From the NCBI GenBank assembly GCA_027486005.1, contig JAIXPZ010000042.1:2894-66893 (forward strand): a stretch of 64,000 bases of DNA, in the 5' to 3' direction. How positions within the stretch are numbered: the first letter of the stretch is position 1; each line of letters begins with the position of its first letter. The notes beneath the pieces are model-generated. The model ran no database searches. It was not told where the DNA came from and saw nothing but the letters and a program-made list of their open reading frames with translations. The position numbers were made by a program, and so were the translations under genes. This document shows, piece after piece, positions 1 through 64,000 of this stretch. The DNA comes from Legionellales bacterium. GTDB lineage: Bacteria; Pseudomonadota; Gammaproteobacteria; JAGOUN01.

Positions 1-1495
1 AAACAAACGGATTTGATCCCTCAGGAAATAGTTTCTGTAAATGTTCGTGTTCCTGTAATAAACGATGAAAACCATCATAATCTGTTGTATATAATTCTTG
101 TAAGAGAAAAAATAAATTATCATAGATCGTTTTCTTGTAATGAACATTTTTTATGCTTTTTGTGGTTTTTAAACTATTAGCCACTTCTTCAGATGCTTTT
201 TCTAATGCCTTAATGTGATTATCTCTTTCTGTAACATTATGTAATGCATCCAGAGAAATATTAGCTTTTTTATAACTTGCTTGGCTAAAAATAGGTAGCT
301 TTATTTCATCCAGGTTACAATGCCGATTTCTTTCCGGCTTACTCCACCGTGTCGTTAAATAAGTAACACCGCGATACTGAGCAATAAAAAATTTTGTTTT
401 TAACCCTTGAATACGCAATAAAAATGATTCTAAATTTCCTTTGCTAGCTCTAAATGCTGTATTTAAACTCATTAAGTCATTTCTGGTTTGTGCTACATCA
501 TCCATATTTTCAATTTTTACTCTTTCTGCTTTGCTAAATAAACTCGAAGGATCGTTTGCGCTGATATTTAAGTCTCCTTTGTTTGCACGTTTTGTTTTTA
601 CTTGATAAATCATTTTAGTTCTATTTGCTTTTTCTGAGAATTTATCCGCCTCTAATAATGTTCCATTTCTTTCTTTTACACTTTTTGTAGAAAATAGTGT
701 TTCTTCTTCTGAATCTGATGTATCAGATAAGTAAGAGCCAAAAAAAGTTCCTTGCATTGCTTCTACAGCCCGAATTTTAGAATCAAAATCTTGTAGAATA
801 ATATTAAATTTTGATATGATTTTTCTAACCTGCCCTTGGTCTTTAGAACTTTTAACAACGCCTATATCGCTTAATTCTTCTTCTGGTAGAGATTTTTCAT
901 ATATCTCACCATCTATTGACCAGAACGCGGTTAAAAATCCATTTTTTTGTTGCAAAAAAATTGTTTCTGAGTCAATAGATGTTGGTTTCTCTTTCTTTTC
1001 TGACAGAAACTGTAATTTAAATCTATCTCGCAAAGAATAACTAATGTAGTGATCGTCAATTAACGTAAGATAGTGATGTAATAAATTAAAGTTTTTCTCA
1101 TTTCCACGAAGATTTTCATATAGAAGAGAGGTAATCAATTTGTTTTCTAATATTTCTCGAGTATCTCCTTGTACTATTTCTATCAATCTCTTAGATTGAG
1201 CGGTATAAAAAACAAGCCATGTTCCTGTTTCAGGGTGCTTGCGTGAAAATGCAATTACATACGGCAAATATTGATCTAATTGTGGATGGAGTGAGTTTCC
1301 TGGGATGGAAGGATCAGCGCCTGCCATAATCAGCCGATGAATAGCTTGAAGATTTCCATGATACGAAAACCAATACAGAAGAGTATTACCTGATACGTCA
1401 GTAATGTTTATATTGGAATTGTTTAACAGAAACTCATTAAGCCATATTAAGTCTGTATCATCAGCTATTTTTGTCAGAATAGTGTAAGTTAGCAT
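1..1495 (-). CDS. Ankyrin-repeat protein, partial: start codon at 1495, 3' end runs off the window start
   Basis: Manual minus-strand translation from the ATG at 1495-1493 gives MLTYTILTKIADDTDLIWLNEFLLNNSNINITDVSGNTLLYWFSYHGNLQAIHRLIMAGADPSIPGNSLHPQ. This matches the ankyrin repeat signature (G-TpLh-A---G---vv--Li--GAdp). The open frame continues to position 1, so it is absent from the track because it is incomplete. Confidence 0.5.
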   Translation of the reverse strand, partial: MLTYTILTKIADDTDLIWLNEFLLNNSNINITDVSGNTLLYWFSYHGNLQAIHRLIMAGADPSIPGNSLHPQLDQYLPYVIAFSRKHPETGTWLVFYTAQSKRLIEIVQGDTREILENKLITSLLYENLRGNEKNFNLLHHYLTLIDDHYISYSLRDRFKLQFLSEKKEKPTSIDSETIFLQQKNGFLTAFWSIDGEIYEKSLPEEELSDIGVVKSSKDQGQVRKIISKFNIILQDFDSKIRAVEAMQGTFFGSYLSDTSDSEEETLFSTKSVKERNGTLLEADKFSEKANRTKMIYQVKTKRANKGDLNISANDPSSLFSKAERVKIENMDDVAQTRNDLMSLNTAFRASKGNLESFLLRIQGLKTKFFIAQYRGVTYLTTRWSKPERNRHCNLDEIKLPIFSQASYKKANISLDALHNVTERDNHIKALEKASEEVANSLKTTKSIKNVHYKKTIYDNLFFLLQELYTTDYDGFHRLLQEHEHLQKLFPEGSNPFV

Positions 1496-1688
1496 CGCTT
1501 TTACCCAGCTTAAGTCTGCAAAAACTATACATTAATTTACGATATAATTATATAAGACTCAATCCTTTATTCTAACTTAATATAAATGATTATTTATCAA
1601 TACGTTGAATATTAATCAATACCTAACAGTATTGACTAATAGAGGGTTATCGATATAATATACTGAAGTGAATACTGTTTAACGGGCT

Positions 1689-1860
1689 GGTTTTTGATAT
1701 ACTGGCCGTTATCATGCCCATTACGCCTCTCAAAGAAGCGGACCAGAGTGGGTTATTTTTTATCAGCTTCTGATTGGCAAAAGCCATGGTTTGTTATATA
1801 ATGACTTTGACCATGCCCGCCACGCCACTCAAAGAAGCGCACCACGGTGGGTTTTTTTAT
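1689..1860 (+). promoter_or_regulatory. Tandem ~99-bp direct repeat (2 units) upstream of the abi gene, with a near-consensus sigma70 promoter (TTGGCA-17-TATAAT at 1773-1801)
   Basis: Unit 1 spans 1689-1763 and unit 2 spans 1788-1860 (GGTTTnTnATATAnTG...CATGCCC...ACGCC.CTCAAAGAAGCG.ACCA..GTGGGTT.TTTTTAT). Each ends in a CCAC..GTGG mini-hairpin plus T-run. Confidence 0.5.
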
Positions 1861-2764
1861 GTCTACTACTTTTCAAAAGCCTTCAATCACCGTCCAAGAG
1901 CAGCTCCATTTTTTAGCGCAACAGGGCTTAATTATTACGGATCAACAAGAAGCTAAACATGTTTTATCCATGATTGGCTATTATCGATTCTCGGGTTACC
2001 TGCTTCCTTATAAACAAGATCATTCCTCTACAAAACCACGCTTATTTATAGCCAATACAAAATTTGAAGATATTTGGCAGCTTTATCGTTTCGATCAAGA
2101 ATTACGTGCGCTGCTATCTTGTGCAACTGAAAAGATAGAAATTGCATTTCGCGCTGCGCTTGTTAATACCACCAGCACTGAATTAAGCCCATTCTGGTAT
2201 GCAGATAAAACCTTTCATCGACAACAGAGAACTTTTGAAGGCTTTATGAAGCACGTAAATCAAGTGCTGGATATGAGTCATGATATTTTTATAAAGCATT
2301 ACGTAGACAAGTATGATTCACCAAAATATCCGCCCATCTGGATGATTATTGAAACCTTATCATTTGGAACATGCTCAAAATTATTCAACAACATAACATC
2401 AGTAGCATTAAGAAAAAAAATCGCAAAACAGTTTGATCAACACCCTACTATACTATCTTCTTGGATACATTCTTTAACGTTTACAAGAAACATTTGCGCT
2501 CATCATGCGCGATTGTGGAATCGTTGGTTAGTGAATTCTCCCATGATTCCAAAACATGAACCTTTACGAGATGCCTTTTTAACTACAAAAGAGTATCGGT
2601 TTCATCTGATTGCTTATGTTGTCCAAAAGTTGCTGAAGGTTGTTGATCCTGAATTCAACTGGCAGAAGTCACTCTATGATTTATTTAGTCGATATCCTTC
2701 TTACCCGGGAATTGAAATGGGATTTCAAAAAGACTGGCAAAACGATCCTTTTTGGAAATTATAA
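1847..2764 (+). CDS. Abi_2 (AbiD/AbiF-like) abortive-infection family protein; the true start is probably the second ATG at 1859
   Basis: N-terminal pattern QEQLHFLAQQGLIITDQQEAKHVLSMIGYYRFSGYLLPY is typical of Pfam Abi_2. The first ATG lies inside the T-run of the upstream repeat. The stop TAA at 2762-2764 abuts the next ATG at 2765. Confidence 0.65.
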   Translation: MGFFMSTTFQKPSITVQEQLHFLAQQGLIITDQQEAKHVLSMIGYYRFSGYLLPYKQDHSSTKPRLFIANTKFEDIWQLYRFDQELRALLSCATEKIEIAFRAALVNTTSTELSPFWYADKTFHRQQRTFEGFMKHVNQVLDMSHDIFIKHYVDKYDSPKYPPIWMIIETLSFGTCSKLFNNITSVALRKKIAKQFDQHPTILSSWIHSLTFTRNICAHHARLWNRWLVNSPMIPKHEPLRDAFLTTKEYRFHLIAYVVQKLLKVVDPEFNWQKSLYDLFSRYPSYPGIEMGFQKDWQNDPFWKL

Positions 2765-4009
2765 ATGTCTCAACGTTATCCTCATCCTTTGCCGTTCTTA
2801 GATTCTTTAGAGAATATAGAAAACTGGCCGCTTGCTAAAGATTGCTTGTCGGATGACTTTCAAAAAGATCTTGCCTCAGTAAAAGAGTTTTTATTTCAGT
2901 ATCGTGGCAGTCAAGCCACATTTGAAGTCTATCGACGAGAAATAGAGCGCGTCTTGCAATGGTGTTGGCGTATTAAAAATACGTCATTGCTTACTTTAAA
3001 GCGCATAGATATTGAAGTCTATTTGGATTTTTGCCAAAAACCGCCGCAATCTTGGATCGGCATAAAGCAAGAATTACGCACAAGCTATTGGCAGGGTGAA
3101 AAAATTGCAAATAAAAGATGGCGACCTTTTTTAGCAAAAGTAAGCAAGGCAGAGCGCAAAGAAGGCGCAGAGCCTAATAAAAAGCAGTATCAATTATCCC
3201 AAGCGGGTATCAGCGATATTTTCAAAGTGCTCAATAGTTTTTATCAATCATGCTTGCAAGAAGAAAAAGTGCTCGCCAATCCTGTGGCGCTGATTCGTCA
3301 AAAAAGTAAATACATTCGTCAAAAACAAACAAAAACTAGCGTCAGGCGCTTAACAACAGAACAATGGCAAACTTGCCTCGTCACCGCACAGCAAATGGCA
3401 GAAGATAACCCTGAATCACATGCGCGAACTTTATTTATTATTTCCTCTCTCTATTATCTCTACTTACGTATTTCAGAATTAATTTCTTCTGAACGTTGGA
3501 CTCCACAAATGAAGCATTTTTATCAGGATAGCCAAAAACAATGGTGGTTTAAGACGGTTGGAAAAGGAAATAAAGAGCGCGATATTGCGGTCTCTCAAGA
3601 AATGTTAGCGGCCCTTAAAGCATATCGAAAACACCGTGGTCTCTCCCCTCTTCTACCGACACTGAATGACGATGCATCGCTACTTCATAGTTTACGCGGC
3701 AATGAGAACATCACAAGCCGTGGCGTAATTCAGCGTGCTGTACAAGAGTGCTTTGATCAAACTATTGAGAATTTAAAACAAAAAAGTAAATTAGATGAGG
3801 CTGAATCACTGGCTCATGCTTCTGCGCACTGGTTACGGCACACGGGAATTTCGGATGATATTAATGAACGTCAGCGGCCTTTGGCGCATGTGAGAGATGA
3901 TGCTGGTCACGCTTCAATAGTGACCACAGATTGTTATAATGATATCGAGTTAACAGAACGCTATAAATCTGCGAGGAAAAAAACTTCTAAACAGAAAAAA
4001 GATAAGTAA
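2765..4009 (+). CDS. Tyrosine site-specific recombinase (phage-integrase family)
   Basis: The C-terminal catalytic region HASAHWLRHTGISD...HASIVTTDCYNDIELTERY fits the R..H..R..Y pattern. Size (414 aa) and an N-terminal SAM-like region are typical of integrases. It is directly coupled to the upstream abi gene. Confidence 0.8.
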   Translation: MSQRYPHPLPFLDSLENIENWPLAKDCLSDDFQKDLASVKEFLFQYRGSQATFEVYRREIERVLQWCWRIKNTSLLTLKRIDIEVYLDFCQKPPQSWIGIKQELRTSYWQGEKIANKRWRPFLAKVSKAERKEGAEPNKKQYQLSQAGISDIFKVLNSFYQSCLQEEKVLANPVALIRQKSKYIRQKQTKTSVRRLTTEQWQTCLVTAQQMAEDNPESHARTLFIISSLYYLYLRISELISSERWTPQMKHFYQDSQKQWWFKTVGKGNKERDIAVSQEMLAALKAYRKHRGLSPLLPTLNDDASLLHSLRGNENITSRGVIQRAVQECFDQTIENLKQKSKLDEAESLAHASAHWLRHTGISDDINERQRPLAHVRDDAGHASIVTTDCYNDIELTERYKSARKKTSKQKKDK

Positions 4010-4507
4010 CAAAATCATTGGTCGAATAACAAATATTCAATGCTAAATTTAAATTACGGCTCTCTGAGAGTTAAAGCAGCGGGCATCGTAGCAACAACAG
4101 ATTTTTCTACAAATATCTACTTTTTGAATCAGCATTACTACAAATAGTTGAATAGCTACGATATAGACTGCTGAAAATGGAGATTAATGCCGAAAAAAGC
4201 ACAAACCACCCTATTACTATGACGATTAGGGCTATTATCGAATAAAATAATAGGCAAAGTAGCAGTGCTTCTCTACATTACTACATCTTCTACACTCGAA
4301 ATAGGGCGGAGCAGGTTCTGTATATTTTGTAGCCAACTAATTTTCAATAAGGGTGATAATAATATTTATCACCCCTATTGTCAATCGCCCAGTGTCTAAT
4401 TCAAATCATAGATTGCACCACTGCCTATAAAAAATATAAGATCAAGCAATATGCGTGACTACTTTTTGTATATTGAAAACTACAAGACCGAACAACGAGG
4501 GCATCAT

Positions 4508-5035
4508 TTAATTTTTAAAATGCGTATTCAAAATTTGTTCCACCAAAGGCTCTGATAATTTCCCCTCAAATTCTTTAAGGTTTGTTCTAGCTATCACTCT
4601 CCACCTTTTCAATTGGATTTTTGCAAACCATTTATATTTGCATATAAATTTCTTAAAATTTTCATCTTCTATATATTTTAAATCAAAGTGTTGTTGAATA
4701 TTTTCACTATACCCTATCGTTGACGGAGTTGGATTTATTGAAGAATTTTTTAGCTCTAAAGTGGGATTTATCAGAATTCTCACTGCTTTAGATTTTTTAG
4801 GCTTGAATGCAAAATTAGTTACCAGAATGGATTGATATCCGACGTTAACGCAATACAACATTAAATATTGCTGATTATCTGGATATAAAACACCTATGGT
4901 TGCAAAAACTGATAACTTTGGTTGCTTATCTTTATAACCAAGAAATCCAAACCATAAAGCAACCACTACTGCCCCCACTGTACCCACGGCAGTAAATATA
5001 TTACAAACTATACTAATAATTTGATCAATGCTCAT
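4508..5035 (-). CDS. Hypothetical membrane-anchored protein
   Basis: Complete ORF with an N-terminal TM helix (IISIVCNIFTAVGTVGAVVVALWFGFLGY). It lies immediately downstream of the 678-aa gene on the same strand, so it is probably an operon partner. Confidence 0.45.
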   Translation of the reverse strand: MSIDQIISIVCNIFTAVGTVGAVVVALWFGFLGYKDKQPKLSVFATIGVLYPDNQQYLMLYCVNVGYQSILVTNFAFKPKKSKAVRILINPTLELKNSSINPTPSTIGYSENIQQHFDLKYIEDENFKKFICKYKWFAKIQLKRWRVIARTNLKEFEGKLSEPLVEQILNTHFKN

Positions 5036-5111
5036 TGTTAATTTCTTAAAAAGATTGAAGCTTAATATTAACAGAGTTAATAATAATTTTCACTCTTCAT
5101 CTTTTTCGAAA

Positions 5112-7148
5112 CTATTTTTTTACAAAATTTTGATGATTGACTACAATATCAGTTGTAAGCTTACTTCTTCTCGTCAAAAGAGCTGCCTGAATAATGGGTG
5201 AAGTTTCTTTATCCTTTCTGAGAGCTCTATATTTTTTTAGCTCATCCTGGGTTGGTTGTGGTTGGAGAGAAAATATAGAGCTATATGTCAATACTTTACT
5301 TTCAGATTTCCCATGCTGCTCATTTAATTCCGCCCATTCAAAGCGATAATTCTGAGCCATGTACATAAACTTTCTATTCACAACAGCGTTATCAGACTCA
5401 ACCTGCTTGAAGCCAGCCGTAGCAAACAGTGCATACCTAGTATCATATTTCGCTTTCTTTTGATTCCATTTTTGATCTCCTTTGCTTTTCTTATATTCTG
5501 CAAAATCATTTTTTAGAATAGTATTTTCTATATGATTATACCCATAAACCCAATATGACACAGCAGATAGTTTATGCCCCATTTGTATTGCTGGCTTACC
5601 GTTAGAACGTTTTTCATTTAGACTGACCCACTCACGATCTGACGCATCATTTTTTCTAATAGATACTTCCCAATTTTCCCAGTCCTGAATCCACTCTTGT
5701 CTGTTAACCTTGTTGCCAATATATCTAGCTTTTGCTCGCAATGCCCATCGATACAAAACTTCCTGACAAACCAAATTATTTTTACCACCCAGTTCATCTT
5801 TACTAACAGATGGGTTTTTCCCCAACGTATATCCTCTAGCCTCTCCTTCGTCATATTGTGATATATCAGATAAAGATACGAAGTCAAAAACACCACCGGC
5901 CACCTCTAACAATTCACTTTTTCGCCACTGAGTGATCAGTTCATCTGTATTTGAGTTATCATGCTGTTCACATATTTCAGCAATATACAAAGATTGTTTT
6001 TTGTTGTGTCCCGTGTTTTGATGCAACGCATAAACATCATCACTCTCATTAAAATATGGCGAGCCTGAGAAACTAAATCCTGTCTGTTGAAAGGTTTCTT
6101 GATGAGTACCGATCAATGCCAACGCTGTGCTTTGTGGTATATGATTGGTAAAATACATTTCTTCATCACTATCATAACCAATAAAGGTAAAAGATGCAGG
6201 TTGTCTATCAGAGGATAATTTTGGAATAAATTCATTATTAACCGGTGTCTTTAAACGCAACACAGCATAATCTAATTGCATATGGCTGCCGTCTTCAATT
6301 AACCCGGAAACTTCAACCCCTAAATCAGCATTAAACATGCCTGCAATAGTTCTTAATCCTGTTGAGTGACTTAATAAGTAAGAAAATACTTCTCCAGAAA
6401 TCACCGTGAAACTATGATTTAAAAAATTGAAAAAAGTATTAATCATTGGTGGTGAGAAAGTTAAAAGCCATCTTGTCCATTCCTGCAATGCTTGTAAATA
6501 AGCAATACCTGCGCCACTTCTCTCAGTATTAATATTCGAAGAAGAGGCTGGTGGTATATTTTCTTGAATAATACTTGAGGGAAATACAATTTTTAATTCG
6601 TTCAGTTTAATTCCATTAAGAACATGGCGTGACGTTATAATCATGTTCTTACCAATCAAAAAACAGGTGCCAACACCCATTCCACTTGCGGTAACTAATC
6701 CAACACAACTTTTACTTTTTTTTAATTGATGAACAACTTGATCATGCTCATCAAATTTAAGTTGTGATTCTATATAAAAATTAACATTGTATAAATCACC
6801 ACCTAAGGGTTTACTTGACACCGCTGTTGGCATAAACATACTAGCGTTTGGATCATAAGCTTCAATAATTCTATCGCTAATATTGTTTGGAATATGTCCG
6901 ATTTCTCTGCTTGTTTTCGCACCACGACTTTTCAAAAACTGTACTTTACTAGAATACAGAGGTAAGGATAATGCAACATCCAAAATAGTATTACCTGTTT
7001 GACTCAAAGCATTAACATCTCCGCCCTTTTTCTGAAAAGCTATGACAATTTTTTTAAACTCTACATCAGATCTGTTTTGAGATAGTGCTCGAAATAATAT
7101 TGCACCATTATTAATAACATCCTGCTGATCTGGCGTAAGTTTAAACAT
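5112..7148 (-). CDS. Trypsin-like serine-peptidase-domain protein with an N-terminal ankyrin-like segment and a long unknown C-terminal half
   Basis: GVGTCFLIGKNMIITSRHVLNG matches the Trypsin_2 core (G-GsGfli...ilTnaHVv) with the catalytic His. A later GFSFSGSPYF resembles the GxSGxP catalytic-Ser motif. The N-terminal GDVNALSQTGNTILDVAL is ankyrin-like. Confidence 0.55.
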   Translation of the reverse strand: MFKLTPDQQDVINNGAILFRALSQNRSDVEFKKIVIAFQKKGGDVNALSQTGNTILDVALSLPLYSSKVQFLKSRGAKTSREIGHIPNNISDRIIEAYDPNASMFMPTAVSSKPLGGDLYNVNFYIESQLKFDEHDQVVHQLKKSKSCVGLVTASGMGVGTCFLIGKNMIITSRHVLNGIKLNELKIVFPSSIIQENIPPASSSNINTERSGAGIAYLQALQEWTRWLLTFSPPMINTFFNFLNHSFTVISGEVFSYLLSHSTGLRTIAGMFNADLGVEVSGLIEDGSHMQLDYAVLRLKTPVNNEFIPKLSSDRQPASFTFIGYDSDEEMYFTNHIPQSTALALIGTHQETFQQTGFSFSGSPYFNESDDVYALHQNTGHNKKQSLYIAEICEQHDNSNTDELITQWRKSELLEVAGGVFDFVSLSDISQYDEGEARGYTLGKNPSVSKDELGGKNNLVCQEVLYRWALRAKARYIGNKVNRQEWIQDWENWEVSIRKNDASDREWVSLNEKRSNGKPAIQMGHKLSAVSYWVYGYNHIENTILKNDFAEYKKSKGDQKWNQKKAKYDTRYALFATAGFKQVESDNAVVNRKFMYMAQNYRFEWAELNEQHGKSESKVLTYSSIFSLQPQPTQDELKKYRALRKDKETSPIIQAALLTRRSKLTTDIVVNHQNFVKK

Positions 7149-7362
7149 ATAAATGCTCCTATTCTAATTTTGATCAATATATGGGTTACATAGCCACAGC
7201 GTTTGAGGTATACACTGCTTGTCAATTTAAGAAATACTACCACATAATGTACTCAATGCAGGCATGGGGAATATGTATCAAAAAATACCAAAAATCTTTC
7301 CTTTCCAAGCAAGAGAGATTTCACTACAATCCACTACATTCTAGCTTAAGCTGCACTACAAC

Positions 7363-8814
7363 ATGGAAAAAATCAATTGGCAAACGCCGATACCTTTGAT
7401 TATCAGCTCTGAAAGCTCCACGCCTGCGCCCTACCCTATTGATTCTTTACCCAAAGAAATCAGTACCCCAGTATTAAGCTATCAAAGCTATGGGCAACAA
7501 CCCGTAGCACTCATTGCTTGCGCGGCACTTGCAAATATATCCCTCGCTTGCCAGACGTTAGCTAATGTTGCACGTGATAGTTTACTTAAAAGCCCTACAT
7601 CTGTTTATTTTTTGATCAGCTGCCAAAGTGGAGAGCGCAAATCGGTCGTCGACCATTCTTTTGGTCAAGGTATTCGAGAATGGCAAGCTAAAACACGTGA
7701 AAAGCTAATGCCAAAAGTGATTGAAGCAACTGCGATATATTATGCTTGGAAAGCTGAGCGCGACGGTATTTTAAAACAAATACGACATGCAAATTCTGAG
7801 ATTTCGGCTGCTGACCTTCAATACCAATTGACAATTTTAGCTATGCAAGAACCCGAGATTCCATTATTACCAGAACTCTTTTTTGAAGATGTAACGCAAG
7901 AAGCTTTGATACATAACTTATCGCACGGATGGCCAAGCAGTTCGTTATGGTCGGATGAAGGCGGCATTGTACTATCAGGTGGTGGAATGCAAGCCAACGC
8001 AACAAAGTTTATCTCAACACTAAATCGTCTTTGGGATGGCAATTCATTTAACACCCATCGTAAAACGACTAAAAACAACACTGTCAAAAATCGACGTTTC
8101 ACGATGAGCTTAATGCTCCAACCTTTTCTTTTAGAGCACTTACTTAAAAAACAGGACTCAGTTGCACGTCAGAGTGGCTTTTTAGCACGCACGCTCATTT
8201 CACAACCGGCAAGCTCTATGGGGCAACGTTATTATCAAAGCCCGCCAGCCTCATTATCAGAATTAGATGATTTTCATGCAAGAATTAATGCTTGTTTAGA
8301 TGCCACTTTAGATTTAGATCATCATGGCTGTCATAAAATTCCAGTGCTGGAGTTTTCACCAAAGGCGAAAGAAAGATGGATAAAATTTTTTAACAACATA
8401 GAATCTGGAATAAATAAAGAAAATCATTGGAAATCCATGCCCGATTTCGCTAGTAAAGCAGCGGAAAATGTTGCGCGCCTCAGCGCCCTCTTCCATCTAT
8501 TTCTTGGTAAAGCTGGCGATATCAGTGCCGAGTCTGTGGAGCAAGCTGCCAACATTGTCTACTGGCATTTATTAGAAGCGAAGCGAATTTTTACACCGAC
8601 AGAACATCAAGAAAAACATCAAGAAGCGCAAAAAATATTGAACTGGCTTAAAACAAGAAATGTTACTCAAACATCTTCACGGCAATTACAACAATATGGC
8701 AATTTCCGCGATAAATATAAACGTGAAAATGCCATATGTACGCTCATTGAACATAATTATTTGATTGAAACTATCGAAAATGACAAAAAAATATTATTTG
8801 TTAACCCGGAGTAA
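7363..8814 (+). CDS. Hypothetical protein, 483 aa; possibly DUF3987/YfjI-like, unverified
   Basis: Long complete ORF with typical codon usage, divergent from the 5112..7148 gene with a shared promoter region at 7150-7360. No catalytic motif recognised by eye. Confidence 0.45.
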   Translation: MEKINWQTPIPLIISSESSTPAPYPIDSLPKEISTPVLSYQSYGQQPVALIACAALANISLACQTLANVARDSLLKSPTSVYFLISCQSGERKSVVDHSFGQGIREWQAKTREKLMPKVIEATAIYYAWKAERDGILKQIRHANSEISAADLQYQLTILAMQEPEIPLLPELFFEDVTQEALIHNLSHGWPSSSLWSDEGGIVLSGGGMQANATKFISTLNRLWDGNSFNTHRKTTKNNTVKNRRFTMSLMLQPFLLEHLLKKQDSVARQSGFLARTLISQPASSMGQRYYQSPPASLSELDDFHARINACLDATLDLDHHGCHKIPVLEFSPKAKERWIKFFNNIESGINKENHWKSMPDFASKAAENVARLSALFHLFLGKAGDISAESVEQAANIVYWHLLEAKRIFTPTEHQEKHQEAQKILNWLKTRNVTQTSSRQLQQYGNFRDKYKRENAICTLIEHNYLIETIENDKKILFVNPE

Positions 8815-8907
8815 TTACTACGTTACTACATTCACTACAAAGTTAAATCCGCTATACTCACTTTATCAGTGCATAAAGCGTCTGATTTTGCAAAAGCAAG
8901 TTACAGC

Positions 8908-8937
8908 TTAGGGGCTGATTTATAATTGTGCCCCTAA
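8908..8937. terminator. Hairpin between convergent genes (TTAGGGGC-N14-GCCCCTAA), putative bidirectional terminator
   Basis: Perfect 8-bp inverted repeat located between the + gene ending at 8814 and the - gene ending at 8958. The T-rich tract follows the hairpin only on the minus-strand side. Confidence 0.4.
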
Positions 8938-8957
8938 TCTGCATGTATTCTACGTAT

Positions 8958-11900
8958 TTACCTATTAGTTATGCCTTTTAGATTAACATTGTTTACGGCA
9001 AAAAAATCTATCTTTTGGAAGAATCCAACTTTTCTTAATGCTCCACCTGATTCATTTAATTTAAATTGTTCTGCATAGCCTAGATAAGAAACTGTTGATG
9101 TAAAAAATAATGCAAGTCCTATGGTAGGTTGGAGAGCAAATAATCCCATGCCAGCCATATAAATTATAGTATGGCCCCATCGACCTTCCTCAGCTGTATC
9201 ATTTTTCTTTTTGACTTCTAAAGCAACTTTATCTTTAGCGTCTTTAGTGGCAGGTGATTTTTCTTTAGCCGATAGCTCATCTAATTTATTTTGTGCCTCT
9301 GGATGACCATACGCTATTGCTTCTTGAAAGTAGAATTTTGCAGACTCTACATTTTTTTCATGAACATACAACATCCCTAAATAGAAATTTGCTTGTGGAT
9401 TACCACTTACTGCTGCCACTTTCAGTTCATATTTTTTTGTACAGTTTATTCGATCAAGATTTATATTAAAAACAGTATCTCCAGCCGCCAAGAAAATTTG
9501 TGCTGCTCTTTGAAAAAGCAAAAGGTTTATATAGAAAAGGTTATATGGAATGACCGCACAAACCATCGTAGAATATATCGAAATATTAATGTAATATTTC
9601 TTGAGATACGCTTCCCATGAATACAACATATCTTCCATGGTTTTAAAATAACTTACAGTGTCTTTCATGGAATTTAGTAAATCGCTCATGATTTTTTCTC
9701 GACTTGAGAACAAAGCCATCCCTCTTCTGTTACCTAAATTCTCTAAGAATTTTCCTAAAAACAATCGGCAATATGCTCCCCATTCATTTGGATTCGGCTC
9801 AAGAAAATAATGATGGATTTCAGGGATTTTTAACAGCTGCTCATGAACTCTAGCATCCATTAATCTTTCAAAAGTCAGGTTATTTTTTAAATCAAGCAAT
9901 ATGCTACCTATAGCAATCAACATTTCAATGCAAGGAGACACATAGCGCTCTAAGCGATAGTCGCCAATTTCACTTTTACCGCACAATTGGCGAAAATTTT
10001 TCGCAACAGATAAAACAGACTTAATTACATCTAAAATGTATAATGAAAAAGCCTGTGCGCTTGAAGCTTGTGTATTTACTAAAAGCACGAGGTTTCTTTC
10101 AACTACTTTAAGAGTTAGTTCTGCAAATCCAAGCGCAAGGTCAGCATTATGACGCCATGATTTTAAATTGTTATCTAATTGCTTATTCTGCACCCACAAT
10201 TTGTTCAACCAATAAAAAATATCTAACCCAAATTGAGCTGTATGAGCTCGACAAATAAAATAATTAATAGGCAATGCCTGCTCAAGAATTAGTGTATAGC
10301 GCAATAATATTTTTTCAGGCGTTACTGCTGGAGTATTATCATCCTTTTTAGAGCTATTTGGTAACTCGTCTACTTTTGTCTCCGGCTGAGCAAGATACGC
10401 AAAATGTATTTTTATTTTTTCTTCTAATGCCTGTTTTTCTTTTAAATAGTTTTCTTGATAAGCAAGGTATTCCTCGCTAGTCTTTATGGCTAATGCAATC
10501 TCAGATTCAGCCTCCATAAGCAGCTTAAGTTGCTCCTGAACTTTTTTCTCACTTGTTTTCAATGCTTCTATTTTTTCACTTTCATATTTTTGATGGTCAA
10601 CATGCAGCTTATTTAATTTAAATTCATAAATGCGAGAAATAAATGTATGAATACGAATATTATTTACATCATTAACAAGCGCTTTATTAAGAGTAACGAT
10701 TGCTCCATCTGAATCTTCGGAATGAAACTCCGCCATTGCTTGCATAACAAGAAGTTCAATTTTTTTCTGATCTTCAATATTATCAATAGGAATACCAGAA
10801 ATCATGGGGCGAACTTCTTTAAATTTATTTTGCTGCATGTAACAAATAAGCAGATAATGCTCGAGTGCAGTTTTCAAATCAGCCTGGGGTTTTAACTTTA
10901 TCAATTGATCTATTCGTTTTTCTAAATTTTCCCAAGGAGTATTCTCACTAGGCTGACTAAGCTCTACGGTGATAGCAAGATACTTTAAATATTGTATTTG
11001 AGGGTTTTCGTCAACTTTATTGGCATCATATGTGTCTGTTGCTTGATTATTTTCGACTTCCTTATTGCCAGCAAGCTGTGCGTGCTTTTTATATGCCTTC
11101 TCTAGTTCTGTTACCTTTCCCAAGTACTGTTTGTAAGCTTCGATCTCTTGCGCTATAAGAATAAGCTGTTTTTCCTGCGTAGGTTGAGCCATAACATTTT
11201 TTTGTATATTTGTTATTTCTTGATTTTTATGCTGATGTAATTGATTTTGCTCTTGAATATAACTGTTCGCTAATGCTTGCTGAGCCTGTTGAAAATAAGG
11301 AGCGTCGGCATTTATAGCTAAAAGAATTTTTCGCCCTTCGTTAATTTCATTAAGATCACTTTTTTGTGTTAAAATCGTTCCTTTTATCCATAAAGCAAAT
11401 ACATTCGTTTGTTCCTTCTCAAGCATTTTTTTTGCTTCAGAAAGAGCTTCTTCAGTTTTTCCTCGTTGATAATAGCAAATAGTTAAATCTTGGTTAACTA
11501 ACTGCGCACTGGGATTATCTGCCTTATATTTTTTTAAATCCTTTTCCCATTTCTCTAAATCTTCAGGTGAATCGCCTGGGGATGTTCTGATTGGATTAAT
11601 TAAATATGACAATTCATTATCTCTTTCGTATTTATAAACGCGACCATTTTGTCTTTGTTGATATTTATCCCATGCTGCGCGAGCTCGTGTTTGATCACCT
11701 CTATTGATAGCCATATATCCATTCAAAAGAATATTATGCATATTTCTGTCAGATTGACTCCAACCAACATCACTTGCCAACAGTGCAACTCCAGAACCTA
11801 TGACAACGGGAGCCGAGATAATAGAAGCAATCCCCCCGCTAATCGTAACAACAACGGTGCTTATCCATGGGACACCAGCAGCAGAAACATAAGCGGCTCC

Positions 11901-14900
11901 TTTAGCAACTATGGCTGCTTCTTGTGCTTGCCCCGCTAATTTGCCTGTTCCATCCACACACGCGCTTAAAGTTATCCAGTCATCTTCGGCTTGTTCTTTA
12001 CCTTGCTTAATAATATATTCATCATCTCCATATAGATAAGTAATCCCTGCGCTAGCTGTCCAAGCACCCAAACGCACGAATGTCGCTCCCCCAGTAAGTG
12101 TAAAATTGCTGTAGATTGCATCGGATATTGTGCTGACATTAATGACATCAAGACTACTGATAACGTTCACAATGTTACTAACATCCTTACCCGCTTGAAT
12201 AAGATTGGTACCTTGATAAAGAACAAACGCAGCTTTACTAATTAATTCGTTACCACTAAGATTAAATCCTGTTCCGAACATTTCTCCAAGCACGACTTCA
12301 TCAAAAATCAATGTTACCTGAAGCACACTACTTATCGTACCAAATGACAAGCCACTCTCCAGATCTAATAAAATAGATTGATATTGGGTGCCTCCATAAA
12401 TCAATTTTCCTCCTGATATGCATCGATTGCATACCCATGTAGATGCTTGACGAAGTTTTCCCATAGGTATAAGAGGAACAATCAGTTCTTTGAGCTTAGT
12501 TGCAATTATTTCAATACCTTTTCCAACACACCCTAATCCATCATTGTTTATTCTTTTACATAAATTTCTAATTTCTGAAAGATCATTGCCTTCACCTAAC
12601 ACTTTTTGTATTTCGGCTACTTTTTTAAAATCATTATTTTTGGATGCTTGATCCAACTCTTTCGCAAAACATTGTTTAAAATAAGCAGATCCATCTTCAA
12701 CTTTATCTTCTGGTGTCCGTTGATAATTTTGTATTTCTTGAGAATATTTTCGGTAATGATCGACGGCCTTTTGAAAACTTCCTTTTGAACTGTAATAGTT
12801 AAGGATATTTAAAATAGTATCAGGATTTTCTAATGAGCACAGATTTATCCTTTCTAAAATATTATTGATAGCCACGTCATCGGAGATTTTTGTTTTTTCT
12901 TCTTGCTTCCTATGAGCAAAAAACAATAATTCATCTAGTTGGCTAATTTTCGTCGCGTCAGCTTGATGTTTTAGCGCAAGCTCTCCTAACGATTTAATTG
13001 CATCAGCTTCCAGTCCTTGTTCAAGACTTATACTTGCATCTTTCAATGAATAAAAATACGCTTCTTCTGCAGAACTTGCGATAGCAACAAATAACTTACA
13101 AAGTTTAGAAGCTTCAGGATAATTTTTTACTTGTAATTGATGATAAATTTCATTATGTAACAAAGCTTTAGTTTCTACGCTGAACTCAGATTGATTTGAA
13201 AGTTTTTTTAATTCTCCTACTGCACTAACAAAATCTTTATCTCTAGCATACATGTATGCGCTTTGTTCGACTACTAATTGATCATTTGGGAATTTTTTTG
13301 CTAATTCATGAGTCAGGTTTTTAAATTTTATTCTCTCTCCGCACTGTTCATAAAGATCACGTAATTTATATAAACTTTGCGTATCTGTACGCTTTTCTAA
13401 AACAGGAATATATTTTCCTGCCATCTCTGGATGAGTGTCTTTGTGCTTTTCGTAAAGGGCGTCAAGTTCTTTAGCTATAGAATCTTTTTTTCTTTTACTT
13501 TTAACAGTTTCTTGATAATATTTTCTTTGATCAAATATATTGGCAATTTTTTTAAAATCCTGAATACGATAGTGCTCTTGAATGGCAGATTTTGAGCGGC
13601 CTTCAACGATTTCTGCCTTATTTTGAGAATCAAAAGGTTGCAATTTAATAAATTGTTGCAACATGGGCTGAATATTATTTGAATTGATAGCTTGTTTTAT
13701 CGCTTGGTGTTCAGATTTTTTTTCATCAGGAAAATATCCTGTTTGTTTTGCCTGCAAAGTGGATTGTTCATTATAAGCATTAAGACCTTTTTTTAAGTCT
13801 TTTTTTAAATCTTCATCTGGATGCTTGGACAAAAATGCAGATCTGGCTTCTGGTACATACTCTGGATTATTAATTCCTAACTTTAAAATCATATCTTTTT
13901 TATCAGAATTTAATTTTTGACTATTAAGCACCGTGTCTATAAATCTTTCCATTTGTCGTGGGTTTTTAAAACCTCTATCAATAGCGTCAAAAAAGCGCTT
14001 CATTTCCTTTTGTTCTGGGTTCAACTCATACCAAGCAGCAAAATCTTGAGCTAATCGTATAATGCCAATGACTACACTAGCTGACACCTGAATATCTACA
14101 TTCATTTCACCCGTGATGCTCTGAGAACGAACAACAAAATCAGGCTTTCCATCAGGTCGTATTACAGGCGCGATCGACCACTGAGGTTCATTAGGCATGA
14201 GGTGATGATAGCTTCTTCTAGGATCTGACAGTAAATGGTCAAGCACAATTTTTTCTTGCATTTTCTCATGGAAATCATTAAATACAGCGAGGGTTGGTCT
14301 TCTATTTTCTGGACAAACATTTTCTTGATGAACTGGATTTTGTGATTTTCTGTCAACTGCGATACGTAATAACACTTTTTTAATAAGGTCTATGTCAATT
14401 TTTGGTGAATTTTGTGGTAAAAGTAAAGTAGCAGTGTTAATAGGAGCAGCCGATTTCTCTGTATTTTCAGATTGACCAACTGCCGCATCGTGTACTGCTT
14501 TAACGTCATCATTAACAGTAGATAAAGTGGGTAATTGAGTTTCATCGACCGGAGTAGGGGTTTGCACAAAAAATGAATTTAAAAATTCTCGTAATTGAGG
14601 CTTCCAGCATTCCTCGGTAGGATTCCATAGCGATTCTGTAAGATTTTTTGATATTGGAAGAGATACAATATAAGCCAGAAATAATCCAGAGGCTGTTATA
14701 GGTGCTCCTGCTATTGATGCGACCGCAGAAGCAGCCATAGCAGGCATCAATACAAGTTCTCCGACACGAAAAGGACCTTCTGTTATATGATCAACAATAC
14801 TATTTAAACCAGAGCCTATTGTGTTTTCGTACCATTTCAGCCCTTGAAAAAATACATTTAGTCTTGTCTCTACATTATCCCATATTGTGGCCTCTTGTTT

Positions 14901-15221
14901 TAATAGGCTGCCCATATGATGAAGATCACGAGATTGGTTAGCTAAAGCTTTCCGTCCTGCTTGCCTACCTCCATATAAGTTTTCTGCATTTTTTATTGTG
15001 GCCTTAGGTGCCCAACGTTTAATTTGCTTCCTAGAAATCGTTTGCCCTTCTCTTAAAAGTTTAGGAATAGCATAATATTTAATTTTATTGCTTTCTTTTA
15101 TAGGAGTAACAAAATTTGAATTAAATGAATCGATAGTATCAGATGAAAGAAAATTTTTTTTAGTGGTTTTTGATTTTTCAGAAACAGAATTATTTTCTAC
15201 TTCGCTTATATTACGTTTCAT
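8958..15221 (-). CDS. Giant 2087-aa multidomain protein with Sel1/TPR-like repeats, extensive coiled coil and several TM segments; eukaryotic-like, effector-type
   Basis: Single uninterrupted 6.3-kb ORF. A Sel1-like repeat (GNPQANFYLGMLYVHEKNVESAKFYFQEAIAYGHPEAQNKL) lies near the C-terminus. Gly/Ala-rich hydrophobic stretches (AMAASAVASIAGAPITASGLFLAYIVSLPI; GGIASIISAPVVIGSGVALLASDVGW) and a C-terminal TM segment are present. Long K/E-rich coiled-coil regions run through the middle of the protein. Confidence 0.7.
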   Translation of the reverse strand: MKRNISEVENNSVSEKSKTTKKNFLSSDTIDSFNSNFVTPIKESNKIKYYAIPKLLREGQTISRKQIKRWAPKATIKNAENLYGGRQAGRKALANQSRDLHHMGSLLKQEATIWDNVETRLNVFFQGLKWYENTIGSGLNSIVDHITEGPFRVGELVLMPAMAASAVASIAGAPITASGLFLAYIVSLPISKNLTESLWNPTEECWKPQLREFLNSFFVQTPTPVDETQLPTLSTVNDDVKAVHDAAVGQSENTEKSAAPINTATLLLPQNSPKIDIDLIKKVLLRIAVDRKSQNPVHQENVCPENRRPTLAVFNDFHEKMQEKIVLDHLLSDPRRSYHHLMPNEPQWSIAPVIRPDGKPDFVVRSQSITGEMNVDIQVSASVVIGIIRLAQDFAAWYELNPEQKEMKRFFDAIDRGFKNPRQMERFIDTVLNSQKLNSDKKDMILKLGINNPEYVPEARSAFLSKHPDEDLKKDLKKGLNAYNEQSTLQAKQTGYFPDEKKSEHQAIKQAINSNNIQPMLQQFIKLQPFDSQNKAEIVEGRSKSAIQEHYRIQDFKKIANIFDQRKYYQETVKSKRKKDSIAKELDALYEKHKDTHPEMAGKYIPVLEKRTDTQSLYKLRDLYEQCGERIKFKNLTHELAKKFPNDQLVVEQSAYMYARDKDFVSAVGELKKLSNQSEFSVETKALLHNEIYHQLQVKNYPEASKLCKLFVAIASSAEEAYFYSLKDASISLEQGLEADAIKSLGELALKHQADATKISQLDELLFFAHRKQEEKTKISDDVAINNILERINLCSLENPDTILNILNYYSSKGSFQKAVDHYRKYSQEIQNYQRTPEDKVEDGSAYFKQCFAKELDQASKNNDFKKVAEIQKVLGEGNDLSEIRNLCKRINNDGLGCVGKGIEIIATKLKELIVPLIPMGKLRQASTWVCNRCISGGKLIYGGTQYQSILLDLESGLSFGTISSVLQVTLIFDEVVLGEMFGTGFNLSGNELISKAAFVLYQGTNLIQAGKDVSNIVNVISSLDVINVSTISDAIYSNFTLTGGATFVRLGAWTASAGITYLYGDDEYIIKQGKEQAEDDWITLSACVDGTGKLAGQAQEAAIVAKGAAYVSAAGVPWISTVVVTISGGIASIISAPVVIGSGVALLASDVGWSQSDRNMHNILLNGYMAINRGDQTRARAAWDKYQQRQNGRVYKYERDNELSYLINPIRTSPGDSPEDLEKWEKDLKKYKADNPSAQLVNQDLTICYYQRGKTEEALSEAKKMLEKEQTNVFALWIKGTILTQKSDLNEINEGRKILLAINADAPYFQQAQQALANSYIQEQNQLHQHKNQEITNIQKNVMAQPTQEKQLILIAQEIEAYKQYLGKVTELEKAYKKHAQLAGNKEVENNQATDTYDANKVDENPQIQYLKYLAITVELSQPSENTPWENLEKRIDQLIKLKPQADLKTALEHYLLICYMQQNKFKEVRPMISGIPIDNIEDQKKIELLVMQAMAEFHSEDSDGAIVTLNKALVNDVNNIRIHTFISRIYEFKLNKLHVDHQKYESEKIEALKTSEKKVQEQLKLLMEAESEIALAIKTSEEYLAYQENYLKEKQALEEKIKIHFAYLAQPETKVDELPNSSKKDDNTPAVTPEKILLRYTLILEQALPINYFICRAHTAQFGLDIFYWLNKLWVQNKQLDNNLKSWRHNADLALGFAELTLKVVERNLVLLVNTQASSAQAFSLYILDVIKSVLSVAKNFRQLCGKSEIGDYRLERYVSPCIEMLIAIGSILLDLKNNLTFERLMDARVHEQLLKIPEIHHYFLEPNPNEWGAYCRLFLGKFLENLGNRRGMALFSSREKIMSDLLNSMKDTVSYFKTMEDMLYSWEAYLKKYYINISIYSTMVCAVIPYNLFYINLLLFQRAAQIFLAAGDTVFNINLDRINCTKKYELKVAAVSGNPQANFYLGMLYVHEKNVESAKFYFQEAIAYGHPEAQNKLDELSAKEKSPATKDAKDKVALEVKKKNDTAEEGRWGHTIIYMAGMGLFALQPTIGLALFFTSTVSYLGYAEQFKLNESGGALRKVGFFQKIDFFAVNNVNLKGITNR

Positions 15222-15251
15222 AAAAGCTCCTAAATTATTTTATAAATATAT

Positions 15252-18200
15252 CTAAGCCCATGTCGCGCATAGTGTTTCTGCTTGCTCTAACACTAAGTCA
15301 ATTGCTGCGTCTTCTTTATCTTTTGGATATTTATATTTTCTCAAAATACGCCTCACCAGCAACCGAAGCTTAGCCCGTATACTTTCACGCACTGACCAAT
15401 CTACACTGACATTATTTCGAAGACTCTCTGTAAGCTCATATGCTATTTTCTTAAGCGTTTCATCGCCTAATTCTTTAACAGAAGCTTCATTATTTGCAAG
15501 AGCATCATAGAATGCTAGCTCGTCTTCATTAAGGCCTGTAGCTTCACCACGCTTAACCGCTTCTTGAAATTTTTTTGACATTTCACATAATTCTTCCATG
15601 ACCTGCGCAGTTTCAATCGCACGATTGTGATAACGTCGCATGGTATTGGTTAATAAATCTGAGAATTTTTTCTCTTGTACGACATTAGTAGCGAATCGTG
15701 TTTTAATTTCATCTTCAAGTAATCGTTCTAATAATTCAACGGCTAAATTTTTCTCAGGTAAATTTTGAACTTCTGCCAAGAATGCTTCGTCTAAAATACC
15801 AATATTGGGTTTATCGAGACCCACTGCGTCAAAAATATCGATGACTTCATTCGATACCACAGCAGAGCTAATAATTTGTCGTATCGCAAATTCACGTTCA
15901 TCGTTGGTGCGTTTCTTTTCTCTTTTTTCAGGTTTGGTGATGATGACTTTAATACCCTGCATAAATGCTACTTCTTCACGCACGACTTTAGCTTCATCTA
16001 AAGTGCAACATAAAGTGAATGCTTTCGCCATTGCTAATGCATTATCAGAAAACCGTTTTTTACCGTCATCTAAGCCCACAACATAATCGGCTGCTTTTCC
16101 TAGTAAACTGGGCGCGCACTTTAAAAAATCACTGTAATCAAAGCCATGTAGCATTCCACGTAAGACATCCAATTTTTCTTCCAATACTGCATACGCTTCG
16201 TGGACATCAATGGTGGGTCTGCCGTGTCCTTGGCTCGCAGTATATTCTTTTAAGGCTTTTTTCAAATCATTAGAAATGCCAATATAATCGACTACTAAAC
16301 CACCCTGCTTATCTTTGAAAACACGATTAACACGCGCAATCGCTTGCATGAGGTTATGACCTTTCATCGGTTTATCAACATACAAGGTATGAGCGCACGG
16401 TACGTCAAACCCTGTCAGCCACATATCGCGTACAATCACTAAACGCAAATCGTCGTTATGATCCTTAAACCTCCCTTCTAAATCTTTGCGTGTTTGTTTT
16501 GAATAAATATGCGGACGTAGCAAGGGCTTATCACTCGCGGAGCCTGTCATCACGACTTTCACTACACCAAGCTTGGGATCTTCATTATGCCAATCAGGAC
16601 GTAATGCGATAATCTCATTATAAAGATGCACACAAATATCACGACTCATGCCCACAATCATCGCCTTTCCAATTTGCACTTTGTTACGCTCTTCGAAATG
16701 CGTAACTAAATCTGCAGCCACTTGCTTGATTCGTGGTTCAGAGCCAACAATTTTTTCTAACGCAGCCCAGCGCGATTTTAGTTTTGCTTGTTCGCTGTCT
16801 TCTTCATCTTCGGCTAATTCATCGACGTCATCGTCCAATGCAATAATCTCATTACCATTTAATGATAACTTTGCCAATCGTGGTTCATAATAAATCGCCA
16901 CCGTCGCACCATCTTGTTGTGCTTGTTGCATATCGTAAATATGAATGTAATTACCAAATACTGCACGAGTATCTCGATCTTCACTTGATACGGGCGTTCC
17001 TGTAAATGCAACAAACGTGGCATTCGGCAATGCATCACGTAAATGTTGCGCATAACCGACTTTATATTTTTCGTGGCCTTCTTTACCTTTTAGCTCAGAG
17101 CTAAAACCATATTGCGTGCGATGTGCTTCATCTGCAATCACGACAATATTACGACGGTCCGATAACGTTGGAAAAATATCTTCATCTTCACCCGCCATGA
17201 ATTTTTGAATCGTTGAAAATATGATTCCACCAGAAGGCCGATTATTTAATTTAATTCGCAAATCTTGTCGAGACTCCACTTGCACCGCTTGTTCACGTAA
17301 TAAATCTTGCGATAATGAAAACACGCCAAATAACTGACCATCCAAATCATTGCGATCTGTGATTACAACAATGGTTGGGTTTTCCATTGCAGGTTCACGC
17401 ATCACTCGCGCGGCAAAACAGGTCATCGTAATGCTTTTACCACTACCTTGCGTATGCCAAACAACTCCTCCTTTGCGATCACCACCTGAACGTGAAGCAG
17501 AAACCACTTGTTGAATCGCTGCTCGCACCGCATGAAATTGATGATATCCAGCGATTTTTTTTATCAATGTATCTTTGCTTTCTTCAAATAAAATAAAGAA
17601 TCGTAAATAATCTAAAAAATAAACTGGCGCTAATATGCCACGCGTCAAAGTTTCTAACTCATGAAACTTCCCCAGCGGATCCAGCGTCACACCATCAATC
17701 GTCCGCCACGACATAAACCGTTCCATATCCGAAGACACAGAGCCCATGTGCGCTTCGATGCCATCGGAAATAACCAATATTTCATTGTATTGAAAAATAT
17801 CCGGTATCTGTTCCTTGTAAGTTTGTATCTGATTAAATGCTTTTCCAATATCCGCATTTTCATCAACAGGATTTTTTAGTTCAATTAAGACCAATGGCAA
17901 ACCATTAATAAACAAAACAACATCGGGCTTTCTCGTATGCTTCGCGCCCTTGATCGCAAACTGATTCACCGCCAGCCATTCATTAGCCGACGTATTTTCA
18001 AAATCAATCAAGTTCACAAAGTCGCCGCGGGTTTCATCATCTTTTTGATACTGCACTGGAACGCCATTCACTAAAAAATGATGTAATTGACGATTAGCGG
18101 ATAATAAAACAGGGGTATTTAAATCGCGCACTTGTTGTAACGCATCTGCACGTGCTGCCAAAGGAATCGTTGGATTTAGTCGATCAATGGCATTACGTAA

Positions 18201-18341
18201 ACGCTCAAGCAATAGAACACCTTGGTAATTGCTACGCTCAGGTGACGGCCCGTCACAGGCAATATCTGGGCCATAAAGATGCATATAACCGAGATTGGAT
18301 AACCAAGTTAGCATTTCCTGCTCTAATTTATCTTCTGTCAT
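15252..18341 (-). CDS. hsdR: Type I restriction enzyme R subunit HsdR
   Basis: Contains the DEAH helicase motif II (VVIADEAHRTQYG), the conserved HsdR N-terminal region and the C-terminal domain. The track ORF extends to 18383. The probable true start is MTEDKLEQ at 18341, because the upstream 14 codons lie inside a 20-bp direct repeat. Confidence 0.9.
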   Translation of the reverse strand: MTEDKLEQEMLTWLSNLGYMHLYGPDIACDGPSPERSNYQGVLLLERLRNAIDRLNPTIPLAARADALQQVRDLNTPVLLSANRQLHHFLVNGVPVQYQKDDETRGDFVNLIDFENTSANEWLAVNQFAIKGAKHTRKPDVVLFINGLPLVLIELKNPVDENADIGKAFNQIQTYKEQIPDIFQYNEILVISDGIEAHMGSVSSDMERFMSWRTIDGVTLDPLGKFHELETLTRGILAPVYFLDYLRFFILFEESKDTLIKKIAGYHQFHAVRAAIQQVVSASRSGGDRKGGVVWHTQGSGKSITMTCFAARVMREPAMENPTIVVITDRNDLDGQLFGVFSLSQDLLREQAVQVESRQDLRIKLNNRPSGGIIFSTIQKFMAGEDEDIFPTLSDRRNIVVIADEAHRTQYGFSSELKGKEGHEKYKVGYAQHLRDALPNATFVAFTGTPVSSEDRDTRAVFGNYIHIYDMQQAQQDGATVAIYYEPRLAKLSLNGNEIIALDDDVDELAEDEEDSEQAKLKSRWAALEKIVGSEPRIKQVAADLVTHFEERNKVQIGKAMIVGMSRDICVHLYNEIIALRPDWHNEDPKLGVVKVVMTGSASDKPLLRPHIYSKQTRKDLEGRFKDHNDDLRLVIVRDMWLTGFDVPCAHTLYVDKPMKGHNLMQAIARVNRVFKDKQGGLVVDYIGISNDLKKALKEYTASQGHGRPTIDVHEAYAVLEEKLDVLRGMLHGFDYSDFLKCAPSLLGKAADYVVGLDDGKKRFSDNALAMAKAFTLCCTLDEAKVVREEVAFMQGIKVIITKPEKREKKRTNDEREFAIRQIISSAVVSNEVIDIFDAVGLDKPNIGILDEAFLAEVQNLPEKNLAVELLERLLEDEIKTRFATNVVQEKKFSDLLTNTMRRYHNRAIETAQVMEELCEMSKKFQEAVKRGEATGLNEDELAFYDALANNEASVKELGDETLKKIAYELTESLRNNVSVDWSVRESIRAKLRLLVRRILRKYKYPKDKEDAAIDLVLEQAETLCATWA

Positions 18342-18451
18342 TTTCGTCCTCACTATCCTTTTCTCGGTTTTGCGATGAAGCACTTAAGTATTTGATTTAT
18401 AATAACTTTTAACATTTTAACTCTAATAATCAGGTTTGCGATGAAGCACTT

Positions 18452-19861
18452 TTATGCCCAAAATGGCAAATATTTGATATATCGTGTAGAGCTTGATTCA
18501 ACATCATCGAGTTTAATTAATCCTGCTTCCTTAGTCGCCTTAATAATAGCAGAAACAATAGTCGCCGCCGATTCTGGTAATTTGAACCGCTCCCGCAAGG
18601 TTTGATTCGACATTTTCTGGTGGTTAACATACAGCAAGCAGCAATGCTGATAACAAGCTCTTATCCTGTCTTTTTTGCTCATATCTGCAAAATCTTGATG
18701 CGCAAAAAGTATAGCGGTTGTGCGTATCTCTCCCACTCTAAAATCAGGCGCAGGCAATTGATAATCTTCAACTGCTTTTACAACCTTATCAACACCACTG
18801 CCCTTTTCTTCACAAATACCAAATCGGCGCATAATATCTGCTAATTTCTCATTACGAGATTGGTATTCATCAATAAAGCGTTCGACCTTAATCGAAGGCA
18901 GGCCAGGATTAGAAATTTCTAAACGATTAGAATACATTTCTATCATGACGGACATGCCTGTCATCGTAAAATCTTGATGCACCAGCGCATTAGCAATTAA
19001 TTCACGTAAAGCTTGTTTTGGAAACATTTTAATTTCTTCACGTACTCCTTGCTCAATAAAATGATTTTGCGGCGCAGCTGAATGAATAAAGTCAACGATG
19101 CTATCAAAATCAACCGCATAACCTTTTGTTTCTTGTTTATCATCCTGCGTAGAAAGTTTATCGATACCTTTATAAATAACAATACGAGGTGCTTTACGGG
19201 CTAAAGATGAAGAAAACGCATCTAAACGCTTCGCCAGTAAAATCGCTGCTAAATTTAAAATTATCCAACTACCATCTTCTTGCTTAATGAGGCCTTCTTT
19301 GGCAAAACGATCTAAAACCGCATCACGCGTGGTTGGATAAGGTAACTTCATCAAATCAAAATATATTTGTGTATCTAATAAAGAAATAACATCATCCGAG
19401 CTGGCATCTGTTTTAGCAGCTTGCTCTAACCAACTAGGTTCTCCTTCAGAAAAAATTCGGCGCAACTGATCTTGTGTCATGGGCACTAATTCTTCCCCGG
19501 AACGCATTAAATACTTTCCATCAAGTTGATATGCTTGTCCTATTAATCGAGAAGGAATTTCAAAAATCAATACACGCTCATCAGAATGGTGTAACTCAGT
19601 CACATCAACACGAAAATGTAATTTTGATAAAATATAAGATTTTATATCACCAATATTGAGAAACGCTTGGGTGCCAACAACTTTACGAGGAGGTTTATCA
19701 CTAACACCGAACACCAGATAGCCACCGCGTTCATTAGCAATAGCCACACAATATTCTAATAATTTCGTTTTATCATACTGTTGTTTAGCTTCTTTGAATT
19801 CAAGATTCTCATTTTCTTTTGGAATAATTAGCCAGCGATTTAGCATATCTAGGGTGGTCAT
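18452..19861 (-). CDS. AlbA_2 (Schlafen-like 'divergent AAA') + HATPase_c_4 putative DNA-binding ATPase, of the kind commonly embedded in Type I R-M loci
   Basis: N-terminal region NLEFKEAKQQYDKTKLLEYCVAIANERGGYLVFGVSDK matches the AlbA_2 core. A C-terminal HATPase-like region is present. It sits between hsdS and hsdR. Confidence 0.65.
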   Translation of the reverse strand: MTTLDMLNRWLIIPKENENLEFKEAKQQYDKTKLLEYCVAIANERGGYLVFGVSDKPPRKVVGTQAFLNIGDIKSYILSKLHFRVDVTELHHSDERVLIFEIPSRLIGQAYQLDGKYLMRSGEELVPMTQDQLRRIFSEGEPSWLEQAAKTDASSDDVISLLDTQIYFDLMKLPYPTTRDAVLDRFAKEGLIKQEDGSWIILNLAAILLAKRLDAFSSSLARKAPRIVIYKGIDKLSTQDDKQETKGYAVDFDSIVDFIHSAAPQNHFIEQGVREEIKMFPKQALRELIANALVHQDFTMTGMSVMIEMYSNRLEISNPGLPSIKVERFIDEYQSRNEKLADIMRRFGICEEKGSGVDKVVKAVEDYQLPAPDFRVGEIRTTAILFAHQDFADMSKKDRIRACYQHCCLLYVNHQKMSNQTLRERFKLPESAATIVSAIIKATKEAGLIKLDDVESSSTRYIKYLPFWA

Positions 19862-19891
19862 ATAGAGGCCTTATTCTATAAAAAATTATTT

Positions 19892-20710
19892 TCAGACATG
19901 AGGTTTTTTCGCTTCTTCAGTTTCTATTTTATGATAAACATCAATATATTTTTTGATAACTTCAGCCCCTGTAAAAAATTGAGTGAATTCGCCGTAGTTT
20001 TTGTCAATTGGTTTGAAATACTCTTTAGTTATGCAATCAGTTATTAACACTCCGTTTTCATTAACATCATATGAAACTCGCGCGGCTCGATCTATAAAGC
20101 AAGCTAAAATATACAGGCTTTTTGGTGATATTTTATTTGTCTTGGCTATGTCATATAAAATTTTGTCATCATGCTTCACAGGTGCGCCATGATAATCATT
20201 ATACTCTATGCCAAAGAAAAACTGATAAAAGTCAATTTTTGAAACTATATCAATCAAGCTATAAGCTGTATTAATATAATCGGTTAGATAGATTTCTATG
20301 TGTGCTTTTTCTGTTACTTTTTCGCACAAACCTTCAGTAGCCTTTAATGCATCAATCACTTTATGCCATATTATATTATTTTTCGCAACGGGCACAGATC
20401 TAGACTTGCGATCAATATTGAGTTCAGCAAAACCTTGAAAGTATTTCTGTATTTGTTCAAGATAGAACTTCGACGATTTTTCTTTAGAATCTTTACGGTA
20501 GTTACATATCGCATAAAGCAAGACTGCGGCAGTAAAAGCTGATCCTGAAGCTGTAAAATAATCTTTTTCAGATGGGCCTAATATTAAAAATATAACGCCC
20601 AGACTGAAAAAAATCAAAGTTAAAATAACGATAAAAATAGTTGCTATCAAGCTTAAATATTTTTTTATAATATACCACCATTTTTGGCGTGCAATATCTT
20701 TAGTGCTCAT
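19892..20710 (-). CDS. Hypothetical 2-TM membrane protein, partner of the Abi_C-like gene
   Basis: N-terminal hydrophobic helices (YLSLIATIFIVILTLIFFSLGVIFLILG and FTAAVLLYAICNY) followed by a soluble domain with no recognised motif. Its start overlaps the upstream gene's stop at 20710. Confidence 0.5.
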   Translation of the reverse strand: MSTKDIARQKWWYIIKKYLSLIATIFIVILTLIFFSLGVIFLILGPSEKDYFTASGSAFTAAVLLYAICNYRKDSKEKSSKFYLEQIQKYFQGFAELNIDRKSRSVPVAKNNIIWHKVIDALKATEGLCEKVTEKAHIEIYLTDYINTAYSLIDIVSKIDFYQFFFGIEYNDYHGAPVKHDDKILYDIAKTNKISPKSLYILACFIDRAARVSYDVNENGVLITDCITKEYFKPIDKNYGEFTQFFTGAEVIKKYIDVYHKIETEEAKKPHV

Positions 20711-21579
20711 TATGATATCTCTGTAGTTGTGTTCAGTTTTTCAACGTGTGTTTCAAATAAAAAAGTGACTAACGTTGCGGCGGCTCCAGCCGCAAGCTTT
20801 GCATGTCGGGATTGTAATGCTTGTGTTTTTGCTGGTTTACCATGCCCTGTCCCATATAGCCCTCGAAGTTGAGAAAGGTCATTTCCTATAGTGCCAAGGC
20901 TTCGCAAAATTGCTTTTATTAAATCAGAGCCTCGTTTATTATCTTCAACTCCTTCGGGAACTAGTGATAATTCTTTCAATAGCATTTTTGTTAATGTTGG
21001 TATATCGAGAGCGCCTGTTATCGGGATACCTCTCTCTTCAAGAATTGTTTTGCATGTTGTTTCGATTAATTCTTTAGCAGTACCAATAACCAAGGACGGA
21101 TCTGTTTCTACTGATTCTTTCATGCGTAGAATCTGCAGTTGAATGTGTGCCCCATCAAGCTTGTCAGGAAAACACATTAAATCATTAAATGTTGAGGGAG
21201 ATATCGGTTCGATTAATTTATTATTAATCCACTCTATACCGTCTCTTTTAAGTTGTGTCATTAGTTCTCCCGCAATATTACAATTATTTTCATAAGTAAT
21301 ATTGCAGTAGAAACCTAGAGGTTGAGCTGTAAGATCAAGAATTACATTTTCATAAACTTTTAATATTTTACGCACGCTAATCCGATTGGACCAGTTAACT
21401 GTATGGTAATATTGTTCCACCAGTATTCGCCGTTCACCACTAATACCTTCTGGCTGGTAACTGCTATCACAAAGGACTTCATATGCTTTAAACGCATCGT
21501 GAATTACGCGAAGAGTGCTATTGACAAAATATTCTCTAAATTTAATACGCGTTCTAATGCTGACAATTGATGACGTCAT
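20710..21579 (-). CDS. Abi_C-like (abortive infection C-terminus, HEPN-superfamily) protein
   Basis: C-terminal region NDLSQLRGLYGTGHGKPAKTQALQSRHAKLAAGAAATLVTFLF has the R-x6-H (RGLYGTGH) signature of the HEPN/Abi_C family. Its start overlaps the hsdS stop (21576-21579), indicating co-transcription with the R-M genes. Confidence 0.5.
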   Translation of the reverse strand: MTSSIVSIRTRIKFREYFVNSTLRVIHDAFKAYEVLCDSSYQPEGISGERRILVEQYYHTVNWSNRISVRKILKVYENVILDLTAQPLGFYCNITYENNCNIAGELMTQLKRDGIEWINNKLIEPISPSTFNDLMCFPDKLDGAHIQLQILRMKESVETDPSLVIGTAKELIETTCKTILEERGIPITGALDIPTLTKMLLKELSLVPEGVEDNKRGSDLIKAILRSLGTIGNDLSQLRGLYGTGHGKPAKTQALQSRHAKLAAGAAATLVTFLFETHVEKLNTTTEIS

Positions 21580-22901
21580 GCTGTGACCTCATATTCGCAT
21601 GACTTCAATTGCCCGGAAATTAAGCGTGGCAGCAATATATCACGTAGTGTTGAAAGAGTTTTAATTTGTTTTAAGTTGGCAGAAAATCTATTTCGCAGAG
21701 GCAAGGTCGATAAATCAAATGCATGCAGTACATCGTGGCTTGGAATAATAAGTTTGAGCTTTGCAAGCATTGAGCGGCTTAATTCTGTTTGGCCAGTGGA
21801 ACCTTCACCCAGTTGTTCAATTTCCGCTTGTCGATTTGAAAGCGCTAACCCAAGATAATTCCATGTTAATAATCCTCCCACACGGACTACAGTAACATGT
21901 GAATCAGCAATTATTGGTTCATCAATTGAGAGAATTTGTGCAACACGTCCAAGAGTGCCAACACCTGTGGAATTTACCAGTACATCTCCAACTAATAATT
22001 CTCGACCTTCAATTTTTCTTTGTGCAGGATCATGGGTGCGCGCTTTTGTTAAGTCAACAATATTATCCCGTATACACTTTTGATTGATGACAGTAATCCC
22101 CGCATTTACTGTATATTTGGGTGAGATGCCTCGGCTAAGATATGTGACTGTTTCTCCAAGTGAAGAAACTTTCCATCCTAATGGTATTAATCCCAGCTCT
22201 GACTCTTCAAAACTATCAGGAAAAAGTGCCGCTGTCTCTGCATCCATTCTTTCAGGTTCACGACCTTCAGCTTTTGCACGTACTGGATCGAAATCAATAA
22301 ACCAGGATTTGAAAAGGGTTTGAGCAATGGATTCGATGGTAATATTGCTTTTGCGTAGTAATTCGATACGATCATCAAGCGATCCTAAAATCTCTAAAAT
22401 TTCTTTTTGCTTTTTTAACGGCGGAACCGCAACTTGCATTTTGTCTACACGAGTAATGTAAATATGTTTGATCGTTGAGCCATCAGAATCATTTTCCATA
22501 ACTTGCTGGTAATAATGAGAAGATAAAAGATATTTCAAGAAGTACGGATTAATTAATTTATTTGGCCTCAATAAAGCAACGGATTGATTAATGCATAAGT
22601 TTTCTTTATCGACAACCGCTACTCTACCAATGGAGCCGTCTTTAGTGAGAAGCACATCACCAATTTTCGGTTTACTTTTATTGGACAGTTTATTAGTAAA
22701 TGCATCTAAAGTTGTCCGTCGTGCCGTTACATAATTTATGCGTCCGTCTACTATATCTTTTGCTGTTAATTTCCACGGGCCATCTTTAGCATCAGGCATG
22801 GGATTTGTAAATCCGTAAGTAATCAAATCTAAAAAGTGTCTTAAATCTTCAATATACCAATCGTTAGGAACAAGCCCAATTTCTGCTTGTTTAAAATTCA
22901 T
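21576..22901 (-). CDS. hsdS: Type I restriction-modification specificity subunit HsdS
   Basis: Two target-recognition-domain halves separated and followed by the conserved HsdS repeats (LRKSNITIESIAQTLFKSWFIDFDP and LRDILLPRLISGQL). Position between hsdM and hsdR. Confidence 0.9.
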   Translation of the reverse strand: MNFKQAEIGLVPNDWYIEDLRHFLDLITYGFTNPMPDAKDGPWKLTAKDIVDGRINYVTARRTTLDAFTNKLSNKSKPKIGDVLLTKDGSIGRVAVVDKENLCINQSVALLRPNKLINPYFLKYLLSSHYYQQVMENDSDGSTIKHIYITRVDKMQVAVPPLKKQKEILEILGSLDDRIELLRKSNITIESIAQTLFKSWFIDFDPVRAKAEGREPERMDAETAALFPDSFEESELGLIPLGWKVSSLGETVTYLSRGISPKYTVNAGITVINQKCIRDNIVDLTKARTHDPAQRKIEGRELLVGDVLVNSTGVGTLGRVAQILSIDEPIIADSHVTVVRVGGLLTWNYLGLALSNRQAEIEQLGEGSTGQTELSRSMLAKLKLIIPSHDVLHAFDLSTLPLRNRFSANLKQIKTLSTLRDILLPRLISGQLKSCEYEVTA

Positions 22902-23061
22902 AGCTAGGTCCTTTTGACTTTTTTGAATTAAATTTCTCCAGTAATGATTTTGTGACGCTCTGAACTACTTCATTAAGCTCACAATTACATTCATCTTCCT
23001 TTATTAATTGTGCTATAGCTTGTGCCTCAATTGAGAAATTATCTTTGTAAGCTCTCATCAT

Positions 23062-24618
23062 TTACACCTCAAACCCAAGTTTCGCTAAATTTTTACGAAT
23101 GAAATCATCCAAGTCAGCACCTTTCGTCATTTGATCTCCAAGCTTTGCAGTAAGTTTTTGCATTTTATCTACAAAAGCTTCTACATTATCTTCAACAGCT
23201 TCCGTGCCGACATAGCGGCCTGGGGTTAGTGCATGACCATGTTCTGTAATTTCAGCAAGTGATACGCTTCGACAAAATCCTGCAATATCAGCATATGTTT
23301 CTTTTGCTTCACCATCGCCACGCCACGCTTGTACAATATCAGAAATTTTTTGAATATCTGCGTCGGTGAATTCCATTTGCGAGCGGCTGATCATCGTGCC
23401 GAGCTTGCGTGCATCGAGGAAGAGCACTTCACCTTTGCGGAGAGTTTTATTTTTTGAGAGAAACCATAAACAAGCCGGAATTTGCGTATTAAAAAATAGT
23501 TGTCCAGGTAAAGCGATCATACATTCTACAACATCGGCTTCTACCATTTTTTTACGTATATCGCCTTCGCTATTTTGATTAGAGCTCATCGATCCATTGG
23601 CGAGAACAATGCCCGCGCGGCCGTTGGGTTTGAGATGGTACAACATGTGTTGCAGCCAGGCATAGTTGGCATTGCCTTGAGGTGGTGTTCCATAGACCCA
23701 GCGTGGGTCGTTGTCTAAACTTCCATGCCACCAATCAGAAATATTGAACGGTGGATTAGCTAAAATAAAATCTGCACGTAAATCTGGATGTTGGTTCTTG
23801 GTGAAAGTATCGCCAGGCTCTTTACCGAGGTTGAAATCGATACCGCGAATCGCAAGGTTCATTGCCGCTAAACGCCATGTCGTCGGATTAGATTCTTGTC
23901 CATAAATTGAAACGTCACCTAATTTTCCACCGTGTGCTTCAATAAATTTTTCAGATTGCACAAACATACCACCTGATCCACAACACGGGTCATACACTTT
24001 TCCATGATGCGGCGCGAGAACGGCCACAAGTGTTCGCACAATGCTAGCGGGTGTATAAAACTGTCCGCCCTTCTTGCCTTCAGAGCTAGCAAATTGGCCA
24101 AGAAAATATTCGTAAACCTGCCCTAATAAATCTTTTGCATTTTGACCAGCGGCACCAAATCCAATAGAAGAAATTAAATCGACCAACTCACCTAACTTGC
24201 CATCCGGTAATTGCGCACGCGCATAACGCTTATCAAGAATGCCTTTGAGCTTTGGATTATCTGTTTCGATCAGCGACAGTGCATTATCAATTAGTTTGCC
24301 AATATCAGGTTGCTTTGCTTGCGCTCGTAAACTTTCCCATCGAGCTGCTTCTGGAACCCAGAACGCATTCACTTCTCTATAATAATCACGGTCCTCTAAT
24401 TCTTTCGCAAGAGATTCTGCATCTGTATCATGCAGATAATATTCATCTTCTTTATTGGTAAAACGGCAAGTGAGTTCATCACGACGCATTTGAAAAGTAT
24501 CAGAAATATACTTCAAGAAAATTAAACCCAACACAATGTGTTTGTATTCTGCAGCATCCATGTTGGCGCGCAGTTTGTCAGCGGTTGCCCATAGGGTTTT
24601 CTTTATATCGTCTAACAT
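23062..24618 (-). CDS. hsdM: Type I R-M N6-adenine DNA methyltransferase HsdM
   Basis: N6-MTase motif IV NPPF (ILANPPFNISDW), an AdoMet-binding region (VYDPCCGSGGMF) and the HsdM N-terminal domain. Confidence 0.95.
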   Translation of the reverse strand: MLDDIKKTLWATADKLRANMDAAEYKHIVLGLIFLKYISDTFQMRRDELTCRFTNKEDEYYLHDTDAESLAKELEDRDYYREVNAFWVPEAARWESLRAQAKQPDIGKLIDNALSLIETDNPKLKGILDKRYARAQLPDGKLGELVDLISSIGFGAAGQNAKDLLGQVYEYFLGQFASSEGKKGGQFYTPASIVRTLVAVLAPHHGKVYDPCCGSGGMFVQSEKFIEAHGGKLGDVSIYGQESNPTTWRLAAMNLAIRGIDFNLGKEPGDTFTKNQHPDLRADFILANPPFNISDWWHGSLDNDPRWVYGTPPQGNANYAWLQHMLYHLKPNGRAGIVLANGSMSSNQNSEGDIRKKMVEADVVECMIALPGQLFFNTQIPACLWFLSKNKTLRKGEVLFLDARKLGTMISRSQMEFTDADIQKISDIVQAWRGDGEAKETYADIAGFCRSVSLAEITEHGHALTPGRYVGTEAVEDNVEAFVDKMQKLTAKLGDQMTKGADLDDFIRKNLAKLGFEV

Positions 24619-25100
24619 TAAAAATTTCCCATTGCTGATAATGCATTAAAATTTTGTCTAAACATTTTGTTTGCCTTATTCTGTAACAGCATACACAGAG
24701 TACTATCAGATTTTATCTGTTCATTTTCTTCGTAAATCAAGAGCATTACCTACCGCCCTTCCCTACGCACAAAAAATCAAGTTAAACGTAAATTAACTAT
24801 TTTAAAACTGAGTTCTGAAATTCGCTTATCTGCACATTACATCGATAATTTTAAGAATGAATTATGTATGTCTATCACTGGCCAGTAAAGACAATAAACC
24901 CTATTTACAGCGATAATTAATGCTTGGGATCGCATATTGTTAAAAGTATATAACGCTCAATGCATGAGCACATTGCTGCGATGATAAATTGCACAAAAAT
25001 CTACCTAGACCAGTAAGCCTAGGGAAGCTCTGCAATAAAGTGCCCTCCCCTCATCTTTATCCCCAGAAACTGGGGATAACTTTTTTTGTGGAGTTTGTAA

Positions 25101-26951
25101 ATAAAAGGCTATGGGTGAGTAGACCAGGGGAATCTCACCCCTAGCCCCTCTTAGAACCGTACGTGACAGTCTCCCGTCATACGGCTCCCATTACTCAACC
25201 GGCGACGCTAGTCCATAGCGCCAATGCACAAAGAGTTGAGGATAGTGTTTGAATACTCTCCCCAAGTACCGTCTAGCTCTCTTTTTGCTTGCCTGTCCTG
25301 TATTGCTTGCATATTTGCGTTGCGCCCATCTTTGCAGATGTTTCTCTATCTGCACAAACGCCTCTGTCACTTCACTTCGATAAAATCTTCCATAATAATT
25401 CACCCATCCACTGACTCGCGGATTGGTTAATTTCGCCAGTTCCTTGAGTGACATACAGGTCTTTCGATGCAGACGCCAGCTGCGAATGGTTTGGCGAATG
25501 GCTGTCTTCGCTGCATTGCTTATAGCGGGAACAAAGCCGACAAAACCTTTGCCTTCTTTACTCATGACTAATCTTCTTCTGAAGGTGTAGCCTAAGAAAT
25601 CAAAGCTTCTGGGTATGTCTTCTTTTTCTTCTTTAGCTACGCCACAGTAAACAACTTTCGTTTTCTGCGGATGCAATTGCAGCTTGCACTGCGCCATTCG
25701 AGCCTCAATTTCTGCTTTGAGCTGTAATGCCTCATTTTGTGATGTGCAATGGACAATAATATCATCAGCATAACGCTCAAACTGAACGTTAGGGTGTTGT
25801 TTTCTTATCCATTTATCAAACACGTAGTGCAGAAAAATATTCGCTAACAATGGACTTACAACCCCGCCTTGAGGCGTGCCTGTTGTTCTGGGTTGCAATG
25901 ATCCATCGGCCAATTGAGCTGGAGCTCGTAGCCAATGTTTCACGTGCAACATTATCCATCGATCGATACTGTGCTTTTCTAGCGCCAATATGAGCAATTC
26001 ATGATCAATATTGTCAAAGAAACCCTTAATATCAAGATCGATCACCCAGTCACGCTTCCAGCAGCGCTGCCGACATTGTCCCACCGCATCGAGCGCTGAC
26101 TTGTTTGGTCGATAGCCATACGAGTCTTGATCAAAACGGGGTTCGAAGTGAGGCTCAAGGTGCATCGTGACCACCATTTGAGCAATACGGTCGGCGACCG
26201 TGGGTATTCCCAAATAGCGTTGTCCGCCGTCTTTCTTCGGTATCGCTACCGTTTTCACGGGCGGTGGAAAGTAACTGCCTGAGGACATTCGATTCCACAG
26301 TTTATACAGATTGTCTTTGAGTTTTACCTCAAAGTCTGCAATCGACTGGTTATCGACACCCGCCGCGCCTTGGTTACGCTTTACACGCAAATACGCTTGC
26401 CATACATCCTGTTTAGGAATAGCAAACGGTTTTGTTTTACTCAAAAGTTCCTCCCACCATTGGTTGACCTCTAACTAAAACGGAGTAACTCAACCCCTTC
26501 GCTCCATAGCCATTACAGCCACTTCAACACTACTACGGGTTGATCCGCCCCTGTGCTCTGCGTTGGTATTTTCTCTTGGCTTTTATACCTCGAAAGTTCC
26601 CTTATCATCAGAACGACAGGTTCCCGCAGTTCCATACTTAAGCCTAAAATAGGATCATGCTACCTCTACACCGGACACCGCCTATCCAATCATCAGGCCC
26701 CCGATAGACTTTATTCCTAGAGCCATAGAACTCACCCTAGTTTCGATGTCGTCCGATCCATTTCGACGTGTCAACGGTAGTTCACTTGCGTTCATCTTCC
26801 TATTTCGCACATGACTGTTAAAACAGCCTTTTCCTTATCGCTCACTACCAGGGCTCTTTACCCTAGCAGCATAAGGTTGTTTAAAGCCTACTCCTGAAAG
26901 TCGGCTTTGGTGGGCCTACCACCATCTTAAGTGCAGCTTGCTGCGGCACAC
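25101..26951 (-). mobile_element. Group II intron, about 1.85 kb, encoding an En-less RT/maturase; boundaries are approximate
   Basis: The minus-strand 5' end reads GTGTGCCGCAG (reverse complement of 26941-26951), matching the GUGYG consensus. Domain V reads GAGCCGTATGACGGGAGACTGTCACGTACGGTTC (reverse complement of 25154-25187). Domain VI reads GGCTAGGGGTGAG...CTCACCCATAGCC with a bulged A (about 25107-25150). The RT ORF sits in domain IV. Confidence 0.85.
25191..26444 (-). CDS. Group II intron-encoded reverse transcriptase/maturase, no endonuclease domain
   Basis: RT blocks are present (AIPKKDGGQRYLGIPTVADRIAQ and YADDIIVHC, the YADD active site). A maturase X-domain tail is present and there is no H-N-H motif. 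Confidence 0.9.
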   Translation of the reverse strand: MSKTKPFAIPKQDVWQAYLRVKRNQGAAGVDNQSIADFEVKLKDNLYKLWNRMSSGSYFPPPVKTVAIPKKDGGQRYLGIPTVADRIAQMVVTMHLEPHFEPRFDQDSYGYRPNKSALDAVGQCRQRCWKRDWVIDLDIKGFFDNIDHELLILALEKHSIDRWIMLHVKHWLRAPAQLADGSLQPRTTGTPQGGVVSPLLANIFLHYVFDKWIRKQHPNVQFERYADDIIVHCTSQNEALQLKAEIEARMAQCKLQLHPQKTKVVYCGVAKEEKEDIPRSFDFLGYTFRRRLVMSKEGKGFVGFVPAISNAAKTAIRQTIRSWRLHRKTCMSLKELAKLTNPRVSGWVNYYGRFYRSEVTEAFVQIEKHLQRWAQRKYASNTGQASKKRARRYLGRVFKHYPQLFVHWRYGLASPVE

Positions 26952-27049
26952 TTCCACGTGCAACACTCCAAAATTATACTCTTCTAAAGGTGCTCGGCTG
27001 TATTTTGAATATTATATTTTCATATAGTTCAAATTTTGTACTATATATC

Positions 27050-27822
27050 CATATAAATAGGTACATAAATAGGAACAATATAGGTACGTATATAGGAACA
27101 ATTAATAGTTGGATCGATTATGAAATAAATGAGCGAGGTTACTTCTACTCTGATAGCTTTCATCAACTGCGACAATTAAACCATTTTAGAACTTTTATAC
27201 CCTCCCCTCGCCTCTAAGCCAATTACAACCATGTTAATGATCGCTCTTAAAACATATAGCTTTAAAACGAATCATTATATAGGAACATTAATGGGAACAA
27301 ATATAAGTACATATATAGGTACAATAATTATTAGTACGCTGAAGATATTTTGATTATATACGCGAATATTCTGTTCCTATATTTGTACCTATTTAAAATA
27401 ATAAGTACAAATATGGGGACATATATAGGAACAACATAACAACAGAGATCTGGAGGCTATAAAAAAATAATATAGGAACAAAAATAGGTACAATGTATAT
27501 TTATCAAATATTAAATTTGTCGATTTAATATAGGTACAAATATAGGAACAAAATATTTTATTCCTTATTTTTAAATGTATTATGAAATACATTTGTGCTT
27601 TATAATTTTAAATTAATAAGAAAATACTACAGTTAAAATAGGTACAGTACAATACAATATAGGAACACAAATAGGATCAAATATAGAAACATATATGAGT
27701 ACATATATAGGAACAAATATTGGTGAGATTTTGACAAAGATCTGTTCCTATATTTGTACCTATATTAATAAATAGAAACAAATATAGGAACTTAATTGGG
27801 TACAAATATAGGAACAAAATAT
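27050..27822. repeat. Iteron array: about 30 copies of an 11-bp motif ATATAGGAACA / ATATAGGTACA in both orientations, often as 22-bp dimers (GGTACAAATATAGGAACAAA)
   Basis: Read directly, for example at 27056-27100, 27284-27330, 27375-27400 (inverted), 27404-27440, 27470-27500, 27526-27560, 27635-27725 and 27740-27822. It lies immediately upstream of parA. Confidence 0.85.
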
Positions 27823-27911
27823 AATGGTGATTTTTTACAGCTTTCAAATAATTAGCATCCTGTATTAATGGTTGCAATTTTTGCCATTCGGATAGAAAGC
27901 GACGTAACTCA

Positions 27912-29000
27912 TTGAAATTGTTAAAAAGACCATCTTCACCATCTTTTCTTAAAAAGATCTTGATATTATCACCATATTTGTTTAAGTTAAGGGTATCAGA
28001 ATATCAATTCCTTAAAAAACATGGGGCAATGATGGAAATCGATCCAAAAATTACTGCTGCGGAAATCGCTTTATATCTAAAAATGACTGTTCAAGCTATA
28101 CACAATAAAGTTAAGTCAAAAGGGCTGAAAGTAAAAAAAGCTCAAAATAAAGCCTACTTTGGACACGAGACGGCTAGGGTGATCATTAACCACAATGTTA
28201 ACCAATTGAAAATAGCTATTTCGGTTGTAAAGGGTGGGGTAGGGAAGACTACGTTAGCAGAAGCACTTGCCATTCGTGTAGCTCTATATGGTCTTCGTGT
28301 TCTTTGTATCGATGTGGATCAGCAAGCAAATCTAACTAAAGGCTTGGGCATGGACGAAAAAGCCAAGCACTGCCCAGTGATGATAGATCTTATCGAAGGT
28401 AAGGCAAAGGCTGAAGAAGCTATATTACAAGTAATGCCAGGTCTCGATCTGATTCCTAGTCGTTTAGATAATGTAACACTCGATGGTTATATGATGATTA
28501 ATCGAGTAAACCCAGAGAAAATTTTTAATAAAATTTTTGAGGACGTATTTAAAAACTACGACCTAGTTATCTTTGATTGTCCTCCTACATTAGGTTCTAC
28601 TGTATGCGCTGCGATGTTATGTGCCGATGTAGTAATTTCTCCATTAAATCCAGACGTGTATTCTTATGAAGGAATACAAATCATGGACAAGGAAATTAAA
28701 AATATTCGCGAACAATTTAGTAAAGACATTAATTGGAAAATTCTACTTAATAAATTTGATTCCAGAACTATTCTTTCTACCGGCTATATAAGTCAGCTAA
28801 TGCAAGATCCGGCATATGCTTCAAGATTGCTTGATAGTGTCATCAGAACAAGCCAAGAGTTTCCTAATATGAAACAAAAAGAAAAAACGATTTTTGATTC
28901 TCTTAAGAAATCTACGGCAAAAGAAGATATTGATGCTCTTGCAAAAGAAATAATTGAAATAATGAAGATTCACTCAAAAACAACCCAAGCAGCGAAGTAG
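27912..29000 (+). CDS. parA: ParA/Soj-family partition ATPase with an N-terminal HTH extension (type Ia-like); the likely start is ATG at 28029
   Basis: Deviant Walker A KGGVGKTT, plus Walker A' and B regions. The roughly 60-aa N-terminal extension (EIDPKITAAEIALYLKMTVQAIHNKV) is HTH-like. The track start at 27912 adds 39 low-complexity codons. ATGATG at 28029 is preceded by GGGG. Confidence 0.85.
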   Translation: MKLLKRPSSPSFLKKILILSPYLFKLRVSEYQFLKKHGAMMEIDPKITAAEIALYLKMTVQAIHNKVKSKGLKVKKAQNKAYFGHETARVIINHNVNQLKIAISVVKGGVGKTTLAEALAIRVALYGLRVLCIDVDQQANLTKGLGMDEKAKHCPVMIDLIEGKAKAEEAILQVMPGLDLIPSRLDNVTLDGYMMINRVNPEKIFNKIFEDVFKNYDLVIFDCPPTLGSTVCAAMLCADVVISPLNPDVYSYEGIQIMDKEIKNIREQFSKDINWKILLNKFDSRTILSTGYISQLMQDPAYASRLLDSVIRTSQEFPNMKQKEKTIFDSLKKSTAKEDIDALAKEIIEIMKIHSKTTQAAK

Positions 29001-29014
29001 GGTAGGGGACTTGT

Positions 29015-30271
29015 ATGACAACAGCAGCAGACCTTCTTAAAAAGGCTGAATCTAGAGGTAAAACTCCTCATGTATTTCAACCACAAAAAAGACGTGCATG
29101 GGATTATGCTGTTCAAGAAATAGCTATCAGTGAAGAAATTGTACAAAAAGAAAATAGGAACGAATCTGGGGACAATTGGGTACAGAAATCGGAACAAAGT
29201 GAGGACACAAATAGGAACAATAGGGTACAAATATCGGAACAAAGTAGGGACGAAAATGGGTACGAAAATAGGAACAATTTATCTCAAGAAACTAGTCAAG
29301 ACAAGAAGTTAGACGCTAGTAAATCTATCAATAAATTACCTACTTTACACGATGAAAATATCGAAGCTAATGTGCTAAAGGTATTGAGAAAAATAACAGG
29401 ACATCAACAACAAATTATGGGGCAAATTACAGCTCATATTAAAAGTTTAAAAGAGATAACAAATACAATTAATATACCTATTTCTACGCTATCAGAAAGA
29501 ATAAATGCAGATAAAGATATAACAAGAACTTCCATAAAAAGATTACAGCAAAAATCTATTTTATTAAAAGAATCTGGTAAGAAAGGGCGGCATGGCAGCA
29601 CGTATGTATTGGTTCCTGATTTTATTATAAAAGAGTGTCTAAATTTGTTTGACTGCGGGCCACTTTCTTTTGAAGAAACTGGGTACATAAATAGGAACGA
29701 ATATAGGAACGAATATAGGAACAATAATTCCCTATATAGTAGTAATAATATAAATACTACTACTAGGAATACGGATGACTTACCTGAAAATTGGTTGGCT
29801 ATAAATTTTGAACCGTTAACGGATATTGGATTTTCCCTTACTCAATTACGACAATTGTGTTTGAAATCACTCAATACTCCTGAGGTTGTTCAAGAATCGA
29901 TTAACCACTTTGCGTTTGGTATCGAAAACAATCCTAAGTTTCAGAAGTACTCAGAGCCATTGAACGTATTAATGGGGGTTTTACGCAAAGGAGACGCATG
30001 GTTTGAAAAAAATTATGTATCACCGCAGGAAAAAGCACAACGGCGATTACTTGAATTTAAAAAGGCAGAAGGTGAAAGGCTAAAAGCACTTGAAGAAGAA
30101 GCTTATAAAATTGCTCTAGAAGATTGGAAAGCAAGTTTGTCTGTTGAAGAAATCGAGAATATTGTGCCGAAGCAAGCAAAAAAGGGGGATATTACTCCCC
30201 ATAGTGTAAAAATGAGTGCGTACTTCAGAGAAAATATTTGGCCACTTAAAAAAAATGATTATTTGATTTAA
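29015..30271 (+). CDS. Winged-helix DNA-binding protein with iteron copies embedded in its coding sequence; candidate centromere-binding (ParB-analogue) or Rep-like iteron-binding protein
   Basis: HTH/wing-like segment NIPISTLSERINADKDITRTSIKRLQQKSILLKESGKKGRHGSTYVLVP. It sits downstream of parA and is translationally close (ATG 12 nt after the parA stop). The coding sequence carries iteron copies at 29150-29285 and 29686-29725, which encode NRNEYRNEYRNNN. Confidence 0.5.
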   Translation: MTTAADLLKKAESRGKTPHVFQPQKRRAWDYAVQEIAISEEIVQKENRNESGDNWVQKSEQSEDTNRNNRVQISEQSRDENGYENRNNLSQETSQDKKLDASKSINKLPTLHDENIEANVLKVLRKITGHQQQIMGQITAHIKSLKEITNTINIPISTLSERINADKDITRTSIKRLQQKSILLKESGKKGRHGSTYVLVPDFIIKECLNLFDCGPLSFEETGYINRNEYRNEYRNNNSLYSSNNINTTTRNTDDLPENWLAINFEPLTDIGFSLTQLRQLCLKSLNTPEVVQESINHFAFGIENNPKFQKYSEPLNVLMGVLRKGDAWFEKNYVSPQEKAQRRLLEFKKAEGERLKALEEEAYKIALEDWKASLSVEEIENIVPKQAKKGDITPHSVKMSAYFRENIWPLKKNDYLI

Positions 30272-30288
30272 TAAATTGGGAGATAAAT

Positions 30289-31056
30289 ATGAAAATCGGA
30301 ATTATTGCAGCTGTGCAAGATGAAATAAAAACCATACATGACGATATAAGTTTTGATAAAGAAAAAGTAGTTACTCATGCTGAACGGCAATATTATTTAG
30401 GTACTCATGAAGGAATGGAGCTAGTTCTTGTTTATTCGAGAGTTGGTAAGGTAGCCGCAAGTATGACTGCAACTACATTAATAGAAAAATTTAATGTTGA
30501 CCTCATCATATTTACAGGTTTGGCAGGTGCAGTTTCCAAAAATCTGAATAGAGGGGACATCATTTTATGTGATAAAACATATCAGCACGATTTTGATGGA
30601 CGACCTTTATGTGAGAATCAATTTGAGATACCTTTGACGAACAGAATATTTTTTGAAACTCCTCAAACTCAACTAAACATAGCCAAGAAAGGAATTGAAA
30701 ACTTTTTGGCTAATTTTAACAAATACGTTAATCCTATTGATTTGCAGAAACTAGAGGTTGATAAACCAAAACTATATGTTGGAGTAATAGCGACAGGGGA
30801 TCAATTTATACAAGATATTGATAACCAAAAAACTCTTTATATAAATAAAGTTGAAACGCTAGCTGTAGAAATGGAAGGTGCCGCTGTTGCTCAAGTTTGC
30901 TCAGAATATCAACTGCCATATATATTGGTCAGAATTATTTCTGATAAAGCTAATGATTCAGCGCACGTAAGTTTACAAGAATTTTCAGTAAAAGCGGCTA
31001 GCCATTATGCTAGTGGGATAGTTCAAGAGATACTTTCTTTATTGAAAACCAATTAA
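30289..31056 (+). CDS. MTA/SAH nucleosidase-like (PNP_UDP_1 family, Pfs/MtnN-like) nucleoside hydrolase
   Basis: N-terminus MKIGIIAAVQDEIKTI resembles the Pfs start MKIGIIGAMEEE. Glycine-rich GLAGAV and a C-terminal EMEGAAVAQVC segment are typical of the family. Confidence 0.65.
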   Translation: MKIGIIAAVQDEIKTIHDDISFDKEKVVTHAERQYYLGTHEGMELVLVYSRVGKVAASMTATTLIEKFNVDLIIFTGLAGAVSKNLNRGDIILCDKTYQHDFDGRPLCENQFEIPLTNRIFFETPQTQLNIAKKGIENFLANFNKYVNPIDLQKLEVDKPKLYVGVIATGDQFIQDIDNQKTLYINKVETLAVEMEGAAVAQVCSEYQLPYILVRIISDKANDSAHVSLQEFSVKAASHYASGIVQEILSLLKTN

Positions 31057-31084
31057 TTATTGAATAATTTAGAAATGGGGTTAA

Positions 31085-31774
31085 GTGATGAATTTACGTC
31101 GAGAGTACTCGTTAAATAGTAAGTTTCTTATAGCATTAGTAATGATATATATGGCATTAAATCTCACTTCTGATGCCATTGCATTTAGATTCTATAATAT
31201 TGGACAATTTGCTATATCAGCCTCTGGTTTAATATACCCCCTTACTTTTTTTATCACTGATAGCATAGCTGAAGTGTATGGGTATTCGATCGCACGTAAG
31301 GTGATTTGGATAGGATTGATTTGTGAATTCATGTTTGCAATTCTTATCGAGATACTAATTAGATTACCATTAACCTCAACAGTGGATAATGGCAATGCTT
31401 TTTTAATCACACTCGGTCCGTTACTACAATTTGTTTTATCATGTATAGTTGGCGATATTGTCGGTATTTTTCTAAATGTATACTGCTTAAGTAAATGGAA
31501 AGTCATTCTAAAAGGTAGATTTTTTGCCGCTCGAAGCATTATTTCTACTTGTTTGGGTGAACTCTCTATGACGTTTATTTGTATTCTTTTAGGGTTTTCA
31601 GGCTATAATAATTTAACTACTAATATAAAGGTTGCAATTACAACATACGCTCTTCTTGTTGCATATGCGGTGATATTGGTTTGGCCAACTTGGCTTTTCA
31701 CATCAATTTTGAAACGCGTAGAAAAATTAGATGTTTACGACATCAATACGAATTTTAACCCTTTTCGATTTTAA
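31085..31774 (+). CDS. YhhQ/DUF165 (VUT-family) membrane transporter, queuosine-precursor-transporter-like
   Basis: Multi-TM protein. LTFFITDSIAEVYGYSIARKVIWIGLI aligns with the E. coli YhhQ segment FLATDLTVRIFGAPLARRIIFAVMI. Confidence 0.6.
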   Translation: MMNLRREYSLNSKFLIALVMIYMALNLTSDAIAFRFYNIGQFAISASGLIYPLTFFITDSIAEVYGYSIARKVIWIGLICEFMFAILIEILIRLPLTSTVDNGNAFLITLGPLLQFVLSCIVGDIVGIFLNVYCLSKWKVILKGRFFAARSIISTCLGELSMTFICILLGFSGYNNLTTNIKVAITTYALLVAYAVILVWPTWLFTSILKRVEKLDVYDINTNFNPFRF

Positions 31775-31779
31775 ATAGA

Positions 31780-32430
31780 TTATGCTGCCTTTTTTTGAAG
31801 AAAGGAAAGTGAGCTTAGTATTCTATTCCAAGAAAAATTTTGGTCTAGCTGATCCCTTGAAAATGGCCCTAAGTCTAACTTAGAGGCAAAAGGTACAGCT
31901 AGCACTGGATTTTCAATATCAACATCCGATTTTTCTATTATGGTAATAGCTAATTTATTTTCTTCTGGAAATGAAGTTAAATGAAAAGTTCCTTTTGGAA
32001 CCTCATAAATTTCACCAGCAGAAAATTTACATGATGTTTCTATTTCAAGATTAACTCTTTGGATTTTAGAGTTGTTTAGTATAGAGCAATTTTGTTCTGT
32101 GCATTTTGCGTCTATCAATTGATAATCACCTGCTTCATTTAAAACTGCTTTATAAGTGGTATCTTGTATAGCTCCAGCAATAATTCTACTTTTTAAATGA
32201 AAAACATGTGTGTGCAGGGGCGGTTCAGACATAGATTTAGGTAAATCAGGAGCCCAAAAATGCAAAAACAATCCACCCTCAGAATTTTTTTGTCCATTCA
32301 AGGCAAGACGCATCATGCCAAGAGGTTGAGCTTGAATAGTTGCTCCATTTTCCTTGAGAAAATATAGTCTTTCATTTAGCCAGTTAATTATATCTATTAA
32401 ATCAGTTTTTTCATTAAAAATGTCTATCAT
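31780..32430 (-). CDS. Hypothetical protein, possibly cupin-like
   Basis: Complete ORF. His-rich segment LHTHVFHLKS and a beta-rich C-terminal region. No firm family assignment. Confidence 0.35.
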   Translation of the reverse strand: MIDIFNEKTDLIDIINWLNERLYFLKENGATIQAQPLGMMRLALNGQKNSEGGLFLHFWAPDLPKSMSEPPLHTHVFHLKSRIIAGAIQDTTYKAVLNEAGDYQLIDAKCTEQNCSILNNSKIQRVNLEIETSCKFSAGEIYEVPKGTFHLTSFPEENKLAITIIEKSDVDIENPVLAVPFASKLDLGPFSRDQLDQNFSWNRILSSLSFLQKKAA

Positions 32431-32457
32431 TAGAAATCCCCTTAAATTTAGCTGTTG

Positions 32458-32976
32458 TTACGTTTTATTCTGTACAAGATTTTTCAGTACTTCTTTTTTC
32501 TGCTTAAAATCTTCCGCTGAATTTTCTGTAGCAGCTAAATATCCGACTTCACGAGAATCTACTGGACACATGCTTTGTATAATATCCTTTTCATCCATTA
32601 AATCGAGCGCAGACTTTAGAATAATTTTTTTATCACCTTTTTTTCTGATAGAAAATATTATCTTATTATTTTCTTGAGATAGATGTTTGGCAAGAATAGT
32701 GTATTTTGGGCTATTGATTCCCATATAACCTAAATAAGTTAAAGTCCGCACATCTCTTGGCGAGAACATGTCAACGAATGAATCGTCTTCTAATATTTCT
32801 TCTGGATAAACATCAAAAGCAACATTTTTGTTTATTATCTGTATTATAGCGATAAATTCATTTAGCTCTGTCTTACTGATTTCAATAACCCTGAGTCGTG
32901 GCCTATATACTTCTTGAGTCATGCTTGATTTCAATTCATGAATATAGTTCTTTATTTTTTCAATAGACTTAGCCAT
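32458..32976 (-). CDS. Hypothetical protein
   Basis: Complete 172-aa ORF co-oriented with neighbours. No recognised motif. Confidence 0.35.
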   Translation of the reverse strand: MAKSIEKIKNYIHELKSSMTQEVYRPRLRVIEISKTELNEFIAIIQIINKNVAFDVYPEEILEDDSFVDMFSPRDVRTLTYLGYMGINSPKYTILAKHLSQENNKIIFSIRKKGDKKIILKSALDLMDEKDIIQSMCPVDSREVGYLAATENSAEDFKQKKEVLKNLVQNKT

Positions 32977-32996
32977 TTAAGCTTTCCCCCAATTTC

Positions 32997-33662
32997 CTAT
33001 TTAAAGCAATTTCTTGATTCAACTAATGTCGCTAAAATCCTATCATCGTGATCCAATAACCTCATTGGAAAACTAGCTACGTTAGGATTTAATGGTTTCA
33101 AATATTTATGTTCACCATCGTCAATTAATTGTCTAAGTACTGCTTTTGAAGCTATGTTTACTAAAATATAGCTTCTATCTTGATATTTTGCATCTGGATC
33201 AAAAATTAATATGCAATTATAAGAAAAAATAGGTTCCATTGAGGTGTCAGGCATAATTAATGCAAAAGCATTGTCACTGATATGATTGCCGACGGTAATT
33301 TTGCCTAACTCTAAAGTTTGAGCGGAGGTACCTCCAGAAAAGCTACTCCATGACAATATGGGAATGGCTTTTATATGGTGTGACATTAGTTCATGAGTAT
33401 CATCGGTTTTATCGTCCGAAGCCGACTCTTCTATATTAATAGGCATAGGCTTTTCACCTACTAATTGGTCCATATCGATAGAAAAAAAATCAGCGATTGG
33501 TTGTAAAGAGGTGGCGTAGGGCCTTGTGGATTTGCCAGTTACTAACCTATGAATCGTTGGAGCAGGCAAATCAACTGCTCTTGCTAAATCTACAGGCTTA
33601 ATGTCTTTATCAAACAATAGTTTTTTAAGAATTTTTGCGAGATCTGGATATTTTTTAGACAT
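32997..33662 (-). CDS. CI/LexA-like repressor: XRE-family HTH + S24 peptidase domain
   Basis: N-terminal HTH (IKPVDLARAVDLPAPTIHRLVTGKS). The C-terminal S24 region has the catalytic Ser in MPDTSMEPIF and a Lys in NIASKAVLRQL. It is divergent from the T4SS-side genes. Confidence 0.7.
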   Translation of the reverse strand: MSKKYPDLAKILKKLLFDKDIKPVDLARAVDLPAPTIHRLVTGKSTRPYATSLQPIADFFSIDMDQLVGEKPMPINIEESASDDKTDDTHELMSHHIKAIPILSWSSFSGGTSAQTLELGKITVGNHISDNAFALIMPDTSMEPIFSYNCILIFDPDAKYQDRSYILVNIASKAVLRQLIDDGEHKYLKPLNPNVASFPMRLLDHDDRILATLVESRNCFK

Positions 33663-34069
33663 TTTGGCCTAGTTAATCTTAGTTCCATCACTTGTAATTA
33701 TATTGCATATATATTAAAAAGTACAGGTAAAATGAAAATAAACCCCATAAAAGTAAATTTTATGTACAATAAATCATTATTAATCAATGTTTTAGCAAAA
33801 ACTAGTAATTTATTTACATTTATCATTGACGAATATTGTACAAACATGTATTATTATTGCATGTTTTGGCTTTTCTTGTTTGAATGAAATTTTACTTTGT
33901 AAAGGAAGTTCAATATGAGGGGATGTCTAAAAAAAATCTGAGCCAAAGTTGTAGCTTTAGCTCAGAGAATAGTAACACAGACCATTGATGATCTATGAGA
34001 TCTAAGCATTCTCATTCTATCACTTCATTGTGATATCACCAAATGAATCTGTAGAAGCAGAGGTATAAG

Positions 34070-34483
34070 GTGATGTCATATCCATCAAAAAACTTACAAA
34101 TTCTATTGGTTGAAGACGATTTAGTCACTCGATTGTATATGCGTCTGCTATTGCAAGAGCTGAATTGCAAAGTATTGTTTACAAAAAATGGCGAAGAAGC
34201 CGTGGAAAAGTTTAACAATCAAGTTGACGGCATTCTCATGAATATCAGCTTACCTGGTATAGATGGGTGTGAAGCCGCAAGAGTTATCAATCAACAAAAT
34301 CCAAATAATAGAGCAATAATTTATGCGCTTTCCTCAGCTGCGCCTAATACCGATACATATTTTCTTAAGGCAGGAATTCAAGGCTTTGTCCAAAAGCCCT
34401 GTCTAAAAAGCGATTTAAAAAAGTTTTTATTACTGGTAAGTCAAAAAAAGCATAGTAGCCGTGGAAAGAGCATGTCTGTGTGA
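34070..34483 (+). CDS. Stand-alone response-regulator receiver domain, atypical: Asn in place of the phospho-acceptor Asp
   Basis: CheY-like fold signature (LLVEDD acidic pocket, LPGIDG, conserved K in the FVQKP region). When DGILMNISLPGIDG is aligned to the consensus LLDIMLPGMDG, N falls at the phospho-Asp position. Confidence 0.6.
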   Translation: MMSYPSKNLQILLVEDDLVTRLYMRLLLQELNCKVLFTKNGEEAVEKFNNQVDGILMNISLPGIDGCEAARVINQQNPNNRAIIYALSSAAPNTDTYFLKAGIQGFVQKPCLKSDLKKFLLLVSQKKHSSRGKSMSV

Positions 34484-34707
34484 CAGATATGATAGGAAAG
34501 CGTATTTGTTTGAAAAAAATGCTGTTGAAAGCACAACAAACAAGTACGCAATCACCTAAGCGAATGTTGAATTGAATGTATTTATTTGTGTTATGGAAAA
34601 GTGCACTTCTTACGGTCATGGTCGTTTAGGGGCTGGGTTATTCACGTAATGAGTGCGCTCTCCGCCTTTAGCAAGGCATTAAGTATTTTATTAGAAGAGA
34701 CAGTGCA

Positions 34708-35145
34708 ATGATGAAATTAGTAAGCTTATCGTGTTTGTTGTTATTAACTTTTACCTCGGTATGTTCTGCAGAAGAACTGACAGAAGTTTCGCGTTATACC
34801 ACCGTAAAGAATCAAGCAACGCGCGCGCAAATTAATCCACTTTTAATGACGATTCAAACGCGTTTTCCTCAAGCGGTACAAACTGTGGGAGATGCAATGA
34901 ATTATTTATTGCGTTATTCCGGCTACTCGTTGATAGAGCGCAATGCAATGGAAGAAAGTGTGAAACAAATGTTAGATCAACCACTACCGATTGTCGATAG
35001 AACGCTTGGTCCTTTAAGTTTACAAGAAGCACTGGAAATTTTAGCAGGTAAACACGTTTTTCGATTAACCGAAGATCCATTACATCGAAAGCTTTCGTTT
35101 GACGTTTTACCTGATATTAAAAAACACTATGGCAACCAAGAATAA
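34708..35145 (+). CDS. Secreted ICE-associated protein with signal peptide, first gene of the T4SS cluster
   Basis: Signal peptide MMKLVSLSCLLLLTFTSVCSA. Position at the head of a co-directional, tightly packed gene cluster. Confidence 0.45.
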   Translation: MMKLVSLSCLLLLTFTSVCSAEELTEVSRYTTVKNQATRAQINPLLMTIQTRFPQAVQTVGDAMNYLLRYSGYSLIERNAMEESVKQMLDQPLPIVDRTLGPLSLQEALEILAGKHVFRLTEDPLHRKLSFDVLPDIKKHYGNQE

Positions 35146-35159
35146 GAGGACCATCACTC

Positions 35160-35891
35160 ATGATGAATGAAAAAGAAAAGAAATCGTTAATTAATCGATG
35201 CAAAGATAAAATTAGTTATATTTCAGCTGCTTGCTTGAATATTAAGAACAGTCAAATTGTTTCACGCAAAATAATTCTATTCGGCAGTGCAGCATTAGTG
35301 ATTATTGTTTTTGCTGTCACTGCAACACAATGCCATAAAAAATCGAAAAACGAATCACAAACAGAAAAGTTTAATACGATCATTATTGACCAAATGAAAA
35401 AATCATCTGAATCATTAATAAATTTGCAACAACAAATAAATGATTTAACGAAGGCATTGAATACACCACAAGCTGTAGTTGATGTTGATGGCCTTAAGCT
35501 AGGACTATCACAAATTTCTTCTCAAATTGACACATTGCAAAAAGATAATGCCACATCTTTGAAAGAAATTATGGAAAATGAGAATGCTGTTGTTAATAAA
35601 AAACTGGATGATTTGCAGGCAGGTGTGACCGAATTAAAGGATCTTCAACATCCGATTAAATATCTCCCAGCGAAAGAATTACCTTTTGCAGTGCAAAGTA
35701 TTGATCTTATTCAGCAACAACCGGTGGTAACGATTGCGTATGCGAATAAATCACAACCCTTAGATCTAGGTTATTCTGTTGCCAGTTGGGAACTCATTAA
35801 AGCCAATTACACACAACAACGCGCAGAATTTAAAAATAAAGATGATATGCATATCGTTATCAATTTAGCGATGCAAGGAGTCTCCACATGA
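35160..35891 (+). CDS. ICE T4SS-cluster membrane-anchored coiled-coil protein
   Basis: One TM helix (IILFGSAALVIIVFAVTA) followed by a coiled-coil region. Translationally coupled to its neighbours. Confidence 0.4.
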   Translation: MMNEKEKKSLINRCKDKISYISAACLNIKNSQIVSRKIILFGSAALVIIVFAVTATQCHKKSKNESQTEKFNTIIIDQMKKSSESLINLQQQINDLTKALNTPQAVVDVDGLKLGLSQISSQIDTLQKDNATSLKEIMENENAVVNKKLDDLQAGVTELKDLQHPIKYLPAKELPFAVQSIDLIQQQPVVTIAYANKSQPLDLGYSVASWELIKANYTQQRAEFKNKDDMHIVINLAMQGVST

Positions 35892-36100
35892 CTATTTTAA
35901 TCAGTGTTGTGATTGCGCTTGGTGTCATGTTTGGAATAGGAGAGTACCAATCAACGACTGAAAAGAATGCCGATCTTTCTGCGCAAGTAAGCGAGCAGGC
36001 TCAAGAAATTCAACAACTTAAAGATAATAAAAAGAATGTGCCCGCGGTTCAATCGATTGATGGCGTACTGGTTCAAAATTTATCAGAGAAATCCTCATGA
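35888..36100 (+). CDS. Small T4SS-cluster membrane protein
   Basis: 70-aa ORF with an N-terminal TM helix. Its start overlaps the upstream stop (ATGA at 35888-35891). Confidence 0.35.
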   Translation: MTILISVVIALGVMFGIGEYQSTTEKNADLSAQVSEQAQEIQQLKDNKKNVPAVQSIDGVLVQNLSEKSS

Positions 36101-36939
36101 AACACGCATGGCTTTTTTTAATGCTTTGTCCTGCCATTTCGTTTGCAAACGATTGGAATGTACAGGACATGAAAACTAAATCTTCAGACTCTGCAGCCAA
36201 AGACAGTGGCGTTTATGCCGTAAGTCAAAAACAGTTTCAAGATGATATTACCGTGGATCAAGATATCGATAAACTCACTTTGACAGAAGAACAGCTGCAT
36301 CAAGCGAAAGTGTGGGCGTTAAGCGAATCTGACGAAAAGCGCTATGTACTTTTGATGCAAAATAGAAGTAGCGTTTACTACAAGGACACCACGCTGTCGC
36401 CTACCGAGATTTTGGGGCTCAACGCTCGAACTGAAGAGGAAAGAGAGCGTTATGCTACGCTAGCGGCTGAACAAAATGAACAGCAAATTGCAGAATTACT
36501 CGCGTGGCGTAATGCGTATCAAAAGGCGTATCAAGATCGTATTAAAGACATGCCCGTCATTAAACCTTTCGATAGCTCACCCTTTAGTCCGTATCACTAT
36601 CAAGCAATTGATTTAAAATCAGGCGATAAACTTTATTTTTACTTAAGAATTACCGATCCTGTTAAAGCGCAATTAGCGGTGATTTATCGTTTATTGGAAA
36701 ACACACCTAATACCGAATTGAATATTTATTTTATTGGTAATGATGCTGATAAAGCGAGTATCAACTCATGGGCCAAAGCGCATTCATTGCCGCTTTCACT
36801 TGTGAAACAAAAACGTATTATTTTAAATGCAGGGCACTCTTCTGATTTAAGTAAAATTAATCAAAGTGGTGAAACATTACCTTTGATCGTGCATTCGTCT
36901 AAAGGAAAGACGTCCATTATAAAGATGTCGAGATTTTAA
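36097..36939 (+). CDS. Secreted/periplasmic ICE T4SS-cluster protein
   Basis: Signal peptide MKHAWLFLMLCPAISFA. Overlapping start/stop with neighbours. Confidence 0.4.
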   Translation: MKHAWLFLMLCPAISFANDWNVQDMKTKSSDSAAKDSGVYAVSQKQFQDDITVDQDIDKLTLTEEQLHQAKVWALSESDEKRYVLLMQNRSSVYYKDTTLSPTEILGLNARTEEERERYATLAAEQNEQQIAELLAWRNAYQKAYQDRIKDMPVIKPFDSSPFSPYHYQAIDLKSGDKLYFYLRITDPVKAQLAVIYRLLENTPNTELNIYFIGNDADKASINSWAKAHSLPLSLVKQKRIILNAGHSSDLSKINQSGETLPLIVHSSKGKTSIIKMSRF

Positions 36940-36940
36940 T

Positions 36941-37474
36941 ATGAAACCTTATTTAGAAGCTGCTTTTATAAAATATGCGCTCGTGCTGGCAGGTTTTTCA
37001 ACCAGTGCTTTTGCACTTGAAGGTCAGACGTTGACGTCACCAATGTTAACCGTTGCATCATCTACCACTCCATCAGAAGCAGCGCCGCTTGCAATGTCAG
37101 CGAGTGAAAAAGCAGAGTTATTAAGTATTGAGAAAAATGCTAAGAAAACACTTTTTCCATTTAAAAGTATGTTAACGCCGGGCGTTGTTGAAGCGCATAC
37201 CTTATCAGAAAAAAATGCTAATAATATTCCGGCCATGTTTGTGATCGGTGATGATTCGACGTCTATTGATTGGCTGAAGAGCCATAAAAATGTACTCACA
37301 GAAATTCATGCAGTGGGTATGATTACGAACGTTGAATCTCAAACACGTGTTGATGCCATTCAAGAAGAAACAGGCTGGAAGCTGCTCATTCCTGTTTCTA
37401 TGGATGGAGCTTCTAATGTGTTTCAAGTGACGCATCTTCCTTTTTATATCAATAAAGGGGCGGTTGCTCAATGA
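36941..37474 (+). CDS. Secreted/periplasmic ICE T4SS-cluster protein
   Basis: Signal peptide (ALVLAGFSTSAFA). Coupled to its neighbours. Confidence 0.4.
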   Translation: MKPYLEAAFIKYALVLAGFSTSAFALEGQTLTSPMLTVASSTTPSEAAPLAMSASEKAELLSIEKNAKKTLFPFKSMLTPGVVEAHTLSEKNANNIPAMFVIGDDSTSIDWLKSHKNVLTEIHAVGMITNVESQTRVDAIQEETGWKLLIPVSMDGASNVFQVTHLPFYINKGAVAQ

Positions 37475-38208
37475 AAAAGCCGATCAAAGCCACTTATAAA
37501 CAATCGACTCATTGGATAGAAAAATTTGTGTTTACACTTTTTTTAGCCACATGCATTCATTTTGCGTTGAGCACATATCACTACACACAAGACGGATTTG
37601 ATGCAGCTTATCAAGAGGTTGTTGATCAAGGCGAAGAAGAGCTTTTCATACTGTTTGGCTATCATCCGACGATTACCATTAACATGCTCGGCACAATGCT
37701 TGATGCTAAAAATTGGTTAATTGATAAAGTCAGCACGTTTTGGTCTCAAGAAACTGCATCACTCTTGGATAAAACATCGAAACTTGATTTTTCAGAAAAG
37801 AAAAATCACTGGGGATTAGGCGACAAAAAACAAGCCGTGACGACATGGTGGCAAGGGAGTTGGTCGCTTGTTAAAAATTTATTTTGGCTTTTTATCGAAA
37901 ATAGCAAAGTTGTTCTTTATAAAGCGATTGTGTTTGTCTATGCCATACCGTTATTGGCCGTTAGCAGTGTTGTGGGAAGTATCGATGGGTTAATTCATCG
38001 TGAAATCCGTACGCAAGAGATGGGCCGTGAGTCATCATTTTTATTTCATAAATTTTCACGCCTTTCATCGCGTCTCATTGCAACGCTTATGATGGCCTAT
38101 TTTATTTTACCACTGTCTCTTAGCTTGCCACTATTTTTATTACCGATGGCTTTATTAACTTGTGGTTTGAGTTCGATGACCTGTCGTCATTTAAAGAAAT
38201 ATCTCTAA
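37471..38208 (+). CDS. Integral membrane ICE T4SS-cluster protein
   Basis: Multiple TM helices. Start overlaps the upstream stop. Confidence 0.4.
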   Translation: MKKPIKATYKQSTHWIEKFVFTLFLATCIHFALSTYHYTQDGFDAAYQEVVDQGEEELFILFGYHPTITINMLGTMLDAKNWLIDKVSTFWSQETASLLDKTSKLDFSEKKNHWGLGDKKQAVTTWWQGSWSLVKNLFWLFIENSKVVLYKAIVFVYAIPLLAVSSVVGSIDGLIHREIRTQEMGRESSFLFHKFSRLSSRLIATLMMAYFILPLSLSLPLFLLPMALLTCGLSSMTCRHLKKYL

Positions 38209-38209
38209 G

Positions 38210-38578
38210 GTGAAGCCCATGAAAAAAACTATGACATTCAAAATGAAACTCAGTGTCCTCGTAACGGTTGGATTGTTGGGATTTAGTTCACCTATTTTTG
38301 CAGACCAAGCACAAATGAACGAAACGTTGGTGCGTCTTGTGAATCAATTGGATGCCTTATTGCCACTAGTGGATGAAGCTGAGCGCGAACAACCTCAAAA
38401 CGAACGCTTTACATTTCATTTTAGTTCGTTTGAAGGTTCCGATGGTAAAACCCATAACGGATTACGTGAAGATATTATGTCGATGAAAGAAGCTTTAATT
38501 GTGCAAATTAATCAACCTGCAATTGATCCAGAAACGGTTGCACCTTTAAGCAATGATTTTATAGGAGGTGCACCATGA
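38210..38578 (+). CDS. RAQPRD-family ICE protein (secreted)
   Basis: Signal peptide. The ERE motif region and INQPAIDPETVAPLSNDFIG resemble the RAQPRD signature of this ICE family (TIGR01690-like). Confidence 0.5.
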   Translation: MKPMKKTMTFKMKLSVLVTVGLLGFSSPIFADQAQMNETLVRLVNQLDALLPLVDEAEREQPQNERFTFHFSSFEGSDGKTHNGLREDIMSMKEALIVQINQPAIDPETVAPLSNDFIGGAP

Positions 38579-38805
38579 GTACGTTTACGGATGCATTTTC
38601 TGCAGGCGCTGGTTTTTCCCCAGAAAATTTAAACCATTTTTATCAAGGATTTTTAGGACTTATGGTGATTATCTGGGCGGGATTTTTGGTTAAAGGTTTT
38701 ATTCAAAAAGCGGAAACCGTGAATAATTCAGGCAGTTATTTGATTCATCAATTTTCGATTGTGTTTGTGACGGTTCTTGTGTTTTGTGTTGTTTCTTATT
38801 GGTAA
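38575..38805 (+). CDS. Small 2-TM ICE membrane protein (PFL_4701-like?)
   Basis: 76 aa with two hydrophobic helices. Start overlaps the upstream stop. Confidence 0.4.
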   Translation: MSTFTDAFSAGAGFSPENLNHFYQGFLGLMVIIWAGFLVKGFIQKAETVNNSGSYLIHQFSIVFVTVLVFCVVSYW

Positions 38806-38821
38806 TAAGTGGAGAGAGATT

Positions 38822-39196
38822 ATGTGGTTAGTTATTTTAAAAAGTAGTTGGAAAAAAATTAAAAAAAGATTGAGATTTGTATCAATGATTCCGGCGAGTT
38901 CATTTGCGACGACGGATAACCCGTTTGATGTGATGGGTATACAAGACGATCTGGGTAATCAAGATATTGTGACGTGGTTTAAAGGTCTTCTACAAACGCA
39001 GTACATGCCACTCATTTTAGGAGCAGTAGGTTTGATGATTTTAGCCTCCAGTGCGATGCATATTCATCACGGTATAAAAAAGGCGCGCGAAGAGGGCAGC
39101 CAAGTGGCTATTACCGATTTCTCTAGTTCACTGATCGCTGCAATTGTGGGCGTGGCAATCATTGGACTCGGTTTCAGTATTAATGCGAATTGGTAG
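38822..39196 (+). CDS. Small ICE membrane protein, pilin-like (PFL_4702-like?)
   Basis: The track ORF starts at 38777 and overlaps the upstream gene. The internal ATG at 38822 is preceded by GGAGAGAG. Two TM helices flank a polar loop. Confidence 0.4.
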   Translation: MWLVILKSSWKKIKKRLRFVSMIPASSFATTDNPFDVMGIQDDLGNQDIVTWFKGLLQTQYMPLILGAVGLMILASSAMHIHHGIKKAREEGSQVAITDFSSSLIAAIVGVAIIGLGFSINANW

Positions 39197-39202
39197 AAAG
39201 AT

Positions 39203-39565
39203 ATGTCATTACCTTCAAGCAAATACCTCAGCTACAAACATCCCTTGTGGTATGGCTGTACGTTACAAGAAATCATGATGATTTCGCTCGTGGGGCTTGT
39301 CGGTGTGAGTTTAGTGTTTGTTGTACTCCCTTGTCTTTTGGGATTACCTGCTTGGATCGGCATTATTGTGGGTGGCATTGCTATTAAAACAGTCGTCAAA
39401 CGAATGATTGTGGCCGTTGGAGATTGGAAAAAAGATAAACCCTACGGTTATCTCATGACAATCGTTTTTATTAAATGCGCAGATCTTGGAATGATGACGC
39501 TGCCTTATGTTCGACGCGCAGGTCCTTGGCGCACGGTTCGACGTCTTTATCGGAGAGAAAAATAA
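39203..39565 (+). CDS. Small 2-TM ICE membrane protein
   Basis: 120 aa with two TM helices. Its stop overlaps the next start (TAATG at 39563-39567). Confidence 0.4.
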   Translation: MSLPSSKYLSYKHPLWYGCTLQEIMMISLVGLVGVSLVFVVLPCLLGLPAWIGIIVGGIAIKTVVKRMIVAVGDWKKDKPYGYLMTIVFIKCADLGMMTLPYVRRAGPWRTVRRLYRREK

Positions 39566-40203
39566 TGTTGGCTTTGTTTAAAAATACGTGGCGTAAAACC
39601 GATGAATATAAAAAATTGATTCGCCTGTATCAGATTATTCTTTTGATCTTGCTGGGATTTATTTTCCTACAACATGAACATTTAAATAGCGCACTAACGT
39701 CTCAACGTATTTATGTGACACCTACGCTTGAAACAGCCGGAGGATTTACGCAAGCGAATCATATATCCGATGAACTTTTATTTGGATTTGCGTTTAAAAC
39801 ATTTACTGAAATCAACACCTGGCGTGGTGGTGAAGACGTTGAAGAATATAAACGGCAAATTGAAGCGAATCGTTACTTTTTAACGCCTGCGTATTACGAA
39901 CAACTGACTGCGGACTTTTCTAAAAAGAAGATGTTAGGTGAACTCGCACGATTGCGCGTGTTATCAGGTTATCACGGAGAAGATTTCCAAGGAATGGATA
40001 TTAAACCACTAGGACCGAATGCATGGGAAGTGGATTTAACTTTACGTTTAGAAGAACGTGTAGGAGATACCGCTGTCAAAGATGTGTTGATTCGTTATCC
40101 GATTAAAGTCGTGCGTAGCACATTGACACCTGAATTAAATCCATACGGATTAGCAATTGATGGTTATGTGCGCGAACCTGAACGAGTGAACACATTAATT
40201 TAG
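39565..40203 (+). CDS. ICE T4SS membrane-anchored protein (PFL_4703-like?)
   Basis: The TAATG overlap suggests the start at 39565 (MLALFKNTW...), with an N-terminal TM helix. The track ORF's upstream extension from 39475 overlaps the previous gene. Confidence 0.45.
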   Translation: MLALFKNTWRKTDEYKKLIRLYQIILLILLGFIFLQHEHLNSALTSQRIYVTPTLETAGGFTQANHISDELLFGFAFKTFTEINTWRGGEDVEEYKRQIEANRYFLTPAYYEQLTADFSKKKMLGELARLRVLSGYHGEDFQGMDIKPLGPNAWEVDLTLRLEERVGDTAVKDVLIRYPIKVVRSTLTPELNPYGLAIDGYVREPERVNTLI

Positions 40204-40223
40204 TTACTTTAGCGCTTTGTGAG

Positions 40224-41102
40224 ATGAGAGGTTTGATAATGAATAAAATATTAGTACTTATGATTATGCTTTTGTGCTTACCACTATTGGCAAATGCACA
40301 GGCAGTGTCAACGCTGAATGATGCAGCACAATTGCAAGCAGAGCATGTCGTATGGAATAAATTACCCATTCAATTTTCAGTAGTAGTGGGTAAAGAACGT
40401 TTATTATCTTTTCCTGAAAAAGTGAAAGTCGTCAATGATGATCCAGCGCTTACAAGTGAAAAAGTGAGTATTTTAAATAATTCAGGCACGTTGTATATAA
40501 AAGCAAAACAAGTGTTTGAGCCTGTGCGATTGCGCATCGTGGTCGTTTCTACCGGCGAAACAATCTTAGTAGATTTATCAGGCGTTGCAAGCGGTGATGA
40601 TTTGCCCGTTGAAGTCGTGTTAGCGTCAAATACGTCGGTGAATATCAATAATGCAACTCAATCTAATAGTGCAACTGAAGGTACTAAAAAAAATAATGAA
40701 ACTGCGAATGTGGTTTCTTTAACACGCTTTGCAACACAGCAATTGTATTCGCCGACACGGCTATTAGAAGAGAACTCCAATATTTACCGCACACCCATGT
40801 ATACGCAAAAAACTGTGGTATTAACGAGCGGTGATAGTCTTGCTGCCTTTCCACTCATTTCTTGGCGAGGAGGGGATCTTTACGTCACGGCAGTGTTGCT
40901 TCGTAATAATTTACATCAAGCAATTTCGATTAATCCAAATAGTTTTTTAGGCTGTTGGCAATCCATCAGTGTTTATCCACTCACGACTTTAAGTGCAATG
41001 GGGTCGCAAGGAGATCGTTCTACCGTATTTCTTGTTTCAAGCGCACCCTTTGGTGATGCGCTTAAACAAAATTGTCAGGTGTCACGTGGAGGTTCATTAT
41101 GA
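40224..41102 (+). CDS. Secreted ICE T4SS protein (PFL_4704-like; TraK/VirB9-like?)
   Basis: Signal peptide MNKILVLMIMLLCLPLLANA. Beta-rich C-terminal region. Confidence 0.45.
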   Translation: MRGLIMNKILVLMIMLLCLPLLANAQAVSTLNDAAQLQAEHVVWNKLPIQFSVVVGKERLLSFPEKVKVVNDDPALTSEKVSILNNSGTLYIKAKQVFEPVRLRIVVVSTGETILVDLSGVASGDDLPVEVVLASNTSVNINNATQSNSATEGTKKNNETANVVSLTRFATQQLYSPTRLLEENSNIYRTPMYTQKTVVLTSGDSLAAFPLISWRGGDLYVTAVLLRNNLHQAISINPNSFLGCWQSISVYPLTTLSAMGSQGDRSTVFLVSSAPFGDALKQNCQVSRGGSL

Positions 41103-42403
41103 AGTGGACTACGGGAAAACTCTTTATTGTTGCAGCTGTTGTATTAGTATTTATTATTTTTTATTCAGTCATGCATAAAAAATCAGACAGCGCGCCTTCA
41201 CTTACAACACAAGCGATGCCGCATGATAAAGCCTCTGGCGATACCAATGAAGAAGTGATTAAAACCTTTGCAAAAGAACTCGCGGATGTAAAAGGTGAAA
41301 ATACTACACTTCAAAAGCAAATTACTTCTTTATCAACGCATGCCGATGAAGCATCGTTGAAAGTGATTGATACTTTAAGGGCGCAGGTCATTAAAAATGA
41401 AACGCAAATGAAGCAATTGGCCGTGCAAATGCGCGATGCATCTTCAAGTGATAAAAATAATTATGCAGTTCAAACAGATAGTTTAGATGATTCACCACAT
41501 GTTATACACGAAATTAATGATATCAGCCAAGCGCCCCCGTTATCACCTGAAGAAGTGCTTGCATTATCGAGAGCGGCTAAGAAATCAGCTTCAAAACCGA
41601 CAACCAATGACGAAGCGGTTAACACGGTTGAGCCTTATTATTCTATTCCACCTGGCACCAATGCAATTCATACCACGTTATTAACTGCGTTGCTCGGTGA
41701 AGTACCGAATAATGGCACGTTTCAGCAACCGCCGTTTCCATTTCAAGGAATGATTGGTCGCAAGGATTTATTGGCGGCGAATGGAAAAGAATTACCGCCA
41801 GAAGTGGGCGGCATGAAAATATCCGGTTATGCCATTGGGGTCGGAAGTTTTCTTGATAACCTTTCTTGTACGCGCGTCTATATCACGCAAGCCGTTTATA
41901 TTTTTAATGATGGGCATATTAGCGTGATTGGAAAGAACCAAGACACGAAAGATGTGGTCAATCCTTCAGAAACTTTAGGCTACTTAAGTGATCCATGGGG
42001 TAACACTTGTATTCCGGGAGAATATATTACCAATGCACCGCGTGTATTAGCCGCTCTCACTGCAACAGGTGTGGTTTCGGGTTTTGGCAGCGCGATTTCA
42101 CAAGCACAAACCACGACGTACACCGGCAGCCAAGATGCGAATACTGTTATGAACGGAAGCACTGTTAAGTATGGACTTGGTACGGGACTTTCGTATGGTA
42201 TGAATCAAGCTACCGATTGGATGCTCGACCGCTTAAAAGGTTCGTTTGATTTGGTGTACGTCCCTGCATCGCAAGATAACCATCCGACACAAGTGGTTGC
42301 AAACTTCACACAAATGATTCCGATTGATTTAGATGAAAAGAGTAGGAAATTACGTTATGAACATACGTCAGAATATCAAGTACAAGCCACAACGTTGGAT
42401 TAA
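41100..42403 (+). CDS. Bitopic ICE T4SS protein (PFL_4705-like; TraB/VirB10-like?)
   Basis: Start ATG at 41100 preceded by GGAGG. N-terminal TM helix, coiled coil and a large C-terminal domain. Confidence 0.45.
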
Positions 42404-42824
42404 TTTTATTGTTGCGTCAGTACTGATTGCCAGCTTAACAAGCTGTGCAAGCAGCTCGAAATCAGGGTCAAAACAAGATCATCTGATTCCGCAAGAAGGT
42501 TTAACCGTACAACAAATATATCGCCAATCAAGTTCGGGTGAAAATAATGGCCTGTATGAAGGTGAATTTGGAAGTAGCAACGATGATCAATCGGTTGAAG
42601 CGGCACGCGCACAAATTCCTGCGGTATATCCAGCAACGGTACAAGCATCGCCTTTTCAAACACCTAAAACACAGTTTGCATTGATGGATAATCCCTCTGT
42701 GCCGATTTATGTTTATCCGCATTTAGTCAAGATGGGCAATGATGAAGTGCCGGTTGATGGCTATGCAACGACATTCTTTCTTTATTCACAGAATCACTAT
42801 GCACTACCTTGGGAGCATTATTAA
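42357..42824 (+). CDS. Conjugal-transfer-region lipoprotein (TraV-like?)
   Basis: Lipobox LTSC after a hydrophobic leader (INFIVASVLIASLTSCASSSK). The internal ATG at 42357 is preceded by AGGAAA. The track ORF starts at 42333. Confidence 0.45.
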   Translation: MNIRQNIKYKPQRWINFIVASVLIASLTSCASSSKSGSKQDHLIPQEGLTVQQIYRQSSSGENNGLYEGEFGSSNDDQSVEAARAQIPAVYPATVQASPFQTPKTQFALMDNPSVPIYVYPHLVKMGNDEVPVDGYATTFFLYSQNHYALPWEHY

Positions 42825-45670
42825 TGTTGAATGTGCAACAAGCGTTAAAGAAATACTTTCGCCCCTTTATTGAAAAGAAAGACATTGAACGCCAACAAGA
42901 CATCTTTCCTTCTTTTTCAGAGCGCTTAGGCTTTGAAGAATGGTCAGAAAGTGAAAAATGCTTTTTATTACAAGATGGCAGGTCAGTCGCGCGTGTGTTT
43001 GAAGTACGTGATGTGGCGACCGATTCTCGCCCTCAAGAAATGATTAACGAATTTCATGAAAAAATTACACAGGCACTTTCTCAAATTATTCCACTTGAAA
43101 AAGAGAATCCTTGGGTACTACAAATTTTTGTGCAAGAAGAAGCAACGCTGGATCCTTTGATGCAACGTTTAAAAAACTATGTACCCGAGTCACAAAAAGA
43201 TGATTCTTTAACTCAAGACTATCTTGCGATGATGCAAGATCATTTAAGTTATTTGGCACAAAAGGAAGGTATTTTCAAAGATCCTTTGTCGGGCGTTGCG
43301 TTTAGAGGTAAAACCAAACGTATTCGTTTAGTGCTTTATCGCCGATTTTCACTGATTAAAAAAGGCGTGACTAAACCAGCAGAAAACTTGCTGGCATTGA
43401 ATCGTGTCAGTGAACAACTGATATCACGTTTACAAACACTAGGATTACTCGTCAGAACTTTGAAAGGGAAGCAGTGCTATGAATGGCTTGTACGCTGGTT
43501 TAACCCAGCACCACAACGTTTCAATCATGAGATCAATGAATTATTAAAAAAGAGACCCTATCCAAAAGAATCAGAAAGACCATTTGGCTGGAATATAGCA
43601 GAAAATATATTTTTTAATGAACCCAAAAGTACTTCTACCACTTGGCAGTTTGATGACATACATCACAAAGTGATGTGTCTACATCGATTAGAACGATTGC
43701 CAGAAATCGGCGCGATCACGAAAGAACGTAAGCAATCGTCTACGCTTTGTTATGCGCTATTAGATAAGTTGCCTGAGGGAAGTATTTTCTCAACCCATAT
43801 TGTCTTTGAAGACAGCGATACCATTGAAAAACATTTAAGCATTATTGAAAAAAGCGCAATGGGGTTTGACCGTGAACCTCAACTTATCAAAGCCGATATT
43901 GAAACGGCACGTTATGAAATGAAAAATGGGAATCGTCTCTTTCGTGTGGTTCACGCGATTTATTACGCGAGTCCAACGTTAGAGGGATTATCGTCGATTG
44001 AAAATCAAATTATGAATGAACTTAATCTTGTGAATTTGAATGCAATATTACCCGAGTATGAAAAAAATCCACTTGATATGTATTTACGCTTCTTGCCGAT
44101 GAATTTTGATTATCAGTTTGAAAAGCAACGCGTATTTCGATCGACCTATCAATTTGCAACGGAAGTCGCGGCACTTTTGCCGTTTTATGGACGTTCTCGG
44201 GGCGATGGGTTACATCCCTTATTTACACTTTTTAATCGAGGCGGCGAAGCGTTTATTTTTGACCCGTATCACAAAGATTTTAAAATGGCGAATTCGCATA
44301 TGTTTGTCGTGGGTGGTACGGGTGCCGGTAAATCGGTATTTATTAATACCGTCGTATTACCTTTACTTGCGATTAAGAATGCGCGTGTCTTTATTATTGA
44401 AGCAGGGGGCTCTTTTGATCTGTTAACGCAATACATTCGTAGTCATGGTAAAAAAATAACGCAAATGACGTTTGATCGAAAAAATCCCATTGCTATCAAC
44501 CCTTTTTCAGAAAGTTACGAAGCTCTTGAAAAAATCTTAGAAGAAGAGACATTTTTATTACAACAACGCGAGGCAAGTGAAGAGGATGCTTTAATAAAAG
44601 TGATTCATCGACATACTGAAAAAATTCAAGAAGTTTTAGATTCACCCGTTGAGAATGTGCGAAATAAGAGTGCTCAAAAAAGCGCAGAGGAAAATCGCGA
44701 TATTTTATCTGAAATGGTGATGGCGCTGCGTAATATGATTACAGGAGGTATGCCACAAGAAGAAGCACGGTTTACGTTAGCGGATTTGAATTTAATTAGT
44801 GAGACGCTCGTTGAAGCAATCAAAGAGTGTAAAGAAAATCATGTGCCGCAAGTACTCATTCAGCATATTGTGGAGTATTTTGAGAAAAAATCAAAAACCA
44901 TTAAAGCGGAATATCTTGCGCGTCGTTTAGATGAAATGGCACGTACCATGAAAAGCTTTACAACGATGCCGACAAAATCTCGATTTTTCAATCGGCCATC
45001 GGAAGCCCTTATGGATTCTGATTATATGCACATCAATCTTGGATTTCTTCAAGATACAAGTGATGCGAATAACATGGTGATGATGTCACTCTTGATGATT
45101 TCCTTGTTATCAAAAATATTATCCATTGCTGAAGCGAATCAGCGCAGTACACGGCCTACGATATTAATTATCGATGAAGCGCATATTCCCATGAAAAATC
45201 CTTTGGTCTGTGCTTTTCTAGTCTTGATGGCGAAAGTTGCGAGAAAATTGGGGCTCTGGTTAATTCCTGTCACACAAAACGTTAAAGATTTTAGTGATAA
45301 CGAAGCTAAAAAAGTACTCGCGATGATGGAGACGTGGTTGTGTTTAGCATTGTCGCCCGATGAAGTCGATAACGTTGAGCAATTGCGACAACTCACCGCT
45401 GAGCAACGCTCGCTGATTTTAAATGTTCAAAAACATGCAGGACTTTATTCAGAAGGGGTGCTTCTCAGTTCTCGTTATCAGGGTCTGTTTAGAAACATTC
45501 CACCCCGTTTTGCGCTTGCGATGGCGATGACCGAACAAAGTGAAAAAGCAGAGCGTCAGCATATTATGCAAGAAAATAATGTGTCTGAATTGGAAGCAGC
45601 CAAAGTGGTCGGTGAACGGTTAAAAAATATTACTCAAAAAACGCGAGAAGATGAGGGTTTTGATGATTAA
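42809..45670 (+). CDS. traC: Conjugative transfer ATPase TraC/VirB4 family (genomic-island-type, PFL_4706-like)
   Basis: 953 aa. Walker A GGTGAGKS (FVVGGTGAGKSVFINT). Walker B/hydrophobic-DE region ILIIDEAH. Confidence 0.85.
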   Translation: MGALLMLNVQQALKKYFRPFIEKKDIERQQDIFPSFSERLGFEEWSESEKCFLLQDGRSVARVFEVRDVATDSRPQEMINEFHEKITQALSQIIPLEKENPWVLQIFVQEEATLDPLMQRLKNYVPESQKDDSLTQDYLAMMQDHLSYLAQKEGIFKDPLSGVAFRGKTKRIRLVLYRRFSLIKKGVTKPAENLLALNRVSEQLISRLQTLGLLVRTLKGKQCYEWLVRWFNPAPQRFNHEINELLKKRPYPKESERPFGWNIAENIFFNEPKSTSTTWQFDDIHHKVMCLHRLERLPEIGAITKERKQSSTLCYALLDKLPEGSIFSTHIVFEDSDTIEKHLSIIEKSAMGFDREPQLIKADIETARYEMKNGNRLFRVVHAIYYASPTLEGLSSIENQIMNELNLVNLNAILPEYEKNPLDMYLRFLPMNFDYQFEKQRVFRSTYQFATEVAALLPFYGRSRGDGLHPLFTLFNRGGEAFIFDPYHKDFKMANSHMFVVGGTGAGKSVFINTVVLPLLAIKNARVFIIEAGGSFDLLTQYIRSHGKKITQMTFDRKNPIAINPFSESYEALEKILEEETFLLQQREASEEDALIKVIHRHTEKIQEVLDSPVENVRNKSAQKSAEENRDILSEMVMALRNMITGGMPQEEARFTLADLNLISETLVEAIKECKENHVPQVLIQHIVEYFEKKSKTIKAEYLARRLDEMARTMKSFTTMPTKSRFFNRPSEALMDSDYMHINLGFLQDTSDANNMVMMSLLMISLLSKILSIAEANQRSTRPTILIIDEAHIPMKNPLVCAFLVLMAKVARKLGLWLIPVTQNVKDFSDNEAKKVLAMMETWLCLALSPDEVDNVEQLRQLTAEQRSLILNVQKHAGLYSEGVLLSSRYQGLFRNIPPRFALAMAMTEQSEKAERQHIMQENNVSELEAAKVVGERLKNITQKTREDEGFDD

Positions 45671-46682
45671 TGTTTTAACGTTTCTTATCAGCTTTATTTT
45701 AATCGCCAGTTTTCCGGTAGCGAGTAGTGCGGACACAGCGCCACCCTCAACAATCACTACACCAGAAATTTTAGCAAAAATTTATCCGCATTATCTTGAG
45801 TATACACATTTTAAAATTATTGGAGAATGCCAGTGGCTGGATACCTCTTCAGGTGTACCCGTAACTCATACGACGTTAGAGCTTGATGAATATTTACCCG
45901 ATTTAATTGTCAGTGTGTTTAATGCAGCGGGAGATAATCCTTGGTGGGAAGCTGCCACGATGTTAGATATTGAATCGGATGCTTTAGGTTCATCACTTGT
46001 TTATGCGATGACCGGATTCCCGATGGGAACAGGACATAACGGATCGCAAAGTGGTAATCAACACGCCGATCATATTGTCATGAAAGAAGTCGATGTGATT
46101 GGTAACCCTCAAACATTTTATCAATTTCCGTTTGCAAAGTTGGATGTCGATACTGAGCCCTTTATGCCGTATTACCAATCAAGCTTGGATATGGGAGATC
46201 GTAGTGGCACGGCTGAATTATTGCGCCCAGAAGCTGTGGATCCTTTTGATTATTATGTGGGCCCTGATTTTTATAATCATTGGGGATATGAATTCCCACG
46301 ATCCATGACAGTTAATATCGATAACGATTATAAAGCATCTGTTGTGCTCGCACTCCATGCGGCAGATATCGTGACGAATAGAAATGCGTTGCACACGGTT
46401 CAATCGACAGAAGATTCGTGTGGAGATAATTGTGCGGTTGCGAATGTTATTGAAGAAATGAATGAAGAGCATGCGGTCTGGCAAGAAGTCTATCCAAATG
46501 ATCGACACATTAAGCTCGGCGAAGATGATTCGACAGAGCTTGAATCATTAGGCGCAGACGATGAAGACGCAGGTAATGGAAATTATGTGTTTGTGATTTG
46601 GAGACATTATAAGGGTTGTCAGCAAGCGCCCGGTCATATTGTGCTTAAAACTGTTTCTGTTCCTGATACAGAAAAACGTTAA
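45651..46682 (+). CDS. Secreted ICE T4SS protein (PFL_4710-like?)
   Basis: Signal peptide MRVLMINVLTFLISFILIASFPVASSA. Start overlaps the traC stop. Confidence 0.45.
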   Translation: MRVLMINVLTFLISFILIASFPVASSADTAPPSTITTPEILAKIYPHYLEYTHFKIIGECQWLDTSSGVPVTHTTLELDEYLPDLIVSVFNAAGDNPWWEAATMLDIESDALGSSLVYAMTGFPMGTGHNGSQSGNQHADHIVMKEVDVIGNPQTFYQFPFAKLDVDTEPFMPYYQSSLDMGDRSGTAELLRPEAVDPFDYYVGPDFYNHWGYEFPRSMTVNIDNDYKASVVLALHAADIVTNRNALHTVQSTEDSCGDNCAVANVIEEMNEEHAVWQEVYPNDRHIKLGEDDSTELESLGADDEDAGNGNYVFVIWRHYKGCQQAPGHIVLKTVSVPDTEKR

Positions 46683-46707
46683 CTTTAAAGAGAAGGTAAA
46701 ATAAACC

Positions 46708-48120
46708 ATGAAAAAAAGAGAACTGATTTTATTATTGATGCGAGTAAGTTGTTTAAGTGGTTTATCGTCAGCTGCTTTTGCTTTAGATATGATTCCAGCT
46801 CAATCACATTATTATTATGATATGGGCGGCGGTTCACTTTGGAGTACGCCACCTGCAAGTCCCGACCAAAGTATTACCGTAGGCGGCGGCTCTAATAATC
46901 ATCTGGGCTATAGCTGTAACGCATTTAATCCCTCTGTGTCGATGGCCAATTCGATGAATAATATTGGAGATTCAGTCGAGGCCATGAGTGAGACGGTGCT
47001 GAGTTCCGCAACCACAGCAGTTGGTTCTTTTCCTATGTATGTTTTGGAAAAAGCGTCTCCTGAATTGTATAACCTGATTCAAAACTCAATGACGAGTGCT
47101 TCTGATACTTTTAATTTATCGACAAAATCATGCCAAGACAGCCTGGGTGATATTCGTGATGGAAAATCTCCTTATGAAGATTGGTTTTCAGTTTCCGATT
47201 CACAAGGTTGGATGAATTATGCAGATTCAGCCGCCGACGGCCAAGAAGTTGATATTAATACTGCACAAAAAACGTTGACGCAAAATCAAGGAAAATACGG
47301 TGTGCCTTGGTTTCATGACGGTGCTAATTCAGGCGGAAGTGTGGGAGATCAAGTGCCTATTCAAGCGCTCTATGATGTAACTGTCGCCGGATATAATATT
47401 TTAGTCGATCCATTGCGCCAAACGCGTACGTTAGATGATGTGAGCGCACCTCCTTCCAGTAATTTCTTAACGACGTATTGGACCACTCCAAAAGATGCGG
47501 GTGAATGGGGTCAATTGGTTCTAGGGGATATCAATATTTCTTCAGAAAAAACGGACGCTGCAACACAAACACACGCTGGTGTCGGTTTAATGCCCATTAT
47601 GAGCTCTTGTCCGCATGTAGCAAACTTTGAGAAAACATGCCCTGCGATTATTTCAGAAAATTTATGGGATTTGATTAAAGGAACGAGCTCACAAACACCG
47701 GATAATTTGCGTGAAGTGAGCGCTGATCAATTAATGATTTCACCGCAAGTGATTCAAGCGTTACAAAATCAAACGTCGGAAGAGCAAACCATTTCTGTGA
47801 ATGAAATTTCACAAGAGGTAGCATTGCAAAATTTAACGGATGAAGCGCTTGATTTTAGAAGAATTCTGATTGCAGGAATGGGAACTACGCAAGTGCAAAA
47901 CTTAGATCCCGCTAAAAAACAAGTGGCGACCTCTATTAAAACATTGGAACAAGATATTGATGAGCTTTCTTACGATGTCAATAAACGTAAAGAAATGATG
48001 TCTACTTCTCTTGTGAAAATTCTTGATCATGAAAGCTTGAAAGCCATCGATAGTCAGAATCAACGTGAAGAAGTGCCTGCGACGACGATGAGCAATGGGG
48101 CGGTTTACACTAATAATTGA
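46708..48120 (+). CDS. Secreted ICE T4SS protein (PFL_4711-like?)
   Basis: Signal peptide (LLLMRVSCLSGLSSAAFA). 470 aa. Confidence 0.45.
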   Translation: MKKRELILLLMRVSCLSGLSSAAFALDMIPAQSHYYYDMGGGSLWSTPPASPDQSITVGGGSNNHLGYSCNAFNPSVSMANSMNNIGDSVEAMSETVLSSATTAVGSFPMYVLEKASPELYNLIQNSMTSASDTFNLSTKSCQDSLGDIRDGKSPYEDWFSVSDSQGWMNYADSAADGQEVDINTAQKTLTQNQGKYGVPWFHDGANSGGSVGDQVPIQALYDVTVAGYNILVDPLRQTRTLDDVSAPPSSNFLTTYWTTPKDAGEWGQLVLGDINISSEKTDAATQTHAGVGLMPIMSSCPHVANFEKTCPAIISENLWDLIKGTSSQTPDNLREVSADQLMISPQVIQALQNQTSEEQTISVNEISQEVALQNLTDEALDFRRILIAGMGTTQVQNLDPAKKQVATSIKTLEQDIDELSYDVNKRKEMMSTSLVKILDHESLKAIDSQNQREEVPATTMSNGAVYTNN

Positions 48121-48145
48121 AATTAGAAAAAAGTGGTAAAGAAAA

Positions 48146-49735
48146 ATGTTAGTAAATAATCCATTAGAACTGTATAGCGTTTATATCGGTTGGCGAGAAT
48201 ATGATTATATTTTCTCGGCACTCTATCAAATTGGTTTAACGTTATTGCCGTTTTTAATGCTGATTTTTGAAAACATTACGCAACCCTTTGAGCAGCCATT
48301 TGGTGATGCTGCTGATACGTCATTACGACGTGTCAGCATTGAACTTTTCTTTATGGCAATTATATTCATGGTGTGTGTTTATCCAAATTGGCCACTGCAA
48401 ATAAGTGATATTCAATATAAGCCACATTGTTCAACGACTGGGTCTGTTTCAACGCCAGGAAACTCAGGTACTACTTACGATTCTGTTTTTGATAATGCGA
48501 CATCGAGTGGAGAAGCCGTTTATATGCCACCGGCATTCGCCCTGGTGCTCAGCGTTTCCTCTGGACTTACGAATGGGTTGATCGAGTGGAGCATTCCCTG
48601 TGAAACCAATATGGTCACGATGATGAATCAAATGAGCCTGTCGCATTTTTCCAATGATTTATCGGAACAAATTAAACGGTTTAATAGTGAATGTTACCAA
48701 CGAGCGAATAATCAATTTCAAACGCAACAACCGAGTAGTTCGAGTTATCAATCAACCATGGAGGCTAATGGCGGTGAATCCGACTTGCAATGGATTGGAT
48801 CACATGTTTATCAATCACTTTACTATTCTAAGTTAACCTCGAATAAACCCGTGGCAGGTTTTCCGTACAGTCAATTTCCTTCGCAATATGTTGATGATGC
48901 CGTTGAAAAAGGAGAAATGAATACGCCAACCGATGGTTATCCAACATGTCAGCAATGGTGGAGTGATAGTACCTATGGTATTCAACATCGTATTGTGGAT
49001 GAAACAGATGCACAAACGCCCAGTAGTAGTTTTCTAGGAGCGCCTTCTTTTTCAGAGGATGTTGGGAATTATATCTCTCGCTCCAATCACACGTGGGGAA
49101 ATAATTTAAGCAAAGATGATTTCATCGCACGTCAAACTTTATATGCATCCGTGAATTCCGATGGAGCGCGCAGCGTAAAAAATTCTAGTCTGGATGCGAA
49201 TCAAGGTTTTATCGGTTCTCTTTCAGGAATGCTCGTTGATCTTGGACAATTAAAAAATCGTTATACCACGATGCCAGGACAACGCGCTGCAATTTCTGAA
49301 ATATATCCTATGATGCAAGCCTTTTTATATATGTTTATTGTGATGTTCATGCCGCTTGTTTTAGTGCTAGGTCGATATCGATTTCGTGTGTTTTTTACAC
49401 TTGCGATTCTTTTGTTTTCAGTGATTTTCTGTAACTTCATCTGGGAAATGTTGCAATGGTTTGAAAGTGCATTATTAGAAAGTTTATCGAATCCTGCTAT
49501 ACCTGGAGCACGCTTTTTACAAAACTCAGCGCTTTCTACATTCTTTACGGTTTTATACGTCATTGCACCTATGTTCTTTTTAAGTTTGATGAGTATCGCT
49601 GGGTATCAAGTTGGCAGCGTTATGGAACGATCATTTTCTAGCGGCACAGGTACATCTGCTAACGTTGCATCGCAAGCAGTTTCTGCATCTAGCGTGATCT
49701 CTGGAGCAAAGAAACTAGGGAAGTTTTTATTATGA
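48146..49735 (+). CDS. TraG-N-like mating-pair-stabilisation/entry-exclusion-type polytopic membrane protein
   Basis: 529 aa. Several TM helices at both ends flank a large periplasmic-type domain. It sits after the PFL_4711-like gene, as in GI-type T4SS clusters. Confidence 0.45.
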   Translation: MLVNNPLELYSVYIGWREYDYIFSALYQIGLTLLPFLMLIFENITQPFEQPFGDAADTSLRRVSIELFFMAIIFMVCVYPNWPLQISDIQYKPHCSTTGSVSTPGNSGTTYDSVFDNATSSGEAVYMPPAFALVLSVSSGLTNGLIEWSIPCETNMVTMMNQMSLSHFSNDLSEQIKRFNSECYQRANNQFQTQQPSSSSYQSTMEANGGESDLQWIGSHVYQSLYYSKLTSNKPVAGFPYSQFPSQYVDDAVEKGEMNTPTDGYPTCQQWWSDSTYGIQHRIVDETDAQTPSSSFLGAPSFSEDVGNYISRSNHTWGNNLSKDDFIARQTLYASVNSDGARSVKNSSLDANQGFIGSLSGMLVDLGQLKNRYTTMPGQRAAISEIYPMMQAFLYMFIVMFMPLVLVLGRYRFRVFFTLAILLFSVIFCNFIWEMLQWFESALLESLSNPAIPGARFLQNSALSTFFTVLYVIAPMFFLSLMSIAGYQVGSVMERSFSSGTGTSANVASQAVSASSVISGAKKLGKFLL

Positions 49736-49743
49736 AAATAATA

Positions 49744-50037
49744 TTAACTTTTCGAGTTTATTGTGTTTGTCCAATAGCTTTTCCAGTCTTGGCTTTCTCC
49801 GTAGGTCATATTTCCAGAGAGAAACGCAGAATTATATGTGGCCTCAATATCTTGTATCGCTCGCTGTTTCTTTTCTTCAACAGAAGGTTCCAATTGCGCA
49901 ATAAGCTCAATCAATTCGAGACTTTTTTTAGCAAATTTTTTCCAGTTCATGTGAGGCTTTATTCCTATGCGTAAACACATTCTTGCTCGCTTCAGTATAG
50001 CATTTTTTATTGTTATTTTGTTAGTGGCTCTAGCCAT
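49744..50037 (-). CDS. Small hypothetical protein on the opposite strand inside the T4SS cluster
   Basis: 97-aa ORF with no motif. Its 3' end overlaps the 49967..50302 ORF. Confidence 0.25.
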   Translation of the reverse strand: MARATNKITIKNAILKRARMCLRIGIKPHMNWKKFAKKSLELIELIAQLEPSVEEKKQRAIQDIEATYNSAFLSGNMTYGESQDWKSYWTNTINSKS

Positions 50038-50302
50038 TTTTTCATGTGCGTATTTACTTCATGAATCTGCCCAGCTTAATAGTATCGCAAGTAGTATTAA
50101 TGATCACAGAGTAATACTTACCTTGTTACGAATTTGTTTTTTTCTCAGTTTTTTCTTAGCTTGGCCAAAAATTGTTGCTTATCGCGCAAAGAGAGCCGGC
50201 TGGCCTTCTGAAAATGTGCCTAAAGCAGTGCGATTGCGCTACCCCATTTTTCTGTTTTTCTTGTTTTTGGAAGCGATGGGGCAATTAAGCCATGGGTTTT
50301 AA
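49967..50302 (+). CDS. Small 2-TM membrane protein preceding traD
   Basis: Hydrophobic helices (FSIAFFIVILLVALAIFSCAYLL; ICFFLSFFLAWPKIV). Confidence 0.4.
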   Translation: MRKHILARFSIAFFIVILLVALAIFSCAYLLHESAQLNSIASSINDHRVILTLLRICFFLSFFLAWPKIVAYRAKRAGWPSENVPKAVRLRYPIFLFFLFLEAMGQLSHGF

Positions 50303-50318
50303 AGTAGGATGATAAAAA

Positions 50319-52346
50319 ATGTCACGTTATGCGTTTGAAAATTTATTCCGAGAACCGATAGAACTTTATGGCGGTGTGCTGTTATTGATCATCGGATTGT
50401 TCCTATATTTGTTCCCATATCTGTTCCTATTATTAGGCGTTACAAAGTGGGTGGCTTTGGCGCTGGTATTGGGATTAGCATTGAAACATATTACTAGCGG
50501 CCTGCGTGTTTTTCGCTTCAAACGCAGGCTTTTACAAATGAATGCTTTTTCAATGAGCACACAAGCGCTACCTGCTAATCGCCATCAACTTTATTTAGGA
50601 GAAGGGTTCCAGTGGCAGCCCATACACCGTCAGCGATTACACCTATTAAATCAACTGGATAACCAAGGGTATTTGCAACCTTCAAAGCTTTATCAGTGGA
50701 TCGATACAGCAGCACGTCGTCATCCTGAAGGTCGATTAAATCAGTGGCGTACATTACCGCTTTCACCGTTTAAACCTATGCCTGATATTGGAGGAAAACC
50801 GTCGTTGCACGGTGTTGGAAGTGATACTGAACAACCTGTGTATCTACATCAGCATAATCGCAATAGTCACATGGTTGTGTTTGGGATGACGCGTGTCGGC
50901 AAAACACGATTGATGTGCAATATCGTTGCGCAAGATATCCGTAACGGTGAGGCTGTTTTAATCATTGATCCTAAAAGCGATCTTGAGTTGCTGCAGGATA
51001 TTGTGGCTGCTTGTAAGGTGGCTGGACGTGATAAAGATTTAATGATTTTACACGCTGGGATGCCAGAGTTTTCTGCCAAATATAATCCATTGAATAATTT
51101 TGTGAACATCAGTGAAATTGCGACCCGTGTGACAGGCGCTATTTCGGCCGAAGGAGAAGGCCAACAGTTTAAAGATTTTGCGTGGAAGTTTTTAAATATC
51201 GTATCTACCTGTTTAATGGAGATGGGTGAGCCAATTAGCTACGCCACGCTTGCCTTTTATGTGACACGCCCAAAACAGCTTCTTTATCAGTACGGCGAAA
51301 AAATGTTTCCGATGAAAGACCCTCGCTATCAAGAAAAAATTGAACAAATACTGGCAGAAAATAGTAATAAGATTGATAAGAAAGGTAATAAAAAAGGTGA
51401 TATGACGCAACAAGAAGCGGTACAAGTGTATGTCGAAAATTATATTCAAGAAACGCTCGAAAGAGGAGACCGTAGTATTTATGACGCTATCATTGTCGAT
51501 CTGCATTATGCCGCGAATCTAGGCGAAGAATACTATTCTAAAATTACCGCAAGCTTAGGTCCTGTTTTTGATAAAATTAATAAGACATCTGCGCGCGATG
51601 TATTTTCTTGGGAAGGTGAAAGCACACTTCCTGTTATTCGACTTGAAGAAGTCATTCGCGATAAAAAAGTCGTATACATGGGGCTCGATGCACTTTCTAA
51701 CGAAGCGATGGCCAAAGCTATTAGTCAAGCCTTAATTGCCGATTTAGTAACACTTATCGGTAAGCTCTATAAAACTGCACCTGATAAAAAATTTCCATTA
51801 TGCTTACACGTTGACGAATTTAGTAACATGGTCAGAGATGAGTTTATTAATCTTTTAAATAAAGCCGGTGGTGCAGGGATTAAAGTTGCGGCTTATACAC
51901 AAACCGTCAATGATTTGGGTGCGGTTTTTGGAACCAATAAAGATAAGCCTAAAATGCTTCTGGGTAACTTTGGTACGATGATTATGCTGCGTGTTGCTAA
52001 TGACGACACTGCAGAAGTTTTTGTGAATTGCTTAGAGCGAACTCAAACACGTAGTGCCGTACCTTACACCACGACATCCGATAAACCAGACGCACAGGAT
52101 GGCGATTTTTTCACGACGCAAAATACCGATTCAGTGAGTGAAGAATATCAATCGATCATTGAGGTCAATCATTTATTTTCATTGCCTAAGGGACAAGCGT
52201 TTGTGCTGACTGACGGCGGGAAACTTTACAAGATTCGAATTCCGCTTCCTGAAGCTCAAAAAGGGCTGCCGAATAACTTTGAAGAAATTCTAAAAAAAAT
52301 TAATACGAAGTCAGGCTTAAATCAGTATGAAGAGGTGAAATTATGA
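50319..52346 (+). CDS. traD: Type IV coupling protein TraD (conjugative coupling factor, SXT/TOL-like)
   Basis: Two N-terminal TM helices. Walker A GMTRVGKT. Walker B/DE region (CLHVDEFSNM). 675 aa. Confidence 0.85.
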   Translation: MSRYAFENLFREPIELYGGVLLLIIGLFLYLFPYLFLLLGVTKWVALALVLGLALKHITSGLRVFRFKRRLLQMNAFSMSTQALPANRHQLYLGEGFQWQPIHRQRLHLLNQLDNQGYLQPSKLYQWIDTAARRHPEGRLNQWRTLPLSPFKPMPDIGGKPSLHGVGSDTEQPVYLHQHNRNSHMVVFGMTRVGKTRLMCNIVAQDIRNGEAVLIIDPKSDLELLQDIVAACKVAGRDKDLMILHAGMPEFSAKYNPLNNFVNISEIATRVTGAISAEGEGQQFKDFAWKFLNIVSTCLMEMGEPISYATLAFYVTRPKQLLYQYGEKMFPMKDPRYQEKIEQILAENSNKIDKKGNKKGDMTQQEAVQVYVENYIQETLERGDRSIYDAIIVDLHYAANLGEEYYSKITASLGPVFDKINKTSARDVFSWEGESTLPVIRLEEVIRDKKVVYMGLDALSNEAMAKAISQALIADLVTLIGKLYKTAPDKKFPLCLHVDEFSNMVRDEFINLLNKAGGAGIKVAAYTQTVNDLGAVFGTNKDKPKMLLGNFGTMIMLRVANDDTAEVFVNCLERTQTRSAVPYTTTSDKPDAQDGDFFTTQNTDSVSEEYQSIIEVNHLFSLPKGQAFVLTDGGKLYKIRIPLPEAQKGLPNNFEEILKKINTKSGLNQYEEVKL

Positions 52347-52963
52347 GAGAGACAATGAATGTTTATCTTTCTACCCCACTGTGCCAGGAATTTTTCAAAA
52401 AATCACAACATCATGGCCATAGTCTTTATCGGCATATAGAACGTAAGCTCAGAAAGCTTTCGCATAAGACTCGACAAGATAATTTATCAGCAATTATTCA
52501 CAGCAACTTGTTTTATCGAAATATTATTCGCTATACGCAGGATATTGAATCTGAAATAAAAAAATATCAATCCATCATAAAAGATAAAACAGTCATTGAT
52601 AATGTGAGACAAAAGATGAAAGCTGAAAAACACGCATTCAGCGAACTTAATCCGTTAATGAAAATTTTAAATCGCGCACTTATTGAGACAGATCGTCTTA
52701 TGGTGCTATTGAGCGCTGCTCATGAAAATCAGAACTTTGAGGTGTCTAATACAATGTATTCATTGAGCGCTAAACTCAGAAATAAGTTTTTTGTGATCAT
52801 TGGACAAATTCAACGTTTATCGATAAAGAATTTTGATGAAAAAACAGTTGTCGAGTTTTTTAATACGCGGCATCTGTATCCTGAAATAGAGAGAAATAAG
52901 ATTCTCAATATTCTTGCTATCGGGTTTATTCCCGCGTATCGACATCATCGACAAGCAGCTTAA
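52343..52963 (+). CDS. Hypothetical protein
   Basis: Start overlaps the traD stop (ATGA). No motif recognised. Confidence 0.35.
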   Translation: MRETMNVYLSTPLCQEFFKKSQHHGHSLYRHIERKLRKLSHKTRQDNLSAIIHSNLFYRNIIRYTQDIESEIKKYQSIIKDKTVIDNVRQKMKAEKHAFSELNPLMKILNRALIETDRLMVLLSAAHENQNFEVSNTMYSLSAKLRNKFFVIIGQIQRLSIKNFDEKTVVEFFNTRHLYPEIERNKILNILAIGFIPAYRHHRQAA

Positions 52964-52989
52964 TTATATAAAAAATAAAAAGGTGAAAA

Positions 52990-55122
52990 ATGAGTATATG
53001 TGTATTGTGTGAAAAACCCAGTCAAGCAAGAGATATTGCGAATGTGTTGGGAGCAAGACAACGTCAAGAAGGTTTTATTGAAGGTAATGGTTATCTGGTC
53101 ACGTGGTGTTTGGGGCATCTTTTAGAACTCGCACCGCCCGAGCATTATCAACCCAACTTACAACCTTGGCGATTAGAAGTGTTACCTGTAATTCCTCAAG
53201 CGTGGGCCGTGCTTCCGAATAAAAAAACGAGTCAACAATTAACAGTCATTAAAAAATTATTGAAGCAAGTCAATCATGTCATTATAGCAACGGATGCGGA
53301 TAGAGAGGGGGATGTGATAGGGCGAGAAGTATTAGATTTTTGTCATTATCAAGGAAAGATTGAACGCTTATGGTTATCGGCGTTAGATGATCAGTCCATT
53401 AAGCAAGCGCTTAAGGATATTAAGCCGAACAGTTTTAGTATTAACTTATATCAAGCCGGGCTTGGCAGACAGAGAGCCGATTGGCTGGTCGGAATGACAT
53501 GTACTATGGCAGCAACCGTTCAGTTTTCAAAAGGAAATGGTGTGCTCTCCGTAGGCCGTGTACAAAGTCCAACGCTAAAACTTATTGTGGATCGTGATTT
53601 TGTTATCGAGAATTTTAAATCACAAGATTACTATGATTTGTTGATTACGGTGACGCACCCAATGGGAAACTTCCAAGCGAAATGGCAAGTGCCAGAAACT
53701 TTGGCGGATGAAGAAGGTCATTGTCGCCATCGAAACCATGTTGAAGCGGTGTTACTTACGGTAAAAGATAAACCGGTTCAAGTGATAAACTATTCTGAAC
53801 AAGAAAAAACTCAAAAACCACCGTTAGGACTCTCTTTATCTGTTTTACAAAAGCTATGTTCAAGCAAGTTTGGATTTACAGCGAAAAAAACATTAGAGAT
53901 CGCACAGTCGCTCTATGAAACACATAAAGCAACGACGTATCCAAGAACAGATTGTCAGTATTTACCGTCAAGTCAGTTTTCTGACGTAAGCACAATTTTC
54001 AAGCACTTATCAAATAAAAATAAAGAGTATGTGGATTTAATTGCGAAATGCAATGTGTCGTTCACGAGCCCCATTTGGAATGATAAAAAAATTACTGCCC
54101 ACCACGCTATTATTCCGACGTTAAATGATAGTGTTGTTATCAGCAAGTTAAGTGATGATGAAAAGAAATTATATGACCTCGTATGCCGCACCTACATCGC
54201 ACAGTTTTTAGGCGATTACTATTATCTACAAAAAGAAGTTGAACTTTCGGTAGAAAGCGAGCATTTCAAGGCAGGTTCACATACTTCAAAATCTGTTGGC
54301 TGGAAATTGGCGCTCACGAATGCAGACGATGATGAGCAGCTGGAATCACTTGGCGATATCACTATTCCGACATTAGCAATAGATGAGAGCTTGCTTTGTC
54401 AGGATGCAATAATTCAGGGAAAACAAACAAAACCACTATCACGCTTTACAGAAGGTACACTGATCACCGCAATGAAAAATATTGCAAGCGTCATAGACGA
54501 TGTCGCTTTAAAGAAAATCTTACGTGAGTCAGCGGGCATTGGTACAGAAGCCACGCGCGCCAATATTATCGAAACGCTCATTCATAGAGAATATATAGAG
54601 CGAAAGGGTAAACAGCTTATTTCAACGACAAAAGGGCGTGAGTTGATTCGACTTTTGCCGAGTCACGTGACGAATCCCGCATTAACGGCTAATTGGGAAA
54701 GCAAACTTGATGAAATAGCACAAGGCAAATATGCATTGGAAGATTTTATGACTGCGCAAGTGGATTTGCTGAGAGAAATGTTGCATGAAATTACAGCGCA
54801 ATCATCTTCAGTGACTGCATCTAAAACATCTGAATATCATTGCACAAAGTGTAAGAGTGCTTTATTTCGTAGAAATGGAAAGTTTGGGTACTTTTGGGGA
54901 TGCAGTGGCTATCCTGAGTGTAAAGAAGTGTACAAAGACAATAAGGGTAAACCAATACTTAACAACGAACAGTATGCCTGCCATAATTGCAAAGAAGGGT
55001 TTTTGCAATTACGTTCAAGTAAGAAAGGAAAATTTTGGGGATGCTCAACGTATCCAGCCTGTCAAACAATCGTGAATGATAAACGCGGAAAACCAGAAGC
55101 GTGGAGAAAAAAAGATGCTTAA
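52990..55122 (+). CDS. topB: DNA topoisomerase III (TopB), ICE-associated type IA topoisomerase with C-terminal zinc ribbons
   Basis: TOPRIM start MSICVLCEKPSQARDIANVLGA with an acidic DxDxEG cluster. The catalytic Tyr region and repeated C4 zinc-ribbon motifs (CTKCKS...CSGYPEC; CHNCKEG...CSTYPAC) are present. Confidence 0.9.
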   Translation: MSICVLCEKPSQARDIANVLGARQRQEGFIEGNGYLVTWCLGHLLELAPPEHYQPNLQPWRLEVLPVIPQAWAVLPNKKTSQQLTVIKKLLKQVNHVIIATDADREGDVIGREVLDFCHYQGKIERLWLSALDDQSIKQALKDIKPNSFSINLYQAGLGRQRADWLVGMTCTMAATVQFSKGNGVLSVGRVQSPTLKLIVDRDFVIENFKSQDYYDLLITVTHPMGNFQAKWQVPETLADEEGHCRHRNHVEAVLLTVKDKPVQVINYSEQEKTQKPPLGLSLSVLQKLCSSKFGFTAKKTLEIAQSLYETHKATTYPRTDCQYLPSSQFSDVSTIFKHLSNKNKEYVDLIAKCNVSFTSPIWNDKKITAHHAIIPTLNDSVVISKLSDDEKKLYDLVCRTYIAQFLGDYYYLQKEVELSVESEHFKAGSHTSKSVGWKLALTNADDDEQLESLGDITIPTLAIDESLLCQDAIIQGKQTKPLSRFTEGTLITAMKNIASVIDDVALKKILRESAGIGTEATRANIIETLIHREYIERKGKQLISTTKGRELIRLLPSHVTNPALTANWESKLDEIAQGKYALEDFMTAQVDLLREMLHEITAQSSSVTASKTSEYHCTKCKSALFRRNGKFGYFWGCSGYPECKEVYKDNKGKPILNNEQYACHNCKEGFLQLRSSKKGKFWGCSTYPACQTIVNDKRGKPEAWRKKDA

Positions 55123-55696
55123 ATCACTACTCTTAAAATTTAAAGCTAAATGGACAGAAAAAGAGCGTGAAGAAAAAGATAGAATAGGTCGAGAAATGGT
55201 CACAACTAAAATGATTATAGATCTTTACGCTTACACCTCTAAGCGATTACAGAAGCGTCTAAGTGAAAATTGTATCGTCTCTGAGGGGATTTGCTATTTT
55301 ATGAGGACCTATGCCATGGAGGAATTTATCGAGCAACTTGCTAATCGAGATCTTTCTTATTTAATGCGCTGTTATCCGAGCGATAATTATATCATTGAGC
55401 TTCATGCTGATTTGAACTGCAATGGAAAAATATCCTATCGTGATGCAGTTACGAATCAGCTGTTCTATCGTGATGCCTTTATTTGGCCACAAAGTTTTAT
55501 CTCTCTATCGTCTTTGAAGTTTAAGTTGAAAAAATTACCGCTTCTTTACGCGAGTGAGCGAGTAAGTTTTGGAATGAAAAAAGACGAAGATATTAGCAAT
55601 CTTTATGGTCTATTTATTTGTTCAGAAATGCAAGAAAACCCATTTAATTTGCATTCCGAGAAAGCAATGGCTTGCTATTTAGAAAAAAATGGATAG
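55115..55696 (+). CDS. Hypothetical protein
   Basis: The track ORF starts at 55076, overlapping the topB 3' end. The internal ATG at 55115 (MLKSLLLKF) is more likely. No motif recognised. Confidence 0.35.
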   Translation: MLKSLLLKFKAKWTEKEREEKDRIGREMVTTKMIIDLYAYTSKRLQKRLSENCIVSEGICYFMRTYAMEEFIEQLANRDLSYLMRCYPSDNYIIELHADLNCNGKISYRDAVTNQLFYRDAFIWPQSFISLSSLKFKLKKLPLLYASERVSFGMKKDEDISNLYGLFICSEMQENPFNLHSEKAMACYLEKNG

Positions 55697-56213
55697 AATT
55701 ATTAATAATAAAGCACTGTGTTGTGCTGAATTAATTTACCTACTGCTGATAACTCATCCCTTTAATCGTCAGCGGAGCGTTTAGCTAGGGACATCAGGAT
55801 ATAAATGCAAAGCTTATTTGCCAATCGTCCTGACAGATCGTCGATCTGAACACCCATAGAATACCTATTTGATTGAATTTATTCAATTTCGTAGATGCTA
55901 TGGTCGTTCTTTAACAATGTGATATCACAAATTAAGTTTCTGTTTTGAATGAAGTGACTTTTAAATAAGAAGTATTAAAAAAATGATACTTTTGAAAATG
56001 CGTTTTTGAACATAATGACTTGCCAAGAATCAACTTAATGCACAAGGAGAATATACCTTGAATATTATGTTTTTTCTTAATCGAGACAACACCGATATTA
56101 TTCATAATGTTAGTGTTTTACCTACCGCTGCTGCGGAAGAATAACTCTTCCTGCAGTCGCGGAAGTGTTTTCTTCAGTAGCTTTTCTTAAACAAACTACT
56201 GAAGGAGACAATT

Positions 56214-56462
56214 ATGTCTAATTGCGCTAGAGACGATATGTTTTTAATTGGTTCTGTCGAAAAAGAGCCGAGTTCTATAACAGAAACATATCGTGAATTA
56301 TTTGAGAGCGTATCGTTTGAAATGCAGTCAAATGCAGAAATTATTGATTATCATCTTGCGCATTTCGGTGCTGTTGAAGGTGGTTTCATTAATAATTTCA
56401 GAAACAGAATGATGTCTATCGTCAATGCCATTGATAATAGTCGTCATTTATTGTCGATATAA
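56214..56462 (+). CDS. Small hypothetical protein preceded by a structured leader
   Basis: 82-aa ORF. SD AAGGAG is partly buried in the hairpin CTTCAGTAG-N15-CTACTGAAG. Confidence 0.45.
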   Translation: MSNCARDDMFLIGSVEKEPSSITETYRELFESVSFEMQSNAEIIDYHLAHFGAVEGGFINNFRNRMMSIVNAIDNSRHLLSI

Positions 56463-56546
56463 TATTGTGTATAAAACCCCCCGCTGGGAGAGATAATCTC
56501 CTTGCGGAGCAATTATATTCTCAGCTAATAATGTGAGGATATAATT

Positions 56547-56909
56547 ATGAGCAACGGAACTTTTAGATCATGGATGGAAACGCAATACTCACCCGAGACG
56601 ATGAATGATATTTATCATCATGGGTGTGGCGGTGGTGTTTCAGGATTAATTTATTATTCAGAAACAACTGCGTTGTATGCTGCTTATCAAGAAGAAATTT
56701 GGGAGATTTTACAAGAAAGTGCAGAAGAGTTTGGATATGACAATGTGATTGAGTTACTTGCAAGTCACTCAAAAGCAGATTTAAGTACTCCGGCTACTTT
56801 TGCGAATCATCTTGTTTGGTTTGCTGCTGAAACTATTGCTAGTCAATGGATACAGCAGCATGAACAAGACGAGGATGAAAACGAAAAAGTTTTTTCTTTT
56901 AAGCATTAG
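56547..56909 (+). CDS. Small acidic hypothetical protein preceded by a conserved leader element
   Basis: 120 aa with an acidic tail QHEQDEDENEKVF. The conserved double-hairpin leader lies at 56478-56546. Confidence 0.45.
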   Translation: MSNGTFRSWMETQYSPETMNDIYHHGCGGGVSGLIYYSETTALYAAYQEEIWEILQESAEEFGYDNVIELLASHSKADLSTPATFANHLVWFAAETIASQWIQQHEQDEDENEKVFSFKH

Positions 56910-57030
56910 ATGCGAGCCTACTTATAGTATTTACTATGTGTAGGCACATTTAAACAATTTTTAAACCCTGCTGGGACATGTTTCCCAGCAGGGGAATTAT
57001 GTCCTCAGCAATAATCGTGAGGACGTAATA

Positions 57031-57453
57031 ATGAAAGATACAATGTTGCCACCCGAGAAAATAACAGGAGGGCAGTTACGATACGCATTGAGAGGATTTA
57101 CTTGCACAGCAAACTGGTACAGTCATCCGCTGACTAAGCGGTTAGTGTATACAGATGGAGTGCGGCATTTAGCTCAAATATGTAAATCGTATTGGTTAAT
57201 TGATTTAATTGCTCTGCAATTTTTACCAGAGTTGATAAAAACATCAAATGACTGGTTTTATAGCGTGAGAATTAACGTGACTGACCATCAAACAGGTGTA
57301 GTGATTGTGACGGATGGAAATAGTAAGAAGCCTATCTTAACAGAAGTGCTGCCGTATACGACTTTTCCTAAAGTGAAAAATTTTATGCTTTTTATTGAAA
57401 GTATGGATCATGAAAACAACACATACTGTTTGCTGTTACCTTCTGAGCATTAG
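57031..57453 (+). CDS. Small hypothetical protein, paralogue A
   Basis: 140 aa, clearly paralogous to 57575..58000 (shared NWY-H....YTDGVRHL core). Conserved double-hairpin leader at 56967-57030. Confidence 0.5.
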   Translation: MKDTMLPPEKITGGQLRYALRGFTCTANWYSHPLTKRLVYTDGVRHLAQICKSYWLIDLIALQFLPELIKTSNDWFYSVRINVTDHQTGVVIVTDGNSKKPILTEVLPYTTFPKVKNFMLFIESMDHENNTYCLLLPSEH

Positions 57454-57574
57454 AATATTTTTTGCGCTTAGCCGAATCTAAGCGCAAAAATTTAAATGCA
57501 AAACATTTTTTACCCAGCAGGGGAGTAATCTCCTGCTGGGAGATTATGTCCTCAGCAATAACTATGAGGTCATA

Positions 57575-58000
57575 ATGATGAAAGATGCTGTGTTAGAACT
57601 AGAAAAAATAAAAGAAGAGGAGTTTCGACAAGAACTTGGACAGTTTACAGGAACGGTTAATTGGTATCGTCACAGGCAAAATGCTCAATTTATTTATACT
57701 GATGGTGTTCGCCATTTGATTGAATGTTACCGAGCCATTAGGTTTATTGACATGATTGCATTAGAAGTACTGCCAACCGTCAAAAAAATAAATGATGATT
57801 GGTGTTACTGCTTGATGCTGGCAACTACTGCACAGGAAACAGGTGAATTGACTGTTTTCAATGATGATGATGCAAAATTACTGCTGACAATAAAATTGTC
57901 CTACAGCACCATTCCTCAAATTAGTGAGTTAAGATTTGTCTTAAGTTGTGTTGATGAAAAAGCTGAAGTGTTTTGTTTATCTCTGTCTTCTGAAAATTGA
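57575..58000 (+). CDS. Small hypothetical protein, paralogue B
   Basis: 141 aa, paralogous to 57031..57453. Conserved double-hairpin leader at 57510-57577. Confidence 0.5.
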   Translation: MMKDAVLELEKIKEEEFRQELGQFTGTVNWYRHRQNAQFIYTDGVRHLIECYRAIRFIDMIALEVLPTVKKINDDWCYCLMLATTAQETGELTVFNDDDAKLLLTIKLSYSTIPQISELRFVLSCVDEKAEVFCLSLSSEN

Positions 58001-58165
58001 ATGATTGCCTGTATTTAGCTTTGGCTGGATGCAGGCAATGCTTATCTAAACTGTATATTTTTATTTGCTCGACTTGCAAAACTTGACGCGAGTGCCATTA
58101 TCGAATCAAAATAGCGAAGCCTGGATTTTCTGGGCAATTATTATTAATTTTGAGGATGATTACCC

Positions 58166-58459
58166 ATGGCTAAACCAGTAAATGTTGATAAATTCAAAGC
58201 AACGATTGCAGCACAAAAAGAACAGATCGCTACACTAAAAGCGTCTGTACGTGAACTAAAGGCTGAATTAAAAGCAAAACCTAAGGCCGCAAAAGCAAGC
58301 AGCAAACCTGCTAAACCAGTCGCTAAGAAAAAAGTAGCTGCAAAAAAGGCGGCAAAGCCTGTTGTTAAAAAAACAGCTGCGCCAAAGAAGGTGGCTAAAA
58401 AGCCTGCCAAGAAAACTGCGGCTAAAAAAGCCAAAGTAGTTGCACCACAAGCTGCATAA
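58166..58459 (+). CDS. Lysine/alanine-rich histone H1-like DNA-binding protein
   Basis: N-terminal coiled-coil segment, then AKPKAAKASSKPAKPVAKKKVAAKKAAKPVVKKTAAPKKVAKKPAKKTAAKKAKVV, which are KPAAKKA-type H1-like repeats. The antisense ORFs at 58144..58434 and 58268..58450 are artefacts of the repeat. Confidence 0.65.
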   Translation: MAKPVNVDKFKATIAAQKEQIATLKASVRELKAELKAKPKAAKASSKPAKPVAKKKVAAKKAAKPVVKKTAAPKKVAKKPAKKTAAKKAKVVAPQAA

Positions 58460-58470
58460 GTGTGTGAATT

Positions 58471-58504
58471 CTATTAGTGCGCCACTTTTGGTGGCGCACT
58501 AATA
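58471..58504 (+). terminator. Strong perfect hairpin (15-bp stem, UUUU loop) after the H1-like gene; putative terminator, but no U-tract
   Basis: CTATTAGTGCGCCAC-TTTT-GTGGCGCACTAATAG read directly. It lies 12 nt after the stop codon. Confidence 0.45.
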
Positions 58505-58658
58505 GAATATGCTAAATAGGGGTTGTGTGGAGTTCTGCTTTTGTCCATCAAGAGTAATTATGCAAAAAAGAAGCAGTAATGCGGATTGCTGGAGAAATGG
58601 GAATATTTAACGTATCATTGGCTTAATTCCGATATGGCGTGATTTTTCATAAAAAATA

Positions 58659-59324
58659 TTATGTAATTTTACTTATTTTTAATTTTTCATCTACTTTATT
58701 TACCGTGAGAATACATTGCATTTCACAAGCCGGTGATTCTAATGAGGTAGCGCGTAATGTAATATGATGCTCTTCATAACCTGGAATAAATATATCAGGG
58801 GCAAGCGCGCCATGCAGAAAGTACAATTTAATTTTCCCATCTTTTTTCGCTTCATTATAGTTAGCTATAGGTATAAAGGTTTTTTCTCCTTTATTAAGTG
58901 AAAAATTGTGTTTAAAATGATGTGTTATTTTTTCACTTTTAGCGCCAATAGTTTCAATAACGAATTCGCAATTTGATAAAAGTTTATTACCTGTGTTGTG
59001 AATTGCTATGGAAATTATTCGATATCGATCGCTAGGACTGGTACTTTGAATTTTTTCAAAATTTCCCTCGGTACCGATTAGAATAGTAAGAGAATATGTC
59101 GGCATCAACTGAATGATACAAGCGAACACTATAAATCCCACTAAAAAGCACATAGCAAAAACAGAAGTTAAAGATTGTGCCGGTATGAGTCCATAGTGCA
59201 TTAGAATAAGGCAACCAGCTACGCCGAAAATGGCAAAAAGCACACCCGCTACGCAGCATGTCACAAATTGCCGTTGAGAAAAGCTTTGACTACATCGCTC
59301 TAAAATAGAGTAAAATTTATCCAA
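58659..59324 (-). CDS. Hypothetical membrane protein
   Basis: N-terminal TM helices (VAGVLFAIFGVAGCLILMHYGLI; FAMCFLVGFIVFACIIQLM) followed by a soluble domain. Confidence 0.4.
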   Translation of the reverse strand: MDKFYSILERCSQSFSQRQFVTCCVAGVLFAIFGVAGCLILMHYGLIPAQSLTSVFAMCFLVGFIVFACIIQLMPTYSLTILIGTEGNFEKIQSTSPSDRYRIISIAIHNTGNKLLSNCEFVIETIGAKSEKITHHFKHNFSLNKGEKTFIPIANYNEAKKDGKIKLYFLHGALAPDIFIPGYEEHHITLRATSLESPACEMQCILTVNKVDEKLKISKIT

Positions 59325-59449
59325 AATGAAACCTGCTGAATTAGTGTGATTGTTTAGTCTAAGATATTGATTACTAAAATCAAAGTCGTATTTTTTTTAG
59401 GTAAGGGGGTTCCGACGCTTTCGCCTCCACAACCCCAAATACTTCAATT

Positions 59450-59737
59450 TTAATCGTCAGACTTACTGTTAACCGCTTCTTTCAACTGAGTCGCTGGCTT
59501 GAAGTTGACCACTACTGAGCGTGGGATAATCATTTCTTTTCCCGTTGATGGATTGCGGCCTTTTCTTTCTTCTCTTATTTTAGTCGCAAAGTTACCGAAT
59601 TTTGGCACAGCAATCTTATCTTGTTTAGCAAGATTCTCTGTGATTGTTTCAAATATCGCCATAAAAATGGTATCTACATCTACTTTAGTAGCGCCTGTTT
59701 TTTCTGCAATAACGGCAAGGAGTTCGGCTTTAGTCAT
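59450..59737 (-). CDS. HU/IHF-family nucleoid-associated DNA-binding protein
   Basis: MTKAELLAVIAEKTGATKVDVDTIFMAIFETITENLAKQDKIAVPKFGNFATKIREERKGRNPSTGKEMIIPRSVVVNFKPATQLKEAV is the canonical HU fold signature, including the arm RNPSTGKEMIIP. Confidence 0.9.
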   Translation of the reverse strand: MTKAELLAVIAEKTGATKVDVDTIFMAIFETITENLAKQDKIAVPKFGNFATKIREERKGRNPSTGKEMIIPRSVVVNFKPATQLKEAVNSKSDD

Positions 59738-60906
59738 CGATTATCTCTCTTTTTGTGGTTAAAAGTGAGCGCAGATCCTATCATATCTGTAGATCAACCT
59801 CATGCTCTTATTTCATTTGATCGTCTTGGAGTGAGCAATAAACAGCCATATTATTGCGTCAAGACGATCATTTTTCTTAGATTCTTTGGGCAATAAATAA
59901 GAACAACTATCCCAAATAGCTGTGTATTTTTGCTTAAAGAATCTTGCGTTTTTGTTTGAAAATTTTGGTGATAGGTCAAAAATTTGGAACAAAAAACGCT
60001 CCTATAGTAAACATGTACTTAATGATTTTGTTGCAAAGTTTAGCGCAACCTAGTCATTAAGTGGGTGTTTGCGGTTCTGGCAAAAGCGTTAGCGTTGCGA
60101 TGCGTCACTGCGATGAGCGCTTTACTAAGCGTGATATTACGCAGTGACGCAGCGAAAGCTGTTCGAAAAAGCGTTTGTAATCAACTGATTACAAACACAT
60201 GGAAGCGTGGAAAAAAACGCTCGGCGTTTTTTTGCAGTTTTTAAGCGCGGACATCAAAAAAATCCGCGCGCCTGTTGGCTGTGGAACTCGTGTGTCAAAC
60301 CGCAGGTTTGTCTACATTTCCACATATTGTGAAATTGTGAATTGCGTGCGTAAACTTTTTTTGTAAGCACCTGTTTGCAAAAAAATGTTTTCCACGCTAT
60401 TCACAATTTTTTCTAAAAAATATTGAAAAAGTAAAAGAATTCGGTAATATAAGGAAATGAGGATTACTGATGAGCGGGCGAAATTCCTGTGAAACCAGAA
60501 ATGGTCTAATCCAAACTGCTGTTATCTTAACTCTTTAGTCGTCAGCGGAGCATTTAGCTTAGAGTCATTGGGATATAAATGCAAAACTTAGCTTTTGCCA
60601 ATCGTCCTGACAAATCGTTCGCGATTTGACCTACCTTTATTTTGTTACAACTTAACATTTTGAAACTTTATTATTTAAAAATTTAACATTGACAACGGCG
60701 ATTATTTGATTGGTCTATTTTTAATCCATTTAAATTTAACATAACGAATTGTCTGACAATTAGAAGTGAAAAATTGAGTTTGGTATTGACTAAACAATTA
60801 ACGCGTAACACGACAATGGCATTGTCGCTCAAGTTATTTGAGCGACCTGCTTTAAACATTTACTGACTGATACTGTAATATTTTACTTAACACTTTAGGA
60901 ACACCT

Positions 60907-61131
60907 ATGGAAACGCTAGAAAAACTGAACATAGAAAATGACACAACTGAAGCATCGAAAAAGCAACGACTATTAAGCGACGAAACGTATCAACTATTGA
61001 TGAACACTCAAGAAACGATATTTAATGAAACTGGATTTAGGGTACCTCTTAGAAAGATATTCGATAAACTTGTTAACACGGAATCAATGCATCACATATC
61101 AAGTACATTTATTCAAAAATTTAATTCTTAA
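60907..61131 (+). CDS. Small hypothetical protein
   Basis: 74-aa ORF preceded by AGGAACACC. Possibly an excisionase/regulator-sized protein, but no motif recognised. Confidence 0.3.
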   Translation: METLEKLNIENDTTEASKKQRLLSDETYQLLMNTQETIFNETGFRVPLRKIFDKLVNTESMHHISSTFIQKFNS

Positions 61132-61298
61132 TTCACTTAAAACTTAACATTCAACACTTAAAAAAGGAGAACTTATGACTGAAACTTGTAAGCAATAAAA
61201 AAACTGAGACTTGAGCATCTTTTTAAGATGCTTACCACTTATGGGATAACTGTAACGTGGTAGCTCATTTACACTAAACTAATGTAGAGTTTGACGAA

Positions 61299-62129
61299 AT
61301 GGCATATACCATACAGCGGCCACTTGCTGAATTTAGAGAAATTCTAGCGACTTATAAACAAGGGTCACCCAGAACAAGAAACGGCTATAAGTCGGTTATT
61401 AAAGTCATTATTAAAGACTTATTCTTTTTGAAAGTGTTTTTCAATTCATTTCATGAGGTGTCTCTCGACCAGATTAATAGCCTTATTAATCATTGGAAAA
61501 AAAGAAAATTATTGAATGTGACTATTGGGAGTAGGCTTTCAATTTTACGAAAATATTTAGGATTGTTAAATCATTCAGTTCCCTTTCCATCCAATTTAGA
61601 GCTGGGCCTTACAAGAAAAAAATCAAAGTTAACGGTGGCACTTATTGCTGCTCCACTACAAATACTCGATCAAGTTGAACATCGGTTGACGAAATATATT
61701 TTGAAATTACAAATTTATTTCGGTCTTACGAAGCAGGAAGCCATAAAATTTCGAATTCAACCTTATCAGGCCGTTAAAAATGCACTGTATATATCGAAAT
61801 CAGTTTCTCATAATAACAAGGATAGATTGATCAGCCTCCATTTTCCAGAACAAGAACAGTTGCTAAGTCAACTTGCTATTGAGCTCGGGTTAAAACTCTC
61901 ACTATCTGAAAAATATGATAAGGTTACCCTTGTGAATTTATATAACACCGAACTTGTGCTTGCTAATCATTCATCGAAAACTTCATTTAGAGCGCTTTAC
62001 GCACGCAATCTTTTTGACTATCTCGTTAATCAACAGCAACTCACAAAAAAAGAAGCGCTTGTTGAAATAGCAGGGGAGATGGGGATTTCTGATTTAAAAT
62101 TGATACGGGATTGGATAAGCGATGAGTAA
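61299..62129 (+). CDS. Integrase-like (tyrosine-recombinase-fold) paralogue, probably degenerate
   Basis: Shares the block LQIYFGLTKQEAIKF with the downstream paralogue (LQKEFGLRREEAIKF). That block carries K where the downstream copy has R (candidate catalytic Arg I), so it is probably degenerate. Confidence 0.4.
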   Translation: MAYTIQRPLAEFREILATYKQGSPRTRNGYKSVIKVIIKDLFFLKVFFNSFHEVSLDQINSLINHWKKRKLLNVTIGSRLSILRKYLGLLNHSVPFPSNLELGLTRKKSKLTVALIAAPLQILDQVEHRLTKYILKLQIYFGLTKQEAIKFRIQPYQAVKNALYISKSVSHNNKDRLISLHFPEQEQLLSQLAIELGLKLSLSEKYDKVTLVNLYNTELVLANHSSKTSFRALYARNLFDYLVNQQQLTKKEALVEIAGEMGISDLKLIRDWISDE

Positions 62130-63015
62130 TACCGCGTTAGGAAGTGCTTATTATACGGCTTCTAAGACGATTAGTCGGGCAAGGCTATCGCATCAGTCTT
62201 TGAACGATTACAAAGGTATTCTGCGCCTTAGTCTGCAGCAGTTAAGTCAGTTGGGATTTAAATTACGTTCTATTGATCAACTAAAACAAAAACATGTCGA
62301 TAAACTTATTATGGGTTGGAAGGAAAGTCAGCTATCCTCTGGAACGATTAAAAATCGGCTTTCTGTTTTAAGACGTGTGACGGAACTAACGGGAAGAGAG
62401 CAAGTTATTAAAAATAATGCAGAATATCATATTGCGCCGCGACGATATTATACCGAAATATCAAAAGCAGTACATGTTATCGATTTAGATAGAATTGAAG
62501 ACCCTTATGTACGAGCGTCATTAGAATTACAAAAGGAGTTTGGTTTGCGCAGGGAGGAGGCGATTAAATTTAAGCCCCATCAAGCAGATGAAAAATTAGC
62601 CATTAGATTACAAGGTTCCTGGACAAAAGGAGGAATCCCCCGATTAATACCCATTACACGCCAATCACAACGTGAATGTTTAGATCGAATCAAGTTGTTA
62701 GTAGGTAAAAAAGATTCACTCATTCCAAAAGAACTAACCTATCGGCAACAACGTAATCGCTATGATTATTTTACAAAGAAAAATGGATATCACAAGCTTC
62801 ATGGGTTGCGCCACGCGTATGCGCAACACCGATATGAAGCAATCACGAATGAAATGACAAAAGGCTATGGTTGGAAATCACCTATTGATGGTGGGCCAAG
62901 TACATCACAGATGAATGCTTATGAAAGACACGTTGATCTACAAGCGCGACTTATGATCAGCCACGAACTCGGGCATTCGAGACTAGCCATAGTGAGGAGC
63001 TATTGTGGAAAGTAG
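62122..63015 (+). CDS. Integrase-like protein (tyrosine-recombinase catalytic-domain-like)
   Basis: GLRREEAIKF (candidate Arg I). HGLRHAYAQHRY (H-x-x-R box). A C-terminal Tyr lies in RLAIVRSYCGK. Start overlaps the upstream paralogue's stop. Confidence 0.45.
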   Translation: MSNTALGSAYYTASKTISRARLSHQSLNDYKGILRLSLQQLSQLGFKLRSIDQLKQKHVDKLIMGWKESQLSSGTIKNRLSVLRRVTELTGREQVIKNNAEYHIAPRRYYTEISKAVHVIDLDRIEDPYVRASLELQKEFGLRREEAIKFKPHQADEKLAIRLQGSWTKGGIPRLIPITRQSQRECLDRIKLLVGKKDSLIPKELTYRQQRNRYDYFTKKNGYHKLHGLRHAYAQHRYEAITNEMTKGYGWKSPIDGGPSTSQMNAYERHVDLQARLMISHELGHSRLAIVRSYCGK

Positions 63016-63271
63016 TTGGGCCAAATTACCATTATCTGTTGTTTTTAATATCAAGCTCGATGATTTTTTCATGATAAATCTTGTATTGCGATTTGTTACG
63101 GTATAAGTGAAAAATAATCAGACATATTTTTTAAAATTTGATGACCCCATAACCTCAGTTATCGGACCACAACTACGATAATGTTTTTTATTTTATCATT
63201 ATATATTTATAAAATGTCTGTTTTAGCAAAAGCAAATTACGTTTTAGGGGCAGAAATGTAATCGCTCCCTG

Positions 63272-63668
63272 AGTTACACTTTTAGACCGCTTTTGGAGTT
63301 GGAGCCAGAAATTTTCCTATTCATTATTTCAAAATCATCAAGGTAATAAATTTACACGCGCCGGTATAAATTATATACTTCAAAAATACGAACGTAAGGT
63401 ACAAGAAATTTATCCGCATTTTAAGCAGACTATCAGTCCGCATACGCTACGGCATACAAAGGGTATGCACTTACTGCAAGGAGGCGTTTCTTTAGATATA
63501 ATTCGTGATTTCTTGGGTCATGTAGACATTAAAACAACAGAAATTTATGCAAGAGCCAATCTTGAGATGAAACGTGCAGCACTTGAAAAAGTAAGTACAA
63601 CACAAACGCCTAAACTGCCTTCCTGGAAAGAAAATAAGTCGTTATTGCAATGGCTACAATCGTTATAG
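63272..63668 (+). pseudogene. Truncated tyrosine recombinase: C-terminal catalytic ~130 aa only, no start codon
   Basis: Open frame after TGA at 63269-63271 encodes ...ISPHTLRHTKGMHLLQGGVSLDIIRDFLGHVDIKTTEIYARANLE. This is a XerC/D-like HxxR...LLGH...T..Y box. There is no ATG until 63465 and no N-terminal core-binding domain upstream in any frame. Confidence 0.6.
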
Positions 63669-63872
63669 AATAACGTATACGTTGCTCTAATCGCGGCCCA
63701 CAAATAAATCTTAGAATGCCCAGCGTTTTCAGTGCTATTTTTGCTCATTTTGAAGCAATATTTTCTACGATTTGCAATTAACGCATTATTTTTTTATACC
63801 TTCATATTTATTTAATGTTTCAGTGTAAGAATGCTGAAAATTGCTCTCTAGAAAATTAAAAGGTGAAGCAGT

Positions 63873-64000
63873 ATGGATCCAGTTAGTATAGCAAGTGCCA
63901 TAGTCAAATTAGCGCAAGAAATATATCGTTTAGTGAATTTGGCGGAGAGCAACCAAAAAAAACTAAAAACATTAGCAAAAACCATTGAGCAAACTATCAC
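63873..64000 (+). CDS. Partial CDS running off the window end, hypothetical
   Basis: ATG at 63873 preceded by AAAAGGTGAAG. Open through 64000 (MDPVSIASAIVKLAQEIYRLVNLAESNQKKLKTLAKTIEQTI...). Confidence 0.3.
   Translation, partial: MDPVSIASAIVKLAQEIYRLVNLAESNQKKLKTLAKTIEQTI

Follow-up and report, generated by a model that had tools for sequence, protein, structure and literature searches.

Paired structured RNA elements, one preceded by a hammerhead ribozyme, as probable 5′ leaders of two operons in a Legionellales mobile element

Results

Two operons are each preceded by a copy of a direct repeat

In a 64,000-nucleotide stretch of DNA from a Legionellales bacterium (hereafter, the window), a direct repeat is found upstream of two operons on the + strand (Table 1). 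Copy A precedes small establishment-type genes, namely an 82-aa ORF, DUF7222, two DUF6876 genes and a gene for a lysine/alanine-rich histone-H1-like protein, whose order is identical in the relatives L016 and L017. Copy B precedes genes for a conserved 74-aa protein and for two tyrosine-recombinase-like proteins (PF12834 and PF12835), a degenerate one of 276 aa and an intact one of 297 aa.

A first-pass annotation of the window had described ~110-bp direct repeats that are about 85% identical, lie 4.7 kb apart and each contain TATAAAT. These features were confirmed when the ends of both copies were set by alignment and a covariance model. Copies A and B share 95 identical positions, corresponding to 85.6% of 111 ungapped columns, or to 80.5% identity over 118 columns with the three indels (1, 3 and 3 nt) included, and their starts are 4773 nt apart. 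The local alignment score of the two copies was 71, as compared with a maximum of 22 among 2000 random pairs of 120-nt segments of the window, and the 19-mer TTTGCCAATCGTCCTGACA is common to both (2 occurrences, 0.01 expected). When the entire window was searched with the covariance model and filters disabled, no further copy was found; the next best hit scored 10.6 bits. Upstream of both copies, weaker homology extends for a further ~45–55 nt, covering a hammerhead ribozyme motif (B) and a putative decayed hammerhead (A).

Table 1. Positions of the repeat copies, their structural elements and the adjoining features in the window
Feature	Position	Strand	Details	Basis
Putative decayed hammerhead before copy A	55696-55737	+		Alignment with B hammerhead, direct reading
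Copy A of structured leader (repeat core)	55741-55851	+	128.5 bits	Covariance model R1
Copy A pseudoknot domain	55743-55791	+	Helix X CUGCUG 55743-48 / CAGCGG 55770-75, crossing Pa; helix Pa UCCCU 55757-61 / AGGGA 55787-91; loop 3 AGCGUUUAGCU	X and Pa covariation
Copy A hairpin Pb-Pc	55794-55833	+	Pb UCAGGAU/GUCCUGA; Pc GCAAA/UUUGC; internal loop AUAAAU / CAAUC, containing TATAAAT 55800-55806 and AUG 55805-07	RNAalifold, pair counts
Copy A 3′ hairpin Pd	55834-55848	+	CAGAUC-GUC-GAUCUG; stop codon of 14-codon short ORF at Pd, 55847-49	
Operon after copy A	56214-58459	+		ORF list, Pfam
Sigma-70-like promoter of B transcript	60423-60450	+	TTGAAA, 16 nt, TAATAT	Promoter scan
Type I hammerhead upstream of copy B	60461-60512	+	Stem I GGAUUA/UAAUCC (6 bp); stem II GCGGG-CGAAAUU-CCUGU (5 bp); stem III ACCA-GAAA-UGGU (4 bp); core CUGAUGA 60467-73, GAA 60491-93, C17 = 60506	Descriptor match, fold, covariation
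Copy B of structured leader (repeat core)	60514-60631	+	134.2 bits	Covariance model R1
Copy B pseudoknot domain	60516-60565	+	Helix X CUGCUG 60516-21 / CAGCGG 60543-48; helix Pa ACUCU 60530-34 / AGAGU 60561-65; loop 3 AGCAUUUAGCUU	
Copy B hairpins Pb, Pc, Pd	60568-60628	+	Pb UUGGGAU/GUCCUGA (two G-U wobbles); Pc GCAAAA/UUUUGC; Pd CAAAUCG-UUCG-CGAUUUG; TATAAAT 60574-60580, AUG 60579-81, stop 60627-29	
Operon after copy B	60907-63015	+	Three genes	

Both copies share a covarying RNA fold on the sense strand

As listed in Table 1, three elements make up the fold of each copy: an H-type pseudoknot formed by helices X and Pa, a long hairpin interrupted by an internal loop that is invariant, and a short hairpin at the 3′ end. 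In 10 related sequences, 99.3–99.6% of cells were paired, with double-sided changes at 6–7 pairs; in controls shifted by 1–3 columns, 22–47% were paired and double changes were nearly absent. Helices X and Pa covary in 13 sequences, six of them from Legionella plasmids, where X was paired in 74/77 cells and Pa, which has double changes at 3 pairs, in 61/65. Helix Pb was 100% paired with both-side changes at 3 pairs, as examined by RNAalifold and pair counts. Between the two copies, Pd carries a compensatory change from G-C to A-U, and its loop is variable in length and sequence. The RNA folds in the sense orientation of the genes that follow it: 23 G-U cells against one A-C cell point to the + strand, and pairing is 99.6% if the + strand folds versus 90.9% if the minus strand does. 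Copies A and B are paralogues of one predicted structured RNA and are very unlikely to be insertion ends or promoters.

The conserved pseudoknot loop (loop 3) reads RGRGCGUUUAGY, and TATAAAT, together with the AUG within it, is invariant in the 10 copies of the window type. Note that the strong conservation of loop 3 and of AUAAAU/CAAUC resembles a specific binding pocket more than a passive protective fold.

A hammerhead ribozyme precedes copy B and a putative remnant precedes copy A

The hammerhead upstream of copy B was the sole descriptor match in the 64 kb on both strands, with 0.04 matches expected per 123 kb of shuffled sequence. Its core is complete (CUGAUGA, GAA, the A15.1-U16.1 pair and C as H17), and the three-way junction with stem I open was given both by the minimum-energy fold and by RNAalifold. 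Cleavage is predicted between 60506 and 60507, 8 nt ahead of copy B. In five B sequences of the window type, stem pairing was 95–100%; among 13 hammerhead homologues, the core is invariant except N7 (U/A/C), and the stems covary between subfamilies. No Rfam hammerhead model reached its threshold for this ribozyme; the best match, RF03152, scored 14.7 bits (gathering score 56.3; E = 2.1 in a 96-nt search), with the alignment exactly in the expected register. A search for contacts of hammerhead loop II with the leader gave none.

On the A side, the putative remnant has a stem I-like GAAUUA / UAAUUU pair, UUAAUAA in place of CUGAUGA, the GAA, and a hairpin, AGCAC-UGUGUU-GUGCU (55712-27), that is stem II-like and also terminator-like; stem III and a cleavage site are missing. 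It was not detected by the hammerhead descriptor and is not conserved among A-type orthologues.

The pseudoknot starts 3–6 nt past the hammerhead in 12/12 cases with known downstream sequence, consisting of 6 of the B type and 6 from three Legionella plasmids, each of which has the arrangement twice; the 13th hammerhead (L016) ends at a contig end. In the Legionella plasmids, the hammerhead and pseudoknot are followed by the same three genes as in the copy B operon, and the 74-aa protein is conserved together with the leader from the window to Legionella. Copy B orthologues also lie ahead of this three-gene operon in L051, L049, L052, L053 and L057. The leader family is thus known from ~7 elements of the window type and 3 plasmids. 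A-type copies (L016, L017 and L019) are 96–99% identical, as against 78–90% for a neighboring 206-aa protein, and B-type copies are 70–85% identical versus 46–59% for the proteins; by these identities, the predicted leader is under stronger constraint than the proteins beside it.

Promoter and terminator signals fit probable operon leaders

The hexamers and spacing of the B promoter are kept in all B-type relatives (TAGTAT, TATACT and TATGAT), and downstream of it conservation picks up again at the start of the hammerhead. For copy A, the proposed promoter lacks such conservation (TAGAAC in L017 and L018). Between each copy and its operon no terminator was predicted, except a weak site at 56043-56060; the copies look like operon 5′ leaders and not free-standing small RNAs because no terminator follows them.

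Comparison with Rfam and known systems

No Rfam family matched copies A and B. On the other hand, a Legionella adelaidensis copy (L060:3909-3988) matched RAGATH-32 (RF02922) with 82.4 bits (threshold 41.8), while five of the six Legionella copies did not match RF02922 at E = 0.1 and copies A and B did not even at E ≤ 10. The first 24 positions of the RF02922 model, GUGGCUGGACGUUUAGUCGGGAAA, are equivalent to the 3′ arm of X, loop 3 and the 3′ arm of Pa. The corresponding block is CAGCGGAGCGUUUAGCUAGGGA in copy A and CAGCGGAGCAUUUAGCUUAGAGU in copy B, where two hairpins come next, and the differences from the RF02922 block fall at positions that pair in X and Pa. RF02922 begins inside the domain; therefore, its 5′ arms are missing and the pseudoknot cannot be represented. 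Copy B and L060 resemble each other in lying right after a hammerhead and in their neighbor genes (PF12834/PF12835). Two hairpins follow, and the sequences of these downstream hairpins are unlike those of the window copies. The predicted leader family is a little-known relative of RNA motifs catalogued next to hammerheads.

Bacterial type I hammerheads flank mobile-element genes, and in Legionella ardA lies directly downstream of them (Perreault et al. 2011, PMC3088659). As in those hammerheads, including the RAGATH-1 variant RF03152, copy B is preceded by a full core with three covarying stems, and the context matches that report: integrase-like, anti-restriction and establishment genes, and Legionella. 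However, the repeat is the domain downstream of the cut and not the ribozyme, and copy A has no functional hammerhead. RiboJ, a synthetic insulator composed of a self-cleaving ribozyme and a downstream hairpin, raises transcript and protein abundance (PMC6206723). The likeness would lie in removal of a variable 5′ part by the ribozyme, leaving a structured 5′-OH end before the coding region; RiboJ, however, is engineered and has a simple hairpin, whereas a conserved pseudoknot and hairpins with invariant loops are predicted from sequence here.

Phage HK022 carries, in putL and putR, two similar structured RNAs that act in cis in the leaders of two early operons. Two similar structured leader copies before two operons of one mobile element are found here as well, although there is no sequence or structure similarity to putL/putR, and antitermination lacks support in the window.

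Two other candidates were rejected. For an integron attC-like site, the boxes RYYYAAC / GTTRRRY are absent and the fold is a pseudoknot with two hairpins. For an Frpo-type single-stranded-DNA promoter, as found in plasmid leading regions, a long hairpin with −35 and −10 in its duplex would have to form in the template strand of the genes that follow; here it is the sense strand that folds, and TATAAAT is unpaired with just 7 bp ahead of it.

Discussion

We consider that the repeats are probably cis-acting 5′ leaders that define, and protect or regulate, the 5′ end of mRNAs, and that they head two operons of an integrative conjugative element transcribed from left to right. In the full form, represented by copy B, the leader carries a sigma-70-like promoter of its own and, ahead of the pseudoknot, a type I hammerhead. 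The ribozyme would cut 8 nt before the repeat and remove whatever lies upstream, so that the pseudoknot would sit at the new 5′-hydroxyl end of an mRNA encoding the small protein together with the two recombinase-like proteins. The pseudoknot and hairpins may shield this end from RNases and set translation, and both operons would gain context-independent, co-ordinated output, much like that obtained with RiboJ. Copy A, from which the ribozyme appears to have been lost, would lie inside or at the head of the establishment-type gene transcript. Since copy A has no ribozyme, the role of the pseudoknot, if any, would be independent of the position of the 5′ end.

Among the readings offered by the first-pass annotation, two copies of a small RNA gene came closest, in that a structured RNA with strong + strand covariation is present; the copies nevertheless look like leaders without a terminator. 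Duplicated control regions under common control were anticipated correctly in spirit, but the control would be exerted at the RNA level and TATAAAT is very unlikely to be a promoter element.

It is possible, if unlikely, that the leader is a sensor RNA, in which the pseudoknot would be a small-molecule aptamer or the site for a protein such as the 74-aa product, and both operons would be switched together. The proposal that the Pb helix, by burying the Shine-Dalgarno-like AGGA/GGGA/GAGG and the AUG, acts as the expression platform is doubtful to the same degree. H-type pseudoknots of ~50 nt are typical of small riboswitch aptamers, and the size of the present one agrees with this; furthermore, variation is absent or almost absent from loop 3 and the internal loop, in contrast to the covarying helices, and the 74-aa protein is conserved along with the leader. 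However, an expression platform is not conserved, given that subfamilies differ in the sequence of Pb-Pc, in the AUG and in how far away the first gene lies (148–362 nt), and no candidate ligand or RNA-binding domain was found. The two copies within an element (the window, L058, L059 and L060) share helix sequences that differ between elements, which a single element-specific factor acting on both would explain, but this likeness is also explicable by duplication or gene conversion.

A short translated leader ORF of 14–16 codons, starting at the AUG in TATAAAT, is an improbable means of remodeling the leader and controlling the downstream genes. A Shine-Dalgarno-like purine run lies 6–8 nt before the invariant AUG in all 10 copies of the window type, the two 3-nt indels by which A and B differ leave the frame intact, and translation would stop at the end of Pd. 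The peptide, however, is not conserved: frame-changing 1-nt indels in L049 and L057 give 30 and 19 codons, the amino-acid replacements R→H, P→L and D→N are exactly the compensatory changes of Pb, and an AUG at the equivalent site is lacking in the Legionella relatives. Moreover, 14 codons of open frame are not unusual by chance.

That the copies are two free-standing, trans-acting small RNA genes is slightly less probable still. Copy B has a promoter of its own, and a run of U follows the 3′ hairpin after a few bases in L049, L052 and L053, but copy A, L057 and Legionella lack this run, and no terminator is predicted after either window copy. Of the promoter and terminator looked for in such a gene, a promoter is supported for B only, and the copies are always at the head of an operon on the same strand.

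We regard as very improbable a role at the DNA level, which the first-pass annotation had suggested as att-like ends of a nested insertion. The copies would then be recombination sites for the tyrosine-recombinase-like pair, e.g., folded single strands as in integron attC or CTX-phage attP, and A × B recombination would excise the 4.7-kb block. The direct repeats do adjoin recombinase genes, with which B-type copies are always associated, and two copies flank the recombinase operon in the Legionella plasmids; Pb, the unpaired spacer and Pc loosely resemble an attC stem, and conjugation supplies single-stranded DNA. However, the conserved hammerhead core, on the same strand as the fold, is sensible only for RNA, and no R/L-box or GTTRRRY-like motif is present. 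Copy B stands alone before the recombinase operon in L049, L052, L053 and L057, which are different elements with other left-hand neighbors. In L016, A and the beginning of B enclose a shorter block from which the 221-aa gene is absent, so that the content between the repeats changes by ordinary indels while both repeats stay, and the relatives searched yielded neither a hybrid nor an empty site at this position.

Duplicated sigma-70 promoters or operators with TATAAAT as the −10 are hardly credible: the hexamer is invariant in 10 copies, but it sits in the internal loop of the fold without a −35 at 16–18 nt (the best candidate, TTTAGC, is 14–15 nt off), is used by no + strand promoter in the scan and is absent from the Legionella relatives, and the covariation fits a folded single strand and not a protein-binding duplex.

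If the repeats are cis-acting leaders, the presence in the same element of one leader with a ribozyme and one without, before two different operons, provides a natural comparison; therefore, the effect of cleavage on the downstream mRNA is directly testable. Bacterial hammerheads have been known before mobile-element genes such as ardA since 2011, and at this locus the ribozyme is linked to a conserved, covarying pseudoknot just past the predicted cut. The results also point to a wider, pseudoknotted family, of which the RAGATH-32 model in Rfam gives a truncated picture. As a tentative extension, the ~50-nt pseudoknot, which comes right after each hammerhead in these Legionellales mobile elements whose downstream sequence is known, may form a new class of functional RNA, either a switch responding to a ligand or protein or a nuclease-resistant stand-in for a 5′ cap. 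In either case, ribozyme processing would be coupled to early expression of establishment and recombinase genes after conjugation. Equally tentatively, matching stem I sequences in the paired hammerheads of the Legionella plasmids might in addition allow the recombinase mRNA to be released and circularised. Plasmids classed as non-mobilizable by typing tools commonly carry this pair of recombinase-like genes, and the regulatory logic may therefore extend to a wide range of little-understood plasmids.

Two copies of one probable RNA leader within an integrative conjugative element

The window is an integrative conjugative element whose left part carries an integrase, Abi genes, a type I restriction system and a group II intron, followed by parA with iteron-like repeats, a CI/LexA-like repressor and a type IV secretion gene set. 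The repeat arrays flanking parA look like centromere or iteron sites. Copy A stands between a 206-aa ORF and five small plus-strand genes (an 82-aa ORF, DUF7222, two DUF6876 genes and a histone-H1-like protein), beyond which a 221-aa membrane ORF and an HU gene lie on the minus strand. Approximately 1.2 kb of non-coding DNA past the HU gene contains copy B, which is followed by a 74-aa ORF and overlapping 276-aa and 297-aa tyrosine-recombinase-like genes (PF12834 and PF12835). The 74-aa and 82-aa ORFs that head the two operons showed no homology to each other, indicating that only the leader was duplicated.

Both repeats proposed in the first-pass annotation were confirmed by alignment and covariance model, and each has the TATAAAT noted there. 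The proposed identity of ~85% also held, since pairwise alignment gave 95 identical positions (85.6% of 111 ungapped columns), or 80.5% over 118 columns when indels of 1, 3 and 3 nt were counted. The local alignment score of the two copies was 71, against a maximum of 22 in 2000 random pairs of window segments, and a 19-mer common to both occurred twice where 0.01 occurrences were expected. A full-sensitivity covariance-model search matched only these two copies in the window.

Each DUF7222/DUF6876 gene is also preceded by a repeated leader of its own, consisting of a strong hairpin (e.g. CCCUGCUGGGA/UCCCAGCAGGG) followed by UCCUCAGC...GUGAGGA, a further hairpin in which the Shine-Dalgarno sequence is buried. 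These predicted hairpins suggest that every gene of the copy-A operon may be under translational control.

Features of the window and of related loci
Feature	Position	Strand	Remark
Abi_2 gene	1847-2764		no abiF RNA match at gathering threshold
Group II intron (Rfam RF00029 and RF01999)	25114-26923	minus	adjoins type I restriction-modification genes
Reverse-transcriptase ORF of the intron	25191-26444
12-bp (and 22-23-bp) repeat arrays, AATATAGGAACA	27053-27823, 29172-29726		both sides of parA
parA	27912-29000
TraD	50319-52346		last of type IV secretion gene set, with topoisomerase III
Topoisomerase III	52990-55122		end of type IV secretion gene set
Copy A	55741-55851	plus	alignment and covariance model
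DUF7222/DUF6876 leaders	56470-56546, 56950-57030, 57500-57574
221-aa membrane ORF	58659-59324	minus	between H1-like and HU genes; absent from L016 and L017
Non-coding block	59740-60420		~700 nt
11-bp inverted repeat	60106-60150		perfect; GCGTCACTGCG/CGCAGTGACGC
Inverted repeat, 38-nt arms	60332-60409		just upstream of B promoter; deleted in L052
Predicted hammerhead cut	60506/60507		C17 = 60506; 8 nt before the repeat
Copy B	60514-60631	plus	alignment and covariance model
Recombinase-like pair	61299-63015		276-aa and 297-aa genes
L016 fused ORF	11433-12236 region		DUF7222 and first DUF6876 gene as one 267-aa ORF
L058 abiF RNA (RF03085)	2497-2533	minus	45.8 bits; adjoins Abi-family gene; Legionella israelensis plasmid
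L058 paired hammerheads	3079-3133, 5695-5750		flank recombinase operon
L059 paired hammerheads	1639-1694, 4258-4310		flank recombinase operon
L060 paired hammerheads	3832-3884, 7829-7876		flank recombinase operon

Relatives in other elements

A search for further copies, as the first-pass annotation had proposed, gave only chance matches with exact words, and relatives were recovered through the neighbouring proteins. The exact 18-mer TTGCCAATCGTCCTGACA occurred at 13 loci in genome contigs and 25 loci in metagenome contigs, all by chance, and local alignments of these loci with the repeat did not exceed the null. Note that exact 18-mer scans are blind to diverged copies (such as those of the related loci L049 and L057) and are a weak guide to the true distribution. 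In viral contigs, neither two gapped patterns nor the 276-aa alignment recovered a locus. Blastn searches of plasmids with positions 55000-61500, and with one Legionella copy, gave no cross-matches, since divergence within the family exceeds what blastn can bridge.

Relatives of copy A (A-type) occupy the same place in L016, L017, L019 and the partly covered L018, and are 96-99% identical to copy A where the adjacent protein is just 78-90% identical. Relatives of copy B (B-type) precede the same three-gene operon in L051, L049/L050, L052, L053/L054 and L057; their RNA element is ~70-85% identical, as against 46-59% for the 276-aa protein. L049, L052, L053 and L057 each have a single copy. In L016, copy A is present and the contig stops 12 nt past the hammerhead, with 9 nt of copy B included; the repeat probably caused an assembly break there. 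The lack of the 221-aa gene makes the A-to-B spacing of L016 ~1 kb shorter. Taken together, these distributions rule out the earlier suggestion that the repeats are att-like ends of an insertion.

A conserved fold on the sense strand

RNAalifold of nine sequences gave four main helices, namely Pa, a Pb-Pc hairpin with an internal loop, and a 3' hairpin Pd, together with a weaker fifth helix (helix 2) whose pairs vary on one side only. In this alignment 99.6% of cells were paired and six pairs had changed on both sides, whereas sliding the partners by 1-3 columns left 22-47% paired with almost no double changes. Addition of the more distant L057 gave 99.3% paired cells and seven double-change pairs. 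The helices contained 23 G-U cells versus one A-C cell, and minus-strand folding would pair just 90.9% of cells. These counts indicate that the repeat is a folded single strand and that the plus, sense strand folds. Neither copy matched any Rfam family, even at E = 10. A Shine-Dalgarno-like purine run is sequestered in Pb, and the internal loop holds TATAAAT and the AUG that opens a frame of 14-16 codons, closed at the base of Pd.

This frame is kept between copies A and B. A conserved leader peptide was rejected: 1-nt indels shift the frame in L049 and L057, the amino-acid substitutions are those that the compensatory changes of Pb produce, and the Legionella relatives are without the frame, indicating that RNA structure, not peptide, is the main constraint.

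A hammerhead in front of copy B

Among B-type copies, conservation reaches ~55 nt further upstream, starting just past a conserved promoter (TTGAAA, 16-17 nt, then TAATAT, TAGTAT, TATACT or TATGAT). This stretch has the sequence of a complete, canonical type I hammerhead, with stem I (GGAUUA/UAAUCC), CUGAUGA, stem II, GAA and a stem III that opens with the A15.1-U16.1 pair. A simple hammerhead descriptor had this as its only match in the window, both strands counted, against 0.04 expected per 123 kb of shuffled sequence, and the minimum-energy fold and RNAalifold agree on the junction. The Rfam RAGATH-1 hammerhead (RF03152) aligned in exactly the same register, at just 14.7 bits. Among 13 hammerhead homologues, the core varied only at the free position N7, and all three stems covaried. 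No consistent complementarity was found for a pseudoknot of loop II with the flanks or the leader.

Before copy A are a stem I-like GAAUUA/UAAUUU pair, UUAAUAA in place of CUGAUGA, one hairpin and GAA, without stem III. We read this as a putative decayed hammerhead, which is not conserved among A-type orthologues.

A pseudoknot follows the hammerheads of Legionella plasmids

Homologues of the 297-aa protein were found on more than 200 plasmids. Three Legionella plasmids (L058, L059 and L060, the last from Legionella adelaidensis) have the same operon of a small gene and the recombinase-like pair. In each of them one hammerhead precedes this operon and another precedes the ssb/DUF932/ardA genes that follow it; in three Legionella strains, ardA directly after a hammerhead has been reported before (Perreault et al., PMC3088659). 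All six hammerheads are directly followed by the window-type architecture, a pseudoknot in which helix X crosses helix Pa, and the linkage of hammerhead, pseudoknot and operon is fixed. In the window this pseudoknot takes up the first half of the repeat. Helix X is CUGCUG/CAGCGG in the window and GUCUG/CAGAC, GCUAC/GUAGC, GCCAC/GUGGC or GCCAU/AUGGC in Legionella. Helix Pa occurs as UCCCU/AGGGA, ACUCU/AGAGU, CCCC/GGGG, UUCC/GGAA and UUCCC/GGGAA, with the conserved loop RGRGCGUUUAGY between the two helices. X is paired in 74 of 77 cells, with every position covarying, and Pa in 61 of 65. The loose pseudoknot descriptor is unspecific alone (2.8 chance matches per window) and informative only through adjacency to hammerheads; a MAFFT alignment of the six Legionella domains was out of register.

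One Legionella copy matches Rfam RAGATH-32 (RF02922) at 82 bits. That model starts at the 3' arm of helix X, and therefore does not include the pseudoknot. No hammerhead was found near the recombinase genes on plasmids of Pleionea, Francisella, Avibacterium and Acinetobacter. Rfam RAGATH-13, which in Legionella stands just before the first recombinase-like gene, was not found in the window between the 74-aa and 276-aa genes. The two hammerheads of each Legionella plasmid have stem I in common: the sequence is identical in L059 and L060, and in L058 it is compatible at 5 of 6 pairs. The RNA freed by both cuts could re-form a hammerhead and be circularised.

The non-coding block and the recombinase-like pair

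The block upstream of copy B is 78-89% identical where the flanking proteins are just 54-59% identical. Its 11-bp inverted repeat encloses a covarying inner hairpin, and more hairpins are present; the block is a candidate oriT or operator region. The 297-aa protein keeps the tyrosine-recombinase catalytic residues, and its 276-aa paralogue has lost them. The window ORFs scanned included no canonical relaxase, so this pair might act in transfer or resolution as an enzyme not recognised so far. Plasmids with 297-aa homologues are mostly typed 'non-mobilizable', and neighbours of the plasmid homologues (L058-L064) include a coupling protein (Pleionea), topoisomerase III (Francisella) and ssb/DUF932/ardA (Legionella).

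Discussion

We propose that the leader acts in cis: cleavage by the ribozyme would shorten the transcript, leaving a new 5' end for the pseudoknot and hairpins to protect or tune. By analogy with RiboJ, a synthetic ribozyme-plus-hairpin insulator that raises transcript and protein levels (PMC6206723), this may give both operons a defined output. The main rival, suggested by the invariant loops, is that the RNA may be a sensor for a ligand or protein. We consider it less likely that the repeats are trans-acting small RNAs, promoters or DNA-level recombination sites, or that they encode a leader peptide. A minus-strand sigma-54 promoter (TGGCA...TTGCA) was rejected for wrong spacing, unequal between the copies, and a CsrA-type GGA sponge for GGA motifs that are too few and not conserved.

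Hammerheads and RAGATH motifs are known already, and the locus described here is a diverged relative missed by current models. What is new is that the pseudoknot is recognised, that it constantly accompanies a hammerhead in Legionellales elements, and that a paralogue without the ribozyme stands in the same element.

Follow-up and report, generated by a model that had tools for sequence, protein, structure and literature searches.

The palindrome-rich gap and its neighbouring genes

The window, by which we mean the whole 64,000-nt stretch of DNA analysed, carries MPF_G T4SS genes, a TraD coupling protein gene (50319-52346) and TopB upstream of a gene-free gap. This gap spans 1169 bp, from an HU gene (59450-59737, minus strand) to a 74-aa ORF starting at 60907, as had been described. 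On the far side of its hairpins lies leading-region-like gene content (SSB and ArdA in relatives), and 18 ATAGG[A/T]ACA repeats (iterons) are found elsewhere, upstream of parA (27057-27816). In the original prediction, the palindrome-dense, GC-richer segment at 60090-60320 was put forward as a candidate oriT, replication or regulatory hub. The features of the segment and of the adjoining genes are as follows.

60095-60157, no strand: hairpin IR1, with the outer-stem core CGTCACT/AGTGACG at 60103-60109 / 60143-60149
60173-60196, no strand: hairpin/palindrome H2, GTTTGTAATCA-ac-TGATTACAAAC
60208-60236, no strand: hairpin H3, TGGAAAAAAACGC-tcg-GCGTTTTTTTGCA, an A/T-tract stem, terminator-like on both strands
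60245-60269, no strand: hairpin H4, GCGCGGA-N11-TCCGCGC, a 7-bp perfect GC-rich inverted repeat adjoining an A/T tract
60281-60324, no strand: hairpin H5, TGTGGAA...TTCCACA around CAAAC-cgcag-GTTTG
60332-60409, no strand: hairpin H6, a long imperfect inverted repeat with 38-nt arms, immediately 5′ of the promoter
60423-60450, plus strand: sigma-70-type promoter, TTGAAA-N16-TAATAT, directed at the ribozyme and relaxase genes
60461-60512, plus strand: hammerhead ribozyme with an open stem I and capped stems II and III; cleavage predicted 3′ of C60506
60507-60633, plus strand: structured RNA (~125 nt), release by the ribozyme predicted, covariation in RNAalifold
55734-55853, plus strand: structured RNA, second copy, lacking a hammerhead
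60907-61131, plus strand: 74-aa ORF, first gene of the module
61299-62129, plus strand: 276-aa relaxase paralogue, catalytically degenerate
62122-63015, plus strand: 297-aa MpsA-like relaxase (MOB_M, tyrosine-recombinase-type)

A scripted repeat check found most of the reported inverted repeats exactly in place: GCGTCACTGCG and CGCAGTGACGC at 60102-60112 / 60140-60150, TTTGTAATCA-ac-TGATTACAAA at 60174-60195, AAAAAAACGC-tcg-GCGTTTTTTT at 60211-60233 and CAAAC-cgcag-GTTTG at 60296-60310. The perfect arms of IR1 are in fact 12 nt long (60101-60112 / 60140-60151) and its imperfect arms 18 nt (60095-60112 / 60140-60157), and H2 is a perfect 11+2+11 repeat at 60173-60196. The GCGCGGA/TCCGCGC repeat exists, with its right arm at 60263-60269 and a loop of 11 nt rather than 12. 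The TGTGAAATTGTGAATTG repeat, reported as a tandem at 60323-60340, is present at 60328-60344; it is not a separate tandem and overlaps the left arm of H6. H6 itself (60332-60369 / 60372-60409, 79% complementary) had been missed.

When every 230-bp window in the 64 kb is ranked by summed perfect-inverted-repeat arm length, this span falls in the top 0.5%, which bears out the palindrome density, and the sole denser region is the iteron field at 27556-27785. The rise in GC content is equally clear (0.46 at 60100-60299 vs. 0.27–0.38 in the flanks). As single-stranded DNA, 60085-60420 folds at −88 kcal/mol, compared with −49.4±4.0 kcal/mol for shuffled sequences (z = −9.6), and the opposite strand gives z = −8.6. 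The palindrome cluster occupies the 5′ half of a longer non-coding block of 570 bp (about 60076-60640). A tRNA scan found none, and blastn of the gap DNA against plasmids gave no DNA-level match. A possible long-range pairing between 60204-60214 and 60388-60398 was rejected because it is not kept in relatives.

It had been assumed that no relaxase lies near the segment; the adjoining “integrase-like” genes turn out to be a relaxase module, as judged by MpsA homology and PF12835. The 297-aa protein matches PF12834 (1.3e-14) and PF12835 (9.5e-11), the latter being the Burrus group's signature for the MpsA-type relaxase class (PMC10484663), and SGI1 MpsA itself matches PF12835 at 4e-11. In BLASTP the 297-aa protein shows 28% identity to SGI1 MpsA over 254 aa (E 9e-19; L230:3979-4941), in an alignment that runs through to the C-terminal catalytic tyrosine. 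Residues R143, K169, H227, R230, H285 and Y294 are invariant in 17 homologues and align with the MpsA motifs FGLRFEE, TKGG, HGERH, ELGHGR and SYLG; the catalytic residues of MpsA are R162, H247, R250, H251 and Y319 (Kiss 2019, PMC6414798). A PDB sequence search with the 297-aa relaxase gave no match.

The 276-aa protein, whose gene would be co-transcribed with that of the relaxase, is 26% identical to the 297-aa protein (E 1e-16). Its Arg-I, Lys, His, His/Trp and C-terminal Tyr positions are all replaced, and it has just weak matches to N-terminal SAM-like domains. We propose, by analogy, that it serves as a DNA-binding partner and functional analogue of MpsB. In high-GC loci with the inverted repeat about 540–780 nt upstream there is no space for a partner gene in between, and one such locus (L046) shows none. 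The 74-aa ORF has counterparts (30–51% identity) in 5 related loci, one of them a Legionella plasmid; it matches no Pfam or NCBIfam family and possibly encodes a relaxosome accessory protein.

MOB_M relaxases were recognised only recently; a 2026 preprint reports that, in the species it analysed, no other relaxases are as common in chromosomes (10.64898/2026.01.13.699239). Standard tools label them integrases, and neither a nic site nor a recognition rule is known. The preprint describes the MOB_M relaxases of MPF_G ICEs and IMEs such as SGI-4 as tyrosine-recombinase-like and annotated as integrase; the window has the same combination of a tyrosine-recombinase-like relaxase with MPF type G. 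It names oriT families rM1–rM6, and the text searched mentions neither hairpins nor inverted repeats nor secondary structure. The CONJscan MOB_M HMM has a cut-off of cut_ga 84.

Conservation of IR1 and the other hairpins

Six related elements keep the non-coding block, in each case 5′ of this three-gene module, with compensatory changes in every hairpin and in 42 of the 99 predicted pairs overall. Block identity is 74–77% over about 560–580 nt with loci whose relaxase is only 65–75% identical. In the six close loci the arms of IR1 are invariant, while its 27-nt insert holds an inner 6-bp stem-loop that covaries. H2 has 10-bp arms that covary symmetrically around 4 central nucleotides that vary freely (6 loci). 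A compensatory change in H3 is seen in related locus L004 (GTGC/GCAC), compensatory variants of H4 occur in L003 and L004, and H6 is kept with compensatory changes in 5–6 loci. H5 is the block with the highest sequence conservation in the hairpin region, and its inner stem shows 4 pair types at one position. TTCCAC motifs cluster at H5, with 4 of the window's 27 within 190 bp; their interpretation as DnaA boxes was rejected, as they do not match the consensus.

Beyond the close clade, only IR1 could be traced, and by pattern: an nhmmer profile built on the entire hairpin region gave no match other than the six close loci, and H2–H6 were not found beyond them. The exact IR1 core occurs at most 2.6 kb upstream of an MpsA-like gene in 55 of 90 related loci, drawn from ICEs, islands and small plasmids, where 0 would be expected by chance. 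It lies 344–2292 nt (median 637) upstream of the relaxase gene. Across these 55 loci the four outer pairs are Watson-Crick in 52–55, with 4–5 pair types each, and the arms remain complementary as the insert varies from 5 to 32 nt. Most loci have a single copy per element. The hairpin ranges from Legionella plasmids to Pseudomonas islands, and the hairpin region accompanies the relaxase gene, not replication genes, including in chromosomal islands. On one Legionella plasmid the order is the same as in the window (IR1, hammerhead, small ORF, paralogue, relaxase), and on the small plasmid pSIO1 IR1 stands beside a coupling-protein gene. A separate pattern, TGTGGAACTNGTGNGTNAA, gave at least 120 metagenome stretches and 11 viral ones, all taken as chance matches, none being homologous by blastn.

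Strand assignment by G-T vs. A-C pair counts and by alignment folding of both strands showed no difference. At one IR1 position there are 15 G-T and 0 A-C pairs on the plus strand, but the loci concerned look like one lineage and the bias was given no weight.

Promoter, hammerhead ribozyme and structured RNA

Immediately downstream of the hairpins, the promoter is conserved in the aligned loci, with an invariant −35 block (ATTGAAAAA) and a TATAAT-like −10. It is followed by a hammerhead core: CUGAUGA at 60467-60473, GAAA at 60491-60494 and GUC at 60504-60506. The core is invariant or nearly so in 14 aligned copies, where just N7 varies (U/A). In this alignment 95.1% of stem cells are paired, vs. 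76.7% in shuffles and 30–40% in slid controls, with the caveat that a scan demanding pairing had supplied its more distant members. Covariance model R1 found additional copies independently. This model detected 20 copies, all on the plus strand, and 2 more on the Legionella plasmid. Double (compensatory) changes occur in 10 of 15 pairs, and the covariation score is 0.508 vs. 0.05–0.08 for slid controls.

Judged by its core and its covarying stems, 60461-60512 is a previously unannotated hammerhead ribozyme. It shares with type I hammerheads (the Rfam Hammerhead families and RAGATH-1-hammerhead) all core nucleotides, the three-stem junction, the GUC triplet and three covarying stems. Unlike those, it falls below every Rfam threshold, the best match being RAGATH-1-hammerhead at 14.7 bits against a gathering cut-off of 56.3. 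Its stem I is short (6 bp), starting about 3–4 nt past the predicted transcription start, and its setting is a conjugative DNA-processing module and leading-region genes. Rfam otherwise returned no known RNA family (whole window at gathering thresholds; gap at E≤5; 60440-60660 at E≤10).

The structured RNA downstream contains the helices CUGCUGA/UCAGCGG, UUGGGA/UCCUGA, GCAAA/UUUGC and CAAAUCG/CGAUUUG, and a probable pseudoknot ACUCU/AGAGU. In an RNAalifold analysis of 7 copies, G-U pairs change to A-U or G-C on the plus strand only, and model R2 of the RNA gave 13 matches, again all on the plus strand. One is the second copy in the window (125.5 bits), which lies upstream of DUF7222/DUF6876 genes. 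R2 matched neither the SGI1 sgm-sRNA region (L230) nor the RNAs 3′ of the Legionella hammerheads.

A candidate origin of transfer and its alternatives

On comparison of sequences, we consider it probable (roughly 0.7) that the segment is the oriT, together with a promoter region, of an MPF_G conjugative element with an MpsA-like MOB_M relaxase. The oriT part of the original prediction is supported by the comparative evidence: MpsA homology, the family-wide IR1, and an IR1-like hairpin in the mapped SGI1 oriT. The leading-region-like genes beyond the hairpins also fit with an oriT. The frame in which it had been placed, that of ICEclc and PAPI-1, is a different one: the relaxase here is of the MOB_M and not the MOB_H type. 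Elements of the ICEclc (oriT1/oriT2) and PAPI-1/ICEHin1056 families resemble the window in their MPF_G T4SS and in the similar order of parA, T4SS, TopB and SSB. These families use a MOB_H TraI, whereas in the window it is a MOB_M gene that accompanies the cis site, and a MOB_H/TraI_2 relaxase was not found among the scanned window ORFs of at least 90 aa (PF07514, TIGR03760). The window ends at 64000, and a canonical MOB_H relaxase could lie past it; SGI-4 is reported to have a MOB_M relaxase as well as a traI-like gene.

A close studied counterpart is SGI1, where MpsA and MpsB act at an oriT directly upstream of mpsA (PMC6414798) within a mobSGI1 module comprising oriT_SGI1, sgm-sRNA, mpsA and mpsB (Kiss et al. 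2019, PMC6414798; Nagy et al. 2021, PMC9299015). The SGI1 mob region used here (L230) comes from one “plasmid” record, an SGI1 primer query having given no match in E. coli genomes. Both systems have a homologous relaxase with PF12835 and the same catalytic residues, the same order of inverted-repeat array, RNA and relaxase gene in one orientation, a locally GC-rich oriT (putative in the window) and a second, non-catalytic protein derived from a recombinase, in the window a possible counterpart of MpsB. They also seem to have in common the hairpin core CGTC(A/T)CT...AG(T/A)GACG, as the IR3 hairpin of SGI1, CCCCGTCTCTGT...ACAGAGACGGGG (L230:3560-3599), matches the window's IR1 with one compensatory change. 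Its core, CGTCTCT...AGAGACG, sits in the experimentally defined 125-bp minimal oriT, and deleting IR3's right arm lowered transfer 40-fold (Kiss 2019, PMC6414798). Because the one-mismatch IR1 pattern that finds it is expected by chance 0.6 times per 7 kb, what carries the link is the location within the 125-bp oriT, the fact that the change is compensatory, and the extension of the stem.

There are also differences from SGI1. The host element here is self-transmissible, with its own MPF_G T4SS and coupling protein, whereas SGI1 is an IME dependent on IncA/C plasmids. The partner protein is a dead paralogue of full length whose gene precedes that of the relaxase, in contrast to the 98-aa MpsB encoded after it, and a 74-aa ORF is present in addition. 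The hairpins number six instead of three, and the RNA is preceded by a hammerhead ribozyme, none being mentioned in the SGI1 papers, and has no homology to the SGI1 region detectable with R2. The SGI1 repeat that is itself called IR1, CGCGCAC-GAAT-GTGCGCG followed by AATTATA, is readable in L230; its arms have no sequence counterpart in the window segment, which shows no overall alignable similarity to oriT_SGI1. H4 recalls this essential repeat in style only, and we counted the absence of CGCGCAC/GTGCGCG against an oriT, as we did the absence of a strand preference in folding. The recombinase-like relaxases MobK (Klebsiella pIGRK) and TcpM (Clostridium pCW3) also need a catalytic tyrosine and have several inverted repeats in an oriT directly upstream of their gene, a likeness taken from their descriptions only; those proteins are much smaller and more distant, and MobK is a homodimer.

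Within this putative oriT, we propose that IR1 is the recognition hairpin of the relaxase. No nic site is known for MpsA-type oriTs, and attempts to find one in SGI1 failed (Kiss 2019, PMC6414798). The module would read, in order, oriT hairpins (60095-60409), promoter (60423-60450), hammerhead (60461-60512), RNA (to about 60633), 74-aa ORF, inactive paralogue and active relaxase. The 297-aa protein would recognise IR1, either extruded from duplex DNA or formed in single-stranded DNA, and nick nearby through its C-terminal tyrosine; pairing with the dead paralogue might let only one strand be cut. It could then guide the cut strand to the coupling protein of TraD type (50319-52346) and to the T4SS. 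IR1, a hairpin of 11 bp or more with an invariant CGTCACT/AGTGACG core, thus offers a concrete candidate for a recognition element, and could help to find oriTs and “non-mobilizable” plasmids that are actually mobilisable. The natural active/inactive paralogue pair suggests a route from recombinase to nickase. H2–H6 are clade-specific and overlap the promoter region, and therefore probably bind accessory or regulatory proteins.

The ribozyme may trim the transcript to leave a defined 5′-OH end on the downstream RNA or the operon mRNA, and the structured RNA may fill the role that sgm-sRNA has in SGI1 transfer. The predicted self-cleaving ribozyme and the RNA sit where SGI1 encodes its small RNA, between oriT and the relaxase gene; sgm-sRNA is essential and mechanistically unexplained. 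If this link holds, the role of RNA in MOB_M transfer becomes directly approachable. A stronger version, which we regard as speculative and rather unlikely, is that the hammerhead-processed RNA is a trans-acting relaxosome cofactor or scaffold needed by the relaxase at the CGTCACT hairpin, making the initiation of transfer RNA-dependent. If true, this would generalise the sgm-sRNA requirement of SGI1, early expression of the leading region would be coupled to this RNA through its extra copies before ssb and anti-restriction-type genes, and the heterodimer of active and dead recombinase would account for the conversion of a recombinase fold into a single-strand nickase.

Could the segment be purely regulatory, with the palindromes acting as operators for the 60423-60450 promoter, IR1 as an autoregulatory site, and transfer starting elsewhere? 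The conserved promoter directly downstream, the clade-specificity of H2–H6 and the pairing without strand bias would suit this explanation, as would looping between H2 and its diverged second copy at the tip of H6 (60360-60381, 186 bp away). That a conserved hairpin 5′ of a DNA-binding protein's gene could be an autoregulatory site was likewise counted against an oriT. However, complementary arms around an insert of such variable length describe a hairpin and not a fixed-geometry dimer site on duplex DNA, IR1 lies 540–780 nt from the gene in single-gene loci, far from any core promoter, and a hairpin resembling IR1 is inside a functionally mapped oriT. We therefore consider an exclusively regulatory role improbable. 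Some of H2–H6 may be plain operators, because they are absent outside the close clade and adjoin the promoter. What survives of the proposed “regulatory hub” is that a conserved promoter and a ribozyme/RNA come after the hairpins.

Were the segment instead a target of site-specific recombination, for instance to resolve multimers or to bring about inversion, with both recombinase-like proteins as true recombinases, this would be in keeping with the full recombinase catalytic set kept in the 297-aa protein, the frequent adjacency of recombinase genes to their sites and the plasmid-like partition functions of the element (parA, iterons). Such a site requires an arm-spacer-arm core with a fixed 6–8 bp spacer, which is not seen (IR1 inserts are 5–32 nt). 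The partner is catalytically dead, which is incompatible with four-strand exchange by an active-site pair per site, and most loci have one IR1 copy per element. We judge this explanation to be distinctly improbable.

Less probable still is that the segment serves the element, excised or incoming, as an origin of replication, a site of single-strand initiation or an ssDNA promoter. Its secondary structure, dense on either strand, and a position at the border of the leading-region-like gene set would fit, and in ICEclc the excised ICE likewise replicates with the help of oriT1 and the relaxase (PMC6561031). The replication alternative in the original prediction is nonetheless not supported, as the segment has neither iterons nor DnaA boxes: TTWTNCACA has no match in 60000-60500, and the direct repeats there are two-copy and weak. 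The 18 repeats at 27057-27816 are a much better partition/replication candidate, and the hairpin region travels with the relaxase gene.

Very unlikely indeed are terminators or RNA-stability elements of the flanking transcripts with no DNA-level function, which the original prediction had named as the refuting outcome: H3 and H2 fit a loose terminator pattern (5 sites vs. 1.6 expected) and the primary sgm transcript of SGI1 passes through oriT, but no U-tracts accompany IR1, H4, H5 and H6, transcription of HU on the left runs away from the segment, and the hairpins are conserved with the downstream module while the left neighbours change in identity and orientation (L001, L003, L004).

Palindromes in a conserved non-coding block

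All inverted repeats that the original prediction listed at 60090-60320 were confirmed from the sequence and by script, barring two small coordinate slips. The GCGCGGA/TCCGCGC repeat is present, but TCCGCGC lies at 60263-60269, hence the loop is 11 nt. TGTGAAATTGTGAATTG is found at 60328-60344 and is not an isolated tandem, as it overlaps the left arm of an imperfect inverted repeat with 38-nt arms (60332-60369/60372-60409). By summed perfect-repeat arm length, the 60090-60320 span falls in the top 0.5% of 230-bp windows across the 64 kb, and, folded as single-stranded DNA, each strand of 60085-60420 exceeds its dinucleotide shuffles in stability by ~9 SD. The local rise in GC content (0.46, vs. 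0.27-0.38 in the flanks) and the ~1.1-kb gene-free region also held, with 1169 bp separating the HU gene (59450-59737, minus strand) from the next ORF (60907). Features of this region are:

60095-60157: hairpin IR1
60173-60196, 60208-60236, 60245-60269, 60281-60324 and 60332-60409: hairpins H2 to H6
60423-60450: promoter TTGAAA-N16-TAATAT, conserved in relatives
60461-60512, plus strand: hammerhead ribozyme, starting 10 nt past the promoter
60507-60633, plus strand: structured RNA of ~125 nt with a probable pseudoknot, directly after the ribozyme and before the relaxase operon
55734-55853, plus strand: second copy of the structured RNA, without a ribozyme

In six related loci, with relaxases 54-75% identical to that of the window, the non-coding block is likewise followed by the 74-aa ORF, the paralogue and the relaxase, and its left-hand neighbour changes between loci. 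The block (~60076-60640) matches L001 and L004, two of the related loci fetched, at 74-77% over ~560-580 nt. In its hairpin half RNAalifold predicted seven helices, with at least one double compensatory change in 42 of 99 pairs; a strand preference in this pairing was looked for and none was shown. In relatives, genes left of the hairpins run towards them and include SSB and ArdA, a content that would fit a leading region.

The MpsA-like relaxase, its paralogue and linkage to IR1

To the right of the gap, the 74-aa ORF is followed by two overlapping genes (61299-62129 and 62122-63015) originally described as integrase-like. That description captures recombinase-type domains, with clear Phage_int_SAM_2 and Integrase_1 (PF12835) matches in 62122-63015 only and not in 61299-62129, but 62122-63015 encodes a homologue of the MpsA relaxase. 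PF12835 is the signature of MpsA (PMC10484663), which serves Salmonella Genomic Island 1 (SGI1) as an atypical relaxase of the tyrosine-recombinase type (PMC6414798). According to a 2026 preprint, which names this class MOB_M, its members mostly carry a wrong annotation as integrases and are associated specifically with MPF_G ICEs or relaxase-only islands (10.64898/2026.01.13.699239).

The SGI1 mobilisation region (L230) was retrieved from a public record via a primer sequence in a published supplement, and MpsA itself gave a PF12835 match. The 297-aa product of 62122-63015 is 28% identical to MpsA over 254 residues (E 9e-19), in an alignment reaching the C-terminal ELGHxR...Y motif, and 17 homologues all keep its catalytic Arg, Lys, His, Arg, His and Tyr. 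The 276-aa upstream protein is its paralogue (E 1e-16) with every catalytic residue replaced, so the pair is predicted from these residues to comprise one active and one dead subunit. Alignment showed the same pairing in L004 and L229, and two-gene arrangements are alike in other Legionella-type loci; no dead partner gene is present in L046, the single-gene locus examined.

Across the six loci the arm sequence of IR1 is invariant and the inner stem-loop covaries. The exact core CGTCACT-N(4-50)-AGTGACG was then searched in all fetched relatives (relaxases 40-50% identical), drawn from Gamma- and Betaproteobacteria, Nitrospira and one Binatia MAG. Of 90 loci, 55 had it at most 2.6 kb upstream of an MpsA-like gene, as compared with 0 in shuffles. 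At the four base pairs outside the core, pairing is Watson-Crick in 52-55 of the 55 cases, with 4-5 pair types each, and the arms are separated by an insert of 5-32 nt. Because the core is kept, the outer pairs covary and the insert varies in length, these alignments indicate a hairpin with a sequence-specific stem, as opposed to a fixed-spacing dimer site.

Plasmid loci comprised L226 (NZ_CP126976.1), L227 (pSIO1, NC_006860.1), L228 and L229 (NZ_CP038274.1). The 4.9-kb Vibrio plasmid pSIO1 carries the CGTCACT hairpin beside a coupling-protein gene, a 4.4-kb Gallibacterium plasmid carries a variant of the core, and a 47-kb Legionella plasmid has the order IR1, hammerhead, small ORF, paralogue, relaxase seen in the window. 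MOB-suite types all three as non-mobilizable; since a CGTCACT hairpin lies upstream of an MpsA-like gene in pSIO1 and the Legionella plasmid, these two are probably mobilisable despite their typing. An MpsA-like gene was found in 216 PLSDB records, 130 of them typed non-mobilizable. In Pseudomonas pseudonitroreducens (L046:7300-19100), an island adjoining mnmG/gidA begins with an unknown ORF of 397 aa, directly past whose stop codon lies a CGTCACT hairpin. One MpsA-like gene comes next, then RhuM and a type I R-M system, and the whole resembles a mobilisable island of the relaxase-only kind.

In SGI1, the 125-bp oriT defined by experiment (L230:3551-3675) contains CCCCGTCTCTGT...ACAGAGACGGGG, which is the IR1 core of the window with one compensatory A-T to T-A change, and an inner stem-loop is present too. 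This repeat is IR3 of Kiss et al., and transfer is 40-fold lower without its right arm (PMC6414798). A one-mismatch IR1 pattern is expected by chance 0.6 times per 7 kb and is thus not rare, so the link between IR1 and IR3 depends on where the match lies within oriT, on the compensatory nature of the change and on the extended stem. The most important inverted repeat of SGI1 (CGCGCAC/GTGCGCG plus an A/T tract) is without a sequence counterpart in the window; H4, which is the GCGCGGA/TCCGCGC repeat and also lies beside an A/T tract, is alike in style only.

That an oriT lies upstream of a MOB_M relaxase, and that MOB_M occurs in MPF_G ICEs, is already known. The literature texts searched make no mention of a family-wide CGTCACT hairpin. 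What sets the present module apart from the characterised one of SGI1 is its active/dead paralogue pair, extra small ORF and larger hairpin array, and foremost the hammerhead ribozyme and RNA.

The hammerhead ribozyme and the structured RNA

The hammerhead has a complete layout (GGAUUA-CUGAUGA-stem II-GAA-stem III-C-UAAUCC), with cleavage predicted after C60506. Its core is invariant, N7 alone varying, and stems I-III all covary. A covariance model detected 20 copies in related loci and 2 on the Legionella plasmid. Every copy has the orientation of the relaxase strand; some lie between IR1 and the relaxase genes, the rest before other genes such as ssb. Rfam at its thresholds did not report 60461-60512.

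In the helices of the adjoining structured RNA, G-U to A-U or G-C changes are restricted to the plus strand, which argues for an RNA and not a DNA structure. Further copies lie at L003:1860-1982, L003:3054-3176, L004:4449-4572, L216:4028-4149 and L217:5503-5624; within each element the RNA is repeated, after the ribozyme and again before ssb or DUF7222/DUF6876-type genes. It matched no Rfam family, and copies were found in the close clade only. In SGI1 the gene for the essential sgm-sRNA lies precisely between oriT and mpsA, and the RNA matures through cleavage of a longer transcript (PMC9299015). Position and strand agree with those of the structured RNA, but the RNA model did not match the SGI1 locus, and we regard the correspondence as analogy, not homology.

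A candidate oriT and the element that carries it

An oriT, as originally proposed, is the likely reading, given that IR1 accompanies the relaxase gene in several types of element and that the SGI1 oriT contains a closely similar hairpin. IR1 would be the recognition hairpin, near which the active subunit would nick via Tyr294; the dead paralogue may supply a second DNA-binding half with no second cut, and the nucleoprotein would pass to TraD and then to the T4SS. The ribozyme would leave the downstream RNA or mRNA with a uniform 5′-OH end. H2-H6 are confined to this clade and border on the promoter, and may bind accessory or regulatory factors.

The strongest rival is a purely regulatory segment. 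As the regulatory switch of the element, however, a divergent gene pair just upstream of the T4SS operon is a more obvious choice than this segment. One gene encodes an S24-peptidase/HTH repressor, LexA/CI-like (32997-33662, minus strand), and the other a response-regulator receiver that stands alone (34070-34483). The variable IR1 insert and the dead partner protein make a true recombination site unlikely. The replication origin also suggested originally is unlikely as well, as the segment has no iterons or DnaA boxes and the 18 ATAGG[A/T]ACA repeats lie upstream of parA instead. The left-hand genes, which vary and are not oriented as terminators would require, contradict hairpins kept merely as terminators, the outcome named originally as counting against an oriT.

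The candidate oriT lies with an MPF_G conjugation system (ICEHin1056/PAPI-1/ICEclc-type) encoded in the window; no MOB_H/TraI_2 relaxase was found among the window ORFs that were scanned. The genes include:

27912: parA
MPF_G system: PilL-like, TIGR03759, TIGR03751 and TIGR03755 proteins
MPF_G system: TraC-, TraU- and TraG_N-type proteins
50319-52346: TraD coupling protein
beyond the TraD gene: TopB, DUF7222 and DUF6876 genes

The iteron-like field upstream of parA (27057-27816) has its ATAGG[A/T]ACA copies on both strands, often paired 12 nt apart, and is probably the element's partition site or replication origin. The motif recurs at 29211, 29268, 29715, 50398 and 50422, giving 23 matches in the window vs. 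0.78 expected. Between this field and a type I hsdM gene is a group II intron (25114-26923, minus strand; Rfam domains 26810-26923 and 25114-25189) with an internal reverse transcriptase/maturase ORF (25191-26444). A tyrosine recombinase C-terminal fragment at 63300-63668 (HTLRH...GH...Y motifs), without a matching N-terminus, is probably a truncated integrase gene. Defence genes abound in a cargo block at 1847-24618:

1847: Abi_2
2765-4009: tyrosine integrase
7363: DUF3987 protein
8958-15221, minus strand: 2087-aa protein with weak TPR matches only
15252-24618: type I R-M hsdR/hsdS/hsdM
18452: Schlafen/AlbA_2 protein
20710: Abi_C
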